A stretch of DNA of 64,000 nucleotides from Takakia lepidozioides (taxonomy: Eukaryota > Plantae > Bryophyta): NCBI GenBank assembly GCA_030704615.1, contig CM060732.1, positions 5,580,001-5,644,000 of the forward strand. The letters run 5' to 3'. A program made the position numbers and the translations under genes. The notes below the pieces were generated by a model. It was not told where the DNA came from. It searched no databases and was given only the letters and a program-made list of their open reading frames with translations. Below are positions 1 to 64,000 of the stretch, piece after piece; the stretch's first letter is position 1; the number at the start of each line of letters is the position of its first letter.

Positions 1-7
1 GATCCCT

Positions 8-115
8 GCAACCAGTCCATCCTCAAACATGGTGAAACAATGGATTGGATCTTAATCGGATGGACAGCTTTAAGCAACCAGTTCATCCTCAAACATGGTG
101 AAACAGTGGATTGGA
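8..115. repeat. Two-copy direct repeat, 66-bp period
   Basis: gcaaccagt(c/t)catcctcaaacatggtgaaaca(a/g)tggattgga at 8 and 74. Confidence 0.8.
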
Positions 116-151
116 GATCTTAGTCAGATGGACAATTTTCAGCAAACAATT

Positions 152-1271
152 TTACTTGCATGTAAGTTCTTGAAACTGCAGTAAATTGTTCTCTAGAACT
201 TCCACAGGTTGTGAAGAGGTAATACCTTCCCTCAAGACTCCCAATTTTCGTTTCCAGGCCTCTTTGTCGCTTGTAGATGCATTGACAGGAGGCTTTGGAA
301 TGTGAAGAATGCGATATAGTTCTTCTTTCGCCAAGCGTGTGAAATGGCCTCGGGTCATGCGGATATGAGCCATAGCATGTCGTCTCAAACCAGCTTCCGT
401 GGTGTTTTGTGGTCCCCACTCAAGGTTCATTAAATCGCGCACAGTGGTATCATCTTCGTGAACATGATAGGCAGTTAGGATCGCTTCTTTTACCTTTCCT
501 TCATCCGGAAAAAATGTACTCACAGAGCTGTCTTTTCCTAGAAGGAGCTCTCTGGTAATCAGAGGCATCTTCACCTACAACAGAGAATAGGAAATTGACG
601 GAAACCTCTCAGAAACCATTTGAATGAGGTCTGAAATTGAACAAACAAAACCTTGACGCAATCCAACTTGAGGTCTAGGTTACAACCTTTACGGAATCCC
701 ACTTCACACAAGCTGGCTTTTCAGCCCCATTCTTCAAAGACAGGTGCAGACTCTCAGTCAAGCTTCCAATTTGCTTCTTGAAAGCTGCGTTATCATTTCG
801 AAGCTTTTTGAGGAGAAGACGCTCCCGAGCTCTCAGACCTTCTGCTGCTGTGTGTTGGCCTTCTGCTGTGTGTTGGTGGATCCTCCTTTCTGATGAATTG
901 GTGTGCTGTTGGCTCGTTCCTTCTGCAGCGTGAAGTCCCCGACTCCCTCCGTCTCCTCCTTCTCTTACTTCTCTTGCTGGGAGTTGTCGACTTTGGTCAC
1001 GGCTTGGGCTTCTACTGCTATCTTCAGCACGGGGAGGCTGCTGACGAACAGAAATGCCACCTGCACAACCAAGACCAGAAACTCCACCTGTATGTTCGGG
1101 GCGTGCATGATTTGTTCTAACACCTACATCATGGCCGACAGAGCTTGCAGGCACATTTATGTAAGGTGTGGCAATCACTCTGTTTCTTCTTGATCTGTAG
1201 AGTACCCGATCCCTTGTCATTTTTCTGCAATCTGCCCCTCTGCACTTGTCACACTTTGAAGAACATCCCAA
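152..1271 (-). CDS. Unknown spliced ORF (Cys-rich start, low-complexity and coiled-coil region), possibly an accessory gene of the neighbouring Plavaka-like element
   Basis: ORFs 675-1271 and 152-574 can be joined through a GT..AG intron (WDSVK|gttgta ... tgtag|VKMPL); no recognisable domain. Confidence 0.35.
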
Positions 1272-2128
1272 GGCACCTACACTGAGGCATCTCTAAAATG
1301 CATGCGACTTATCTGTGTCTTCCATTTCTTCAGCTCGTAAGTCTCCTTCCATTTCGTCGTCTCCACTCTTCCCCGCCCCCGCCATTGCATCAACCCGCCC
1401 ATGGGATGGATGGATGGAGGAATGGATGAATGGGGGTATAAGGCTTCTTTATAGGGCTACTACCATCCAAGGAAATGAAGATTTTTTAATGTGGGGGTGA
1501 CAGACGTCTTTCCATCAGGTTTTTCAGCAGATGCGTGTCTTTAGCGACGGTCTTCCTCACCAGGTATTTGGCTGTCACCCAGACTTGGAGGTCTCTCGAA
1601 ATCTCTGCTCGCTGTGTAGAACTACGCACCTATCGCTCTCTCGCACCTCAAATCGGACACCGTCACACTCTCACTTCTTTGTGGAACCCTCGCATTCTTG
1701 TGGCACTATTGCTCTGCCTCTACTTGAAGCTTTTGCAAGGTGGGTATAGTGGGAGCCGGCTGCTGCTGGGAGCAGGTGAGCTGTGGGTTATGATGTATCG
1801 GGGAGAGTGGTGCGGGGACGGATTCTTGTAGAGTGGAGTGGCGTGGGCCAAGATTTTGCATTGCATCTCGAGCTCGATCCTGGAGCCCTCTCAATGCTTG
1901 GACCAGCACGATGGTCTCTTCGCCTTGGGGTATGTAAATGTCGTCTTCTCTCTACCCCTTGTCTATAGTGTCTGGTTGTGTAATCTCGTTGTGTGTCCTG
2001 TGGAAGTAGTCCTTCTCTCCGTTGCAAATCTGCAAATTTGGGCAAAGTCTAGTTGATCAAACACAAAACAAATCTCTACGCTATAATGTATTTTTGACCT
2101 AATGGTTAGCTAATTGATCTCTCCTAGA

Positions 2129-3698
2129 TTATACCTTCACTGGATGCAAAGAATATTTTTTGGAGAGCTCATTGGCCGCCTTCTTTGATTTTGTAAGCAT
2201 GTCATCCACAATGCTTTTCATTGTAGCTTCTGTTCGATAAGGAAACTTCTCTCCAATGCTTTTTAATTTGTCTTTTGGGCATAGACACATGTTGCAGGGA
2301 AATTGACACAGGTTTGTGTCATATGTGGCAGTAACCTGCAAAAGAGAGAAAAAGATTCAAATATGTATATTAAAGTGGATGGTCACAAACGTAGGCATAT
2401 ATAAGTGGAAATTCCCACTGTTCTTCACCAAAAGGGTCTAACAAAGGTAGACCACTGCAACCAACAAACAAGATAAAATCATTCTTAGTCCAATCCATGT
2501 CTCCTTTAAGTCCTAACCTTCACTTTACACCTATTTGATCCAAAAAGACAATTGAGCTAATGAAAAGGTTTCGAACCTGTAACTGGCCTTCTTCAATGGT
2601 TCCAGGATGTGTCCGAGACACTCATGAAAAATTTGCAGTCTTCGTTCATGGGATACATCAGGCGTTGATAGAACAGGTAAAACAGCAAGCAACAAATGCC
2701 CTTCATCTAACCCTCTATCCTCGCAGGCAATGTTCCCAATTGTCATCACTTAGGGATAACCAGTCACCCTTCCATCATTAGAGAGGGTTGTTTGGTCGCT
2801 GTAGAAGATCAAAGGAGCTATTACTCCTCCAGGATTATATGGTGCTGCATCAAAAATACATAAAATATGAGAATAAATTAGCCTCTTACTTTTCAAAAGA
2901 ACAAGCATCAAGTCCATGCATCGAGTCATCCCATGAATGTAGAACAATTTTTGGCATCAAAAAATCTAATTTACAATTCCAGACCTCCAAAATTGCAGAT
3001 GAACGTACTTGCATGGCATCCCACCATAGAGCAGTGTTTGGGGTAGAAAACTTGGAACCAGCTTCATTGGGTTCCATGAGTGGAACCATTTGAAAACCAT
3101 CTGCAATTTTGGGGGACGAAAACAAAGATGCCAAACCCTCGATAGGATCTCGGTAGTGCATAACCCGACCAATATCTCCGTCCTCAATATGAACCACATG
3201 CTCAAACCAGCCATCTTCTTTTTTAAAGAGTCTCCCCTCATATTTGTCAACATCAGCTGCAGACCTTAGAGTAATTTCTTCCAATTTGAATGAAGGATGA
3301 AACAAAACCTCACTAAAAAGTAGATTTATATCTTTGTTTGACAATCCAATCTTGTTTTTCCAATTTCTAATCCAATGCACAAGAGAGAATGTAGACTCAT
3401 AATGGGGAATGGGATCTTCCTCAATGGGGGGTGAACAAAAATCAAGCTCTACTGGAAGGCCCTCAATATTAGAAGGTTGGTCAAGTAGTGTGAAAGGATT
3501 CTGAACACTTGGGGAGTCAACAAGAGGTGTAGGAGCTGGCCTCTTCTCTCTCAGCTCATGTGATCTACAAGCTACACTTTTCTGGTGTGCTAGAAGTGCA
3601 GATTTGTGAGCAAAGTTGATAGCTCCACATCGGGAGCAGTTGAAAGGCCCACTATCCATTACATTCCCGCATTTGGCATCACCAAGGGAAATCTCCAA
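2129..3698 (-). mobile_element. Plavaka-like transposase, intron-containing, C-terminally truncated
   Basis: N-terminal Zn finger (CSRC..HKSALLAHQKSVAC), then HYRDPIEGLASLF, TPNTALWWDAMQ, IAPLIFYSDQTTL..GYP*VMTIGNI, LLAVLP, RRLQIFHECLGHILEPLKKAS, PCNMCLCPKDKL. This motif order matches Plavaka transposases. In-frame stop at 2750; no downstream exons recognisable. Confidence 0.7.
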
Positions 3699-6163
3699 AA
3701 TGGTACAGAATGGACTTATGCAATAGTGAGAGGTTCAACAAAATGTGGACAGACTCTTCAGTTGTCTATGCCCACATACTGTAGTCATATGCCCACAAGT
3801 GCCATGAGAGATCTTGTGGACTCCCTCTTGACCTCTTTGAGAAGCAGTGGTGACGTTGGAGGTGCCTAGTTCAATCAATTTCTGGCTGCCAATCAGGCTC
3901 TTCAGTACCAGTTGGGTCTTCAGGCAGCTCAGCCTGAACATCCAGCAGAGAGCATGTAGTTAACTGCTCTACTGACTCCTTAACACGTCAATCTTTTCAG
4001 TAATCCAAATTGCATTGCACGAAAGAGGAGCAAGTGTTAAAAAGCTTGTACCTTAAAAACAGTTAAGAATCAATCCTGCTTTGCAATGCAAGAAGCCTGG
4101 CTGGTCTATAGTTTTGTTCCGTATGTATATGAGAGGAGGAACATACCACATAGTGGGTCAGCCTTCTCAGCGGGAACATGCATCACATCACATCAACCTC
4201 TGATGTTGCCCCATTAAGGCTTCCAGTTCCAGCATTTGCCATCTCCAAGGCAAGAGAAGCTCTTTGCAAGAGAACTCTGACAACAGACCCAAAGGAGAGA
4301 GAACAGACTTGTCAGAGAACAGCACATAAGCACACAAAGAAACTGAACAACCTTAACTGCAGCCCTGTTCGTAGAGAGTCAATTGGAGAGTTTTTTGAGA
4401 CATTTCAACAAGTTCTTGAAGAGCAGAGGCCGACTGATATGACTTCCAACTTTATAAGTTCCCAACAGAGGGTGTAACCTAATGAGTTTCTGTCAACTTC
4501 CCAGGAAGGTAACCCGATGACTAAACCAGGAGTCGCCCTATTCAACCAGGGTAAAGAAACAAAGGAAGGGCCTCCAAAGCTGCCCATTGGGGCAACGTGA
4601 ATGAGCACATGTCTTCCACAGTTCCTCTCTAGCACACAGATAGTGCAGTGTCCCTGGCTCAGCCACATGTCACATCTGTGTATGATATCATACACCCTAC
4701 ATCACTAGTAGTGCTGCAATACATGGTATGTTTTCTTCATGTGAGCCCTGAATTCAGCACTAGCATTCTGTAACTCGAGTATCATCGGCTGTGTGCAGGC
4801 ATTATAGCAATACATCAATTACCGGGCCTGGTTTGTTGAGACTCCCGGCCATCTCCAAGCCTTGGCATACCCTTGGAGGGGCATGTAGTCCAAGGGCAAC
4901 AAGGGTATGCCTAAGCCAGCATTTCAGAGCGAACTCTCAATGAGTATTTTTCCTCTCTTGCCCCTTTCCAATTACTCCCAAGCTGCTAAAGCTGAACATT
5001 ATGAACAGACAGGATCCATCTGATCCATAGTGAAGCCAATGCCACTAATGAAATTACCGTTACTGCTGACCGCAAAGATGGCCCTGGGTTTGTAATCTAC
5101 ATAGTAGCCAAACCAGCCAGGAACTTTTGAGGTGCGGTTCAGAGAGCAGAGAAGTCCAGCAAATCGGGAGATCACCAATCACAGTATTCCAGCCAAGAGC
5201 CACCTGTCTGCTAGAAAACATACTTCTGATTGTTTTGAGATCAGAGTTATCTGTTTGCTTTCTGGCAAACCTAATCCTGTTCCCCCCATTGAGCTACCTC
5301 ACTACATTCGTTCATTTTGTTGGTTCCTGTTGGCTCCCTTAAAGTTGCTGCAGTTTGACCCTGGCGAATGGTCTTGGTTGAATAAGGAGATTGAGCAGCT
5401 GTTTCAGCCAAAACAAAGGAGTCTGAGGCATCATCCCAAAAATGCAGGAGGTGCGCCAGATCTGCAACTTCCCATTCCGCCCAACGCTTAGAACAAGTAA
5501 TCAAAGCATCAGAGTCACAATTAAAATTACCAAACAAGGGTTGTCTCATAACTTCACTGAATGAGGAGGGGATAGAAAGGGGCAGAGCTTGCACCATGCC
5601 AACCAGATAGACTGCCAGGCCTTCGAACCCAACCCTAGGTTCACGTTGGAGTTGCCTCCTTGCACAGTCCACCTCAAAGAATTAGGCCACTTCGAGCTGG
5701 TTCAGGGCGTTGCAGCCAGCAGGTGATTACGAACCAGACGACTCCAGGGGTTGGAGAGGTGAGTTAAGACTCTGGGGACCCATTTAGCCAGAAGCACAGT
5801 GATATGCATTTGCGGATCCAAAACCCCAAATCCTCCATTCTTCTTGCTTTGACATAGCTGGTCCCAGCTGACCACTACAACAGATGAGCGTTTTTAGGAC
5901 TACGAATTTGGCGGAGTCATAAAAACGGCACTAGATATACGACTACAGAGCGCTGAAAGGCGTTGCAGTCATAGTTTTATCACTTTGCAGTAATGGATAT
6001 CACTACATGACTCCGGAAAGTTAGGGAGCATTGGTCAAGCATTGTTGACCATGATGACAGGGTTGGTTTTATGACTAGTGTGATATGTTTGACTACACGT
6101 GGACGACGTTTCATGGAATCTTGTGACTCCATGACTGAAGATGGTTTTACAACTCTATTTATA

Positions 6164-6376
6164 GACTACATCCCTACACGTGTCATTTTGAAAGCTCATA
6201 CACGAATGTATTCATCCATTGGATGAGTTTATCCATCGATGACATGGCATGTAAACTTATGAGTCCCTTGCTGCAAATTGTTTCATAACTCTATATATAT
6301 GACTACATCACTATACGTGTCATTTAAATGCATATACATTAATGAATTCATCCAATGGATGGGTTTATCCATCCGC
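6164..6376. repeat. Diverged direct duplication (~137-bp period) with palindromic ttcatcca(t/a)tggatg cores; possible TE subterminal region
   Basis: gactacatc..cgtgtcattt..ttcatccattggatga..ttatccatc at 6164 and 6301. Confidence 0.5.
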
Positions 6377-6649
6377 CTATACGGTGTGTCGATTTGATAT
6401 CTGTTCAATAAATTGGACCTGGATGGACGTGGCTTAACAAGCATCGCAAGATATATGAGATTAAAATACGCAATGGTCATGGTTGTACAAGGTTAGATCA
6501 TGTGATGGAAATTATTTTGAATCGTTAGATTTTATAGGATCTAGCGGTCTAGATTGTTTAAGATCTAACGGTTTAAGATTACACCGCTGATCTTTACACC
6601 GGGCTGGGACTTAGGCTTTTTTGTCTCTTGCGTTTCACCATCTTCTATT

Positions 6650-9600
6650 TGATGTTGTGTCATGGAACGCGATGATCGCAGGATATGCAGGGGCGTGGGA
6701 TGGAGGCTTTGCAGACCTTCCTACTCTTGAGCAAATGATGCAGGAAGGAGAAGATGAGGAAGAGAGGAGACGAGGAGAAGATCCCAACATTCTTGCGAGC
6801 TCGCCGTTCTTGGGAGAGTCAGCTTGGTCTTAGCAGGCCGTGTTTCAATCTCTGCCTGCTCAGCTGCACCGTGGTGGTTCGATCTCACATACCAATCCGA
6901 CATTACCTGACTACAGATACAAGCAGCACACACAAGTGGTCCTTTTGGGTTGATGGTCGGTCAAATTCTCCATGGGTCATGACACAAGATAAAGGACAAT
7001 GTGGTGAGGATACCTTCTTCTTTGACCTATTTCAGCCTATTTTGCCCTCTCATCAGACTCGGCCCTGAGATGCATATTGAATTTTGTATATTAGCTCGTT
7101 GGGTGGATCTGTGGTTGTTTAGAGTGACTTTGACAAGTTGCTGCTGATGTGGCAACATGAAAGTATCCAAAAACAGGTAACAGAGATGAGGAGAAGCTTT
7201 GGAATGAACACTTTGCCGACCCCAGTCAATGGAGTGCAAAGGTGAGTGCATGTTGGACTACACTAGAGAGAAGTAGATGCAATTTAGAATTAGAACTACT
7301 GTAATAATTAGGGTTGGGGTTTGCCGGAAGAACTTCACGTCGTCAGTGTCAGCTGCTAGCAGCAAGTATTCATGATTTGTACACAGACAGGGATAGCTGA
7401 AGGACCAGGGATAGAGGTCCAGGTTCATCCAAGAGGGCCGGATTTCAAACACAAGATTAGTTCTGATTCCCTGTGGATCAATAGCTACAAGAAATCTGCT
7501 AATGAGAAAATGGTCTGCTAATGAAGGCACCTTTTTCAACACATTTCACCCTGTTTTTCCCTCTCAACAGAATCGGCCCTAAATTTTCATGTTGAATTCT
7601 GCAAGTTAGTTGGTTGAGTGAACCTGGGATAGTTTGGAGTGACTTTGACATGATACTGCCAATGTGACAATATGAAAGTATCCAAAAGAGGTAACAGAGA
7701 TGAGGAGAAGCTATGGAATGAATACTTTTCTGATCCCAGTCAATGGTGGGACAATCGAGGCAAAAATGTGAATGCATGTCAGATTACCAGATATCATTTT
7801 GAACACTGCCCCTACCTTGGTGGACATGTATGTCAAATGTGGGTGCATCGAGGATGCAAAGGGAGTGTTCAACACTATGGCTGAACGAGATGTGGTGTCA
7901 TGGAGTGGGATGGAGGCTTTGGAGACCTATGAGCAAATTATGAGGGAAGGGGTACTGAAGCCCGACCACATAACGTGTGTGTGTGTTTGCAATGCGTGTG
8001 CAAGCCTGGTAGCCCTGGAAAATGGCAAAAGGTCCATGGTGCATCGTCAAAGCTGCAAATGTACCAGATGTCATTCTGAACACTACCCTAGTGGACAATA
8101 TGTATGCCAAATGTAGGTGTAGCAAGGATGCAAAGGGAGTGTTCAACAACATGGCTGAACAAGATGTGGTGTCTTGGAGTACCATGATGACCACCTTCCC
8201 CGGTGAGTCTCTCTCTCTCTCTCCTCCTCTAATGCCCTCACACTGTCCAGTGGAAATACAGTTAGGCATTAAACCTCCCTAAACTTGTTTTGAATATGTG
8301 ACATGGGCAAGGACCTTAAGGACTATCTCAATGGCCTACCTGCCCTCATCACTAGACTGAAATTTAAACTCGGGGTGGGAAACTACAAGTGCATCCACGA
8401 GCTACCACACTTAACATACATGTTGACAAGGGTGTTGTGTAGAAAAGCATTTAATGCCTTCAATCCACTTAATATAATGTGAGCATATGCACCTGATTTT
8501 CAGTTTGCAGGCCTTTCAGCTTGATGCTCTTATGCTTGAGACAGGGGACTTAGGTATCTGAAAATGCTGAAATTATGCCTAGCTGGTTGAAGTCTGTAGA
8601 GCCTCTTTCAGTTGCAGGATGGGGAAGGCAAGGGGCAAGGAGGCGGGGGAAAAATAGAGTACTGTTCAGTATGACTCTTGGAGCAATTCCAGCTTAAAAT
8701 GTGATGATGTCACCATTGGGGCATGGACCTCTTGGTCATTTATAAGGGACTTGGGAGGGTCAGCATGATCAGCCTGTGTATGAAGGCTGGCAGCCCTGGA
8801 ATTTTATAACCAGATGTCATTCCGAACATCCCCTAGTTCTGGACATATATGCCAATGTCAAGGGAGTGTTCAACACTATGGCTAAACGAGATGTGGTGTC
8901 GTGGAGTGCGATGCTTGCAGGGTATGCACAACAAGGGTGCGGGATGGAGGCTTTGGATACCTATGAGCAAATGATGGGGTAAGGGGTGAAGCTCGACCAC
9001 ATCATTTTAGTGTGTGTTTGCAGTGCGTGTGCAAGCCTGGCAACCTTGGAAAAGGGCAAAGAGGTGCATGGTTGCATCACCAAAGCTGGAATTGTACCAT
9101 ATGTGATTCTGAACAATACCTCGTGGACATGTATGCAGAGGGAGCCTTCAACACTATGGCTGAACGAGATGTGGTGTCGTGGAACGCGATGCCTGCAGGA
9201 TGTGCACAACAAGGGCGCGGGATGGAGGTTTTGGAGATAGGAAAGTATCGAAAAACAATCAACAGAGACGAGGAGAAGCTCTGGAATGAATATGTTTTCG
9301 ACCCTAGTCAATGGTGGAACAATCCAGGCAAAAAGGTGAATTCATGTTGGAAGCAGATGCAAGTCAGCATATGAACTAGTGTGATAAGTAGGGTTGGGGT
9401 ATTTGCTGGAATACTTATAGGCTGTCATTGTTAGCTGCTAGCAGCAAGGCAAGATGTATGCATGATTTGTGCAGAGGCAAGGATAGTTGAAGGAGCAGGA
9501 TAGAGTGTGGGTCCAGATTCATCCAAGAGAGCCGGATTTCAAGCTCCAGATTACCTATGATTCCCTGTGGATCAATAGCTACAACAAACCTGCATGGGTA

Positions 9601-10149
9601 GATGGTCAACTAGAAGCCGCAGCAACAGGGCACAATTGGTAAAATTAGGCACTGCTAATGAAGGCACCTTCTTCAACACATTTCACCATTGTTTTTCCCT
9701 TTTATCAGAATTGGGCCTAAATTTTCATGTTGAATTCTGCAGGTTAGAGTTCCTTTGATAGTTTGGAGTGACTTTGACATGATACTACCAATGTAACAAT
9801 AGGTTGTATCCAGAAACAGGTAACAGAGACGAGGATAAGCTATGGAATGAATACTTTTCTGACCCCAGTCAATGGTGGGGCAATCGAGGCAAAAAGGTGA
9901 ATGCCTGTTGGATTACAGAGAGTAGCAGATGCAATTGAGTATATGAACTAGTGTGATAAGTTGAGTTGGTTGTTTCCTAGAACAAATATAGGCTGTCATT
10001 GTCAGCTGCTAGCAGCAAGACAAGGATTTATGCAGGATTTGTGCAGAGACATGGATAGGTGAAGGAGCAGGGATAGAGTGTGGGTCCGACCCCAGTCAAA
10101 GGTGGAACAATCGAGGCAAAAAGGTGAATGCTTGTTGGAAGTAGACGCA
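6650..10149 (+). pseudogene. Scrambled, partly tandem-duplicated fragments of PLS-class PPR genes carrying OSB-type PDF motifs
   Basis: PPR motifs DVVSWNAMIAGYA, TLVDMYVKCGCIEDAKGVFNTMAERDVVSW, ACASLATLEKGKEVH; PDF motifs EEKLWNEYFSDPSQWWDNRGK, PDFKHKISSDSLWINS (7438-7488), WVDGRSNSPWV; many stops and frameshifts; 7.2-7.8 kb is repeated at 9.3-9.9 kb. Confidence 0.8.
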
Positions 10150-10454
10150 CGTAGAGGTCGGCACGTGTTCGACAGAGAGCATCCCCTGGATGGAGATTCG
10201 GCACCGAATTTCCATCCGGGCACTCCCAAAGGAAGTCGTGTTGGGGGGTCAGACCGAAAACTGGCCGACATAAAAACCTCCCCAGATGGGAAAACGGCGC
10301 CGAATTTCAATCCGGGGCCGTTCCAATGCAGTCGGGGAGGGGGGAGAGGTCGGCACCTGGCCGTCATATTTCAACCCCCGGACGGAAATTCGGCACCGAA
10401 TATCCAACAGAGCGGCGGAGAGGCCGACACCTCTCCGACAGAGACCATCCCCCG

Positions 10455-11500
10455 GATGGAAATTCGGCGCCGAATTTCCATCCAGCAGGTAATTCGAATC
10501 CCCGACGGATGGAAATCCGGCGCCGCATTTCCATCCTGCAGGTAATTCGAATCCCCGACGGATGGAAAATCCGGCGCCGAATTTCCATCCTGCAGGTAAT
10601 TCGAATCCCGAACGGATGGAAATTCGGCGCCGAATTTCCATCCAGCAGATAAGTGGAATCCCGGATGGATGGAAATCCGGCGCCGAATTTCCATCCAGCA
10701 GGTAAGTTGGATCGCTGGCGTATGGATATTCGGCGCCGAATTTCCATTCACCAGGTATTTCATCGCTCAGAATTACCTTCCTGCAGGTAATTCTGATCGA
10801 TAAAGGTAGGAAGGAAGGTAATTCCTCGCTCAGAATTACCTGCACGAAGGTAATTCATCGATCAGAATTACCTGCAGGAAGGTAATTCTGAGCGATGAAA
10901 TACCTGGTGAATGGAAATTCGGCGCCGAATATCCATACGCAAGCGATCCGACTTACCTGCTAGATGGAAATTCGGCGCCGGATTTCCATCCATCGGGGGT
11001 TCGAATTACCTGCAGGATGGAAATTCGGCGCCGGATATCCATCCATCCGGGATTCCACTTACCTGCTGGATGGAAATTCGGCGCCGAATTTCCATCCATC
11101 CGGGATTCGAATTACCTGCAGAATGGAAATGCGGCGCCGGATTTCCATCCATCCGGGATTCCACTTACCTGCTGGATGGAAATTCGGCGCCGGATTTCCA
11201 TCCATCCGGGATTGCACTTACCTGCTGGATGGAAATTCGGCGCCGAATTTCTATCCATCCGGGATTCGAATTACCTGCAGGATGGAAATTCGGCGCCGGA
11301 TTTCCATCCATCCGGGATTCGAATTACCTGCAGGATGGAAATGCGGCGCCGGATTTCCATCCATCCGGGATTCCACTTACCTGCTGGATGGAAATTCGGC
11401 GCCGGATTTCCATCCATCCGCTTCGGAATAACCTGCGTGAGGGAAATTTCACGCGCCGCCCTACCTGCGCGGATGGAAATTCGGCGCCGGATTTCCATCC
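10455..11500. repeat. Tandem array of a 30-bp palindrome (GGATGGAAATTCGGCGCCGAATTTCCATCC), 53-bp period, folded into a large inverted repeat centred at ~10829
   Basis: About 10 consecutive 53-bp units at 10910-11420 (palindrome plus atccgggattc(ga/ca)(a/c)ttacctgc linker); mirror-image units at 10455-10801. Confidence 0.9.
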
Positions 11501-11789
11501 ATCCGCTTCCGAATTACCTGCGTAAGGGAAACTTGACACGCCGCCGCACCGAATTTGAAGCGCCGACTTACCTGGAGGATGGAAATCCGGCGTCGGATTT
11601 ACATCCATCTGCGCTCCGAATTACCTGCATGATGGAAATTTTGCGCTCCGACCTACCTGTGGATGGAAATCCGGCGCCGGATTTCCATCCATCCGCTCTT
11701 CGAATTACCTGCATGACGGAAATTTTGCGCGCCGACTTACCTGGCGGATGGAAATCCGGCGCCAGATTTCCATCCATCTGCTCTTCGAA

Positions 11790-12960
11790 TTACCTGCATG
11801 ACTGGAAAAATGGCGCCGAATTTCCGATTTTGGTGCCAGTCAGATCTGGGACTTAGCCATTTTCGGCCCCGAACTGGAAAAATGGCGCCGAAAAAAAAAA
11901 TAAAAAATGCCATTTTTCGTGTTCGGGGCCCAAAACGGCTAAGTCCCAGATCTGACTGGCACCAAATTCGGAAATTCGGCGCCATTTTTCCAGTCATGGA
12001 GGTAATTCGAAGAGCGGATGGATGGAAATCCGGCGCCGGATTTCCATCCATCCGCGCTCCGAATTACCTGCATGATGGAAATTTTGCGCGCCGACCTACT
12101 CCGGTGCCGGATTTCCATCGATCCGCTCTTCGAATTACCTGCATGACTGGAAAAATGGCGCCGAATTTCCGATTTTGGTGCCAGTCAGATCTGGGACTTA
12201 GCCATTTTCGGCCCCCGAACTGGAAAAATGGCGCCGAAAAAAAATTAAAAAAAAAATGCCATTTTTCGTGCTCGGGGCCCAAAACGGCTAAGTCCCAGAT
12301 CTGACTGGCACCAAAATCGAAAATTCGGCGCCATTTTTCCAGTCATGGAGGTAATTCGAAGAGCGGATGGATGGTAATCCGACGCCGGATTTCCATCCAT
12401 CCCGCGCTCCGAATTACCTGCATGATGGAAATTTTGCGCGCCGACCTACCTGGCGGATGGAAATCCGGCGTAGGATTTCCATCGATCCGCTCTTCGAATT
12501 ACCTGCATGACTGGAAAAATGGCGCCGAATTTCCGATTTTGGTGCCAGTCAGATCTGGGACTTAGCCATTTTCGGCCCCAAAAAAGAAAAATGGCGCCGA
12601 AAAAAAAAAAAAAAAAAAACGCAATTTTTTTAGTTCGGGGCCGAAAACGGCTAAGTCCCAGATCTGACTTGCACCAAAATCGGAAATTCGGCGCCATTTT
12701 TCCAGTCATGGAGGTAATTCGAAGAACGGATGGATGGAAATCCGGCCGAAAAAAAATAAAAAATAAAAATAAAAATACGTCATTTTTCTTGTTTGGGGCT
12801 CAGTCAGATCTGGGACTTAGCCATTTTCGGCCCCGAAAATGGCTAAGTCCCGAGGGTGGCTGGTACCAAAATCGGAAATTCAGCGCCATTTTTCCAGTCA
12901 TGCAGGTAATTCGAAGAGCGGATGGATGGAAATCCGGCGCCGGATTTCCATCCGCCAGGT
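11790..12960. repeat. Higher-order fold-back repeats (ctggaaaaatggcgccgaatttcc / cagtcagatctgggacttagccattttcgg and their inverses) around A-tracts
   Basis: About 3.5 copies of a ~350-bp unit, each an imperfect hairpin with a poly-A loop. Confidence 0.85.
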
Positions 12961-14544
12961 AGGTCGGCGCGCAAAATTTGGGGGAGAAGATGCAGAAATT
13001 CCTAGGAGGTGAGGTGGACAGTCCCCAAGACGGGATTTTTGAGAGGCATAGTGGAACTGATGCATCACAAAGCTCGGAGGATGAGGGGGATGAGGGGGAT
13101 GAGGAAGAAGGTGGGGCAAGTTCCTCGGAGGGTGTAGGAGAGTAGTGCCCATTCCGGCTATGACAGTTAGAACACACTTGTATAGACGTGGCTTGCCACA
13201 AAATTTGCAATAAAAGCAGCCCCCCCTTGAGGTCCATCTTGCGTGGCAGGTGGCTTACTTGGCTTGTTGTGCGTTGTGTCGCACCATCACCGACACCCTG
13301 CTGTATACGCGCAGTAGGGTCACTAGGCGGTCGGCCCCATTGAGGGAGTGCGTGGGGCGCACTATTTGTGGCCATCGCCTCGCCTTCGTAGACTGGTTGA
13401 TTGGAGTCGGCCCAGGAGAGGACGGAGTCGAGAGTGAGCGTCTCCCACACCCGAGGAGGGCCTGCCGACCATTCTTACCACCGTGGTACTGTCACCGAGG
13501 AACCACGTCATCAACTCTGATTCGTGAGTTGATTTCATCTGGTTCATTGACGCTACTAGACACAGTTAGAGACCGCCCAGTAGAGAGTTCTTTTGTTGCA
13601 TCATCTGCTGTAGCTCGTAGGACACTACCACCGGACCCAGTTCGGTCAATAGTTTTTCCTTTTGGTCTGAGGGTCCCTTGGGCACAGTTGCCTCGTTTAC
13701 CCGCCCGAGTGGTACATGCCGCCTCTTCAGTAGAGAGTGCCCCGAGTGGACTGACTGAGTACACTTCCTCGAAGGAGGAAGAGGACGAGCCCGCCACTAG
13801 TAGCCATCCTAGTGGGTCGGATTAGAGGTCTTTTATCGTTGATCCCGGAACTCCTACTATAGGGGTCCGGACCTCATTTGCTTTGATTGCTGAAGAGTAT
13901 GGTAGTGACGTGCGGGTCAGCACCATTGTACCAAACCAGCACCGTTATATGGGATGATTGCTTATGACAGGACTAACACAGCGGTAGAGGTGGGTCACTA
14001 ATAAGCCAGTGTAGAACCCTGTTTGGGATGTCCTTTGATGAAAATGAAACGCATCCGACACCGATTCTTCCATACACCACGGTCTACCTGAGAACGGATC
14101 GAAGAATATATCCGGTATTTGGGTGAAAAGAAGGTGCATAAGAAACGTTGGAACACCCGAACTCTACCCGACAGCACCACTTAGAATTTCTACTGGTGCC
14201 CAGACAGATTTGTATTTCCGGGTTGTCCCTGTCCAGGTATTTACTTAGGAGCATTACACCCGAGGTCATCATCCGTAGCCCACCTAAGGTGGCAAGTCGA
14301 TTTCTTTACTCACTGTGAGTCTTGTCAGTTCATTGCAAACCAGCACTTGATACTCCGATCGGAGTGCTCGCATTGCGAGGGGCCGTGGCCAATTGGGTAT
14401 CCCTTGATGCACCATAGATTGCACACTGACTCAATACGACAAACAAGACTAGACTATGAAACGTGGCCCGAGCAAGGCATGATGCATGAACAAGAATCAA
14501 ATATGAACTTTATGTATATAAAAAGAGTACATGATCCAACGACG

Positions 14545-14680
14545 CTACCGCGTGAGCCTGGCGCGTGAGCGTGTGAGCGTACGCTCACACAATGATGACA
14601 TGGCGTGAGCCTACGCTCACGCTGCTGACATGGCGCTGATGCTGACGTGGCGTGAGCCTGGTCCAGGTCATGCCACGTCA
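14545..14680. repeat. Short GC-rich repeat cluster (gcgtgagc, gtgagcgtacgctcac palindromes)
   Basis: Repeated cgtgagc and tgacatggcg motifs in both orientations. Confidence 0.6.
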
Positions 14681-14776
14681 CCACAAAGAAGGTGGGCCTA
14701 TAACCGTGGAGCCCCGAACTGCTGATTTCACCACATGAAGGTGAAACGGATGAAGGGTTTTGGGCTTCTGGAGTTC

Positions 14777-15008
14777 AACCTTCTGTTAACAGGAGCTTCA
14801 TTTCGTAGAACTGAAATGAACCTCGTGTCGACACAAGGGGGATTTGGAGAACTTCAACAAAACCTCGTGTTAACACAAGGTTGTTTTCCTGGAACAAAAA
14901 TGAACTTCGTGTTGACACGATGTTGTTTTCTGAGAACTAAAATCATCCTTGTGTCAACACAAGGAGGATTTGGAGAACTTCAAGTAAACCTCGTGTTGAG
15001 ACGAGGTT
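14777..15008. repeat. Six 22-bp palindromes (consensus AACCTCGTGTTAACACGAGGTT) at an exact 42-bp period
   Basis: Units start at 14777, 14819, 14861, 14903, 14945 and 14987. Confidence 0.85.
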
Positions 15009-15190
15009 GATTTGATCATCTGTCTATCTGAAGGTAGTTTCTTGTGTTTGCTAATGAAAAGAGAATGACAAACCAATGCGACAAATGCATTGACCCACGC
15101 ATAGCAAAGATGTTTGACGTCATACATTGAGAGTCACTGGACTTGAATAGTCATTCCATTACAAGTTGTAGTCAAGGAAAACACCGATTT

Positions 15191-17877
15191 TTATGGGCTT
15201 GTATCCCGCTGTAGAAGTGTGTTGACTTCGTTGAAACTCATAGTGGCTTGGTGAATGAAGAAGTCGCGCTTTGGATCACAAACCATCCTTCTCAAGAAGA
15301 CGAAGTAAAGGTGTTTGCACGGTATGAACTTCCCTCTCTTTCCCAAACTACTTGAAAGCATACCAACAAAATCTAGACATGTACAATTGGGAAAATTGGA
15401 AACAGTGATTTCGTACGTCCTGTCCTGCAGCGCAGATGCGGATGAGATCATGGTGAAGACCCGACCATACCCTGGATCAGGCACTTCCATTGTTCCCGCA
15501 ACACGAGCGTGAAGCATTCTGGCGGACTCAATTTTGCCGTAGTGTTCTGCGGTTGGAGGGAATCGTCGAACAAGCTTCCCGTTCCGTCTGGTTGGCCACA
15601 AGTGAGCGTCAGGCGGAGGTACCCGTGAACCGCTTCCACTTGAAGCACCTTCACGTGCAATGGAATGTCTGGCTAGGGAGAAACCCGCCTCTTCCAGCAT
15701 TGCAATCTCTCGGTGAGTGAGACCTGTGCCCATCTTCACAGGCCACACGGTTGGTGGAGTAGGCTTCCTTACCACGGAAGGCCTCACTGTACCATGCACA
15801 CATCTCCCACAATCGTCAGCGCAGAACCAGAACTTGTGGTTCTTTGCCTCGCCTTGTCCGTAAGGGAGAAACAAACCCGTGAATGTAGGAGCTGCAGTGC
15901 GTTCTTTCCCTCTGGAGATTAATGATGTACATTTTTCATGATTGGTGGCCCTGATCGCCGCGCATTTCACACGAGATCCAGCACTTGTGCGTTCTATATG
16001 CCAAACCTCGTCCAAGCCCATGGACTCGATTATATGCGGCACCACGTTGTGGTCTTCAACCATTGCAGTGACAATGCTTGATGCAGGGGTCCGGTTTGGG
16101 CCAGAGTAGCCCTCACCTGTGGATGTTCCGCAATTCCATCTCTGATCCAAGTGAACACGTGGCGTCGAGAAGTTCACCCTGTCCGGCCTATGGGAATCTG
16201 CATCCGATCCGGGAGGGGTGTCCAATTTCCGTTTGCAAGACCCGAATCTCTCTTCGCCTTCCAGATGGGGAACTCTTCCCACGAGAGGGGTGCCATCTGC
16301 ACATATGCTCACTGCCCGCGCTATTTTGCTGGGATCCCCTGATCTTCCAGCTGCCCGCAACATCAACTCGCTCCTGTCCGGACCTTTGCCACCAAGGCCA
16401 CCCCTCAAGAATGACCTATATCTGGTTTGCTGCTGCAGAGCACGAATGAGGTCATCGGCCGTCGCCGCATACAAATCTCTCCCTTTTTTGCCGGATTGTT
16501 GCAACCAGGCATTGTGCACTGTCTCTGCAAGATTGCAAGAAGGCATGTCCGCCATCTCCTCAATGGACATATGCTGCAAGGAAAAAAAACAGAAAGCCGA
16601 TATTAGGATTGGACCCTGAAAGATATATCCGAAGCACCCAAACGAAGGTGAATACAAACCACTCACCGTTGTCATGGCCGCTCCCCACTGTCGGTAACGG
16701 AAGTGCCAAAATGCGAACCAGTCTTGCAGTGCCCTCATGCTGTCCTCCGATGCCGCTCCAGATGAGTACCACCAGGCACGAATTGTCTGGAACAATGTAT
16801 TCGCTTCCCCCATAGTTTTGGCGTCCTTGTACTGGTTGCACAGTTGGCGATGCATAGTCTGCATATCTGGCTTGATGTATGTCTTTGTGTGTTTGTCCAG
16901 GGATTGTGTCCAATGGAAAAGACATGTACGTTCTCTTCCAGGCATTGGCACTTTTGGGTCTCCCGTCCCGAACACAATGCGGACAGCGTTGAAGTTAGCT
17001 TGAGCACTATCGGCCATGAAACCAACGAAATTGGGAGATGGGAGACCATTGGAGGCCATAACTCGAATGAGAGCTTCCCACATGAGCTGTTGTGAATCTG
17101 TGTCCTCTGACTGCATGTCACACACTGCAATTGTCATGACCCGCTGGTACACAGGGTCGTAAACATGACATGCCATTGTGGTCCAGTCTTTAACCCTCTT
17201 GACATGATCGAACATAAGGAAGCAGTTGCCAAGATCACCACCCTTCTGCATACGTTTAACCAGGCTGACCCCGCTGCCCTCACCTTTTGTGGACATTTTG
17301 AACAAGAACACTTTCCTGGCTCCTTGTCCCGGGAAAACGCTGTCTTGGATGTAGTCATACATGCTCCTTTTCTTCAAATCCATAATATTGTCCATATAAC
17401 CTCGGCTCCCAGAGCCCATTCTTAAAGCGTTCACCTGATTCCTAATGTTTGGAGAAGTCAAAGTTGAGAAATGGTCCATAACAGTGTCCAAAGCCGATCC
17501 CTCCAGTATTCCTCCAACCGAATTTGATGCACACAGAATACGGCTTTCCAGAAAGGACTTGCTCGCCCCCATGGCAATTGCAGATGTGGTTCCAGTTGGA
17601 TTGGTATCCAACTCTTGCCTTATCAGACGCGAGACTGTGTCAACGCTCTCCCTATAATCCCCCTTGGACACAGGGTGGTTGTGAAAACCGAAATGGACAC
17701 AGGCTCTAGTCAGGGTTTTGAATCGATGCACCACATAATACATTCTGGCGCCACACAAAGCAAGGCAGCAAGGTGGTACCCTACAGAACTTGCACACAAA
17801 AGTGTTACTGTATGGTGGTGTCCCCCCAGGCTTGAATGGATTCTCACTGACACCATCCCATTCGCTTTGGTTTTGCA
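15191..17877 (-). mobile_element. Mutator-like (MULE) DDE transposase with GCM-like N-terminal Zn domain and C-terminal SWIM finger; 5' part lost in the assembly gap
   Basis: Open 868-codon frame: RACVHFGFHNHP, MFDHVKR (D1), FMADSAQAN (D2), TCLFHW (CxxH), NLAETVH (E), SWIM motif PNCTCLDF...CKHLYFVF; probable in-frame 93-bp intron at 16574-16666 (gtgagt..gcag). Confidence 0.8.
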
Positions 17878-18377
17878 NNNNNNNNNNNNNNNNNNNNNNN
17901 NNNNNNNNNNNNNNNNNNNNNNNNNNNNNNNNNNNNNNNNNNNNNNNNNNNNNNNNNNNNNNNNNNNNNNNNNNNNNNNNNNNNNNNNNNNNNNNNNNNN
18001 NNNNNNNNNNNNNNNNNNNNNNNNNNNNNNNNNNNNNNNNNNNNNNNNNNNNNNNNNNNNNNNNNNNNNNNNNNNNNNNNNNNNNNNNNNNNNNNNNNNN
18101 NNNNNNNNNNNNNNNNNNNNNNNNNNNNNNNNNNNNNNNNNNNNNNNNNNNNNNNNNNNNNNNNNNNNNNNNNNNNNNNNNNNNNNNNNNNNNNNNNNNN
18201 NNNNNNNNNNNNNNNNNNNNNNNNNNNNNNNNNNNNNNNNNNNNNNNNNNNNNNNNNNNNNNNNNNNNNNNNNNNNNNNNNNNNNNNNNNNNNNNNNNNN
18301 NNNNNNNNNNNNNNNNNNNNNNNNNNNNNNNNNNNNNNNNNNNNNNNNNNNNNNNNNNNNNNNNNNNNNNNNNNNNN
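17878..18377. other. Assembly gap (500 N)
   Basis: Run of n. Confidence 1.
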
Positions 18378-20500
18378 GGAAGATGAGCTGAAAAAGAACA
18401 AGCGTTTCAAGAGCTCAAGGCGAGGTGACCTCGGCGCCCATCTTGAGGACGACCTATCAGGGGGCGTCCTTTTCAGTGCATACAGATTGGAGCATCTGGG
18501 GCTTGGAGCGGTGCTCACACAGGTGGATGATGAGGGAAGAGAGTCGTAGTGGCTTATGCTAGCAGCTCGAACAAGCTGCAGAGTATAAGTATAGTTCATT
18601 GAGGGAGAATGCTTAGCTGCAGTGTGGGCCGTGGCACACTTCAGGGGTAATCTATACGGCAATCTCTCACCCTTGTAACGGATCACAACCACTCAAAATG
18701 GTTGATGGAGTCAGAAAGCTTACGGGGAAGCTTGCACGGTGGGGCACTCATCCTCAAGAGTATGACTTTCAGGTGGGTGCATCGACCGGGTGGTTGGTCA
18801 ATCGCAATGCAAGATGGGTTGAGTCGCAATCCATGCACGACCAACAAGATGACAATGGAGTCGGTGGCATGGAGATGGACGAGGAGATGGTGCCCGGATG
18901 GGATGGATCATCTGCATTTCTGTGTATCTGGCAGCGGAAAGGCCAGGTTGGACTGCAACAGGATGACTGTAGATCAAGTGTCTGAGGACCCTGAGGCCAG
19001 CAATGAGCAGTGGTGGCGCCGACAAAGATATACATGAGGATTCAGAGTGGTGTTGACTACCTCCGCACTGGAGACACGGGAGCCACCGTGACTGCCAAGG
19101 AGAGGGATCGGATCCTACAACGAGCCAAGAGGTTCAAGTGGGAGGGGACACACCTGTTCTGAGTGTGGGGATGGTCGAGTGAGGGATTGTGCCTCACCCA
19201 ACACAGCGGGCACGGTTAGTGCGCCATGCCCATGAGGAGTTGGGGCATTTTTGGGGTGCAACGCACTCATAGTCTACGCAGGGGGCAAGTATTGGTGGCG
19301 TGGTATGCACACAGAGGTGCAACAATTTGTGGTAGGTGCATGGGTGTGGACAGGGTGCGTGCTTCATTCAACGCCCCTACTCCACAATTGCACCCTCTTC
19401 CGATCATGGGATTGGGCTACAGGTGGAGTCTTGACTTCGCAGGGCCGTTGCCACTGACATGCGCCACAACAAGTACGTGTTGGTGATGGTGGAGAGCACT
19501 TTTCCAAGTTGGATGAATGGTTCCATTGCCTGATAAGGCTAGTGAGGGAGCTGCGTATGCATTCTTGGATTGTGTGCTTAGCCAATTCGTCTTGCTCCAG
19601 CTGAGGTACTCACGGACCAAGGGAGAGAGTTCTTGGGGGAGTTTCAGGTGTTGTGTGACAAGGCCTTGATAGACCACCGCACCACTTCGGGATCATCCTG
19701 AGGCCGATGGCTTGGCAGAGAGAGTTGTTCAGACAGTAAAGAGGGGTTTGCGCAAGTATGGCTTGCAGAAGGGACACCTAGGAGATTGGGACCTTCAGGT
19801 TCCTGGTTAGCCATGGGCTACAGGTTCAGAAAGCAAGCATCACTTGCCTCCTTTTCACCATACTTTCTTCTCTTTGGCCGAGAGCGGATTTGCCGACATC
19901 CATTTGCAGAAGAAGCTGCTACAGTTCTTAACCTGACGATCCGGAAGTGTGGGCACGTGCATGGAAGCAGCGGTGCAGAGTTGTCAAGAGAGTCATGCCA
20001 TGGCTTTCGAGAACCTTCATTGCACAACACCGTGATACGTTGAGGTATGCGCTACCATACGTGGTGGGGGGCGGTGGGGGTATCGTCCTGGGGTTCGGAG
20101 ATTCAACCCTGGTGATATGTCTATCTGCAGCAAAATGCTCCTACGACCCTGGATGTTGACTGCAGGACGTGTTATTTTGAGGGTTCGAGAGGTCTTGCCC
20201 TCAGGCGTCTTGGTTGGAGGGTCGGGGGATGGCAGAAATGGAAGGACCATTGTGCGTAATTATGAGCCATTGTCACCTTCCGAAGTCGATGGCAGGATGA
20301 CCCAAACTGGCCGTGGTATCTGCAGGTTTGAGGTGCATGTTGTGTGGGTCTGCTAAAGGGGCAGCCACCATGCTGTGTGTGATCGATGCTCTAGAGGTTG
20401 GCATATGGGGCTTGACTCCACCTCTGAGATGGTTCCGGATAGGGATTGGTTATGTCACATTGCATTGGATAGTGGGAGTGGATACAACCATGGAAGACTA
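18378..20500 (+). mobile_element. Degenerate Ty3/Gypsy pol: RNase H, integrase and C-terminal PHD finger
   Basis: TDWS..GLGAVLTQ, EGECLAAVWAVAHF, KLARWAL.L..YDF (RNase H); HEELGHFG, WSLDFAGPLP, GLAERVVQTVKRGL, SFSPYFLLFGRE (integrase); CMLCGS..GAATMLC..C..GWH..LTPPL..GDWLC..C (PHD, ~20330-20465); many frameshifts. Confidence 0.85.
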
Positions 20501-20728
20501 ACAAGAACGCAAGGCCCAGCTACTAGGAGACCTTGAACACACGAGGTCCTGGCTCAAGTCACAGATTGCAAGACGGCGACTAATGATGGGGCTACTCTTG
20601 TACCCGACCTCTTGTCTATAGAGTTTGAGTGCAATAGGGGCAGTGATAGAGGACTTAGTACGGCTGTGGCTATTACATCTTGTAGCTATCTGGAGGTAGA
20701 GGGACCTACCACCAGCTAGGGGGGCGAT

Positions 20729-21262
20729 TGTGGCAGACTACTTTATTGTGCATATATATGTGGTGTGGTTTGGACAACGAGTTGTGTGTGTTGTAGCGAT
20801 ATGTATGCGCACGACAGCTGTCAAGTTAAATAAGAGAGTGTGGAAAACAACTAGAATAAAGAGTTATTTGTATTTAGCACTTGGATTTCGGTCAAGTGTT
20901 AAATCAGTGTGTCAAGTTTAGTTTGCCACTGAACGCCTTATCTTCACGAGAGCGGCAGTCGCGTGGCTCATCTATCTCGAGTTGAGTATGCGCGACCGAG
21001 CTCCTGCATGCGTTTAGATCTGAGTGTACTCATGATGGGAGTGTAGGTTGTTGTGGGGGGGGAGTCCCCATAGATTGGGGTGCCCCTGGCTCGACTCCTA
21101 TTTCAAAGAGTGATGTTGAGGGATTTCATATGAGGGTGTGTGTGAGAGTGTGTGTCCTTTCTAGTTTGCTTATCAATTGTGGCAGACTATTTTATTGTGC
21201 ATATATATGTGGTGTGGTTTGGACAGCGATGTAGTTGTGTAGCGATATGTATGCGCACGACA
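20729..21262 (+). mobile_element. 3' LTR of the Gypsy element, with ~85-bp direct repeats at its two ends
   Basis: Preceded by purine tract agctagggggggcgat; starts TGT and ends ACA; tgtggcagact...gcgcacgaca at 20729-20816 and 21178-21262. Confidence 0.65.
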
Positions 21263-22929
21263 GGGACATGTCATAAACTGAAACTTGTAAGGTCTTGTGG
21301 GACGCCACGCGCGGTCATCATGAGCCACGGGTTTCCAACCTCCCTTGCACCTGAAGAATTCTAAAGATGACGTTGTGAGGCATTTCCGTACCTCCAGAAA
21401 TGCCTTGGCTAACTATTGCGGAGGATGGTGGTAGGCGGCCATTGGTATTCTTCTGTGCAGCCACTAGCAACACGCGGCCTCCACACGACAACACATAAGG
21501 ATCATCTCTTATGCCTCGAGGGCGTCCATGCACATCGAGGTCTGTTGTCACTGACTACGACATGAAGGATGTCCGTAAGAGATTAACCTACTCGATGTTT
21601 GATAATTTTGTTGGAGGTTGAGGCTTCAAACCTTGAGGGCAAAGTGTTTGAAAGCAGTTTTGAAGATCAAAATGCTTAAATCAGAATTTTAGTTGGGGAA
21701 ACCCTGGTAGCATGATGTCAATGGTAGATCTTAATGTAACGTGACTAGATTATCATTCGGGCACAAGGGCCATTGTAATATCGGGTTGGCGTTTCTAAAT
21801 AGGCTCTGAAAGAGTTTGTATCTTGCTTGATCCATGCTCGCAACAGTGTGTCGGAGCTAATGTCCATAGGGCCTTGTCAGTCTGGACACTTGCCCCAAAA
21901 ATACTGCAGCAAACTCTGAAACTGTATTTTTTCCTATGGAAGCAAAACCACCTTAATCCTAGTATTCTGGTGGCACCACCATTTGGATTGGGAGATAAGG
22001 AACAAGTCAAACTGGAAGATACAAATTTTGGGGCCCATTTGATCCAACATATGTTTTCTTTCTCTCTCTATCTACGTCTCTCTGCAGCCCCCTCATCAAT
22101 CACAAGAGGGCTCTCAAGGGTGCGAGTTGGCGGGGCGTGCAAACAATTAAAGTGAGTTAGACCCTCACATATCAAAGCTTAACGAAAATAAAATAAAATA
22201 AAAATAAAATAGTCAAACAAATAAATAAAACTTGAAGATGAAAAGAAAGAAACTTGCCAGAGGCGCATGCTCAAAGGCAACGGTGGCCGAAATTGGAATC
22301 CCGAATGATGTCAAGAGTTGTGCCTTATCTTGAGGAGAGGCTGCTTGCCAAACCAAGCTGAGATTGATACCAGAAGTTGGGCTCGCAGAGAGACGTGGTG
22401 TAGGCCCCATATGTCTTGACTCTTGGGCAGTAATAGTAGGAGACAAAGTACGTGCCCCATTGTGGGGCCCGGGGGGCTCAGTAGACATAAGTTGTGATGA
22501 GGTCCTAGTTGTAATATTCAAGCGAGGGGACCTACGAGCGGAGGGCGTAGATTCAGCCGCGGGTCTCAAAGCGGTTTTCTTCTTTGCCAAGGTATCGCGC
22601 GTTACACGCGGTTGGATTAAAATTGGATTTTCTGGTCTACCTTTCTTCTTCTTTTGAGGGGACTTATCCTTGTCCCCGACCATGTTTGTAAATACAAATA
22701 AACAATTACAATAAACAGAAAGACCCATTCAGAAAAAGATTAAGAGAACTTACACAAAAAGTTAGTGTATTAATATTATTTTTGGTAATACAAAACCAAC
22801 AAAACAAAAACATTAAAAAGAATTGTAAGACAAAATCCATGGACCTCGCAAAGGAAATCAAACACAAAAAAACCACAACACAAGCCCCCATCGGGGGTGG
22901 GGTGGTTGTGAGCTACAACCCCCCTTGCG

Positions 22930-23410
22930 AACATACATAGCCCGTGGGAAGGCGAGATAGACAGGCGGGAGAGGGAGCAAATGAATCAAACCAAAAGAAT
23001 GGAAAAAAAAACCCCCATTGGGAGCGGGGTCGGTCAGTCACAATCTTATCAAGAGGGCTGTGGGTGAGGTGGCCGAGCAGTAGGGCGAGTGCGGAGCAGC
23101 ATGGATGAGCACCAGACGGACCTGCAAGGCCGATTTGGAGTCACCTAAGCAATCAAGCCAAGGAAAATAAAATAAAATAAAACCCATTAGGGGAGAGTCT
23201 GCTGCAAGCTGAAGCATCCCTTGCGCACATACACATGCTGTGGGAAGGCAAGACATACATGTGGGAGAGAGGGAGCAAAGATCAAGCCAAAGAATTGGGG
23301 AAAATAAAAACCCCATTGGGGGCGGGGTCTGTCAATCACAGCCTTACCAAGAGGGGCGCGGGTGAAGTGGTCGAGCAGTAGGGCGAGCGCGGAGTAGGGC
23401 GAGCCTCGCT
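22930..23410. repeat. Degenerate direct repeats (aaaaccccatt(g/a)gggg.., gtgggaaggc, gagcagtagggcgag)
   Basis: aaaaccccatt motif at ~23010, 23180 and 23310; gagcagtagggcgag at ~23075 and 23373. Confidence 0.5.
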
Positions 23411-26400
23411 GGAGTTTGAAATAAGGGAGATTATTCAAAGGACTATTCAAAAGCTTCCAAGCTCCATTTCCAATAGTTATTGTTCTCCTTTTCTGCTTAG
23501 GCTTTTGCCTTTATCATCTTCAACTATGACATTGGCTTCCAATTAGTACCTTTATGATGACCCTTAATGAGTGCATCATGCCTCCCTGTTTGTTTGCTAT
23601 CTCCCTCTCTGTCCCCCTCTCTCAAGGGATCTGTTCCTCATTTCACTGCCTACGGCGTGTGCCTTATGGTTGGTTCGGGGGTTTTTAGTTCTTTTCCCCT
23701 TACTAATTCCAAATAAAGCGTTCTCAAGGCCTCTGTCCACCTATTTTATTGTATACATGCATGCTCACATTAACCCTAAAGGGACGAGTTAGTTTTGGCA
23801 CTTTTGGGTCAAAACAATATATACGCTGATGTGCCTAGCTATATCTTCCTACCCTCATACATCCGACATGAACCCTCTCACAAAGTCTTGGCAGATTTCA
23901 CCATTCTAATTGGGAGATTATAACAAAAAACAATGACACAATTTGGAACCGAAATGAAAATTGCATCACAAGATTTCATTTGACCAAGAAAATTTTGTGT
24001 ATCGCGCACCTTGTTTGGTTAAACTCCCCTTCAAGTCATAGTTATTCGCTTTGGTGCAAACGTCTAACTCCCAAACTGGCCGCTAGACCAACTTGGAGCT
24101 TCGGCTGCTTATCGGGGCATAATGGTCCCCCCTCACACGACGGCCCCCAACCATTCGGGCAAGATGGAAATCCCTATTGGTTGAAGGCAGTCCGAACTAA
24201 CTCCCCACACTTTGGTCCCTTTCGAGTGGTTTGCTTGCTTGCTTCACTAGCTTTTGGTCGCTTAACGGACTTGCACTGTTCTCGGGGTTATTATTCCATA
24301 TATATATGCTTCTGTATGTGTCGGCGGTCTCACAAACAAGCCCAAGTGAACCACAACCGTGAACCTCGACTCCCTCTGATGAATCACGGTGAGTCTTGAC
24401 CCACCCACCATAGCCCCAAGGCTCCCCACGACTCGACCCGCACAAGGCCTCAACCCCGCGGTGAGTCCTATGCCACCCCCATTATGACTCCCTATGCTAT
24501 GACCACCCCACTCGGAGCCCCCATCACAACACGGGTGCGGGGTTCCACATAGTGAGCGTCTCCGCCCTAGTCAGTCAGCCCCCACTCCTACCGTTGCCGC
24601 TGCCCCCACCAGAGGGACAACCCATTTGTGTTCGACATTCTGCAAGTTGCAAATTTTTCTGGGATGAATGGCTTGCATATTCACAATTAAGGGCCCATAG
24701 GAGGTGTTCTCTCAAAATTTCAGAGTGAAAGATCAAAAATTGGTTGGGCTGCTTTGTATGTGAATTTAAAGGGGGTAAATTATCCAAATTTGCTATATTA
24801 ATAATGTTAACACTCCTAAAATGTCCCACGATTTTACTGGAAATCCAATTTCCTACGGTGAATCTATGCTTTGCTGTAATCTAGACCACAAAAAGTAATT
24901 TAGAGCAAAATTCCAGGTTGGATGAATAATTTGTGAGTTTCTTGACCACTGGCAAGTTAGGCAAGTGGCAAGCTTCCGACCTGCCATGTGGGCGATCCAC
25001 TTGCGGAGCGGGGACTTCTTCACACTTCAAAATATCTAGCGTGTCAAAAATTCTAGTCGTGTGAGGCATAATTGTTTTCAGGCACCATTTGTTGGAGCGC
25101 GCTGGGCCACATTTTTCATTCAGATATCACCTTCAGCTGGATCCATCCACAAAACCGGCGTAACTAAGAGCCACTTCGCCGATGCAGGGCCACAATTTTC
25201 ATTCAGATATCACCTTCATCCAAATCCATCCACGAAAGATACAACATGGATGAAACATGCTGGTTGGGTTGAAGTCGAGAGGTTAACTTGTACATATACA
25301 TGTTCTTTTACTTATTTTTGGCTTGAAATTTGGAGAGGTTTTTTTTGGGCAAGTTCAACATCATATAGTTCTGCAGCACATTACACTATGTATGTATGGT
25401 TCACAAACGAACCAAGCCCGAGCCTATTTCTGACCCCTTGCGTGAACCTAGGTCCAAAGCCACCTTATTGGTGTTGAACCTACAAAATTCGTCAAAGCTG
25501 TAGGTTTGTCGACATTCTCATGTCTGAACCTAAAGAATTACCTAAAGAATTTTGCCTGTTCACCTGCTCACCGAAGTTCATTCCCCCTTTCCAATACAAT
25601 AGAATAGCCATAAATTTTAATAGCAAAGATGTTGTAGTCATCAAATTGAGTCCAAAGCACTGTGACATGGTTTTCATGAGTATTTGTCCCAGCAGGGCAC
25701 GTCTTACAACAACCTGGAAAACAAAACTCCACTTGCACTTCAACAACAATCGAAACTTGCAACTAGTTTCAGGAGGTAAGTTGAATTTCATATTTATAAG
25801 CTACTAACAATCAGCTGCACATGTTCAAACCATGGAGAGTAGTATGGCACTTGCCATGGCAAAACAAACAGATTCTATCCCCTCTGTAATTGTACAAACA
25901 GACATCGTACAACATACACTTGCTGAGTGACAAATGATGGTGATTAGTGACTGCCCACGTGCTTTTGGAGACAAAAATGTATAAGTTCACATGTTGCTGA
26001 CACTCTTTTTCGAAGATTAGGATCACACAACGTGCTCAAAAGTAATGAACACCTTTCCGACGGAAAAAAACCCCACAGAAAAAGAAGAAATGTCCTCGAT
26101 ACAACACTGCCGTGGGATTACTGAAGTGAGGATATCTACCCTCATGAGCAGGCCTTCCAGATCTCTGAAGGATAAACAGCATGTCAGCACATCACCATAG
26201 ATTTGAGAGCCCAACCTTTTCTAGAATGTCTGTGCCTGCTTGTCCATCAAACCGCCATACAGCACCCAGGTCAGTGCTGCTCCTTGAGTAACGGCCATCT
26301 GACACCCACACTCTTCTCCGTCAACTCCTCCCTGCCATTATTGCACAAAATGCACTACAAGTGAGAGAGAGATATGCATAAGGGTCAAACGATGGTCAAA

Positions 26401-27247
26401 GATTCGAATACCAGCAGATATGAAAGTACTGCCATGCGTTTAAAGATCAAACTTTGTATAGGAGGTTCCATAAACAGCAGGGAACTAGCTAAAGGGTTAT
26501 ATATTCTGTGCATTGCATATACAAGCACTCAAGCTTGAAGCACAATTTACTGCCTATGAGACAGGGTTGATTGGACCACTAATGATCATCTATCAAAACT
26601 TCACTGCTCTTTTGTCTATTTACTTGCTGATCAGCTCACCATGATTCCCAAAATAACATAATGAAAGAAACATGTACCAGCAGACTCAAACGTTGTCAGT
26701 CTCGCTTTTCTCTCCTCATCTCTGTGCCAACATTCTGTGCACCAGGTGGTGAATGAATCTGGCTATTTGAGCAGACAGGATTGCTGCATTGAAATTCGCC
26801 ATCCTGCCTGCTTAGTGGCATCTTTCTGCAGACCCAACAACAAGCACTTATAATAAAACAGTTACAAGACTACAGAGCTCAATATCACACAGCATTAACT
26901 ACATTTGACTGAACTGGACCTCCAAACTCACCTTACTAATGATGTGACCCAAAACTTTACATCACACCTACCCAAATGAACAAGAAGGCTGGTACAATAC
27001 ACAAACAAGGGAAAGACATGGATTGTCTTCAACGGCAGGGTGGGAGGTAAAAAGCATGCACAAAAACAGACTCACTTGGGCTGGCAACCCAGAACCTGAA
27101 GTTTCTCCACTGCTTCCTTGGCTGCATACAGCATCATCTTCTTCACCTGCAGCCCAATCAAGCCACATCTCTTTATGAGGGCTTGTAGAGAAAAGCTCAG
27201 TACCTTCCTTGCTACAGTAGCTGTCTTAAAGGCGACAAAAAACGTAC

Positions 27248-30200
27248 CTCCAGCTTATCTTCATTTGCCCGGTGATTGGTAGGCAGCAGACGAAACTCGT
27301 CTGTCAATCGTACACACTCTTGTACATTCTCAGGAGAGACAAAGTCGAGAGCCACCTTAATGCACGACTGCATCACCCACCCAGCTTCCCTCCATGAGAT
27401 GCATGCTATTTGGTACCCATCTCTGTATTATAATATGTAAGCATGATTTAAGCACCAAACCTGCTAAATAGCTGGGAACCCACCTTCAAGTTGCGCACTT
27501 GATGTGGACAACCTGCTGGAATGAACACTGCTTCACCATAATTCTGCTCGAACGTCCAGGCTTCGATTTCTACACCGATTGGATGCTTGTCAAAACACTT
27601 ATATGGAATATACAGACCCGCAGCTTTCCCCAGCACACTAACTGATAGCTTCAAATATGTGACGGGAAGTAGGCCAAAGGGCCAGTTAAGTCCCCTACAG
27701 ACCATCACCAAAGCAAGCATTGCAGAACATCCAAATAAGCCACTGTGAGATCCCTGACTTCATTTGAAAGGGGTAGCATCAGCCATATTTTGAGATGCAC
27801 AAATGCATGCAACCTTTCTTTTCAAAGAGCGAGGATAAGGGAAGGACAAGGCCTACTAATTTTGAACCCCTTAGTAGTGCCAAAAACCACTCCCTAAAAG
27901 TGCACTTGAAGTTACTGGGATCTTGAGCTATGCTTAAACAAACCTGATAATTTGTAAGCAAAGCTCTGTTTCACATAACAAGGAACAAACCTGAACAACC
28001 TACTTTCATGCACCAAGGATCCTATGAGTGAGTGAAGAAGGTTGTAAGAGGCTGAAACTGTTCAAACTTACGAAATTCTTCCTTCAGCTTCCGTTTGTGC
28101 TCCTCATCTAGGTAGAAGGTCTGATCATGAATGGGATGTGTTACCTGCAGCAAGAAACCCTCCTGTCAAGACATCCAGAACCAACAGCCAGAGGGCCTCT
28201 CTGCCAAGAAAGGTGTGTTTGCTCCTCTTATTAACAAAACCAAACAGGAGAGCATCCATAATAACAACCTCAAGCAGGGGCAGCAGAGACCCTTACAGAA
28301 TCTATAGTGCTCTGCTTAATGTGGTGGAACTCCTTCCTGTGTGCACTCAAGTACTCCTGCAGTTTAGGTACATCTTGCCGTTGGAAGATGTCCCACAATG
28401 CCCCTCCATACGCTGGTGGCTGAACAACTATGCATTTAGGATCTTTCTTGCTAAACATGCCCATCTCATCTTCTTCTCTTTTGCCAACCTCGACCTCAAG
28501 CTGCTGCCCATTAGCTTCAATTGGGGAGCTCCCAAGTTTTGTATGTGCATCTTGCAGTACCTGTGTAGTGAAGGGTGTCCTGATACTTACAGATGGTTTA
28601 GGAAGTGGGTTATCCTCACGCTGCTCAGTGAGCTGCTCCCCATCAGCTTCGAGCGATGGGTGTCCAAGGTCAGCAACTGCATCTGGCAGCACCACTGCAC
28701 TGGAATTTGCAGCAACAGCATCCCCACACTCCAAGTTTGCTTCACCTGGGGACTGATCCGCAACCTGCTCTGTGTCCTCACAACATTTGCCCTCTTCTTT
28801 GTACTTCTTGAGGAGTTTTGCACCACCCTTTTTTTGCTTTACGCGGGGCTTCATTACAGTTGTATGTGTCAAAACATTCACCTGCAACATTCCAGCAGAT
28901 AAGGCACATTGCTTGTTCCTTTGCATGGCCAAGATCCATATATAGGTCATCCCTCAGAAAACCTGGCCCATCTACATCCCCACTGCTTACTACAACGAGC
29001 GAAATATACAGTGCTATTCCAGTAAAAAGCACCATCTCACCGCATCAGACATGTCACAGTGCAACTTGGTCACTGAGTCACCAATACCGAGCTCCTTATG
29101 AAGTCCGTAGGCAATGTAAGTCTTAGGGCCCAAATCAGGCTTTAAAGCCCTTTTGGGGAGCTTGGCAGCTAAATTTAGCATGCCACCCCTGGGATCCGTA
29201 TATTCCTGAAATGGAAGAGCAGCAAGAAAGTCAGCCCCATGACGCGGAAGGCGATCTTCAAAATGGGTTGATGGTGGCCAATCCTTCAGCTTCAACATTG
29301 CAGGGAACCCCCTCTTATCAAACCGCCCCTCCTCATAGCCGGTGAAAAACTGATGGATGTTTATTTCAACCTGCACCCCGTCATCCAAGACACTTATCAC
29401 TAACACATTTTACGGATGACTACGGACCTATAAAACGAATCCTCCAAAATAGAATTGAACCTTGTCACACCTCACACCAATCCTGGCAATCCAGAGCTCT
29501 AACTGTCGTGGTCTCCTCTTTGAACTTTTTCTTTGTGGTCTCCCGAACTGCACGCCACATAACCATAGGTTCCCAGCTGAGACCTGTAGCACCTTCCAGC
29601 ACATCCCGCACTATAACTGGTTCACCTTGCTTCCAATGCTTCTGAAAATGTGCTAAGCCCTCTGTCTGAACATCTGCTAAGCTTGGGCAATATATATAGT
29701 TAACACCGTCATCAGCTCGGTGAGCAGCTAGCCGCAAATTCTTGGTTCCTGAGCTGGGCACATCACAGTAGCTGCAGCCACCCTGAAACTGGGGTTCACT
29801 TGTCTCATAGTCACCTAGTAGGTCCTCAGCATCCTTGGTCAGCCTGGCAATCCAGTCAGGCTCAAATAGTGTCTTCAATTCTAGCAAGTAGGAACCACCA
29901 CAGCCACCTAGCAGGAGTGGCGGACAAGGAATAGTGCCATCTGCATGGGCTGTCCAAGCAGGCATTGGCAAGGGGTCTTCCCTATCTGGTTGGTCCGAGT
30001 GCTCTTTCATAACCCTCTCCTGTGGTTGGTGCTGCCCTGATTCCACCTGGAGTCCTCCTGGTCGGCGTCCCGCATGTAGCTCGCTGCAGCAAGTTAGGCA
30101 CAGATCGTACTCGCATTCTGGACAGCTCCTATGGTAATCCACAATGGAAGTCCTACAGTTGTCACTGTGGCACATGCACCCACAAGCTTGAACTTCTTAG

Positions 30201-33200
30201 GCAGACTGATACAACAACATTTGGACTACGATATTATGGCAAAAATCCTTATTCAGTAGAGGGAGAGACACGAAGAGAAAATTTATCACATCCACAGAAG
30301 GCCCTGAGCCGATGGGACACAGGAGGAAAAAGAGAGAGAGAGAGAATGTACTCCTAAGACGTTGTTTGCCGTAGCCTTGTGGCCATTGACCCTGCGCCCA
30401 GTTTGAGCGGAACACAAAGGGACAGAAACTATCTTTGTCACAGGCTGACACTGGTAGTATGACTTACCTTGAAACATGCAATTGATCCGAGTTTTCCAGA
30501 TATCCTCTAGAAATTCCTTCACACAAACATCAATCTGCTGTGTGATTTGCCCAATAACTAGACCCCAAAAGGGCCTGGGCTTTTGGCTCAGCCATGAGAT
30601 TTCCAAATATGGCAAACAGAGGTACAGGAACAATTCCTAATGAAGAGGATGTCTCTCTGGTGAGAGTACCAAAGACAATGCATCAGAAAGTGGATATTGT
30701 CTTCAGGTTGCCCACACAACGGGCACTTACAATCCCCTTTCCTCTCTGCGTCTGTTTGCTGTTCAAAGGTAGGCTTCCCGCCCTGAATTCAAATTTCAGT
30801 TTAGTGCCGAGAGTGGGTAGACCCTTGAGGTTATCCATGATGGCCCCACCCATGTCACAGTCTGCAAACAAGTTCAGGGAAGTTTTCTGCCTACCTTCAT
30901 TTTCCTCAGAAAAAATCCTGGCAACAGACATGGCTTTGGACACTACAGAGTCTCTCATCTCCGAGAGAGGGAGAGAATGTACTCATAAGACCTTGTTTGC
31001 CGTAGCCTTGTGGCCATTGACCCTGCGCCCAGTTTGAGCGGAACACAAAGGGACTGAACCTACCTTTGTCACGGGCTGACGCCAGTAGTAAGACTTACCT
31101 TGGAATAAACAATTGATCCGGGTTTTCCAGATATCCTCTAGAATTCCCTTCACACAAGCATCAATCTGCTGTGCAAGGTTTGCCCAATAACTAGGCCCCA
31201 AAAGGGCCTGGGCTTTTGGCTCAGCCTCGAGACTTTCAAAGGTGGTAAACAGAGGTACAGGCACATCCCCTTGATAGATTTGAGGAGAGTGTCTCTCTGG
31301 TGAGAGAACCCCGGACAATGAATCAGAAAATGAATGTTGTCTTCAGGTTGCCCACACAACGGGCAATTGCACTCTCCCTTTCCTCTCTGCTTCTGTTTGC
31401 TGTTCAAAGGTAGGCTTCCCATTTCAGTCTAGTGCCGAGAGTGGGTAGACCCTTGAGGTCATCCATGATCCTCCCCCATGTCACAGACTGGAAACAAGTT
31501 CAGGGAAATATTCTGCCTAACTTCATTTTCATCCGACAATTTCCTGGCAACAGACATGGCTTTGGACACTACAGCCTCTAGGTCAGAGTTATCCAGCAGG
31601 GTCAAGACTTGCAGATTGAGAGTCAGATCCTTGAGAATCTCTTCTACTCTCTTCCGCCAGGACTTAGCCTGTTTGACAGCGCGATCCTGTTTCCAAGATA
31701 TAGAGTCGATTAACTTAGGATATCTGATGTTGGACATATGTTGCAGCTGACCCCACCATCTGACCTTGAATTCATCTCGTCGGGAGCTTAAAGAAGGGAT
31801 GCCACACTCACCCCGAACAGCCACATTGGCTATTTCGAGCATGCTGACATGCACTCCTTAAGCACCCCCACTTGAATAGATTCTAGAGACTTAGCCTGGT
31901 CGGAGTTATCACCCATATTGCAGATGCGTACTCCAAGGCAGGTCTAATAACGTGACAAAGCATGGTTTTCTTGACCTCAGAGTTGATCCTCTGCAGTGGA
32001 AAAATTTAGTGAGACCCAGCGCTTTGCGCTTGCCAGTTTGAACAACTTTCTGCATATGTGCATCCCAATTACAGTCTGTTGTGTGTGGTTTGCCCAATAA
32101 CTAGGCCCCAAAAGGGCCTGAACTTTTGGCTCAGCCTTGAGACTTTCAAAGATGGTAAGCAGAGGTTCAGGCACAATTCCCTTGATGGATTTGAAGAGGG
32201 CGTCTCTCTCGTGAGAGTACCCAGGACGATGAATCAGAAAATGAATGTTGTCTTCAGGTTGGCCACACGACGGGCAATTGCAATCCCTCTTTCCTCTCTG
32301 CATCTGTTTGCTGATCAAAGGTAGGCTTCCCGCCCTGAGTTTAAATTTCAGTCTAGTGCCGAGGGTGGGTAAACCCTTGAGGTCATCCATGATGGCCTCT
32401 CCCATATCACAGACTGAAAACAAGTTCAGGGAAGTTTTCTGCCTAACTTCATTTTCATCAGAAAAATTCCTGGCAACAGACATGGCTTAGGACACTACAG
32501 CCTCTAAGTCAGATTTATCCAGCAGGGTCAAGACTTGCAGGCTTAGATTCAGATCCTTGAGAATCTCTTCTACTCTCTTCCGCCAGGAATTAGCCTGTTT
32601 GACAGGGCGATCCTGCTTCCAAAAAATAGAGTCAATTAACTTAGGATATCTGATATTAGACATATGTTGCAGACCCCACCATCTGACCTTGAATTCATCT
32701 TGTCGGGAGCGTAAGGAAGGGATGCCACACTTAGCCTGGTTGGAGTTATCAACCCAAACTGCAGATGCGTACTGCGGAGAGAGAGGGAGAGAGAGAGAGG
32801 TGAGCCTCCCAAGCGGGTAATGCATCCAAATCCAGACAAAGCTCATCACTGGCATTAAAAATCATCAGTAGGCAGTTACTGAATAAGCCTCTTGAAAGAC
32901 TCTCCTGAGCTGCATCACACTGATCTCATTCCTAGCCAGAGATATAGGTAGGCACTAGAAATTCATAATTAAAAATGTCTCTTTGCATAAATGCTGAAAA
33001 CTGATCTGCCACCTACCAGTAGAGACGCTCGTTAATAGGAATAATTGTGCGTTCCGCCATGACACTCGATTTCCCTGCACAAAAAGAGACTGGTTCTTCG
33101 TAAAATCTCAGCTCATTGCTAAAGACCCCCTTTGGATGGAGTGGGAGGAAATCTGAAGAGGACAACAGCGAGAATTGCTATACCTTGTATATTTGACTCC

Positions 33201-35390
33201 AAGTGCAGCTCCTTGCACTGCTCCTGATCCAGTTTCTTCAAACAAGGAAGAAGCTTGACTAGCATGTATTTTAGAAGCTTTATCTTCTCACTGTCACTTA
33301 TTTCCACGCTCTTCTGCTTCCCAAACCCCAACTATACAACATCACATACTTGATAACTTTGGATGTGCAACACAACAAATAGGAAAGAGACCACCTACCC
33401 TAATTGCAAAACCTAGGACTTTACCACAAGATTGCTTACCCTTTCTGGTCCACAGCTACGGAGGCAGGCCTTGCAGTTACAGTTTCCCATGCAGAAAGGG
33501 CAATTTTGTGCTACATCCTCCTCTGACAAGAGTGGGTACCTGCACAATAACAACGATCAGAGTCATAGTCTTGCTTTGCAAGCAACACATCCAATGTTGC
33601 ACATAGATATACTGATGCTAAGTTTACCCTTGCTTAAGCAGGAGTCCAACTGATGCCATGCAGGTTGCACAGAGGTAGATGGCAGGAACCATGTACATAC
33701 CATGTTGCAATACAAGGTGAGCAGTAGCGCTTGCGCACACACTTGCGGCAGAACACCACTCCTCCCTTATCGTTTCTCTGGCATTGATGACACATCCTGC
33801 TGACACTCTGCTCCCCTACTCTTTCTGTACTGCTCGCCTGCAGGTTCCATGTCCAGGTCCCACATCCATCAGACTGGCAATATGACACTAACATTATCTA
33901 CCCTTTAGAAGTTTCTTCTGGATTGGAACAAATCCAAAATATCCCTGATGACCTCTACCTGCATGACATTACTCTGCATTACCACAGAGCCTCCTGAAAG
34001 GAGCGATACGGGTTTACCAAGTTATAAAACGAGTTACCATACATTATACCACAATGCAGCACTGGCAAACACCAAGTAGTTTCTCCATCAAATCTTCAAT
34101 TTGAAGCATCCGTTGATACAATGACCTTCCAAACTTTGTAGAAGTCCTTAATCCAGCTAGTCTGAATTTCAACCAGTACTCCCAATGAAGTTGAAGACTA
34201 CTGCAGGGGTGTAAAAAAAGACCAATGCAAAGAAACCAAGCTAAATCCAACACTGGTAACACTAGACTTGACAATGAAACTGCTGCCAAGCACTCACCAA
34301 TCTCCGATGACTGCGTACAGTTTCGAATTCATCCTGAAAGCTTGTCCATTCTTCGTTGTAATTCACCACTTTGCGTCGAGTTCGTAAGGCTCTGTCTTCA
34401 TTGTGAATGTGAGTGCATTCCTCAGTACTGCAGGGGACTCTGTCTTGATTCTGAACAGTGGTCTGTACTGTGTTGCCTGAATCTGCAGCCCAAGCAGTTG
34501 ACTCTTTCACAGACTTTTCAGGTAGTGAATGACCTCGGGCATTCCCCTCCCTTCCAACTATGCTTATTGTTCTTGCCTTCGGTATTGATGATGTCCATTC
34601 CTCATTGTTTTTGACAACTTTGAGGCATATTTGTAAAGCTCTGTCTTCATTGTGACCGCGAGTGAATTCCTCTGTACTGCAGGGAGTACTGTCTTCATCC
34701 TTAACCATGGTCTGTACTGCGTACTCTGCCTCTGCAGCCCGAGCAAGTGACACTTTCTGGGACTTTTCAGAAAACTCATGACCACCACGGATTCTCTCCC
34801 TTCCAACTACACCTATCTTTCCTTCGTTCTGTTGCATGATTTCCCATCCTCTTTTAGTTTTCTCTTTTAAAGGGTTTTTGGGCTTTCCACGTGTCTTATA
34901 TTTTATATGAGCATGATGACCGCAGTAAGTGCTACCTTCCACCACCATCCTGGAGCACCGCCACTGTTTTCCATCAGACCTAACGCAGCGTAGCTTGTCG
35001 TCTGGGACAACAACTTTTCCCTTGACCTTTCGTGATTGACCACTGTTCATCGGGCTACTGCTACTCCTTTGACTGCTTGTTGTTATCTCGTGCTTCAATT
35101 CTGGTGCATTTCGAGGAGGTGCCCTTCGCATCCTGTTGTCACTCACGCGATTGCACGGGACACGTGTGACGTGGTAAATATGCAAGCAACTACTGCCTAC
35201 CTGTCGATATTCAACCAAAGCCCCGAGTAGCAACCACCTTACACATCGGCACAACTCCTTGAAGTGAAAGACCACAAAGGCTGACTATCCCCAGGACAAA
35301 TAACGAAACTTACGGTGGCACGGCTGTCTTCAATGATAGTGGGGAGCTACGGTCATCAGATGAAAGCCGTCTCACAACGGGCTTTACCAT
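27248..35390 (-). CDS. KDM3/JMJD1-family JmjC H3K9 demethylase (plant JMJ24-29/IBM1-like clade): WRC, RING-like Zn fingers, JmjC; 3' end uncertain, may extend to ~26.2 kb
   Basis: Exon 35390-35314 splices in frame to 35132; WRC motif [17 protein letters not shown]; [17 protein letters not shown]; [15 protein letters not shown]; [26 protein letters not shown]; [29 protein letters not shown]; MLKLKDWPP; [26 protein letters not shown]; [16 protein letters not shown]; [25 protein letters not shown]; [14 protein letters not shown]; canonical GT-AG introns. Confidence 0.93.
30330..32800 (-). mobile_element. Three head-to-tail 3' fragments of a non-LTR retrotransposon (LINE) inside a KDM3 intron
   Basis: RT tail ([18 protein letters not shown]) and C-terminal CCHC motif [18 protein letters not shown] in three copies (~30.35-30.96, 30.96-32.1, 32.1-32.78 kb); GA/CT microsatellite at ~30330, ~30965 and ~32780. 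Confidence 0.8.
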
Positions 35391-37394
35391 CGTCTTCAGT
35401 ATTCCATCTTAATCTTTCCTTCAGCTCCTGGATAACCAACCCTTCCAAACATGATGAAACATCTCTGTAACTATAAATAAATAAACATGTACCCAAAGGT
35501 GCACCAGACTGTCAAGCAATTCCAATTCGAAAGGAGAAGATTCCAAACCCCGATGGATCATCAATACTTGACTGTACTCAGTGCACATTGAATAAAGTGA
35601 ACCTGTCACGAGTTAACTAAAAACGGTGAAGCAACCAATTTCCGCACATACGTAGTTGTAGCCTGATGCAACAAGAGGCTGTGCAGCGTCTTCAAAGTTC
35701 CACAGGTCACCAAAATCACTGTCTTGGACGGCAAATGAGGACGGCTGAAAAATCCCTACAATGCACACGAAACCGAAAAAAGGAGCCGAGTTTGTGCTGT
35801 AGAAGAGATCAAACAATTAGTGAGTCGCGGAAATTCCAGAGAAATCCTGTTCTTACACTAAAATTTCTCGCTTCTGTTTTCTCTGTTGCAACCTCAATAA
35901 CTCAAGAAACTACCCTTGGGCAAATATCAGAAAAGGCTACCCATGGAGTACGGGGAAAAGAGAAACTTGGACAATTAACACCTTGGATAAGCGCCAAATT
36001 TCGGAGATTGAACCAGCGCTCTTGCATGACTTTGTTATCTTCGAGGAACCATGGCTGCCAAGAGCTTCTCTCAAGAATTGAGAGGAACGGAACCAGGCTA
36101 CGTAGGTACCTGTGCTCCTCCTACATATGGCCTTGCATACAGCACCATCACAAACATCACCTCTCCACTTCCCTCGTTGGACTGGTTTAGTAGAGTAGTG
36201 GCATGGCCCCCGGGACCTAGTACCTACACGTAAAAACTTGCTCTAGATTTTCCTTCGTATTTCTTAGGTCATTTTGAAGCAGACCTCCAGTGGGGCGGGA
36301 GCACCAACGGCATGGACCCGGTGGTTTCAAGTCTGGACCACGTTGCCCTAGAAAGATTCGTGGCACACAATCTTGTCCCTTGGATGAGATATCATCTAGG
36401 GTTGATGTAGAGCCAGCTAGTCAGAGGGTGCAACCACATGAGCAGATTTTTACGCAGGCGAAAGTTCCGGCCCACGGACTTTCCGCATCCGATATGCCCT
36501 GGGGCGGGCCCACCCTTAACAACGCTCAACAGACCCCCGAACCGGGTCGCAGGGCCCACTTAAATGTAAATTGTGTTTTTTCAGATGTGATTCAAATTCT
36601 ATGAAATTAGTGCCATTGGGTGGCCCCTCTCGTGCACTACCAGGATTGGGCATTGATTGCCATAATTTGGAGTTAAAGCAAAGTTGTGTCATTACGTAAT
36701 CAAGGGGGTCAGGAATTGATGAAGGTAATTTTGTTTTTTTCATGTGAAGATTTCTTGACACGTGTGTGTAGTAGAGCTGGTTTGGTTGCAAAGGAGAGTT
36801 TAATTACTCCACTTCACAGGGCGAGTTTGCATTTTTTAAGTCCTACGAAATTTCCACAATTTATTTAGTAACTGCCTTCCAAGTCTTTTATTGACTAATT
36901 CCTACTGCCTAGGCCTACGAGCCGCCTATAACCGGGACATCCGTTTTTCCCTTCACAAAGCGCCTCTCATTTTTGAATAATTGGGAGTTTAAGGCTCAAG
37001 TGTGAGCCAGGCAGCGGCCCCATGCTGGGATGTCGGGCGCCCCCGCGACCACCCGGCGGGTCCAGGTTCCGGGTCTGCTCACTCTGCTTGAGGGTAGGAT
37101 CTGCTCACTGCTGGCAGATCGGGTCTGCTCGCGGGTCTTGGGTCCAACTAAATGGTCTGCTCGTCGCGCCGCAGCCCGCCCGCCGGGACTTAGAATTTTT
37201 TGCGGGAAAACTCGCCTATCACAAAAGGTCATTAATACACGTACAACGCTAGCCGAAATCATCGTTAATGCACATTTGGCACAGCCATAGTTGAACCCAT
37301 AGCCTAATACCACTCATTGCGCCCAACCACCACACTACCCGCTGCTTGATGTTACCTCAACATTTTTTTTTTATCTCTTAACCTAGAAACAGCC

Positions 37395-37620
37395 GCAGTC
37401 AGCCCCATGCCGCCTAGGGTCAAGGCCTGCGGACCCTACCTCGCGGCAGACCATACCTAGTGGCAAACCCATCCTCGCAGCACCCACCGGGCCGACCTCG
37501 CGGCAACCATACCTGGCGACAGACCCCTCCTCGCGGCAGACCCCCTGGGCCGAGCCTGGCGGCAGACCCATCCTTGCGCACACCCACCCGGGCCTAGTCA
37601 TGGGTCGCGGCGGGGCCACC
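37395..37620. repeat. GC-rich degenerate tandem repeat (cctcgcggcagacc)
   Basis: Motif recurs about five times. Confidence 0.5.
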
Positions 37621-38022
37621 CAGGGGCGCTTGACGTCCGTGCATGGGCCCCTGCCTGGCTCACACGGGGGGCTGCTATTTCATGAGCGGCATGAACATGA
37701 GTAGGAAAAAAAAAGCATGAGCGGGCCGAATTGTGTCCACGGAAATAGGGTTAGGAGGCACGGAAATAGGGTCATGTGGACTCGTCATAGCAATGAATGC
37801 AACATTTTATTGCAAATTTGGTGGCAAGCCACGTCTATACAAGTGTGTCCTAACTGTCATAGCAGGAATGGGAACTACTCTCCTACACCTTCCGAGGAAC
37901 TTGGCCCTCTTCTTCTTCCTCATCCCCCTCATCCCCCCCATCCTCCGAGCTCTGTGATGCATCGGTGCAGTATGCCTCTCAAAAATGTCGTCCTCTCCTT
38001 GGGGGACTGTCCACCTCACCTC

Positions 38023-41000
38023 CTAGGAATCTTCTGCCTCTTCTCCCCCACTTTCCTCAGCAGATTCCAAGACAAATCTACGAGCCCGACGGGCTCTAAT
38101 AGCTGTTGCCTCCTCCCTCATCTTCATTTTCTTGAGGCTTGCCTCGTCTAAAATCTGATGTACACGACTAGGTTCGGAACACCTCCTAATGGACACCGAA
38201 GCAAGTCGGGCAGCATAAGTAGGAAGGATGTAGTCCCTTTCCTGGACTAGGCATGAAATCCCCCCGGCAAAAAAATGCACGTTCCTCCTGCCCATGAACT
38301 CTCCGGTGTAGACGTCCCTCTTGCCGTACTTGGCATCCTACAGTAAGAACAAATCCACTTCAAGAATGTCAATACCAGCAGAAGCAGAAAGGTTTTTCAA
38401 TGAAATAAGAGAGCGAGGGAGGTGCCTCACGAAATCTGGAGGCAACTTACAATGCGACCACTCACTCGTACACCGGGGGCTCCTCGGCCTCGATCCCAAC
38501 TTGTTCCTCCCCCTGCTCCTTCTCGGATTTTTCCTCATCCTCCGAGGATGCCTCTTCCTCTTTCGGCAGACGTTCAGCCGCTACAAATTCCGAGTTGTGG
38601 AGGGCAGTATCTGGCTTGAAGGCGAACACATGCCTGTCGGACAACGTCCCTGCCCACATTGAAGCACCTGAGGAACAAAGCGGGCGGTTTATAGCTTGCG
38701 GCATGCAATTGCAATCGGGCCAGGGGACAAACTGAGCACGTGAAGGCTTACCCGTGCCGCATGTGAGGTCCAGAATCCGCCCTTGGACATCCGAGCACGT
38801 CTCCATGAGGGTTTGGATGAAAGCAGGGCTCCGGGTCCGGCTGTACCGCCACGGTTTGCCTGTCTTTGTGTCCTTCGGCATATTGGAGTGAGGCACATAG
38901 TTGTAGAGGACATCGTAGGTAACAGGGTCCACAGCGGCATCAACAAGACGACCGTCGTTGCGGAATTTGAACGTAGACCCTCTCTTCACAAAGCAATATG
39001 CCTCAAACACCAATGTCTGCACATCCAACAAAAGAGGGATCAACTCCGGATCTTGTTTAGATACACCACAATATGAGGTGAATGCAATAGATTGATAACT
39101 TACACTTTGGCCCTCTGTTCGCAACCCCTGTGTATTGATGCAGAACCATTTTCTGAGGAGGACCGGGGTGACACTTTTCGGTGTCCACCTTACCACCACA
39201 TTCTCTGTGGTCTTCCCTCTTGTGGCAAGGACAACCACACATCCACTGTCATCCAGAAGCATCCCCGCCAGCCCAAACCCGGCTTTCCAGTAGTCCTCAG
39301 TAAACCTGTTCCAGGTGGGCACACCATCCAGCCCTCCAGCAGCTCCCCATCTGGAATGTCAAGGAGAATCATGTCGCAAGCTCTCTCCACCTCAACCCCC
39401 CCCCCCCCCCCCCCCCCGAGTGCTCTTGCAATCCGTGCTCACAGCCGTGAAGAATTCCATCATGGCTTCAAAACCAGGGGTGTCTTTAGGCTCTGTACCG
39501 GCAGCCCTCTTCTTGGCTTTCCCCTTCTGCTCCGCCAGAGACTTGCTGTGTGCCACCTTCTTCGCCCTGGCAGCGAGAGCGTCAAGGAAGCTCTCATTGA
39601 CGCATTGGATGATGGTTGGAGGTTCTAGCTTTGGGCTGTGTGTAAACGTCACCGCCGAATACCGCCGTATAGGCTCGCCCTCAAATGCCAACTTCTTGGC
39701 AGAGCCAGTCCCACTCCGAACTGACTTGGGAACCCGGACGACCGGTGACTAGGTAGCAGCAACAGCAGTCGCAGGACCTTGAACAAAGTCGTCGTCCGAG
39801 TCACTCTCTTGGGTCCCCTCTTGCGCCTCCTCCGATGCCCCGATGGTTTTCTGTTTTTTGGGTGTTACTGCACTCACATGTTTCCTTGTCCTTTTCCTTT
39901 GGCCTTTATTCTTCTCATTCAATTTCTCCTGAATTCCTGCCTGAGCAAGCTCTACCGCTTTCCTGGAGTTCGCAAGCGTTTTTGCCTCTTTTGCACCCAG
40001 CGGAGGCAGCGGAGCCCGGTTTCGTCGGGCCTCAGCATCCAACTTCAATTGAAACTCGGATGGGTCGAGCATGCCGGGGGAAGGTCCACATACCAAGGGC
40101 AATCACGCAAATGTTCCAGATGCCACTCCTTCACAATATCGTCAGTGTACATGGAGTCAGCCCCAGGGTTCCTCCATGCCAGGAAGAATGGTGGCTCGAA
40201 AGACAGATGACCTTTCTCCAAAAGGGAGAACTTGCAGTACGTGCATTCATGAAAAACACAATGAGGTCCCTGAACTGCAAATTCGGCACCATTTTCCCAG
40301 GTTGGAGCGGATCTGAGTGGGCCTAGAAATGGAAAAATGGCGCCGAATTTCCAATTCAGGGCCAGCCACCCTACGGACTTAGCCATTTTCGGAGCCCTGA
40401 CTGGAAATTCGGCGCCATTTTCCCAGGTCCGGCCCGAAAATGGCGCTGTCCAGCGGCAATAGGGCCCAGAACTGGAAAAATGGCGCCGAATTTCCAGTTC
40501 AGGCCAGCCACCCTAGGGATATAGCCATTTTCGGAGCCCTGACTGGAAATTCGGCGCCATTTTCCCAGATCCGGCCCGAATATGGCTGTCCCACAAGGGC
40601 AATAGGGCTCAGAACTGGAAAAATGGCACCGAATTTCCAGTTCAGGGCCAGCCACCCTAGGGACTTAGCCATTTTCGGAGCCCTCACTGGAAATTCGGCG
40701 CCATTTTCCCAGGTCCGGCCCGAAAATGGCTAAGTCCCAGAACGGCAATAGGGCCCAGAACTGGAAAAATGGCGCCAAATTTCCAGTTCAGGGCCAGCCA
40801 CCCTAGGGCCTTAGCCATTTTCGGAGCCCTGACTGGAAATTCGGCGCCATTTTCTCAGGTCCGGCCCGAAAATGGCTAAGTCCCATATGGCATTGACCTG
40901 GAAAAATGGCGACGAATTTCCAGTTCAGGGCCAGCCACCCTAGGGACTTAGCCATTTTCGGAGCCCTGATCTGGAAATTCGGCGAAAAATGCAAGGACTG

Positions 41001-43662
41001 TAAGGAAGGCATCGCGTATGTACCTGTACCGAAGGCGCATTGCTGCTTTGTCCGCGTTCGGCTGGTCGGTGAACTCGTGGCTCCGGCGGGCATGTGGTAT
41101 CTCCCGAAAAAATAGGTCGGTTTTGTAGAGCAGAAAGTACCTCGTCACATAGTCGCGTAGGCTCTCTGCTGCAGGAGAAATCTCCATCTTGAACTGATGT
41201 GCTTGTGTGTCCAGCTGCTCTTGCGCATTCGTCGTCACCTGTGGAGATTCTCCATCAGATCGCATTGCTGAAAAAATACAATGAATCCACCCCCTACAAG
41301 AGTAGAAGCGCCAAACGAAGCGTGGGGAAGTACCTGAAACCACCATGTCATGCGTTCATCCACATGTCGAATGTGGGGTCAGACAGTTTGTCCAGTTTGG
41401 GGAAGCTCCACATGTCCCTTGTACTTTGGGAACCATTCCAGATTTGGAGCCACCGGGTCTGTCCAACCACCCAGCATATTCGTAAGCGCCAAACACCACA
41501 AAAACGAGTTGTTGCCACCACAATTTGGTTAAGAATGTATCACCTTTTCTGCACCATCCACACAGGATGTGGCTAGACGATGGAGCTTCTCCAATGTCAT
41601 CGTGGGCTTCAGAGCGCGGGAGTAGTGCTTCCCCACCTCCACCAGAAAGTCGGCACCAAGGGCGGGATCAGCTATGGCCACGTACTTTACCATCCGCGAC
41701 TTGTACTTTATGCGGGCCCTCACCTCCGCAGCTTTGAGATACGATTTGAGTGCCGGGAGGGTTAGATTCTTCTCCTCTGACTCCATGTAGAACCTCCGCG
41801 CATGTGCCAAATCCTGTTGAATTTTCGTCTGTCAAGAATGCGCACATAAGATTAGAGATCTTGCTCAACACTTTTTCTTCTATTGGGGGAGGAGAGACAG
41901 ATTAGCTCAACAAAACAGTCAGGAGCTTTACCCGAAATATGTAGTCCACCATGGCGTCCATGCTCAGCCTATACCAGGTTCTGTCTACCTTTGCCTCCGA
42001 CTTGCGCAGGAGGTCGGCACTGAGCGAATTGGCAAACTCTTGCACCCCCTGCTTCCCGACATCCTTAACTCGGAAGAGCATATGGGACAAATTGGTGGCA
42101 ATGAAGGCATTCTCAGTCACCCTGCAATGCCACATTTCCATCAAACAATTCTGAAATGGGAATTTACAACAAATATGAGGATTCGCAATGAAATGACTTA
42201 CAATTGGATGGGTCCGAAAGCAAGAGGCGTTGTAACTTACGAGTTGATGTCCGCCATTGCAGCTTTGAGAAGACTGCGATCTTTGGGCCCCGCAACCTTC
42301 AGCACAACACACTCCATGGCGAAATGCCAATCGAGGTCGTTGGGGTGGGCTTCGGCTATGTGCTCCATCCATGCCAGGAGGCGATGATTGTCGTCCCACA
42401 CGTAAAACATCTTTCCGGACAAGTGCTGGAAAAGAGGATCAGTAACAATCGATCTCTCGAACTCCTCATTTCGCCTTTGCCAATGGGGACCCCATTTGTC
42501 CACCTCATCGGAAGTGTGGGCACGGGAAGCTCCGTGGTCGTTCTCAATGGAAACGTAAAACGCGGCAGACCCCATTCGATATCCATCCCGGAAAGAGAAT
42601 TTCAGCTTGTCGATATCGCCTGGGAGGGCAGGTCTCACCACCTGCAAAGATACCAAGCGGCAAAGGGGAATTCGAAGCTTGGCCGGGTACACCATGCCCC
42701 CCAGCACCCTGCCAATGTTGCTGTGGGTTGCCTCCAACATCTTGGCAGCGGCCAACTTCATATCCGCCTCCGACAAGACGTCTGCTGCAGAGGGGTTCTC
42801 CGGCAGCCCACCAGGACCGCCAAATCCAGCCTGTATGCTGCGGGTTTGGGGCCTGGGGATGTCCGGGAGGATGTCATCCTGGTCAGAAAGCTCGGTGTCG
42901 TCCTCCTCAACATGGTGAACCACAGGCGAAACCACCTCGAGCACTCTCCCTGTCTCTACTGCCATCTCCCCGGCTTCACCTCGAACTTGCACAATCCGTG
43001 CTCTTTGTGGTGTTCTTTCCTCTCCTCCACTCTCCACCGTATGGGTAATTGCGGGGGCTGCTCTTGTCCGCGATGGTGTAACCGGTGTGTTACTACCTCT
43101 TTGTGGTGTCTTGGAGGGATCCACCATCTCTGTGCGTCCCTTGCTTACATTGGCATCTGTCATTTGGGCACCCCTGGCCTCTTCAGTGGCCTTTTCTCTT
43201 TCCTCCTGGCTAGCCTTCTGTCTCGCCTGTTCTTTTGCCCTCTCTTTTGCCCTCTCACGGGCTTTTTGTTTCTTACTAGGGCTAGCAGCAGGGGAGCCCT
43301 CCAGGATGACCACCTTTGATTGAGGAGAAGGAACACCCTCGCGCGCACTGCTCACTCCCCCCTCCACAGCCCGTGACGGCTCTCTCGCCGGGGATTGCAT
43401 GTGCTTAGCTTTTCTTCTTCTTTGCGTGGGCGGGCCCTACTTCATGTGCATCAACAACCTCCATTGCCGGATCTGCTGTCCTCACGTCCTCACGCCCTTC
43501 ACCTGCCATGCCGCCTGCACCAACCTCCCCAATGCCTATTCTGTCGTACCCTCGCTGCAGGTCCTCCCGTCCACCAACAAAGAGTTGAAGTTTTCCCTCT
43601 CGCCCCAAGTTGGGTGATTCAAACATGCGATGAGTTGGAGCGGTCGATGATACTACCAGCAT
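38023..43662 (-). pseudogene. Multi-exon gene encoding a ParB/Srx-like domain and a C-terminal beta-class N4C/N6A DNA methyltransferase-like domain
   Basis: ParB-like LRIPLCRLVSLQVVRPAL..DIDKLK..F..GY...FYVWDDNHRLLAW (42240-42700); MTase motif IV-like CDMILLDIPDG (~39346-39378), WRYSRTRSPAFIQTLMETCS, motif I RILDLTCGTG|GAS..AG..RHVFAFKPD (38610-38850); GT-AG introns at e.g. 42240-42122 and 38751-~38668; several stops and frameshifts. Confidence 0.7.
40288..40983. repeat. 696-bp block of about five ~143-bp fold-back units inserted in a coding exon, flanked by a 9-bp direct repeat aaattcggc
   Basis: aaattcggc at 40279-40287 and 40975-40983; gccagccaccct at 40361, 40503, 40647, 40793 and 40930. 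Confidence 0.85.
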
Positions 43663-44579
43663 GTCGGGCTCGTCGTCACTCTATCATTCCCAAAATCGTC
43701 AGAACCAACATCGGTGCCAAAACCAGCATCGCAACCACCATAGCAACAATCGTGGAACAACAATGAAAACAAAACAAGTTTAGGAAGTATGGAGTGCCAT
43801 GGAACAACAATGAAAACAAATCCAACCAATGCCTAAGAATGACATGCACAAGCAGCCTTCTCCAAAGCTGTCGGCTTTGCACACGCATTGCAAACTATCT
43901 AAGGTTCACTCAACCGGTAATATGAAACACGATGAACAAATGATCAGGAATTCCATAAGACGGGAAAACAGGGTGAAATGTTTTGAAGGCACTTCATCTT
44001 CTCAGCTCAGCATGGATTTCCTTAATTTTTAACCACTCAGACCTTGATCATTCTTCGCAACAGCTGCTGCTTTTGCAATGCAGCCATACGCTTCCAGCGA
44101 TGCCAGGATGAAGATGCAAAAACAAAGCGAAACAACAAAGCGAAAGCAAAAGCGAAAGCAGAAGTGGCTTGCCTCAGAGTAGTCGGCTTCAGTTGGCGCG
44201 GGTTGTGAGCAAGACACTGGAATCTCCTGCTGGAGCTTAAGTTTGGCCATGCGAGCGATTGGCCGTCGTCCGTAGTACAAAGCTTTCAACTTCCGCCGCG
44301 GTCTGGATGTGAGGTCTCTCTCAGGAGAGCCACGCCCTTCAGGCGGCATAAGTCCCAACCAAAATGGAAAAAGATCTCAGTTTTTTGGGGTACATGCCTC
44401 GAATAGAAGTTAATCCAAGATTAGCATCAGATTTAGGGTACGTATCGAGGAAGCCATGTGTCGCCAGCCCGAATAAAAACGGACGGCGGTGGACATTTAA
44501 TGCCCAACTACGCAATTAAATGTCGGATGAAGCCCTCCCTGTCGGATGAAATATGACGCAACTCGGCCCGGAATTTCCA

Positions 44580-45340
44580 ACGTAGAGGTAATTCGAAGCG
44601 CAGCAGAATAGAATTCCGGCGCCGGATTTCCATCCTGCAGGTAATTCGGAGCGCGGATGGATGGAAATCCGGCGCCGGATTTCCATCCGCCAGGTACGGC
44701 GGCGCGCAAAATTTCCGTCATGCAGGTAATTCGAAGAGCAGCAGGATGGAAATTCAGCGCCGAATTTCCATCCTGCCAAGGTAGGGCGTCGCGCGCGAAA
44801 TTTCCGCCACGCAGGTAATTCGGAGCCGGATTTCCATCTTGTCAGGTAGGGCGGCGCGCGAATTTTCCGCCACGCAGGTAATTCGGAGCGGATGGATGGA
44901 AATCCGGCGCCGGATTTCCATCTGCCAGGTTCGTCGGAGAGCGGATGGATGGAAATTCGGCGCCGGATTTCCATCCTGCCAGGTAGGGCGGCGCGCGAAA
45001 TTTCTGCCACGCAGGTAATTCGGAGCCGGATGGATGGAAATCCGGCGCCGGATTTCCATCCTGTCAGGTACGGCGGCGCGCAAAATTTCCGCCACGCAGG
45101 TAATTCGGAGCGGATGGATGAAAATCCGGTGCCGGATTTCCATCCGCCAGGTTGGTCGAAGATCGGGGGCGCCGGATTTCCATCTGCCAGGTTGGTCGGA
45201 GAGCGGATGGATGGAAATCCGGCGCCGAATTTCCATCTAGCAGGTAACTCAGATCGCTGGCGGATGGAAATTCGGCGCCGAATTTCCATTCGCCAGGTAA
45301 GTCGAAGCGCCGAATTACCTTCCTGCAGGTAATTCTGAGC
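44580..45340. repeat. Array of the 30-bp GGCGCC-centred palindrome with gcaggtaattcg linkers
   Basis: About 12 copies of ggatggaaat(t/c)cggcgccg(a/g)atttccatcc; homologous to 10860-11800. Confidence 0.9.
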
Positions 45341-45449
45341 GTGGCCGCTTGGTTTTTCGGAGAAAAACAAACTAAACTGTTAGTTTTGTGGCTGAAGTCC
45401 ACTTTTAGACACGTTTTTCATGGAATCCTTGACTGCTAGAGGGAAATCC

Positions 45450-46330
45450 GAACGGCCTCGGACGGAAATTCGGCGCCGTTTTTCCATCCTGGGAGGTTTT
45501 TATATCGTCCAGTTTTGGGCATCACCACCCGATCGGACTTCCTTTGTGGGGGCCCGGATGGAAATTCGGCGGCGAATTTCCATCCGGGGGATGGTCTCTG
45601 TCGGACAGGTGCCGGCCTCTACGCCCGAGGCGACTTCGTCCGGGCATCCCCTGTTGGATATTCGGTGCCGAATTTCCGTCCGGGGGTTGAAATGTGACGG
45701 CCAAGTGCCGGCCTCTCCCCCCTCCCCGACTGCATCCGAACCCCCCCCGCACGGAAATTCGGCGCCATTTTTCCATCTTGGGAGGTTTTTATATCGTCCA
45801 GTTTTGGGCCTCACCACCCGACCGGACTTCCTTTGAGGGGGCCCGGATGGAAATTCGGCGCCGTTTTCCCATCTGGGGAGGTTTTTATGTCGGCCAGTTT
45901 TCGGCCTGCCCCCACGACACGACTTCCTTTGGGGGGGCCCGGATGGAAATTTGGCGCCGAATCTCCATCCAGGGGATACTCTCTGTCGAACACACGCCGG
46001 CCTCTACGCCTGAGGCGACTTCATCCGGGCTTCCCCTGTTGGATATTCGGTGCCGAATTTCCGTCCGGGGGTTGTAATGTGAGGGCCAGGTGGCGGCCTT
46101 TCCCCCGAGCCGACTGCATCCGAACGGCCTCGGATGGAAATTATGTCGGCCAGTTTTCGGCCTAACCCCCCGACACGACTTCCTTTGGGGGGATCCGAAT
46201 GGAAATTCGGCGCTGAATTTCCATCCGGGGGTTGTTCTCTGTCGGACAGGTTCCGGCCTCTCTGCTTCATACGTGCGGCCCCTGTTGGATATTCGGTGCC
46301 GAATTTTCATCCGGGGGTAGTAATGTGACG
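45450..46330. repeat. Higher-order repeat built from variant palindromes (ggatattcggtgccgaatttcc, ggaaattcggcgccgttttccc)
   Basis: cctgttggatattcggtgccgaattt at ~45650, 46035 and 46281; ggaggtttttat..cagtttt recurs. Confidence 0.8.
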
Positions 46331-46614
46331 GCACGGTGCCGGCTTCTCCCCTTCAGCCGACATCATCCGGACGGCCCCCAACTTTCTGACTGCATACCGT
46401 TGGCAGTTATTGCGCAAAGACCAGGGGCCGCATTCCTGAGACAAGGTTCATTAACACTCTGACTGTGGATTTTTGAGATAGTTGGCTCCCTGGATTTGGA
46501 TCAGGCTTCGTCGCTCGGACAAATCGGCACCGCATTCCTTCCCATCGCTGCATCCCCCTTCTACCAGGGAGCTTGCCCGCACGCCATCCTAGGAGTCTTG
46601 TGTGCACATCTCCC

Positions 46615-49100
46615 ATGGCGGAAAACCCGAGCGCTACAGTGTACTGCCCTCCTCACGAGCATAGAGCTTCATTTCCGTGCAGAGGGGACATCTGCCGGGT
46701 GATAGAGAAATATCTGTGCGTTCGATACCACCTGAAACCGGGGTCGGTTTTTTTGGAGGAGGAAAGGAAGGACTCAAACGGCATTGTTGTCGAGAGTATT
46801 GTTGTGCTCCACGATGATTTCGGCGATGGCAGGGAATGGCGAATTCCACCATCGGACAGCGTCATATACAGGGCTGTTGGGGACTTCATTTGCCCGCCAA
46901 ATGCACCTTCTATCCTGGCGCCTTCCACGAAACAATCCGCGAATCAGAGAGTGGCTACCTCAAAGAGAGAAATCCGCAACGAAGTAAATCCAGAGCCGAA
47001 CCCATCCATGAAGACGAGCGAGAACCGGGTTGTTCACAACCTGTCCGACTCAGACGAGGTCATGGAAGTTCCGAGGTCGTCCTGGAGATCAGGCAAGTCC
47101 TCAATGGACGTCAGTGGACGAGGGTCATATTCCCAGCACGAGCACCGCAGTTCGATCTATTCTTGAAATTCTGCAAGGGCTTCACATGGAGGGACACCGC
47201 TCGGAGCTGGCCGGGCTGGACTACAGCAAGTTCGCAATTAAATCGGTTACATGCCTTCCCGCAGACGTCGACGGTAATATCTTCTTTGAGTTCCCTCCTC
47301 GGACGGACTACTCGAGGGCGTCCGGAATGTTGACAGATATGGATAGAAAACATGATGGTCATCCTTGGTGCGTCACCAAAACCACCAGCATGAAGATGCT
47401 CGATGGTGTGCGGGTGCGCTATGTTGTTTGTGCGGGCGCGTTGCGGTGTTTCTCCCCAACTTGCTTCCATTTTAAATCCAGAGCTTACAGGAACGAGACC
47501 GATTGGACAGGCACAGCTCATCAACCATTTCGTGCTCAGGAGAAGGTTCCGAACTCCACATTTAAGTGTGCGCATTGTAAAGAACCACCACACTGCATGT
47601 CTGTTTGTAATGCCAAGCAGTTCTATGTGTTGCACTGTTTCCCTGACCTCACCCGAGCTTGCATACACGTTGGTTCCCATTGTCACAAATTGGCGAGGGG
47701 GAACTCGCGGGAGGCTGCCCACGAGGCAGAGCAGCTCGTTCAGGAGGAGGTTAAGTTGAGACCGGGTGCCAAACCCAAATAGATACAGCTCCAAGCCGCC
47801 CATAAGATGGCCTTGGCCAGAATTATGTCGGAAGACGGCTCCGATAGAGTTCCTCTCGATGAGAAGGAAATGGAGGCATTTCTGGAGTCGGTGTCCCACG
47901 TATGTTCACCAAATGTCCGAAACCACATTGTCTCATGCAAACAGAAAATTGGGCGTGGCTCGGATATGCACTCCATTTTGGAGGTGAAGCGACGATGTGG
48001 ATATGACTACATTCATGGAAGTAGGTTTCCAGGACAAGGGACTGAGGCAGATCGTTGTTTCGTATTCAAAATGTCCACGTGTGGACGTGGCAGCGGCGTC
48101 GAACTGGTCGATAGGATGACGAGTGGGGACTTATCAAACAGTTGGGTCATGTTCGACCATATCAAGCGAATTACAAATCACCAGTGGGTGACAATGGGTG
48201 CACATGTCTACGACACCCACTGCAGGATGCTAATGACAATTGCTATTTGTGAGATGAAAGGAGAGGACACATAATCGGAGATGCTTCTTTTACAGGGAAT
48301 AAACGAACAGATGGCCAAGGCGGGATTGCCCCCTCCCAATTTCCGTGGTTTCATGGCGGACAACGCACAAGCAAATTGGGCTGCCATCCGAAGGGTGTAC
48401 GGGCAAGACCCCAATGTTCCCATGGAAGGCAAGGAGAGATCTTGTGGGTTCCATTTTCTGCAGAGCCTTTCGCAGTACACAACCAGGCTCGTGGCGCCAG
48501 ATTTCAGAGAGGAGCACCGTTCCATGTGTCTTGCGTGGAAGCGCGCTCCCACCTTGGATGATGCAAAGACACAGTTTGCATGTATACGGACTTGGTGGAC
48601 ATCGTCAGGTGCTGTAAGGAAATCAGACGAGGGAGCAATGGTCAGTTGGCTAGCATGGTGGCATTATTGATTCCTCCAGTTCAGCGACTATATGTTGCAC
48701 GAATTCGCGTCCCGTTGAATATTATTCTTGGCATTATTTGTAACTTGCTTGTAACCTCAACATGTGCTTGTGCAGGAAATGTGTCTCGACTCCGACACCG
48801 ACATGCCCACGATAAACATGGCCGAATCAGTGCATTCTTCCTGGCGTGCCTCCTCTGCGGCGCATCTGGTGGACATCCTCACTGCCACAACGGAGGACAT
48901 TGTGAGGTCAATTATGCAGCAATGCAGATACAACGAGTTCTTGAAAGGGAAACAATGGGGCTTGGGGCCGGACAGGTAGAAAATGCTGATGCGGACTGCC
49001 TCCAGATCGAAGAATCCTCGGAAGTGGGCGGCGGCCTTGCGAGAGGGCCTTCGGGACACGCCATTGCTTCGAAGAGGCCAACATTTGGAAGGAGATCGCC
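46615..49100 (+). pseudogene. Decayed GCM-like/MULE DDE transposase, paralogous to 15191-17877, 3'-truncated
   Basis: MDRKHDGHPWCVTKTT..VRYVVCAGALRC (GCM-like), TRACIHVGSHCH, MFDHIKR, FMADNAQAN, SCGFHF, WWTSSGA, NMAESVH; frameshift at ~47150 and stops at 47780, 48272, 48668 and 48977. Confidence 0.85.
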
Positions 49101-52100
49101 CTTTTAATTCATGAAAGGAATGCTGACATTCTTTTGTCCATTGTTGCTCGGCATCATGTTTCAATAATTGCGTCAAAGGTAAGGCAATCTCGGCATATCG
49201 ACGGATAAAGCGGCGATAGTAACCCATATGCCCCAAAAATGCACATACCTCCGTCACTGTCGTGGGGGTAGGTAATTGGACAATAATCTCAATCTTGGTG
49301 GGGTCAGTTGATATTCCTCGAATTGATACAATAAGGCCCAATAGTTTTCCCTTGGTAACCAAAAATTGGCATTTACCGGCATTCAGGGAGATTCCATATT
49401 CTTTACATTTATGGAAACACAGCTCCAACATCTCAACATGTGTTGCTTTATTGCTATAGACACAAAATCATCCAAAAAGATCTCCATAATAACCGCAAAT
49501 AGTCCTGGAAGCCTGTAGTCATCACTCTTTAAAACGTAGCGGGAGCATTGCAAAGTCCGAAAGACATGACCGTATAGGCATAAGTACCCCAACTGGTAGT
49601 GAAAGTAGTCTTTGGCCGATCTTCCTCTGCAATCGTGATCTGATTGTAACCAGAGAACCCATCGAGGAAAGAATAACACTCATGGCTCGCTACTGCATCC
49701 AAGATAGTGTCAGTAAAAGGCAACGGAAAATAGTCCTTCATGGTCACAACATTAAGTTTCCGGAAATCTTGACAAATTCGCATTTTGCCCGATTGCTTCT
49801 TGGGGACAACCACTATCGGCGATACCCAATCACTATAAGGTACAGGATAAATGAAACCAGCAGCTACAATTTATCCAGTTCTTCTGTAACCAACAGAGAA
49901 TATTTAGGATTCAATCGATGTTGGCGTTGCCGCACTGGCATTGCTCCTTCCTCCAATATAATGTGATGCTGACAAATTTCTGGGGGTACACCCCGAAGAT
50001 CAGTATAAGTCCATGCAAAACTGTACGATGTTTCTGGAAAAACTCCTTCCACATAGACAATTCATTTGATGGAATATCCGTAGAGACTATAATTTCATTG
50101 GGTTCAACAGCCGCATTCAAATTCAAGGTTTGATAGGGGTCATTCTTCATCAATGGAGCACGATTATCATCAGCTGAATCGTACCACGCGATATCTTCCG
50201 ACGTGGAGGCCAATTCCCACTCAGATTCATGTTGCACCATGTAGGATGAACGAGCTCCCTCCCATCGCAAAAATAGCATCATCAGAGTCACTATCAAAAT
50301 CACCATGCCAGGGATACTCCCCTAGATTAGCACATCGGTAAATCCGTTGGCTACGTGTATGCTTAGGAGATAGTGGTATGACTTGAAAATCACTATCGGC
50401 ATCAGTCGTCCCTCCTTCAACTTCGGAAGTAAACTCAGATTCTAGCTCCTGAGTTTCCCCATGATAAGCTACTGGGTACATTTGCAAAACCACTTTTTGT
50501 TGCCCTTTACCTAGAGTCAAGGTGCCTTTTCCCCAGTCATTTTTAGCTTTAGACTGGAATAACCATGGTCTCCCTAATAAAATGGGATAAGAATAGGCAG
50601 AGACGTTTAGTCGAAAAACAACATAATCAGAATATTCAATAGCAGCAATTATAGTTGGGACTGCAGTCAAAACACCCATTGGCTTGATGCGACTTTGATC
50701 GGCCATCCTCAACACCAATCGAGTGTTCTGTAAACCACCAAGTCCTAACTCCTCCATTGTGTCTGAACTCATCAAATTGACACTAGAGCCACCGTCAATC
50801 TGAACTCCAGTAATAACAACGTCATCTATCGTCACATCAAGGACAGGGGCACCTGGATCCGGATTGAGTGTCGATATACTCACTTCATGGATGTCATTGT
50901 TTGATAATTGTCTCCGAACTAGAGATGATTGCAAAGAAGATCGACATTGAGGTGCGATAGCCAGCAACTGCCGCAAAGAAATAACAGGCTGCAAAGAATC
51001 TAGATCCTTTAAAATATCATAATGGACCAAGCCTTTAGTCATTGCCATAACCCGCCTCCGCCGCGATCCCTTGACATGTCCTATCTTGCCATTACCCATT
51101 TTTGGACCAGTATACTTCCCTCGATTTCTCCGCTGGACTGGCTCCGTTCTAGGTTGGGGTATAGCAACCGATATCACAGGATTAGGATCGATAAATCCAC
51201 AATAGTGGAAGGTGGATGGACAACCAAACTAGGCGATATCATCGGTGATATCGGATGAATATCGGGTATGGTTGGCAATGATTGTTGCCCCCCATCGGTT
51301 TGCTTGGATATCACACTATCGGGAGTCTTTAAGGCAGATTCCTCCACAATAGGGTCCATCGGAAGTAGCTTACGACCTCTGGTAGTCACTGCTTTGACCA
51401 TGGGAACATCTGACTCAACATTGGAATAATAGGATTGCAAGGGGGTATCGGCTGCTTCCATCTTGCCTTTGTCTTTCAGGGTGGCTCTTTTATCAGCCAA
51501 TAACATATTCATATCACCCGTCATATCCTCCACAAATTCTTGTACTGTTACTCGATTCACAACTCGATTTGTATTAGTATTTCCAAAAGAATGTGATGGG
51601 CCTGCAGCTGATGGAGCTGTACCTGAAACTGGAGGCATATGAGTTGATGAAGATTGCTGATGTATAGGATTTTGGGGGTATGGACTCTCACATTATTCGG
51701 CGATATGGCCCTCACCACCATAGCGTCCACACAGTGGTATGTAATCGACCGGGGCCTTTGGATTAGGGCATTCGCTGGCAATATGTCCAAGTTCATGACA
51801 ACGAAAGCAAATCGGGTATTGCCCATTCCTCAATCGCCGGGTATTAGGCCGATAGGAAGAGTTAGATTGTTGAAGTTACCCTTGTTGTTGACCTCCTCCA
51901 AAGGATTGCCCATAGGCGCCCTGGGGCGGTATTCCCCTCCATTGCTGGCGATTTGGCTGATTAGCTGGCTGATACCAGCTTTGTGGCCCTCGGGCAGGCC
52001 TCCAAGGTTGCTGACTCTGGGGAGCTGACCCTGACCATTGAGCAGGCATCGCTTGCACCGCAAGTGCCATTAGGGACTCAACCTGATTGACACCCCACCC

Positions 52101-53400
52101 GCCTGGCTTCTGGCTGGTCTTGGCCGGGGTTAACCCCATAGAAGTTTGGAGATGCCAACACTGCAAAATAACATGTCCCGATTTACCAAAATATCCACAC
52201 TTGGTAGCATTGATAGGGTTTGATGCTGGGGCCAATGGACATTCATGGGCTAAATGACCATGAACCTGACAGGTAGAACACCACATGTTGGCTCGTTGAT
52301 TATTTGGCTTTGGTCTCCCATCTCTCTTAGAAGCCAATTGCACGGAGAGTTCCTCCATCTTCTTAGTTAATGCAGCAATCTGTCCTTCCTGGGGGTCAAT
52401 TGTCACGCCAGCTGGTAATTGGTTTTGTATACAGGGGCATACATTCCCATAGTAGTTTGGGGAGATGAAATTTGCTGAGGCATCATTGGTGGTGAAATTT
52501 GTGAAGCCCAAGAATTAGTATCAAACATCGTGGGTGCCACTGAATAGGTGGAAACATTAATAGTCTCCCATAATTTAGCTCTATTGAGGGCTGCTTGGAG
52601 ATTGGCCGGTGTCCTCTCTTTTACAAATCTCTTCAATTCCGGCGTCATCAATCCTTCCACAAAGAGACCCATTTGCATATGGTCAGGGATATTGTGGTTA
52701 TTCCATCGCCGGAGGATATCTTCCAATCGTCCTGCAAAGGAACCAACCGATTCTCCTTCTACCATATGGAGCTTGGTCAATTACTCACGCAACCTGTCGG
52801 TAAAACCCAAGGGCCTGAATTGAGTCAAAAAGACTGTCTTTAGGGTATTCCAATCAGCAAAGCTGCCATGAGGTTGGCGATCATACCATTGGAAGGCCAA
52901 TTCTTGCAATGTAGCAGGAAACATCTGCTGCCACCAGCCTTCTGTTCTAGCATTATTAGCAATACACGCCGTTATAAATTGGGCTAACTGCCGATCGGGG
53001 TCGGATCCCTGTAGTCCTGTGAACTAGGGCATAGGCGAGACATTAACTGGTCTATCGTCCGGACCACCCAAGTTCACCACCACCGGGATCGACTGTAAAT
53101 TAACTCCAATTGGTCCTGCAGCCATTGGTGCTGGTACAATAGGTGGTACACTAGGTAGTGCGAGGGTTGCAATAGGGGGCATGTTAGGTGGCGCCGATGC
53201 AGCTGTCTGTGCGGCTAATAATGCCTGTCGTGCTATCCGTACTGCCAATCGATCAGCCTTGGCTTTAGCCTTATGCTCCGCTCTCACGGGGGATTCCTCA
53301 TACCCCATAACCCCTTCTTCTATATTGAGAAAACAAGGTGATCTCCTCTATTTCTTGCAACAGACAATTCGAGTGTTGTTGTTCTTCTGTTCAGGTGACA
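49101..53400 (-). mobile_element. Ty3/Gypsy internal region (gag with CCHC knuckles, protease, RT), decayed and truncated before RNase H
   Basis: gag (GESVGSFAGRLEDILRRW), CSTCQVHGHLAHECP, protease VQIDGGSSVNLM, RT motifs RICQDFRKLN..DYFPLPF, SFLDGFSGYNQI, MSFGLCNAPATF, IFLDDF, AFLGHMGYYRRFI. Confidence 0.92.
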
Positions 53401-53687
53401 ATTGAATCTGCTCCTCTCGAGCTATTGCCAGAGCTAGCATCTCCGCCTTTTGTTGGCTTAGCACTCGGAAGTTCAATCGTCTCACCCTCCTTCCTCTTAC
53501 TCCAAAAGCATTCAAGGATCCTGCCTTCTTATGCTGATTACGTAAATTGCAATAAGGACATAGTTTTAAACCAGGTGGGGGAACCTTACTATTACAAATG
53601 ACTTCCCCTGTCATCTCGTATTCCTTCAACAAAAAGTAGGTATCTTAAAAATTTATTAAAACATCACTATAGCAAACCGCATCGTCT

Positions 53688-53706
53688 TTCCCCGGTAGCG
53701 GCGCCA
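53688..53706 (-). promoter_or_regulatory. Primer-binding site, tRNA-Asp type
   Basis: Minus strand TGGCGCCGCTACCGGGGA just inside the putative LTR; resembles the TGGCGCCGTTGCCGGG PBS of non-chromovirus Gypsy elements. Confidence 0.75.
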
Positions 53707-53712
53707 AAAAGA

Positions 53713-55380
53713 TGTAGGCCATGCTACTTTATTTATCTTCATTCTCTTACAGAAAGCTTTCTACCATTACTTGTCTCAATCTATAGCAATTAAGACTCTA
53801 TCAGTTTCAATGATATTCCCTCCATTCTCTATCAACTTTATCTCTTTGGCTGAGATCAAATACCATTGTTCATCTAATACTCTCCTCCAGTAATCTGCCT
53901 GATACAAGGTCAATAGCTCTCGACACCATCCTTTACTCACCAGCCATAAATATCTCTCTGTCACTACATTGCAGTCTTTTAAAGATATCTAACGACAGAC
54001 TATTATGTAGTCCAATAATTAATTCTACAGGATCTACTATATGTTCTTTTTCACACATCACTATCGATTGCTTTTCACCACCAATCCTATTTCTTCAGTT
54101 GCTCCAGGGATTTTCCCTCACCAAAGGAATTACTCCACCCTCTCATAAGTTCATGATAGCCTTCAAATGGTCTATGCTATGTCTGCACCCAACTGTGCTT
54201 CCAATAACAACTCATATATAGAATTGATATCTCTCTGTACCATCCTCTATTGACTAATTGTAATAAGAATACTTCTTTATCGCTTCTGAAAGATTATTAT
54301 CGATAAATGATCTGATAATCTGGTGATCAACTCTGATACTTCTTTTATTCCCTCATTATTGCTCTCTGCCATGCAAATGATTTTACTTCACCGTTATACT
54401 CCTCCAGTTAATCCAATCGAAGACTTTCTATCTTCATTTCCTTAATCCTGCTCCTTCATGAACTCTGGATAACCATCTATCAGACAATACCACATACTGA
54501 TCCATTTACGTCCCAATTGACGATGCTTATATAGAGTTGATAATTCATTTCTCCAGGCTTTACTCACACTTTCTATTCGAACTAACTCTGCCTCATTGCA
54601 AGATAAACGCTTAAATATCCGAATCGATATTGCTCTGGGTAAGCCAGGACTTAATTCTCGCTCATAATCTTTATCCTCTCCATTTGTGCACATTCTCACT
54701 ATCTCACATAATTATAATTCTTCAACCATTACATTTAGAATCAAATTCTCATTCCGTCATTCCATTTTTCACACAACACAAAGTGAATTGAATTTCTTTT
54801 TTCTCCTTCTTCTCTTCTATTCATTTACGAACACAACATCACAAGAATGTAGTACTTAATCTACAATTAAAGAATAACTCTACCTTCTAACTCCTACTCA
54901 CTCTGGTCACGGCTCTCTGGCTCAACTGACACCCACTGCTTCACATGAATGCAATATATAGCAGAGTTCCAAAAACTTTAATAACCGCTCAACCTCTTCT
55001 ATCCATTCTCTATAATCATTCATCCATTTCTTCTATCATCCAGTCAAGGATAAACTATCGGCTGCATACAAGATATCGAGGAACACTGCTCTATCGCAAC
55101 AATATCGAAGGTATCGCAGAGTATATCGATGGAAAAATGCATTAAAAAGTTTTAAAATTGCAACTGAGTCAGAAATTCCTATTATTCTACACCCGCTTAC
55201 TCCTAACCATACTGATGTTTACACTACAAACCTCACTAATCTACGGCCAACCCACTAATCAGAGTTCATGCAACAGCATGACAATAAGTTCAAAGAAACA
55301 ACACAACACGTCACTTCGGACGTCGGCCGTCGGCCGTCACGTTTAAACGTGCGTGGAGGTTTTTGGAGGAACAATCAACA
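53713..55380 (-). mobile_element. Putative 5' LTR (~1.67 kb) of the Gypsy element, containing F-box-like ORF remnants
   Basis: TG at 53713 adjacent to the PBS; atcaaCA at 55380 where composition changes; no second LTR to confirm the boundary. Confidence 0.55.
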
Positions 55381-55399
55381 CAACCAGCTGGAGGCTGGA

Positions 55400-56225
55400 G
55401 CCATGGTGCTGATGGAGATGATGACGGCCGCCATCATTTTGCGATGAGTGTGACTCTCAACGAGTTATGCTATATTTATGCGAGTAGGCCTGGGGAACAT
55501 GTTGGTGCGCGGAGTTCCTGAAATGTGCCATTGGGATGCACCTCGGATCCTGCAAGGTGGAAGCCCAGGTGGTGGGGTCATCTAGACATTTATCCCAGTG
55601 GACATGGGATCTTCATGCAAACCAAGAGGCGATGGTCACTAAAGCCATGGTGCTGTTGGAGATGATGACGGCCGCCATGATGAGCTATATTATAAGAATT
55701 ACGAGTATGTGGAAAGTGGATGTGGACGATACAAACGCACATCGTATTTTGCAATGAGTGTAACTCTCAACGAATTAGGTTATATTTATGAGGAGATTCT
55801 TGTGTTGTCGTATTTGAAGATACAAGGAAACCCTTCCGTAGACTGTCGATGACATCTTTGACATCATGAAGTTCAATGGGTACAACAAGCCCACTTTCAA
55901 TTTGAAGCCTATTTCCAACTCTCTTGGGCACTATGAGGCTGGTGTGGCAATGCAAATTGTAGGCCTGGTGCTGTTGGAGATGATGACGGCCGCCATGAGG
56001 AGTTGTATTATATGAATTATGAGTATGTGGAAAGTGGATGTGGACGATACAAACGCACATTGCGTTTTGCGATGAGTGTGACTCTCAACGAATTATGTTA
56101 TATTTATGAGGAGATTCTTGTCTTGCCGTGTTTGAAGACACAAAGAAAGCCTTCCGCAGACTGTCGATGACATCTTTGACATCATGGAGTTCAATGGGTA
56201 CAGCAAGCCTACTTTCAATTGTGCG
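55400..56225. repeat. Diverged tandem duplication (~320 bp, 2.5 copies) of unknown, possibly coding sequence
   Basis: ggtgctg(a/t)tggagatgatgacggccgccat at ~55405, 55650 and 55967; 55750-55905 matches 56070-56220. Confidence 0.75.
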
Positions 56226-56794
56226 AACCTTGAAATCTGTGTTCAGCGTCCTTGCACGCAGAAGGCAACGTAAGTTGCACAGAAAGTCGGAGTGACTCCA
56301 TCATATTGTGCAATCTATCGTTAGGCATGCAAGCCGAGTAATCAGAAAAAAATGCATTGGTTCCAACAAGTGGAACGCATCCGGTCACTTTATTTTCTTT
56401 TTATACTGACCTAGCTTATTAGGCAATAATTAATTGAAAATCAGGTGCCTAATTACATTTAGAAGTTTTTGGGAAAGCCTAAAACTTGGAAAAATTTCAT
56501 GAGAAGTGCCTAATTGCTCAAATATTGGGAAAAAACATCAAAATGTCCAAATATATGAAAAACAAATGTCTAAATTGTATTATTTAAAGTCCAAAAATAG
56601 AAAAAATGCCTACAATTTATAATTTCATGTCCACACAACTTCGAAAGGGCCCTGCGTTCATGTACCTACATCTTCATAACTCTCATCACCTATCTCATGT
56701 GAATCTTCTGAATCTGAGAGAATGTTAAGGTTAGGAACATCATCATCCTCGATATGCATGTTTGCAAGACATCGGCTCATGCTCTCAATCACAT

Positions 56795-57030
56795 ATCAAA
56801 TATTATGTTTTTTTAAGGAGAAAATTACCTCAACAATAGTTTCTGAGAGAGGTAAAAAACAATTGTTGAGATAATATCAATTTTCAATATCATTATGTTT
56901 CTTTACAAGAAAATTACCTCAACAATAGTTTTTTAGGGAGGTCGTAAACAATATCTATTCTCAAGACCATTATGTTTCTTACAAGAAAATTACCTCAACA
57001 ATAGTTTTTGAGGGAGGTCGAAAATACTTG
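56795..57030. repeat. Three-copy AT-rich repeat (attatgttt..aaaattacctcaacaatagtt..gaggt)
   Basis: Copies at ~56800, 56892 and 56970. Confidence 0.7.
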
Positions 57031-60000
57031 TTCAGTATTATCCAGGGTCGACTGTAATACATGCCTGATGTTCGGAAATTACCTAGGTGAGGTGCCTCAA
57101 TAATAAAAACTAATATGCCTTTGAAACTTTGCTTTATTACAGGGCCCACCCCTGAAAAGGGGCAGTAGCCGCAAGGCGAAGGGGCTTTAGTTATGTCGGC
57201 CTCGACCGGAGTCTTCTCTTTCAAAACAAAACATATTCACTTGCCCCCCAAGGACAAGTTCACCCTGTCATCCAATTTTGTTCATTGTAAGAAAAAATAC
57301 TCTCATGGATGAACGACTATTGCACCCATGACCGGATGTGGTTCAAGCTCAACTTTTGCCCGCATATGCTTGAATATATGTGTAACACATGTGTAAAGAT
57401 TCAATAGAAAAAAAAAACATTTGCCTCCCCAATGGCGCAGATTTGACCCCGTAATCATCTGGGTGGCACTGAGGGTATTATCCAACTGAGCTACCTTAGG
57501 AAGGAGCCAATAACCTCCTTTCCGGGGCTATGAAGGCGAATGCATAAAATTCAAAAAATAAAATAAAATAAAATACATATTTGCCCCCCGAAAGATTTAA
57601 AAGTTTATGTAAGACCGTTAGAATTTTAAAATACATTATGTAGGATTTTTCTATAGATACTGTAAGATAATTATTTTATAAAAATATCACCGACCCTCAC
57701 TCCAGTAACGCGGTATTCACGAGATCTCCTTCCCTGTCAATCCTTTAAATGGTTGTCGCTAGAAGATTGGCTTTTGTACTGTCGTCTTTCAGTAGAGCCC
57801 ATGGAGGCAACATCTCTTTCAATGGTGGTGGACAGTGGTATTCATCGCTTGAAGGGCCATGCAGAGTGTGAGCATAAGGGTAACCATAGAAGGGCGAAAC
57901 AGGATAAAGACCAATCACCTACAGTAAAAGAAAACATGGGATGCGTTTGATTGTAGTTGATCCATTCACTCTTGTATTGCAGGAAACAGGCCAATAATTA
58001 ATCTTCTGTTTGCTGATCTTTAGGGACACTTGCTCTGGAGATTCAGTTGATGAACTTTTGATTTGAGTAGTTATTCTCCTTGGCATTGCTTTGTAATCCA
58101 CATTATAAATGAATTGAAATAATTCAAACCAAAAGATATCTACAGTTAAGAATCAAAGTAAGTTAATGAAGACAATCACTACCACCACAAAGATGGAGGC
58201 ACGAATTGAAGGGTTACTTACTTTCTCAACTTCTATTCAGACAGGCATGGATCCCTAGGAAGAGGCCACCTCTGCATATAACATTTTGGTGTATTTACTC
58301 AGACACTCCTCAGACACAGTCTACAGAAACAAAATCTCTGAAATTGCAATTTGTGCAAACTTAACCCTCTGAACAAATAAGATTGGAAGCCGGGTAGAGC
58401 TATAAGTCATGTCAAATCTTTATTTAAATCAACTACACATGAATTGGTTCCAGGGCCTGCCCCGCAAAAAGTCGTACTACATCCACATCTGGATCTTCAT
58501 TGAGCTCCAATAAGCAGGGCCGAGATGTTTGTTCCACTCTTACCTTGAAAGCTTGCGCACCACCACGGATCAACAAAGAATGGCTGGCTGAATGGCTATA
58601 TGCAAGTTTGGTCCAATCATGCCTTGACTACACCCCATAAAATCTACCTGAAATCAACACAACACAGCTATGTAGTTGAACTGCATCAACGAAACATAAG
58701 TAACCGTTAATCCATAGATTTTCAAAACATTTCCTTTCGACAGAGACCCAATTCTAAGGTCGGCTGTACCAGCTGTCAGCTGCTAATGCAAACTCAATAG
58801 TTACAATATATTCACAAGAATCTGGGCCATGGCCACTCCCTTATGACAACGGATCAAAATTCAGGGTCTTCATATTGGTTGCCTAATAGGACTGACTGCC
58901 TACTTGGAAAGCCAGTATAAACAGGGTTGCTCACCGTAGATTCAACCATGTTGATCGTGGATTGCAGTATTTTCGCAGCGTGAAATTAACTTTATATTTG
59001 GCACCCTGTATCACACAACAACATAAGACAAAAGCTCTGGTTAGACAAACTAAATACTGTACGCACAGTGTTGAAGGGACTGAGAAAGAGGGCCACCTTT
59101 GCCAGACCAAGCCTCCCTCCCCGCGCAAGCTGCCGTCCTTCTCTTATCCATCCTCTCTTCCCTCCCTTGTCATTTCGCGCCCTCCAGTCAGTACCACAAT
59201 AAAGTGGAAATACTAAACGTACTGTATGTACATATATATACTGGTGGGCGTTTAAGGGCATAAACAGCTTCACCAGTGGTTGTGGGTTCAAATCAAACTA
59301 CAGGTTGGACGTCATGAAGGTATCCGGTGGATGCCAGTATTCCTTGGGTCAAGTGTGTACACCACGCTTGCTGCGCCAACACATTTATTTTGCCTGCTTC
59401 CTCACTGGCCTTTTGTTTTGTGTTTCTTTGGGGAAACGTTCATCCTCCAATTTCATCTGCACGTTGCTGGAGGCAGATGCCTGGTGAGGATTTTTGTAAG
59501 CGAGGGAGGGCGGGGTGAGATGTGATGAGGAGGAAGCGACACACCCGCTGAGGGCGATGATGTGGCCATGCCAAACGTGGCAGTTAGCAGGGATGTCAGA
59601 TTTGCTACTTTGTAGTGAACTTGTGGGTATTCTTCAGTTTCAGTGGTTTATTTGGGGTGGCACCTCCATGGCCCGGATCCCGAGTTTGGTTCTTGTTCTG
59701 GTGTCGAGGTGGGTAGATACTTGCATTCCTCTGCACCGAAATTGTTGCAGTTTTGTGGGTTGTGGAGAATCTCGATGGATGTGGAAGGTCCGGGGTGTTT
59801 TACCTTGTCACCTGCTCCGCTGATGAGGTGTGCTGGGTTGTCCTCCTCTTTGTCTCCTCCCGCTTCAGAGTGATCGTGAGCATGTAGGTGGAATTTTCTT
59901 TGCAGAAATTCTGTGTTTGGAATGTGTCTTTATCATTCCGTCTGTGTTAGGGGCTTGGCATTGTTGTGTCGGGCAAGATTGTGATTGTTCCGTCGGAATC

Positions 60001-60443
60001 CTTCCTTCTTTGCCTTTGGGGTGTAGCTCATTCTAATTTTTTTTTGCTGTCCTCAAATTATTAGATCACTTAACTTCTGCTGAGGGGCTTGTTGGCTTTT
60101 GGATTCGATAACATCGGAAGCCGAGACCAAGTGCTCCAACCAGTGGGGTCCGTGGCTCGATTGCGATTTTTTTTTTTGTCGGTGCGATGGCTCTGTTGCT
60201 CACGAATCCGATGTTCCATCCTCCCAGGTGAATAAGGAGTGAGGATCGGGCTCCTTACAACTTGCAGCCTCATGCATCTCGCATGGAATTGTGCTGGGGG
60301 TCAGCATGTTTGGATGGCTTCTGGTTGGTGAGCTTCTTTTATCATCCTTGTTGTGCCAGTGAAAGGAAAGGTAATTAAACAATAATTCTGCAGATTTCTG
60401 AGATTGATACTGTTTGGGGGGCTTCTATATGGATAGACCGACT

Positions 60444-60508
<65 letters not shown>
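60444..60508. repeat. (TG)n(AG)n microsatellite
   Basis: Direct reading of the sequence. Confidence 0.95.
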
Positions 60509-60511
<3 letters not shown>

Positions 60512-61159
60512 TCATGGTATTTGAACTCTGTTCTGTTTCAGGTCATTCCCTGACAATGAATAGATGGTGAGCAGGTGCCAGAAGTGAGTTCATCTGATAC
60601 ACACAAATAGTGGCGTGCTCTTCCACCACCAATCATCTACCGATCCATTGTTTTGCCTGAAAATTGCTGCAGCAAAGCCTCAGCAGTGGGGAAAATGCAA
60701 CCCTAGTGCACTTATGTTATGAGAGCACATCAACCGAGTCCCAATTGTCTTTGTGGTAATGATACCCTAGGTGAACTCTTAGCCAACACACAATCAAGAT
60801 GTCATCAAACTGGAAGATAGTTTGAAATGTTAGCCCCGGACTAGGATTTGATTTTTCCTCCTTTATTGTTGGCATAGTCCTGATCCATGAGATTCCATAA
60901 TTGACCTACTTTCCATTCTTTATCTCAGTGTTTCCTGGTTTCTCAATTCTCTAAACATTCTCCTGACATAGGCTATTGTTGGGTGTAGATTTAGAAGCAA
61001 CCTCCAAGCAGTTTCATTTTTCTAACTATTTGAAAGATTTGAGAGCTGCAAATACACCCCTTAGCTTCCCTGAGTGAATCAGGATTTTCACCTGCAGGCA
61101 AAGCAACTAAATCTCAAACTACAAGACAGTAGTTTCCATACGGAAAGAAGCAAGCTTGA

Positions 61160-63647
61160 ATGTACCCAAGGCCCAGGGGCATGGCGACAGCAGCGATGGC
61201 AGGGGCAGCAGGAGCTGCAGTAGTTTTGTACTATACAGGCTGGGGGAATCCCTGGGGAGTGTTTGGTAGACCTGTTCCAGATGATCCCTCTGTTGAAGAA
61301 AATTCAGAAGAGGGAGTAGGGAATGTTCCTTTGAGAGGAAATGGAAGACTTGCAGTTATGCCCAGGACAACACGAGCCCCTTCTACTTGGTTCGAAGCTC
61401 TGTCAACTCTGTCTGAGACATTGCGGTTTACCTATGCGGAAACTCTGGGAAAGTGGCCCATTGGGGACCTGGCTTTTGGCATCAACTACCTCCTAAAACG
61501 CCAGGTTTCCTACTTTCTTCTCATCTTTTCCCCACTTGAGCACTTTCACTCCTCCCTCTTTCCCCTTTTCTTATCTTCCCTTCTCTCTTCAACCTTTTAT
61601 ACTCCATCCAGTCCATCATAGGGACCCATGGCCATGAGGCTATGTGAAGGAGGGTTTGTGGACAAATCTCCAACTTTTGTTGTCTACTTGATTTCCTTAG
61701 CCAGGTTACCAATACCAGCTTCCCCCATTTGCTTTGGTTGTCCCCTCCTCTCTTTTGGTTCCCTGTGGGAGGAAAAGTAGAGCAATAATTGATAGGATGT
61801 GCCAAATCTGGGCTGGGCAGGGGCATCTGCATGTGGCAGGTGTTTATGCAGGAGAAGAGAACCAGCAGCTGCATGGACTTGTGGTGCTGACGCAGATGAG
61901 AGAGTTGTTGAGGTTGTTAACTGTATGCATGCATTTCTCGAAGAAACCATTTCCCTTGTTTCTTGAGATTGCAGGATACACAAATGATCAAGTTTTGCTT
62001 CAAGAAGGAAAGGCTGGGGTATGTCATACTGTTACATGCCTTTTTTCTATCCTATTTGTGCGTGTGCAGTTCTGCTAAGCTTCTGTAACGAAAGTGTGAT
62101 GTATAATTTACTCTGTGTTTTCACCAGCTTTGAAGTTATGGCATTCAGTCAGAGCTGTTACAAGATGCTTGCAATTTAAGAAAGGAGATTCTATTCTCTC
62201 TTTATCTGCTCCTTCTGCAGATTGTTATCAGGCAAAGCGCCCTGCTGTTGACTGTGAGTTCTTAAGTAATGGTTTGGATGGAATATGTTTGACAGCTGCT
62301 GAAGCCAGCATTCACAGTCCTGGTGGACCACGAGTCCCATTGCATCTTGCTCCTTGTTCGGGGAACACATAGTGTGAGGGACACTTTGACAGCGGTCACA
62401 GGTGCTATCGTGCCATTCCATCACACCGTTCTTGGCGATGCTGGTGTGAATAGCTTGGTTCTTGGCTATGCACACTGTGGCATGGTGGCAGCTGCACGGT
62501 GGATTGCGCAGCTTTCTACCTCCCATATATTGCAAGCCCTCAAGGAGTACCCTATGTACAGTGTGAAGGTGAGTTCTGTTTCCTGTCTACCTCCTGATTG
62601 TGTGCACAAATGACTTACATTCCTAAGTTGGGACTTCTATGGTTTTCTGTGCATCTGTTAATGGTCATTGATATAAGCCTTGTGAGAGATCTCTGGCTGT
62701 TAAGTATGTAATATGTTTGAACGTAAGCTGTTATGGTTGCAGGTTGTGGGTCACTCTCTTGGAGGTGGGACAGCTGCCTTGCTGACCTACATTCTCAGGG
62801 AGCGGGAGGCTTTTTCCTCAACACATTGTGTCTGTTTTGCACCCGGTATGGAGTGTTTGCTAGCCTTTCTAATAGGTCGCCGCTCTGTTCCTCTCTTCCA
62901 GTCATCCTGGGAAACAGATTGTATTTTGAAATTAGCATAAAAATTAGGCGTGCTGCAAGCAGGATTGCTGACTTGAAACTTTTCATGTGGTTGAATTAGA
63001 TGGCAGTTGAATTTCTTGGCTTTGAAGCTCAGGATATTGCGTGTGGCATGGCAGCGGCATGTATGACATGGGAGTTGGCAGAGTCAGGTCGGTCATTCGT
63101 GACCACAGTTATCAATGGATCTGATCTGGTGCCGTGTTTCTCTCCGGCTTCACTTGATGACCTCCGTGCAGAGGTTTGTTTGCGTTTCTCTTTCTTTGGG
63201 GATGATCGTATTGCTCGGGATATTTAATGTTGCAGAAGTTTTGGTCACTATGACGAACTTGAAGTTTTAATTTGGGGGTTTGTGTAGCCGACTAATTTGA
63301 CAGGGACTCCCGCATGAGTCCCTTCCCCTTAGGGAACTGTCAAGTGCTTTCTTTCTCTTGTTTATTTATGTGAAACCTAATGAACAAATGGGGTGGATCT
63401 TACATCTTGATGGTTTATGCAGGTGACGGCTTCTGCATGGGTCAAAGATTTCCAAGAGCAGATTGAGCGAACACGTATTCTTAGGACGGTTTACCGCTCA
63501 GCCACAGCCTTGGGCAGCCGTTTGCAATCCATAGCTAGCCTTTCACGTGCATCACTGCCTTACTCCTCCCTTATCGTATCCAGAGCTGCTCAAACTGGGG
63601 CAGCTGGTGCTGGTGCTATTTGGCGGCCTGTTTCTAGTGGGACCCAG
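61160..63647 (+). CDS. Class-3 lipase / mono-diacylglycerol lipase family protein; continues beyond the last exon called here
   Basis: Exons 61160-61504, 61821-62018, 62296-62568, 62743-62845, 63055-63173 and 63423-63647 with GT-AG borders; ETLRFTYAETLGKWPIGDLAFGI, LLVRGTHSVRDTLT, GYAHCGMVAAARW, nucleophile motif VGHSLGGG, INGSDLVP. Confidence 0.92.
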
Positions 63648-64000
63648 GTACATTTTCTTCTACGCCTCAGTTTATGAGAAGAGATCAAAAGTTTTCTTTC
63701 CACGATCTCTCCTTCTGTGTGTGCTCCCAATGCTGCAGGTCTTGCTTTGCTTCTGTTGAAGCCCAGAGAGAGGGAGGGAACAAGGAATTCATCTTCCCTG
63801 GGGGAGATCTGGAAGCCATAGTTTCAGTAATCAGGGGCAAGCCTTGGGCACAGCGTGACTGTCAAACATCTGTATGTCCCCTCTCAAAGTCATACTGCAG
63901 AGCATGGCCTTCTGGGCATCTAGGGTGGGCAGGTGGCATGATATCATGTTTGAAGATCATGTAGCTGATATACCGTGTTTGTGTTTGTCTGCTAATCTTT

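Follow-up and report, generated by a model that had tools for sequence, protein, structure and literature searches.

In the moss Takakia lepidozioides, an abundant transposon, likely of the Mutator type, carries a long spliced accessory gene with a methylase domain near its end, running in the direction opposite to the Mutator-like transposase. The domain has the fold of beta-class DNA amino-methyltransferases, and every relative that shows catalytic motif IV lacks the aromatic residue found there in active enzymes. Judging from sequence and from analogy with VANC of Arabidopsis, we suggest, with a probability of about 0.5, that this is a pseudo-methylase within a self-binding, VANC-like anti-silencing protein.

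The copy described here lies in a window of 64,000 nucleotides (assembly GCA_030704615.1, contig CM060732.1, positions 5,580,001 to 5,644,000). All of the peptides quoted in a previous, sequence-only reading of the window are present on the minus strand, CDMILLDIPDG and LLDDSGCVVV among them. WRYSRTRS occupies 38851-38828, DLTCGT starts at 38770 and GASMWAGTLSDRHVFAFKPD ends at 38609. The domain and its surroundings are laid out as follows:

39104 to 39381, minus strand: exon part A, spanning motif IV through the strand that precedes intron 1; the window copy lacks one base near 39330.
39349 to 39360, minus strand: the DIPD codons at the motif IV position, aligned with phage D[LVIP]PY (hhalign 98.9%, E 2e-17).
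39017 to 39103, minus strand: intron 1, 87 nt, GT..AG, phase 0; missing from X8 contig 26 and at the same position in L001 and L006.
38752 to 39016, minus strand: exon B, encoding the FxF hairpin as well as motif X (WRYSRTRSP) and the greater part of motif I (DLTCGT).
38668 to 38751, minus strand: intron 2, 84 nt, GT..AG, phase 1 within the last Gly of motif I; missing from X8 contig 26.
38462 to 38667, minus strand: exon C, with the motif II strand (AFKPD) and an acidic tail; a likely splice donor, GTGAGT, overlaps its stop codon.
38023 to 38337, minus strand: a likely further exon with the LPTYA peptide, frameshifted in the window copy.

The sequence-only reading took the intron inside motif I as a sign of long residence in eukaryotes. 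We agree, because this intron is found at the same phase-1 position in all seven metagenome loci (L001-L007). A 770-nt contig from run X8 aligns to the window as three consecutive pieces (39382-39104, 39016-38750 and 38665-38459), and both introns are therefore absent from it; the classification of X8 as RNA is a program's guess, and no run with matching contigs is on record as RNA. The 87-nt intron 1 is an addition to the earlier description, which had only the motif-I intron. At the domain stop codon, GTGAGT or GTAAGT occurs in 5/5 loci inspected. From its loose end at 38446, an X8 contig runs on into about 38337, and an LPTYA-like peptide lies downstream of the domain in L002-L006, with weak E values of 0.16-2.9.

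Both the class assignment and the beta order proposed from the window alone hold for the wider family. Motif IV precedes motifs X, I and II in the family and phage alignments, and the fold is borne out by profile links and by matches to a predicted structure. With X placed at the break, the spliced window model matches a family profile from which the window sequence was excluded at E 2e-56, and one made from six phage methylases at E 5e-4; among 201 shuffled or reversed controls, the top scores are E 0.75 and E 1.4, respectively. The comparison with Pfam N6_N4_Mtase (PF01555, cutoff 26.7 bits) that the sequence-only reading had proposed succeeds for one family member, P0037 (35 bits), with P0012 at 26.5 and P0014 at 20.8, and fails for the unspliced window open reading frame (ORF), which matches nothing in Pfam up to E 1. 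That ORF has no match in PHROGs, longer proteins or metagenome contigs, only weak ResA matches among PDB sequences (E 0.5-1.3) and only three weak matches in NCBIfam (E 0.1-0.24). No family member was found in viral contigs, and tblastn against phages and plasmids returned nothing beyond remote proteins annotated as methylases (21-44% across portions of the query). A 5139-aa match, P0011, was discarded as spurious. Ceratodon KC19_N032100 is an annotated, spliced moss homologue.

The proposed structure prediction was run on a family member, P0014, and returned a beta-class amino-methylase fold. The model has a pLDDT of 70, with the motif IV loop poorly predicted (below 50 at residues 16-37). 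It matches beta-class structures with Foldseek E values of 3e-7 to 1e-4 and, in VIA, with Z scores of 11-12.7 (rmsd 3.5-4.9 Å, 171-192 residues aligned), including CcrM, N4CMT and M.PvuII (Z about 12). A best match to a protein or small-molecule methyltransferase had been named as the outcome that would speak against the assignment; all 12 fold matches with Z of at least 8 are DNA amino-methylases.

Motif IV follows the pattern D/N/E-x-P/S-(D/E/S/T) in all 16 family sequences showing the site, which include near-copies and represent about nine lineages. An aromatic at position 4 is present in 0/16 of these sequences and in 6/6 phage relatives, where it is Tyr. In 14 aligned family rows this position is Glu (seven), Asp (four), Thr (two) or Ser (one), and it is also Glu in L002 and L007. 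The variants DIPD, NIPD, EIPD, DIPE, DVPE, DLPE and DQPE are found across divergent relatives. The sequence-only reading called DIPD non-canonical, which is right for position 4 but not for position 2, where Ile is ordinary because four of the six phage relatives have DLPY, DVPY or DIPY. On these alignments, the sole real departure in motif IV is the change from Tyr to Asp, Glu, Ser or Thr, and the mixed set looks like the product of relaxed or turn-forming constraint rather than a new, fixed catalytic residue. As described in the accessible parts of published reports, the motif IV aromatic of methylases stacks the target base (PMC4738411; PMC10406627), and METTL14, which has EPPL and no aromatic, is an inactive precedent (PMC5023411). 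Since every relative showing the site lacks this base-holding aromatic, the domain is likely a pseudo-enzyme.

The window copy itself is a dead pseudogene and contributes family evidence only. It has several frameshifts, stops and private substitutions, and it lacks a base near 39330 that is present in 22 X1 contigs, the X6 contig and the X8 contig, so that DIPD is out of frame with the rest of the domain. The pseudogene state and the frameshift just 3' of DIPD had been overlooked. Conservation of DIP[DY] among copies, suggested earlier as a check, was assessed here in contigs of public runs, of which X9 and X11 have no contigs over the motif. DIPD proved fixed in the same-species run X1: no alternative letter reaches 1% at codons 39349-39360 among 590 contigs, in a variant listing that hides differences near stretch ends, the codons sitting 22-33 nt from an end. 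The spliced X8 contig has no difference listed at these codons.

Much of the pocket for S-adenosylmethionine (SAM) is preserved in the family. Family rows keep the motif IV Asp (12/14) and Pro-3; in motif I, Asp is kept in 21/21, Thr in 20/21 and the last Gly in 19/21, with the first Gly in only 6/21. In motif X, 16 of 20 rows have the Lys and none of the 20 retains the His. The motif II Glu is found in nine of ten rows, and the window copy has Lys at this ribose-binding acid position; in M1.HpyAVI, an Ala mutant of the ribose-binding acid is reported, in the accessible text, to abolish SAM binding (PMC5173035). This conservation holds over 25-50% identity and, judged from the alignments, exceeds what a fully dead fold would need; binding of SAM or SAH probably persists in most family members. 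Fourteen of 18 rows retain FxF. One pair of loci, L001-L006, has a dN/dS of 0.18 (p 2e-5), indicating that the methylase domain is under selection in this pair; two other pairs give 0.74-0.76, which is not significant. A homodimer-plus-SAM prediction made without an alignment scored 0.00, which is evidence neither way.

The rest of the element comprises the following features:

37695 to 37735: the left end of the element lies approximately here, with an increase in contig depth at about 37734.
39382 to 40236, minus strand: the accessory gene's linker and middle domain, interrupted by a stop and frameshifts in the window copy.
40237 to 41023: accessory-gene intron; its 8 palindromes lie in a tandem unit of roughly 144 nt.
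41024 to 43436, minus strand: 5' exons of the accessory gene, seen as ORFs.
42740 to 42241, minus strand: putative ParB-like domain (VWDDNHR), proposed from motif resemblance and published algal architecture.
44610 to 46308: palindrome array, 19 copies, 22 bp, core GGCGCC, between two divergent genes.
46477 to 49100, plus strand: Mutator-like DDE transposase, truncated at about 49100 and interrupted by a frameshift and stops.
10150 to 13215: likely non-autonomous derivative, with 34 palindromes and 237 nt matching 38050-37805 (89%).

Upstream of the methylase domain, the N-terminal part of P0014, P0055, P0056 and P0057 has a match at 40245-40063 (E 3e-5 to 2e-4), and the middle domain has no usable Atlas match. 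The exons flanking the palindrome-bearing intron match P0056 on both sides, the upstream one at E 0.11 only. VWDDNHR resembles a ParB motif; the region around it has no match in Pfam, PHROGs, NCBIfam, PDB sequences or viral contigs, and its single-sequence model has a pLDDT of 33.

The transposase shares 43% identity over 373 aa (E 1.5e-88) with a SWIM-bearing transposase at 17350-15194, whose SWIM domain scores 19.0 bits against a cutoff of 19.6. It has no Pfam MULE match; D, D, CxxH and E motifs could be read by eye, presumably the Mutator-like signature. The right end of the element is cut off at about 49100, and the left end has no inverted partner by blastn, no terminal inverted repeat (TIR) partner and no target-site duplication (TSD) within the window. 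The palindrome has no match in any of 20 shuffles of the window, and all 27 element copies lie in non-coding DNA, which makes up 3.7 kb of 11.4 kb. Observed/expected CpG is 0.63-1.27 in the element, 0.32-0.34 in the neighboring JmjC gene and LINE-like repeat, and 0.61 in a Gypsy fragment. We rejected CpG level as evidence of anti-silencing; age could explain it, because the Gypsy fragment is also at 0.61.

If the domain is a pseudo-methylase, it would make neither N6-adenine nor N4-cytosine methylation and may dimerize through the retained FxF hairpin, assisting the protein in binding the palindromes. The putative ParB-like N-terminus would target the palindromes as if they were parS sites, and protein bound to the element's own arrays would shield it from host 5mC silencing, as VANC does for VANDAL. 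The sequence-only reading had left three interpretations of DIPD open: altered chemistry, a dead reader or simple decay. Of these, decay no longer stands, because DIPD is fixed among copies and a non-aromatic motif is found family-wide. A Tyr-to-Asp point mutation in a dead DIPY copy would need a single base change, and the window copy is visibly degenerate, but the 590 X1 contigs and the spread of DIPD-like motifs across divergent relatives make this explanation highly improbable. The dead reader is placed ahead of altered chemistry, which we regard as a possible but distinctly weaker account. Here SAM would still be used and the position-4 acid would accept another substrate (a polyamine, a hydroxyl held by a metal, or an amine on a protein, for instance Lys or Arg of a histone), so that the protein, guided to the palindromes, would leave a mark other than N6mA or N4mC. 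In spermidine synthase and Hen1, amines or metal are bound by a D/E-x-x-D/E motif where strand 4 ends. Conservation of several SAM-contact residues is what keeps this account in play, joined by an acid at position 4 in 13 of 16 rows and purifying selection in the L001-L006 pair; algal relatives, too, are described as swapping effector domains behind ParB or beside the methylase (2OG oxygenase, SET; bioRxiv 10.1101/2025.02.11.637652). Ser or Thr at position 4 in three of 16 rows, the Lys at the ribose-binding acid of the window copy and the uniformly DNA amino-methylase fold matches argue against it. Its fullest version is slightly more doubtful still: that land-plant transposons carry a ParB-guided enzyme, derived from a phage DNA amino-methylase, that now uses SAM to write a different mark, whether on histones, on other proteins or at an unusual position in DNA, at parS-like palindromes, which would shield the element from 5mC silencing by the host.

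That the protein still methylates N6-adenine or N4-cytosine at the palindromes seems unlikely. Tyr would have to be replaced by a partner subunit or by another aromatic, for example the Trp that follows motif IV or the one that precedes motif X. The fold and Pfam family fit this idea, as do the retained Asp and Pro-3 and the Trp after motif IV, invariant in 14 of 14 rows; 4mC or 6mA is the predicted product of an Ectocarpus ParB-methylase (PMC12477816), and MpDN4MT1 indicates that land plants can carry an active beta-class enzyme. However, [DNSH]PP[YFW] is matched by none of the 16 rows, an acid would be a poor stacking partner for a base, and the same Trp is found in all six phage enzymes that keep Tyr and so has a structural role of its own. 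Less likely again is a non-catalytic helper of transposition that bridges or compacts the arrays for the transposase and has no silencing role. The likely derivative at 10150-13215 has retained hardly anything besides its 34 palindromes, a pattern that cis sites required for mobility would show, but the arrays lie in an intron and between promoters, away from the one placeable end, in a layout that matches VANC targets as described (PMC5735166).

According to one preprint, no transposon system other than VANDAL/VANC is known to bind its own sequence and modify it (bioRxiv 10.1101/2025.02.11.637652). If the pseudo-methylase reading is true, the family would be a second self-binding system, assembled from prokaryotic parts and spread through non-seed plants, and sequence-specific self-protection would be a general transposon strategy. 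The family-wide change in motif IV would mean either a long-kept pseudo-methylase serving as a DNA-binding module or a familiar fold with a new substrate. Ceratodon KC19_N032100 and a defined 22-bp candidate site make an assay practical.

The Arabidopsis VANDAL elements likewise carry an extra gene and short targets tandemly multiplied in introns and intergenic DNA, but VANC targets are 8-9-nt non-palindromic motifs, compared to 22-bp palindromes here; the accessible part of that report mentions no methylase fold, and anti-silencing is demonstrated for VANC and only proposed for the window family (PMC5735166). Also comparable is the accessory gene of Sola1-1_Ec32 in Ectocarpus, a ParB-methylase predicted to make 4mC or 6mA. 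Its likeness to the window family is by description: the enzyme is predicted to be active, with no motif stated in the accessible text (PMC12477816), and the element belongs to the Sola-1 superfamily of a brown alga, whereas ours is Mutator-like and from a land plant. In red algae, Plavaka PAG2 (a PF01555 methylase) and PAG3 (ParB-like, flanked by arrays of tandem inverted repeats) are also transposon cargo, with homologues in Chondrus Mutator elements (bioRxiv 10.1101/2025.02.11.637652). Unlike the single window gene, these are separate genes, the methylase fused to SET and ParB to a 2OG oxygenase, and an altered motif IV in PAG2 is not mentioned in the accessible text of that preprint.

Among enzymes, CcrM, M1.HpyAVI, M.MboIIA, M.RsrI, M.PvuII, rotifer N4CMT and Marchantia MpDN4MT1 share the permuted fold and motif order. 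CcrM, M1.HpyAVI, N4CMT and MpDN4MT1 have DPPY or SPPY (DPPY in M1.HpyAVI, as described in PMC5173035; TSPPY in MpDN4MT1, from a preprint, against DIPD in the window), whereas the window family has no aromatic. Unlike the beta-class enzymes named, it also lacks the motif X His, has introns and is carried in transposons. METTL14 and the DIRS1 methylase domains are described as amino-methylase folds kept as inactive modules (PMC5023411, PMC4738411); they belong to different clades, and METTL14 binds no SAM, whereas most window-family members keep several SAM contacts. Our literature search found no paper on the land-plant form of the gene or its motif. Iyer et al. 2011 is reportedly the work cited for similar green algal proteins. 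For algal transposons, ParB-methylase cargo has already been published.

The minus strand of 39381-38609 encodes all peptides cited in the sequence-only reading. The methylase-like domain that they define falls close to the end of a minus-strand gene with several exons, the accessory gene of a probable Mutator-like element; the gene starts near 43436. The domain contains the following features:

39360-39349, minus strand: DIPD codons, at the motif IV position
39103-39017, minus strand: intron 1, 87 nt, GT..AG
38751-38668, minus strand: intron 2, 84 nt, GT..AG, phase 1 within the last Gly of motif I

The reading frame continues across both introns once they are removed. DIPD is out of frame by one with the remainder of the domain because the window copy lacks one base near 39330, which is present in X8, in a long X6 contig and in 22 X1 contigs (public sequencing runs; summed depth of the 22, 102,768 of 235,546). 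Directly upstream of DIPD, about 22 consecutive C (read as G on the coding strand; 39383-39427) shift the frame in the window copy; two related proteins, P0037 and P0057, have a Gly-rich stretch encoded at this position. A 770-nt X8 contig, from a run whose RNA type is a software guess, covers the three exons as consecutive pieces with both introns missing, so some copy of the gene is likely transcribed and spliced. The motif I intron occupies an identical position in 7/7 metagenome loci with relatives (L001-L007).

The unspliced window ORF matched no Pfam family. A phmmer search retrieved 17 proteins with E of 0.001 or lower, one of which (P0011) was spurious and was dropped, and profile searches brought in further relatives, 21 in one and 4 in another, including Ceratodon purpureus KC19_N032100 (P0037). 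Residues 2-217 of this 221-residue moss protein pass the PF01555 gathering score (35 vs 26.7 bits), and in the Atlas it sits next to N6_N4 methylase clusters (cosine 0.93-0.94). When the window gene was spliced in silico, with X placed at the frame break, it matched a family profile built without the window sequence at E 2e-56, compared to E 0.75 for the best of 201 controls. M1.HpyAVI is a PDB match of the family profile (E 7e-6). Foldseek matched the AlphaFold model of family member P0014 (pLDDT 70) to M1.HpyAVI, CcrM, M.RsrI, M.MboIIA, N4CMT and M.PvuII; against the same structures, VIA-align gave Z 12.7-11.3 in the top seven rows (rmsd 3.5-4.9 Å), versus 4.3 or less for unrelated folds. 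Profile-profile alignment of the family with six phage methylases (98.9%, E 2e-17) places DIPD on their D[LVIP]PY. Taken with the profile, Pfam and fold matches, this alignment upholds the earlier assignment to Rossmann methyltransferases of beta motif order. The fold is that of a beta-class amino-methylase, yet motif IV departs from that family's catalytic consensus, [DNSH]PP[YFW] in the available part of PMC10073500.

The sequence-only reading had proposed altered chemistry, a dead SAM/DNA-binding reader or simple decay, and had suggested looking for conservation of DIP[DY]. Decay is now very improbable, since DIPD is uniform among copies and family members showing the site never carry an aromatic residue at position 4. 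No alternative letter reaches 1% at the DIPD codons among 590 X1 contigs over 39230-39382, in a variant table that is blind near stretch ends (a known difference located 17 nt into the stretch is missing from it) and has these codons 22-33 nt from the end; none is listed for the spliced X8 contig. Position 4 is aromatic in 0/16 family sequences, a set that includes near-copies and represents about nine lineages, versus Tyr in 6/6 phage relatives. The 14 aligned family rows read D12/E1/N1, I8/V5/L1, P13/S1 and E7/D4/T2/S1; outside the alignment, L002 reads DQPE and L007 DIPE. Excluded were P0011, the frameshifted L007 (from the alignment) and, for counting motif IV, fragments P0010 and P0044, with eleven short profile matches (53-85 aa) outside all motif counts. 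The first Pro is absent in 4/6 phage relatives too. In a subfamily of P0015, P0017 and P0022, the motif is DVPT, DVPS or DVST; thus, position 4 is not always acidic. In a 24-row tree, one branch (100/100) separates 18 family rows from the six phage enzymes, and the window clusters with P0001, P0020, P0005, P0039 and P0003 (99/98).

In motif I, the family conserves Asp (21/21, leaving out three truncated rows forced into that column), Thr (20/21) and the last Gly (19/21); the first Gly is lost in 15/21. Motif X retains Lys in 16/20 rows and has lost His in 20/20. A Trp follows motif IV in 14/14 rows, and FxF, found in 14/18, is what we align to YxF in the dimer motif of beta-class enzymes, described in the accessible text of PMC5173035. 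Motif II has Glu in 9/10 rows and Lys in the window copy; the same text describes the matching Glu of M1.HpyAVI as essential for SAM binding. Between L001 and L006, dN/dS is 0.18 (16 synonymous and 10 non-synonymous changes, p 2e-5). The ratios for L001 and L006 against L003, 0.74 and 0.76, are not significant, and L002 versus L001 has saturated dS (dN 0.22).

The surrounding features of the window are as follows:

10150-13215: candidate derivative, large internal inverted repeats, 34 palindromes arranged in tandem units of 53 nt or more
15191-18406, minus strand: second Mutator-like transposase with probable SWIM finger, long open frame broken by an assembly gap
28270-35284, minus strand: host WRC and JmjC histone demethylase gene, KDM3-like by eye
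46477-49100, plus strand: divergent transposase, 43% identical to the SWIM-bearing one
49100-55300, minus strand: Gypsy-like gag-protease-RT fragment cutting the transposase

Exons at 40245-40063 match the N-terminal regions of P0014 and of P0055-P0057 (E 3e-5 to 2e-4), so their linkage to the methylase-like domain is conserved. The apparent stop coincides with a conserved splice donor, and an LPTYA peptide lies downstream; both hint that the gene may have one more exon. Its 5' exon contains VWDDNHR, which we take to resemble the ParB/Srx signature; Pfam, PHROGs, NCBIfam and PDB sequence searches and a single-sequence model gave no support for an N-terminal ParB domain. The divergent transposase, whose Mutator-type motifs we recognised by eye, is interrupted at about 49100 by the Gypsy-like sequence. 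Its Cys/His-rich N-terminus (47012-47782, plus strand) presumably resembles a GCM-type zinc domain; a Pfam search of this region gave no match. Both genes of this copy carry stops and frameshifts. A 4-kb stretch matches 15,671 X1 contigs (11,434 at ≥95% identity), which points to many similar copies. Among the near-fixed differences listed for the window copy, in a table giving 40 of 299 variant rows, 14 are of C-to-T type; CG or CHG sites account for 10 of these, compared with a 35% background (p 0.005), consistent with methylation of a dead copy by the host. We saw no accessory gene beside the SWIM-bearing transposase and, within the window, no partner for the putative LTR of the Gypsy-like fragment. 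Within an intron of the demethylase gene, at about 30300-32900, is a LINE-like fragment repeated in tandem. This WRC-JmjC gene marks the host as a land plant; the host is likely a non-seed plant. Immediately beyond the left end of the element, 37000-37665 contains a 21-nt inverted pair along with short tandem repeats, which may form a small element of their own.

The window contains 61 instances of a 22-bp palindrome (≤4 mismatches), and each of 20 shuffles contains none. Eight of them are in an accessory-gene intron, 19 in the stretch separating the two genes and 34 at 10150-13215; those inside the element are non-coding in 27/27 cases. The 10150-13215 region also shares 237 nt with the accessory gene's 3' end and is likely a non-autonomous derivative. 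The palindrome is absent from L001-L007; L003 has, downstream of its methylase-like gene (1931-2143, 2358-2443), an 82-nt direct repeat and telomere-like CCCTAAA repeats.

We favor, at a probability of about 0.5, a pseudo-enzyme domain retained for dimerization and DNA or protein contact. The protein would bind the element's own palindromes and, once bound, may counter silencing of the element. The variable D/E/S/T at position 4 and the residues lost from motifs X and I favor such a pseudo-enzyme, close to the dead reader proposed earlier. Because of the retained SAM contacts, we keep altered chemistry as a tentative alternative. Canonical DNA methylation is unlikely: in the portions available, the flipped base stacks against the motif IV aromatic (PMC4738411; PMC10406627), changing SPPY to APPA abolishes N4CMT activity (PMC8885841), and METTL14, which has EPPL, lacks activity (PMC5023411). 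A helper of transposition with no epigenetic role seems more doubtful still.

ParB-like/methylase accessory genes have been reported from algal transposons; a literature search on the land-plant form and its changed motif IV turned up no paper. As far as the available text describes it, MpDN4MT1 is an active beta-class enzyme of a land plant with the motif TSPPY (bioRxiv 2021.02.12.428880). In the part of PMC12477816 at hand, the accessory gene of Ectocarpus Sola1-1_Ec32 combines a ParB-like domain with an N4C/N6A methylase, and similar proteins are cited for green and red algae; its likeness to the window gene comes from this description of domains rather than from motif IV or sequence homology. 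Plavaka elements of red algae encode a PF01555-SET protein and, next to inverted-repeat arrays, a ParB-oxygenase protein (bioRxiv 2025.02.11.637652, in part). For transposon self-targeting, VANC is an experimentally tested precedent, as presented in the accessible sections of PMC5735166.
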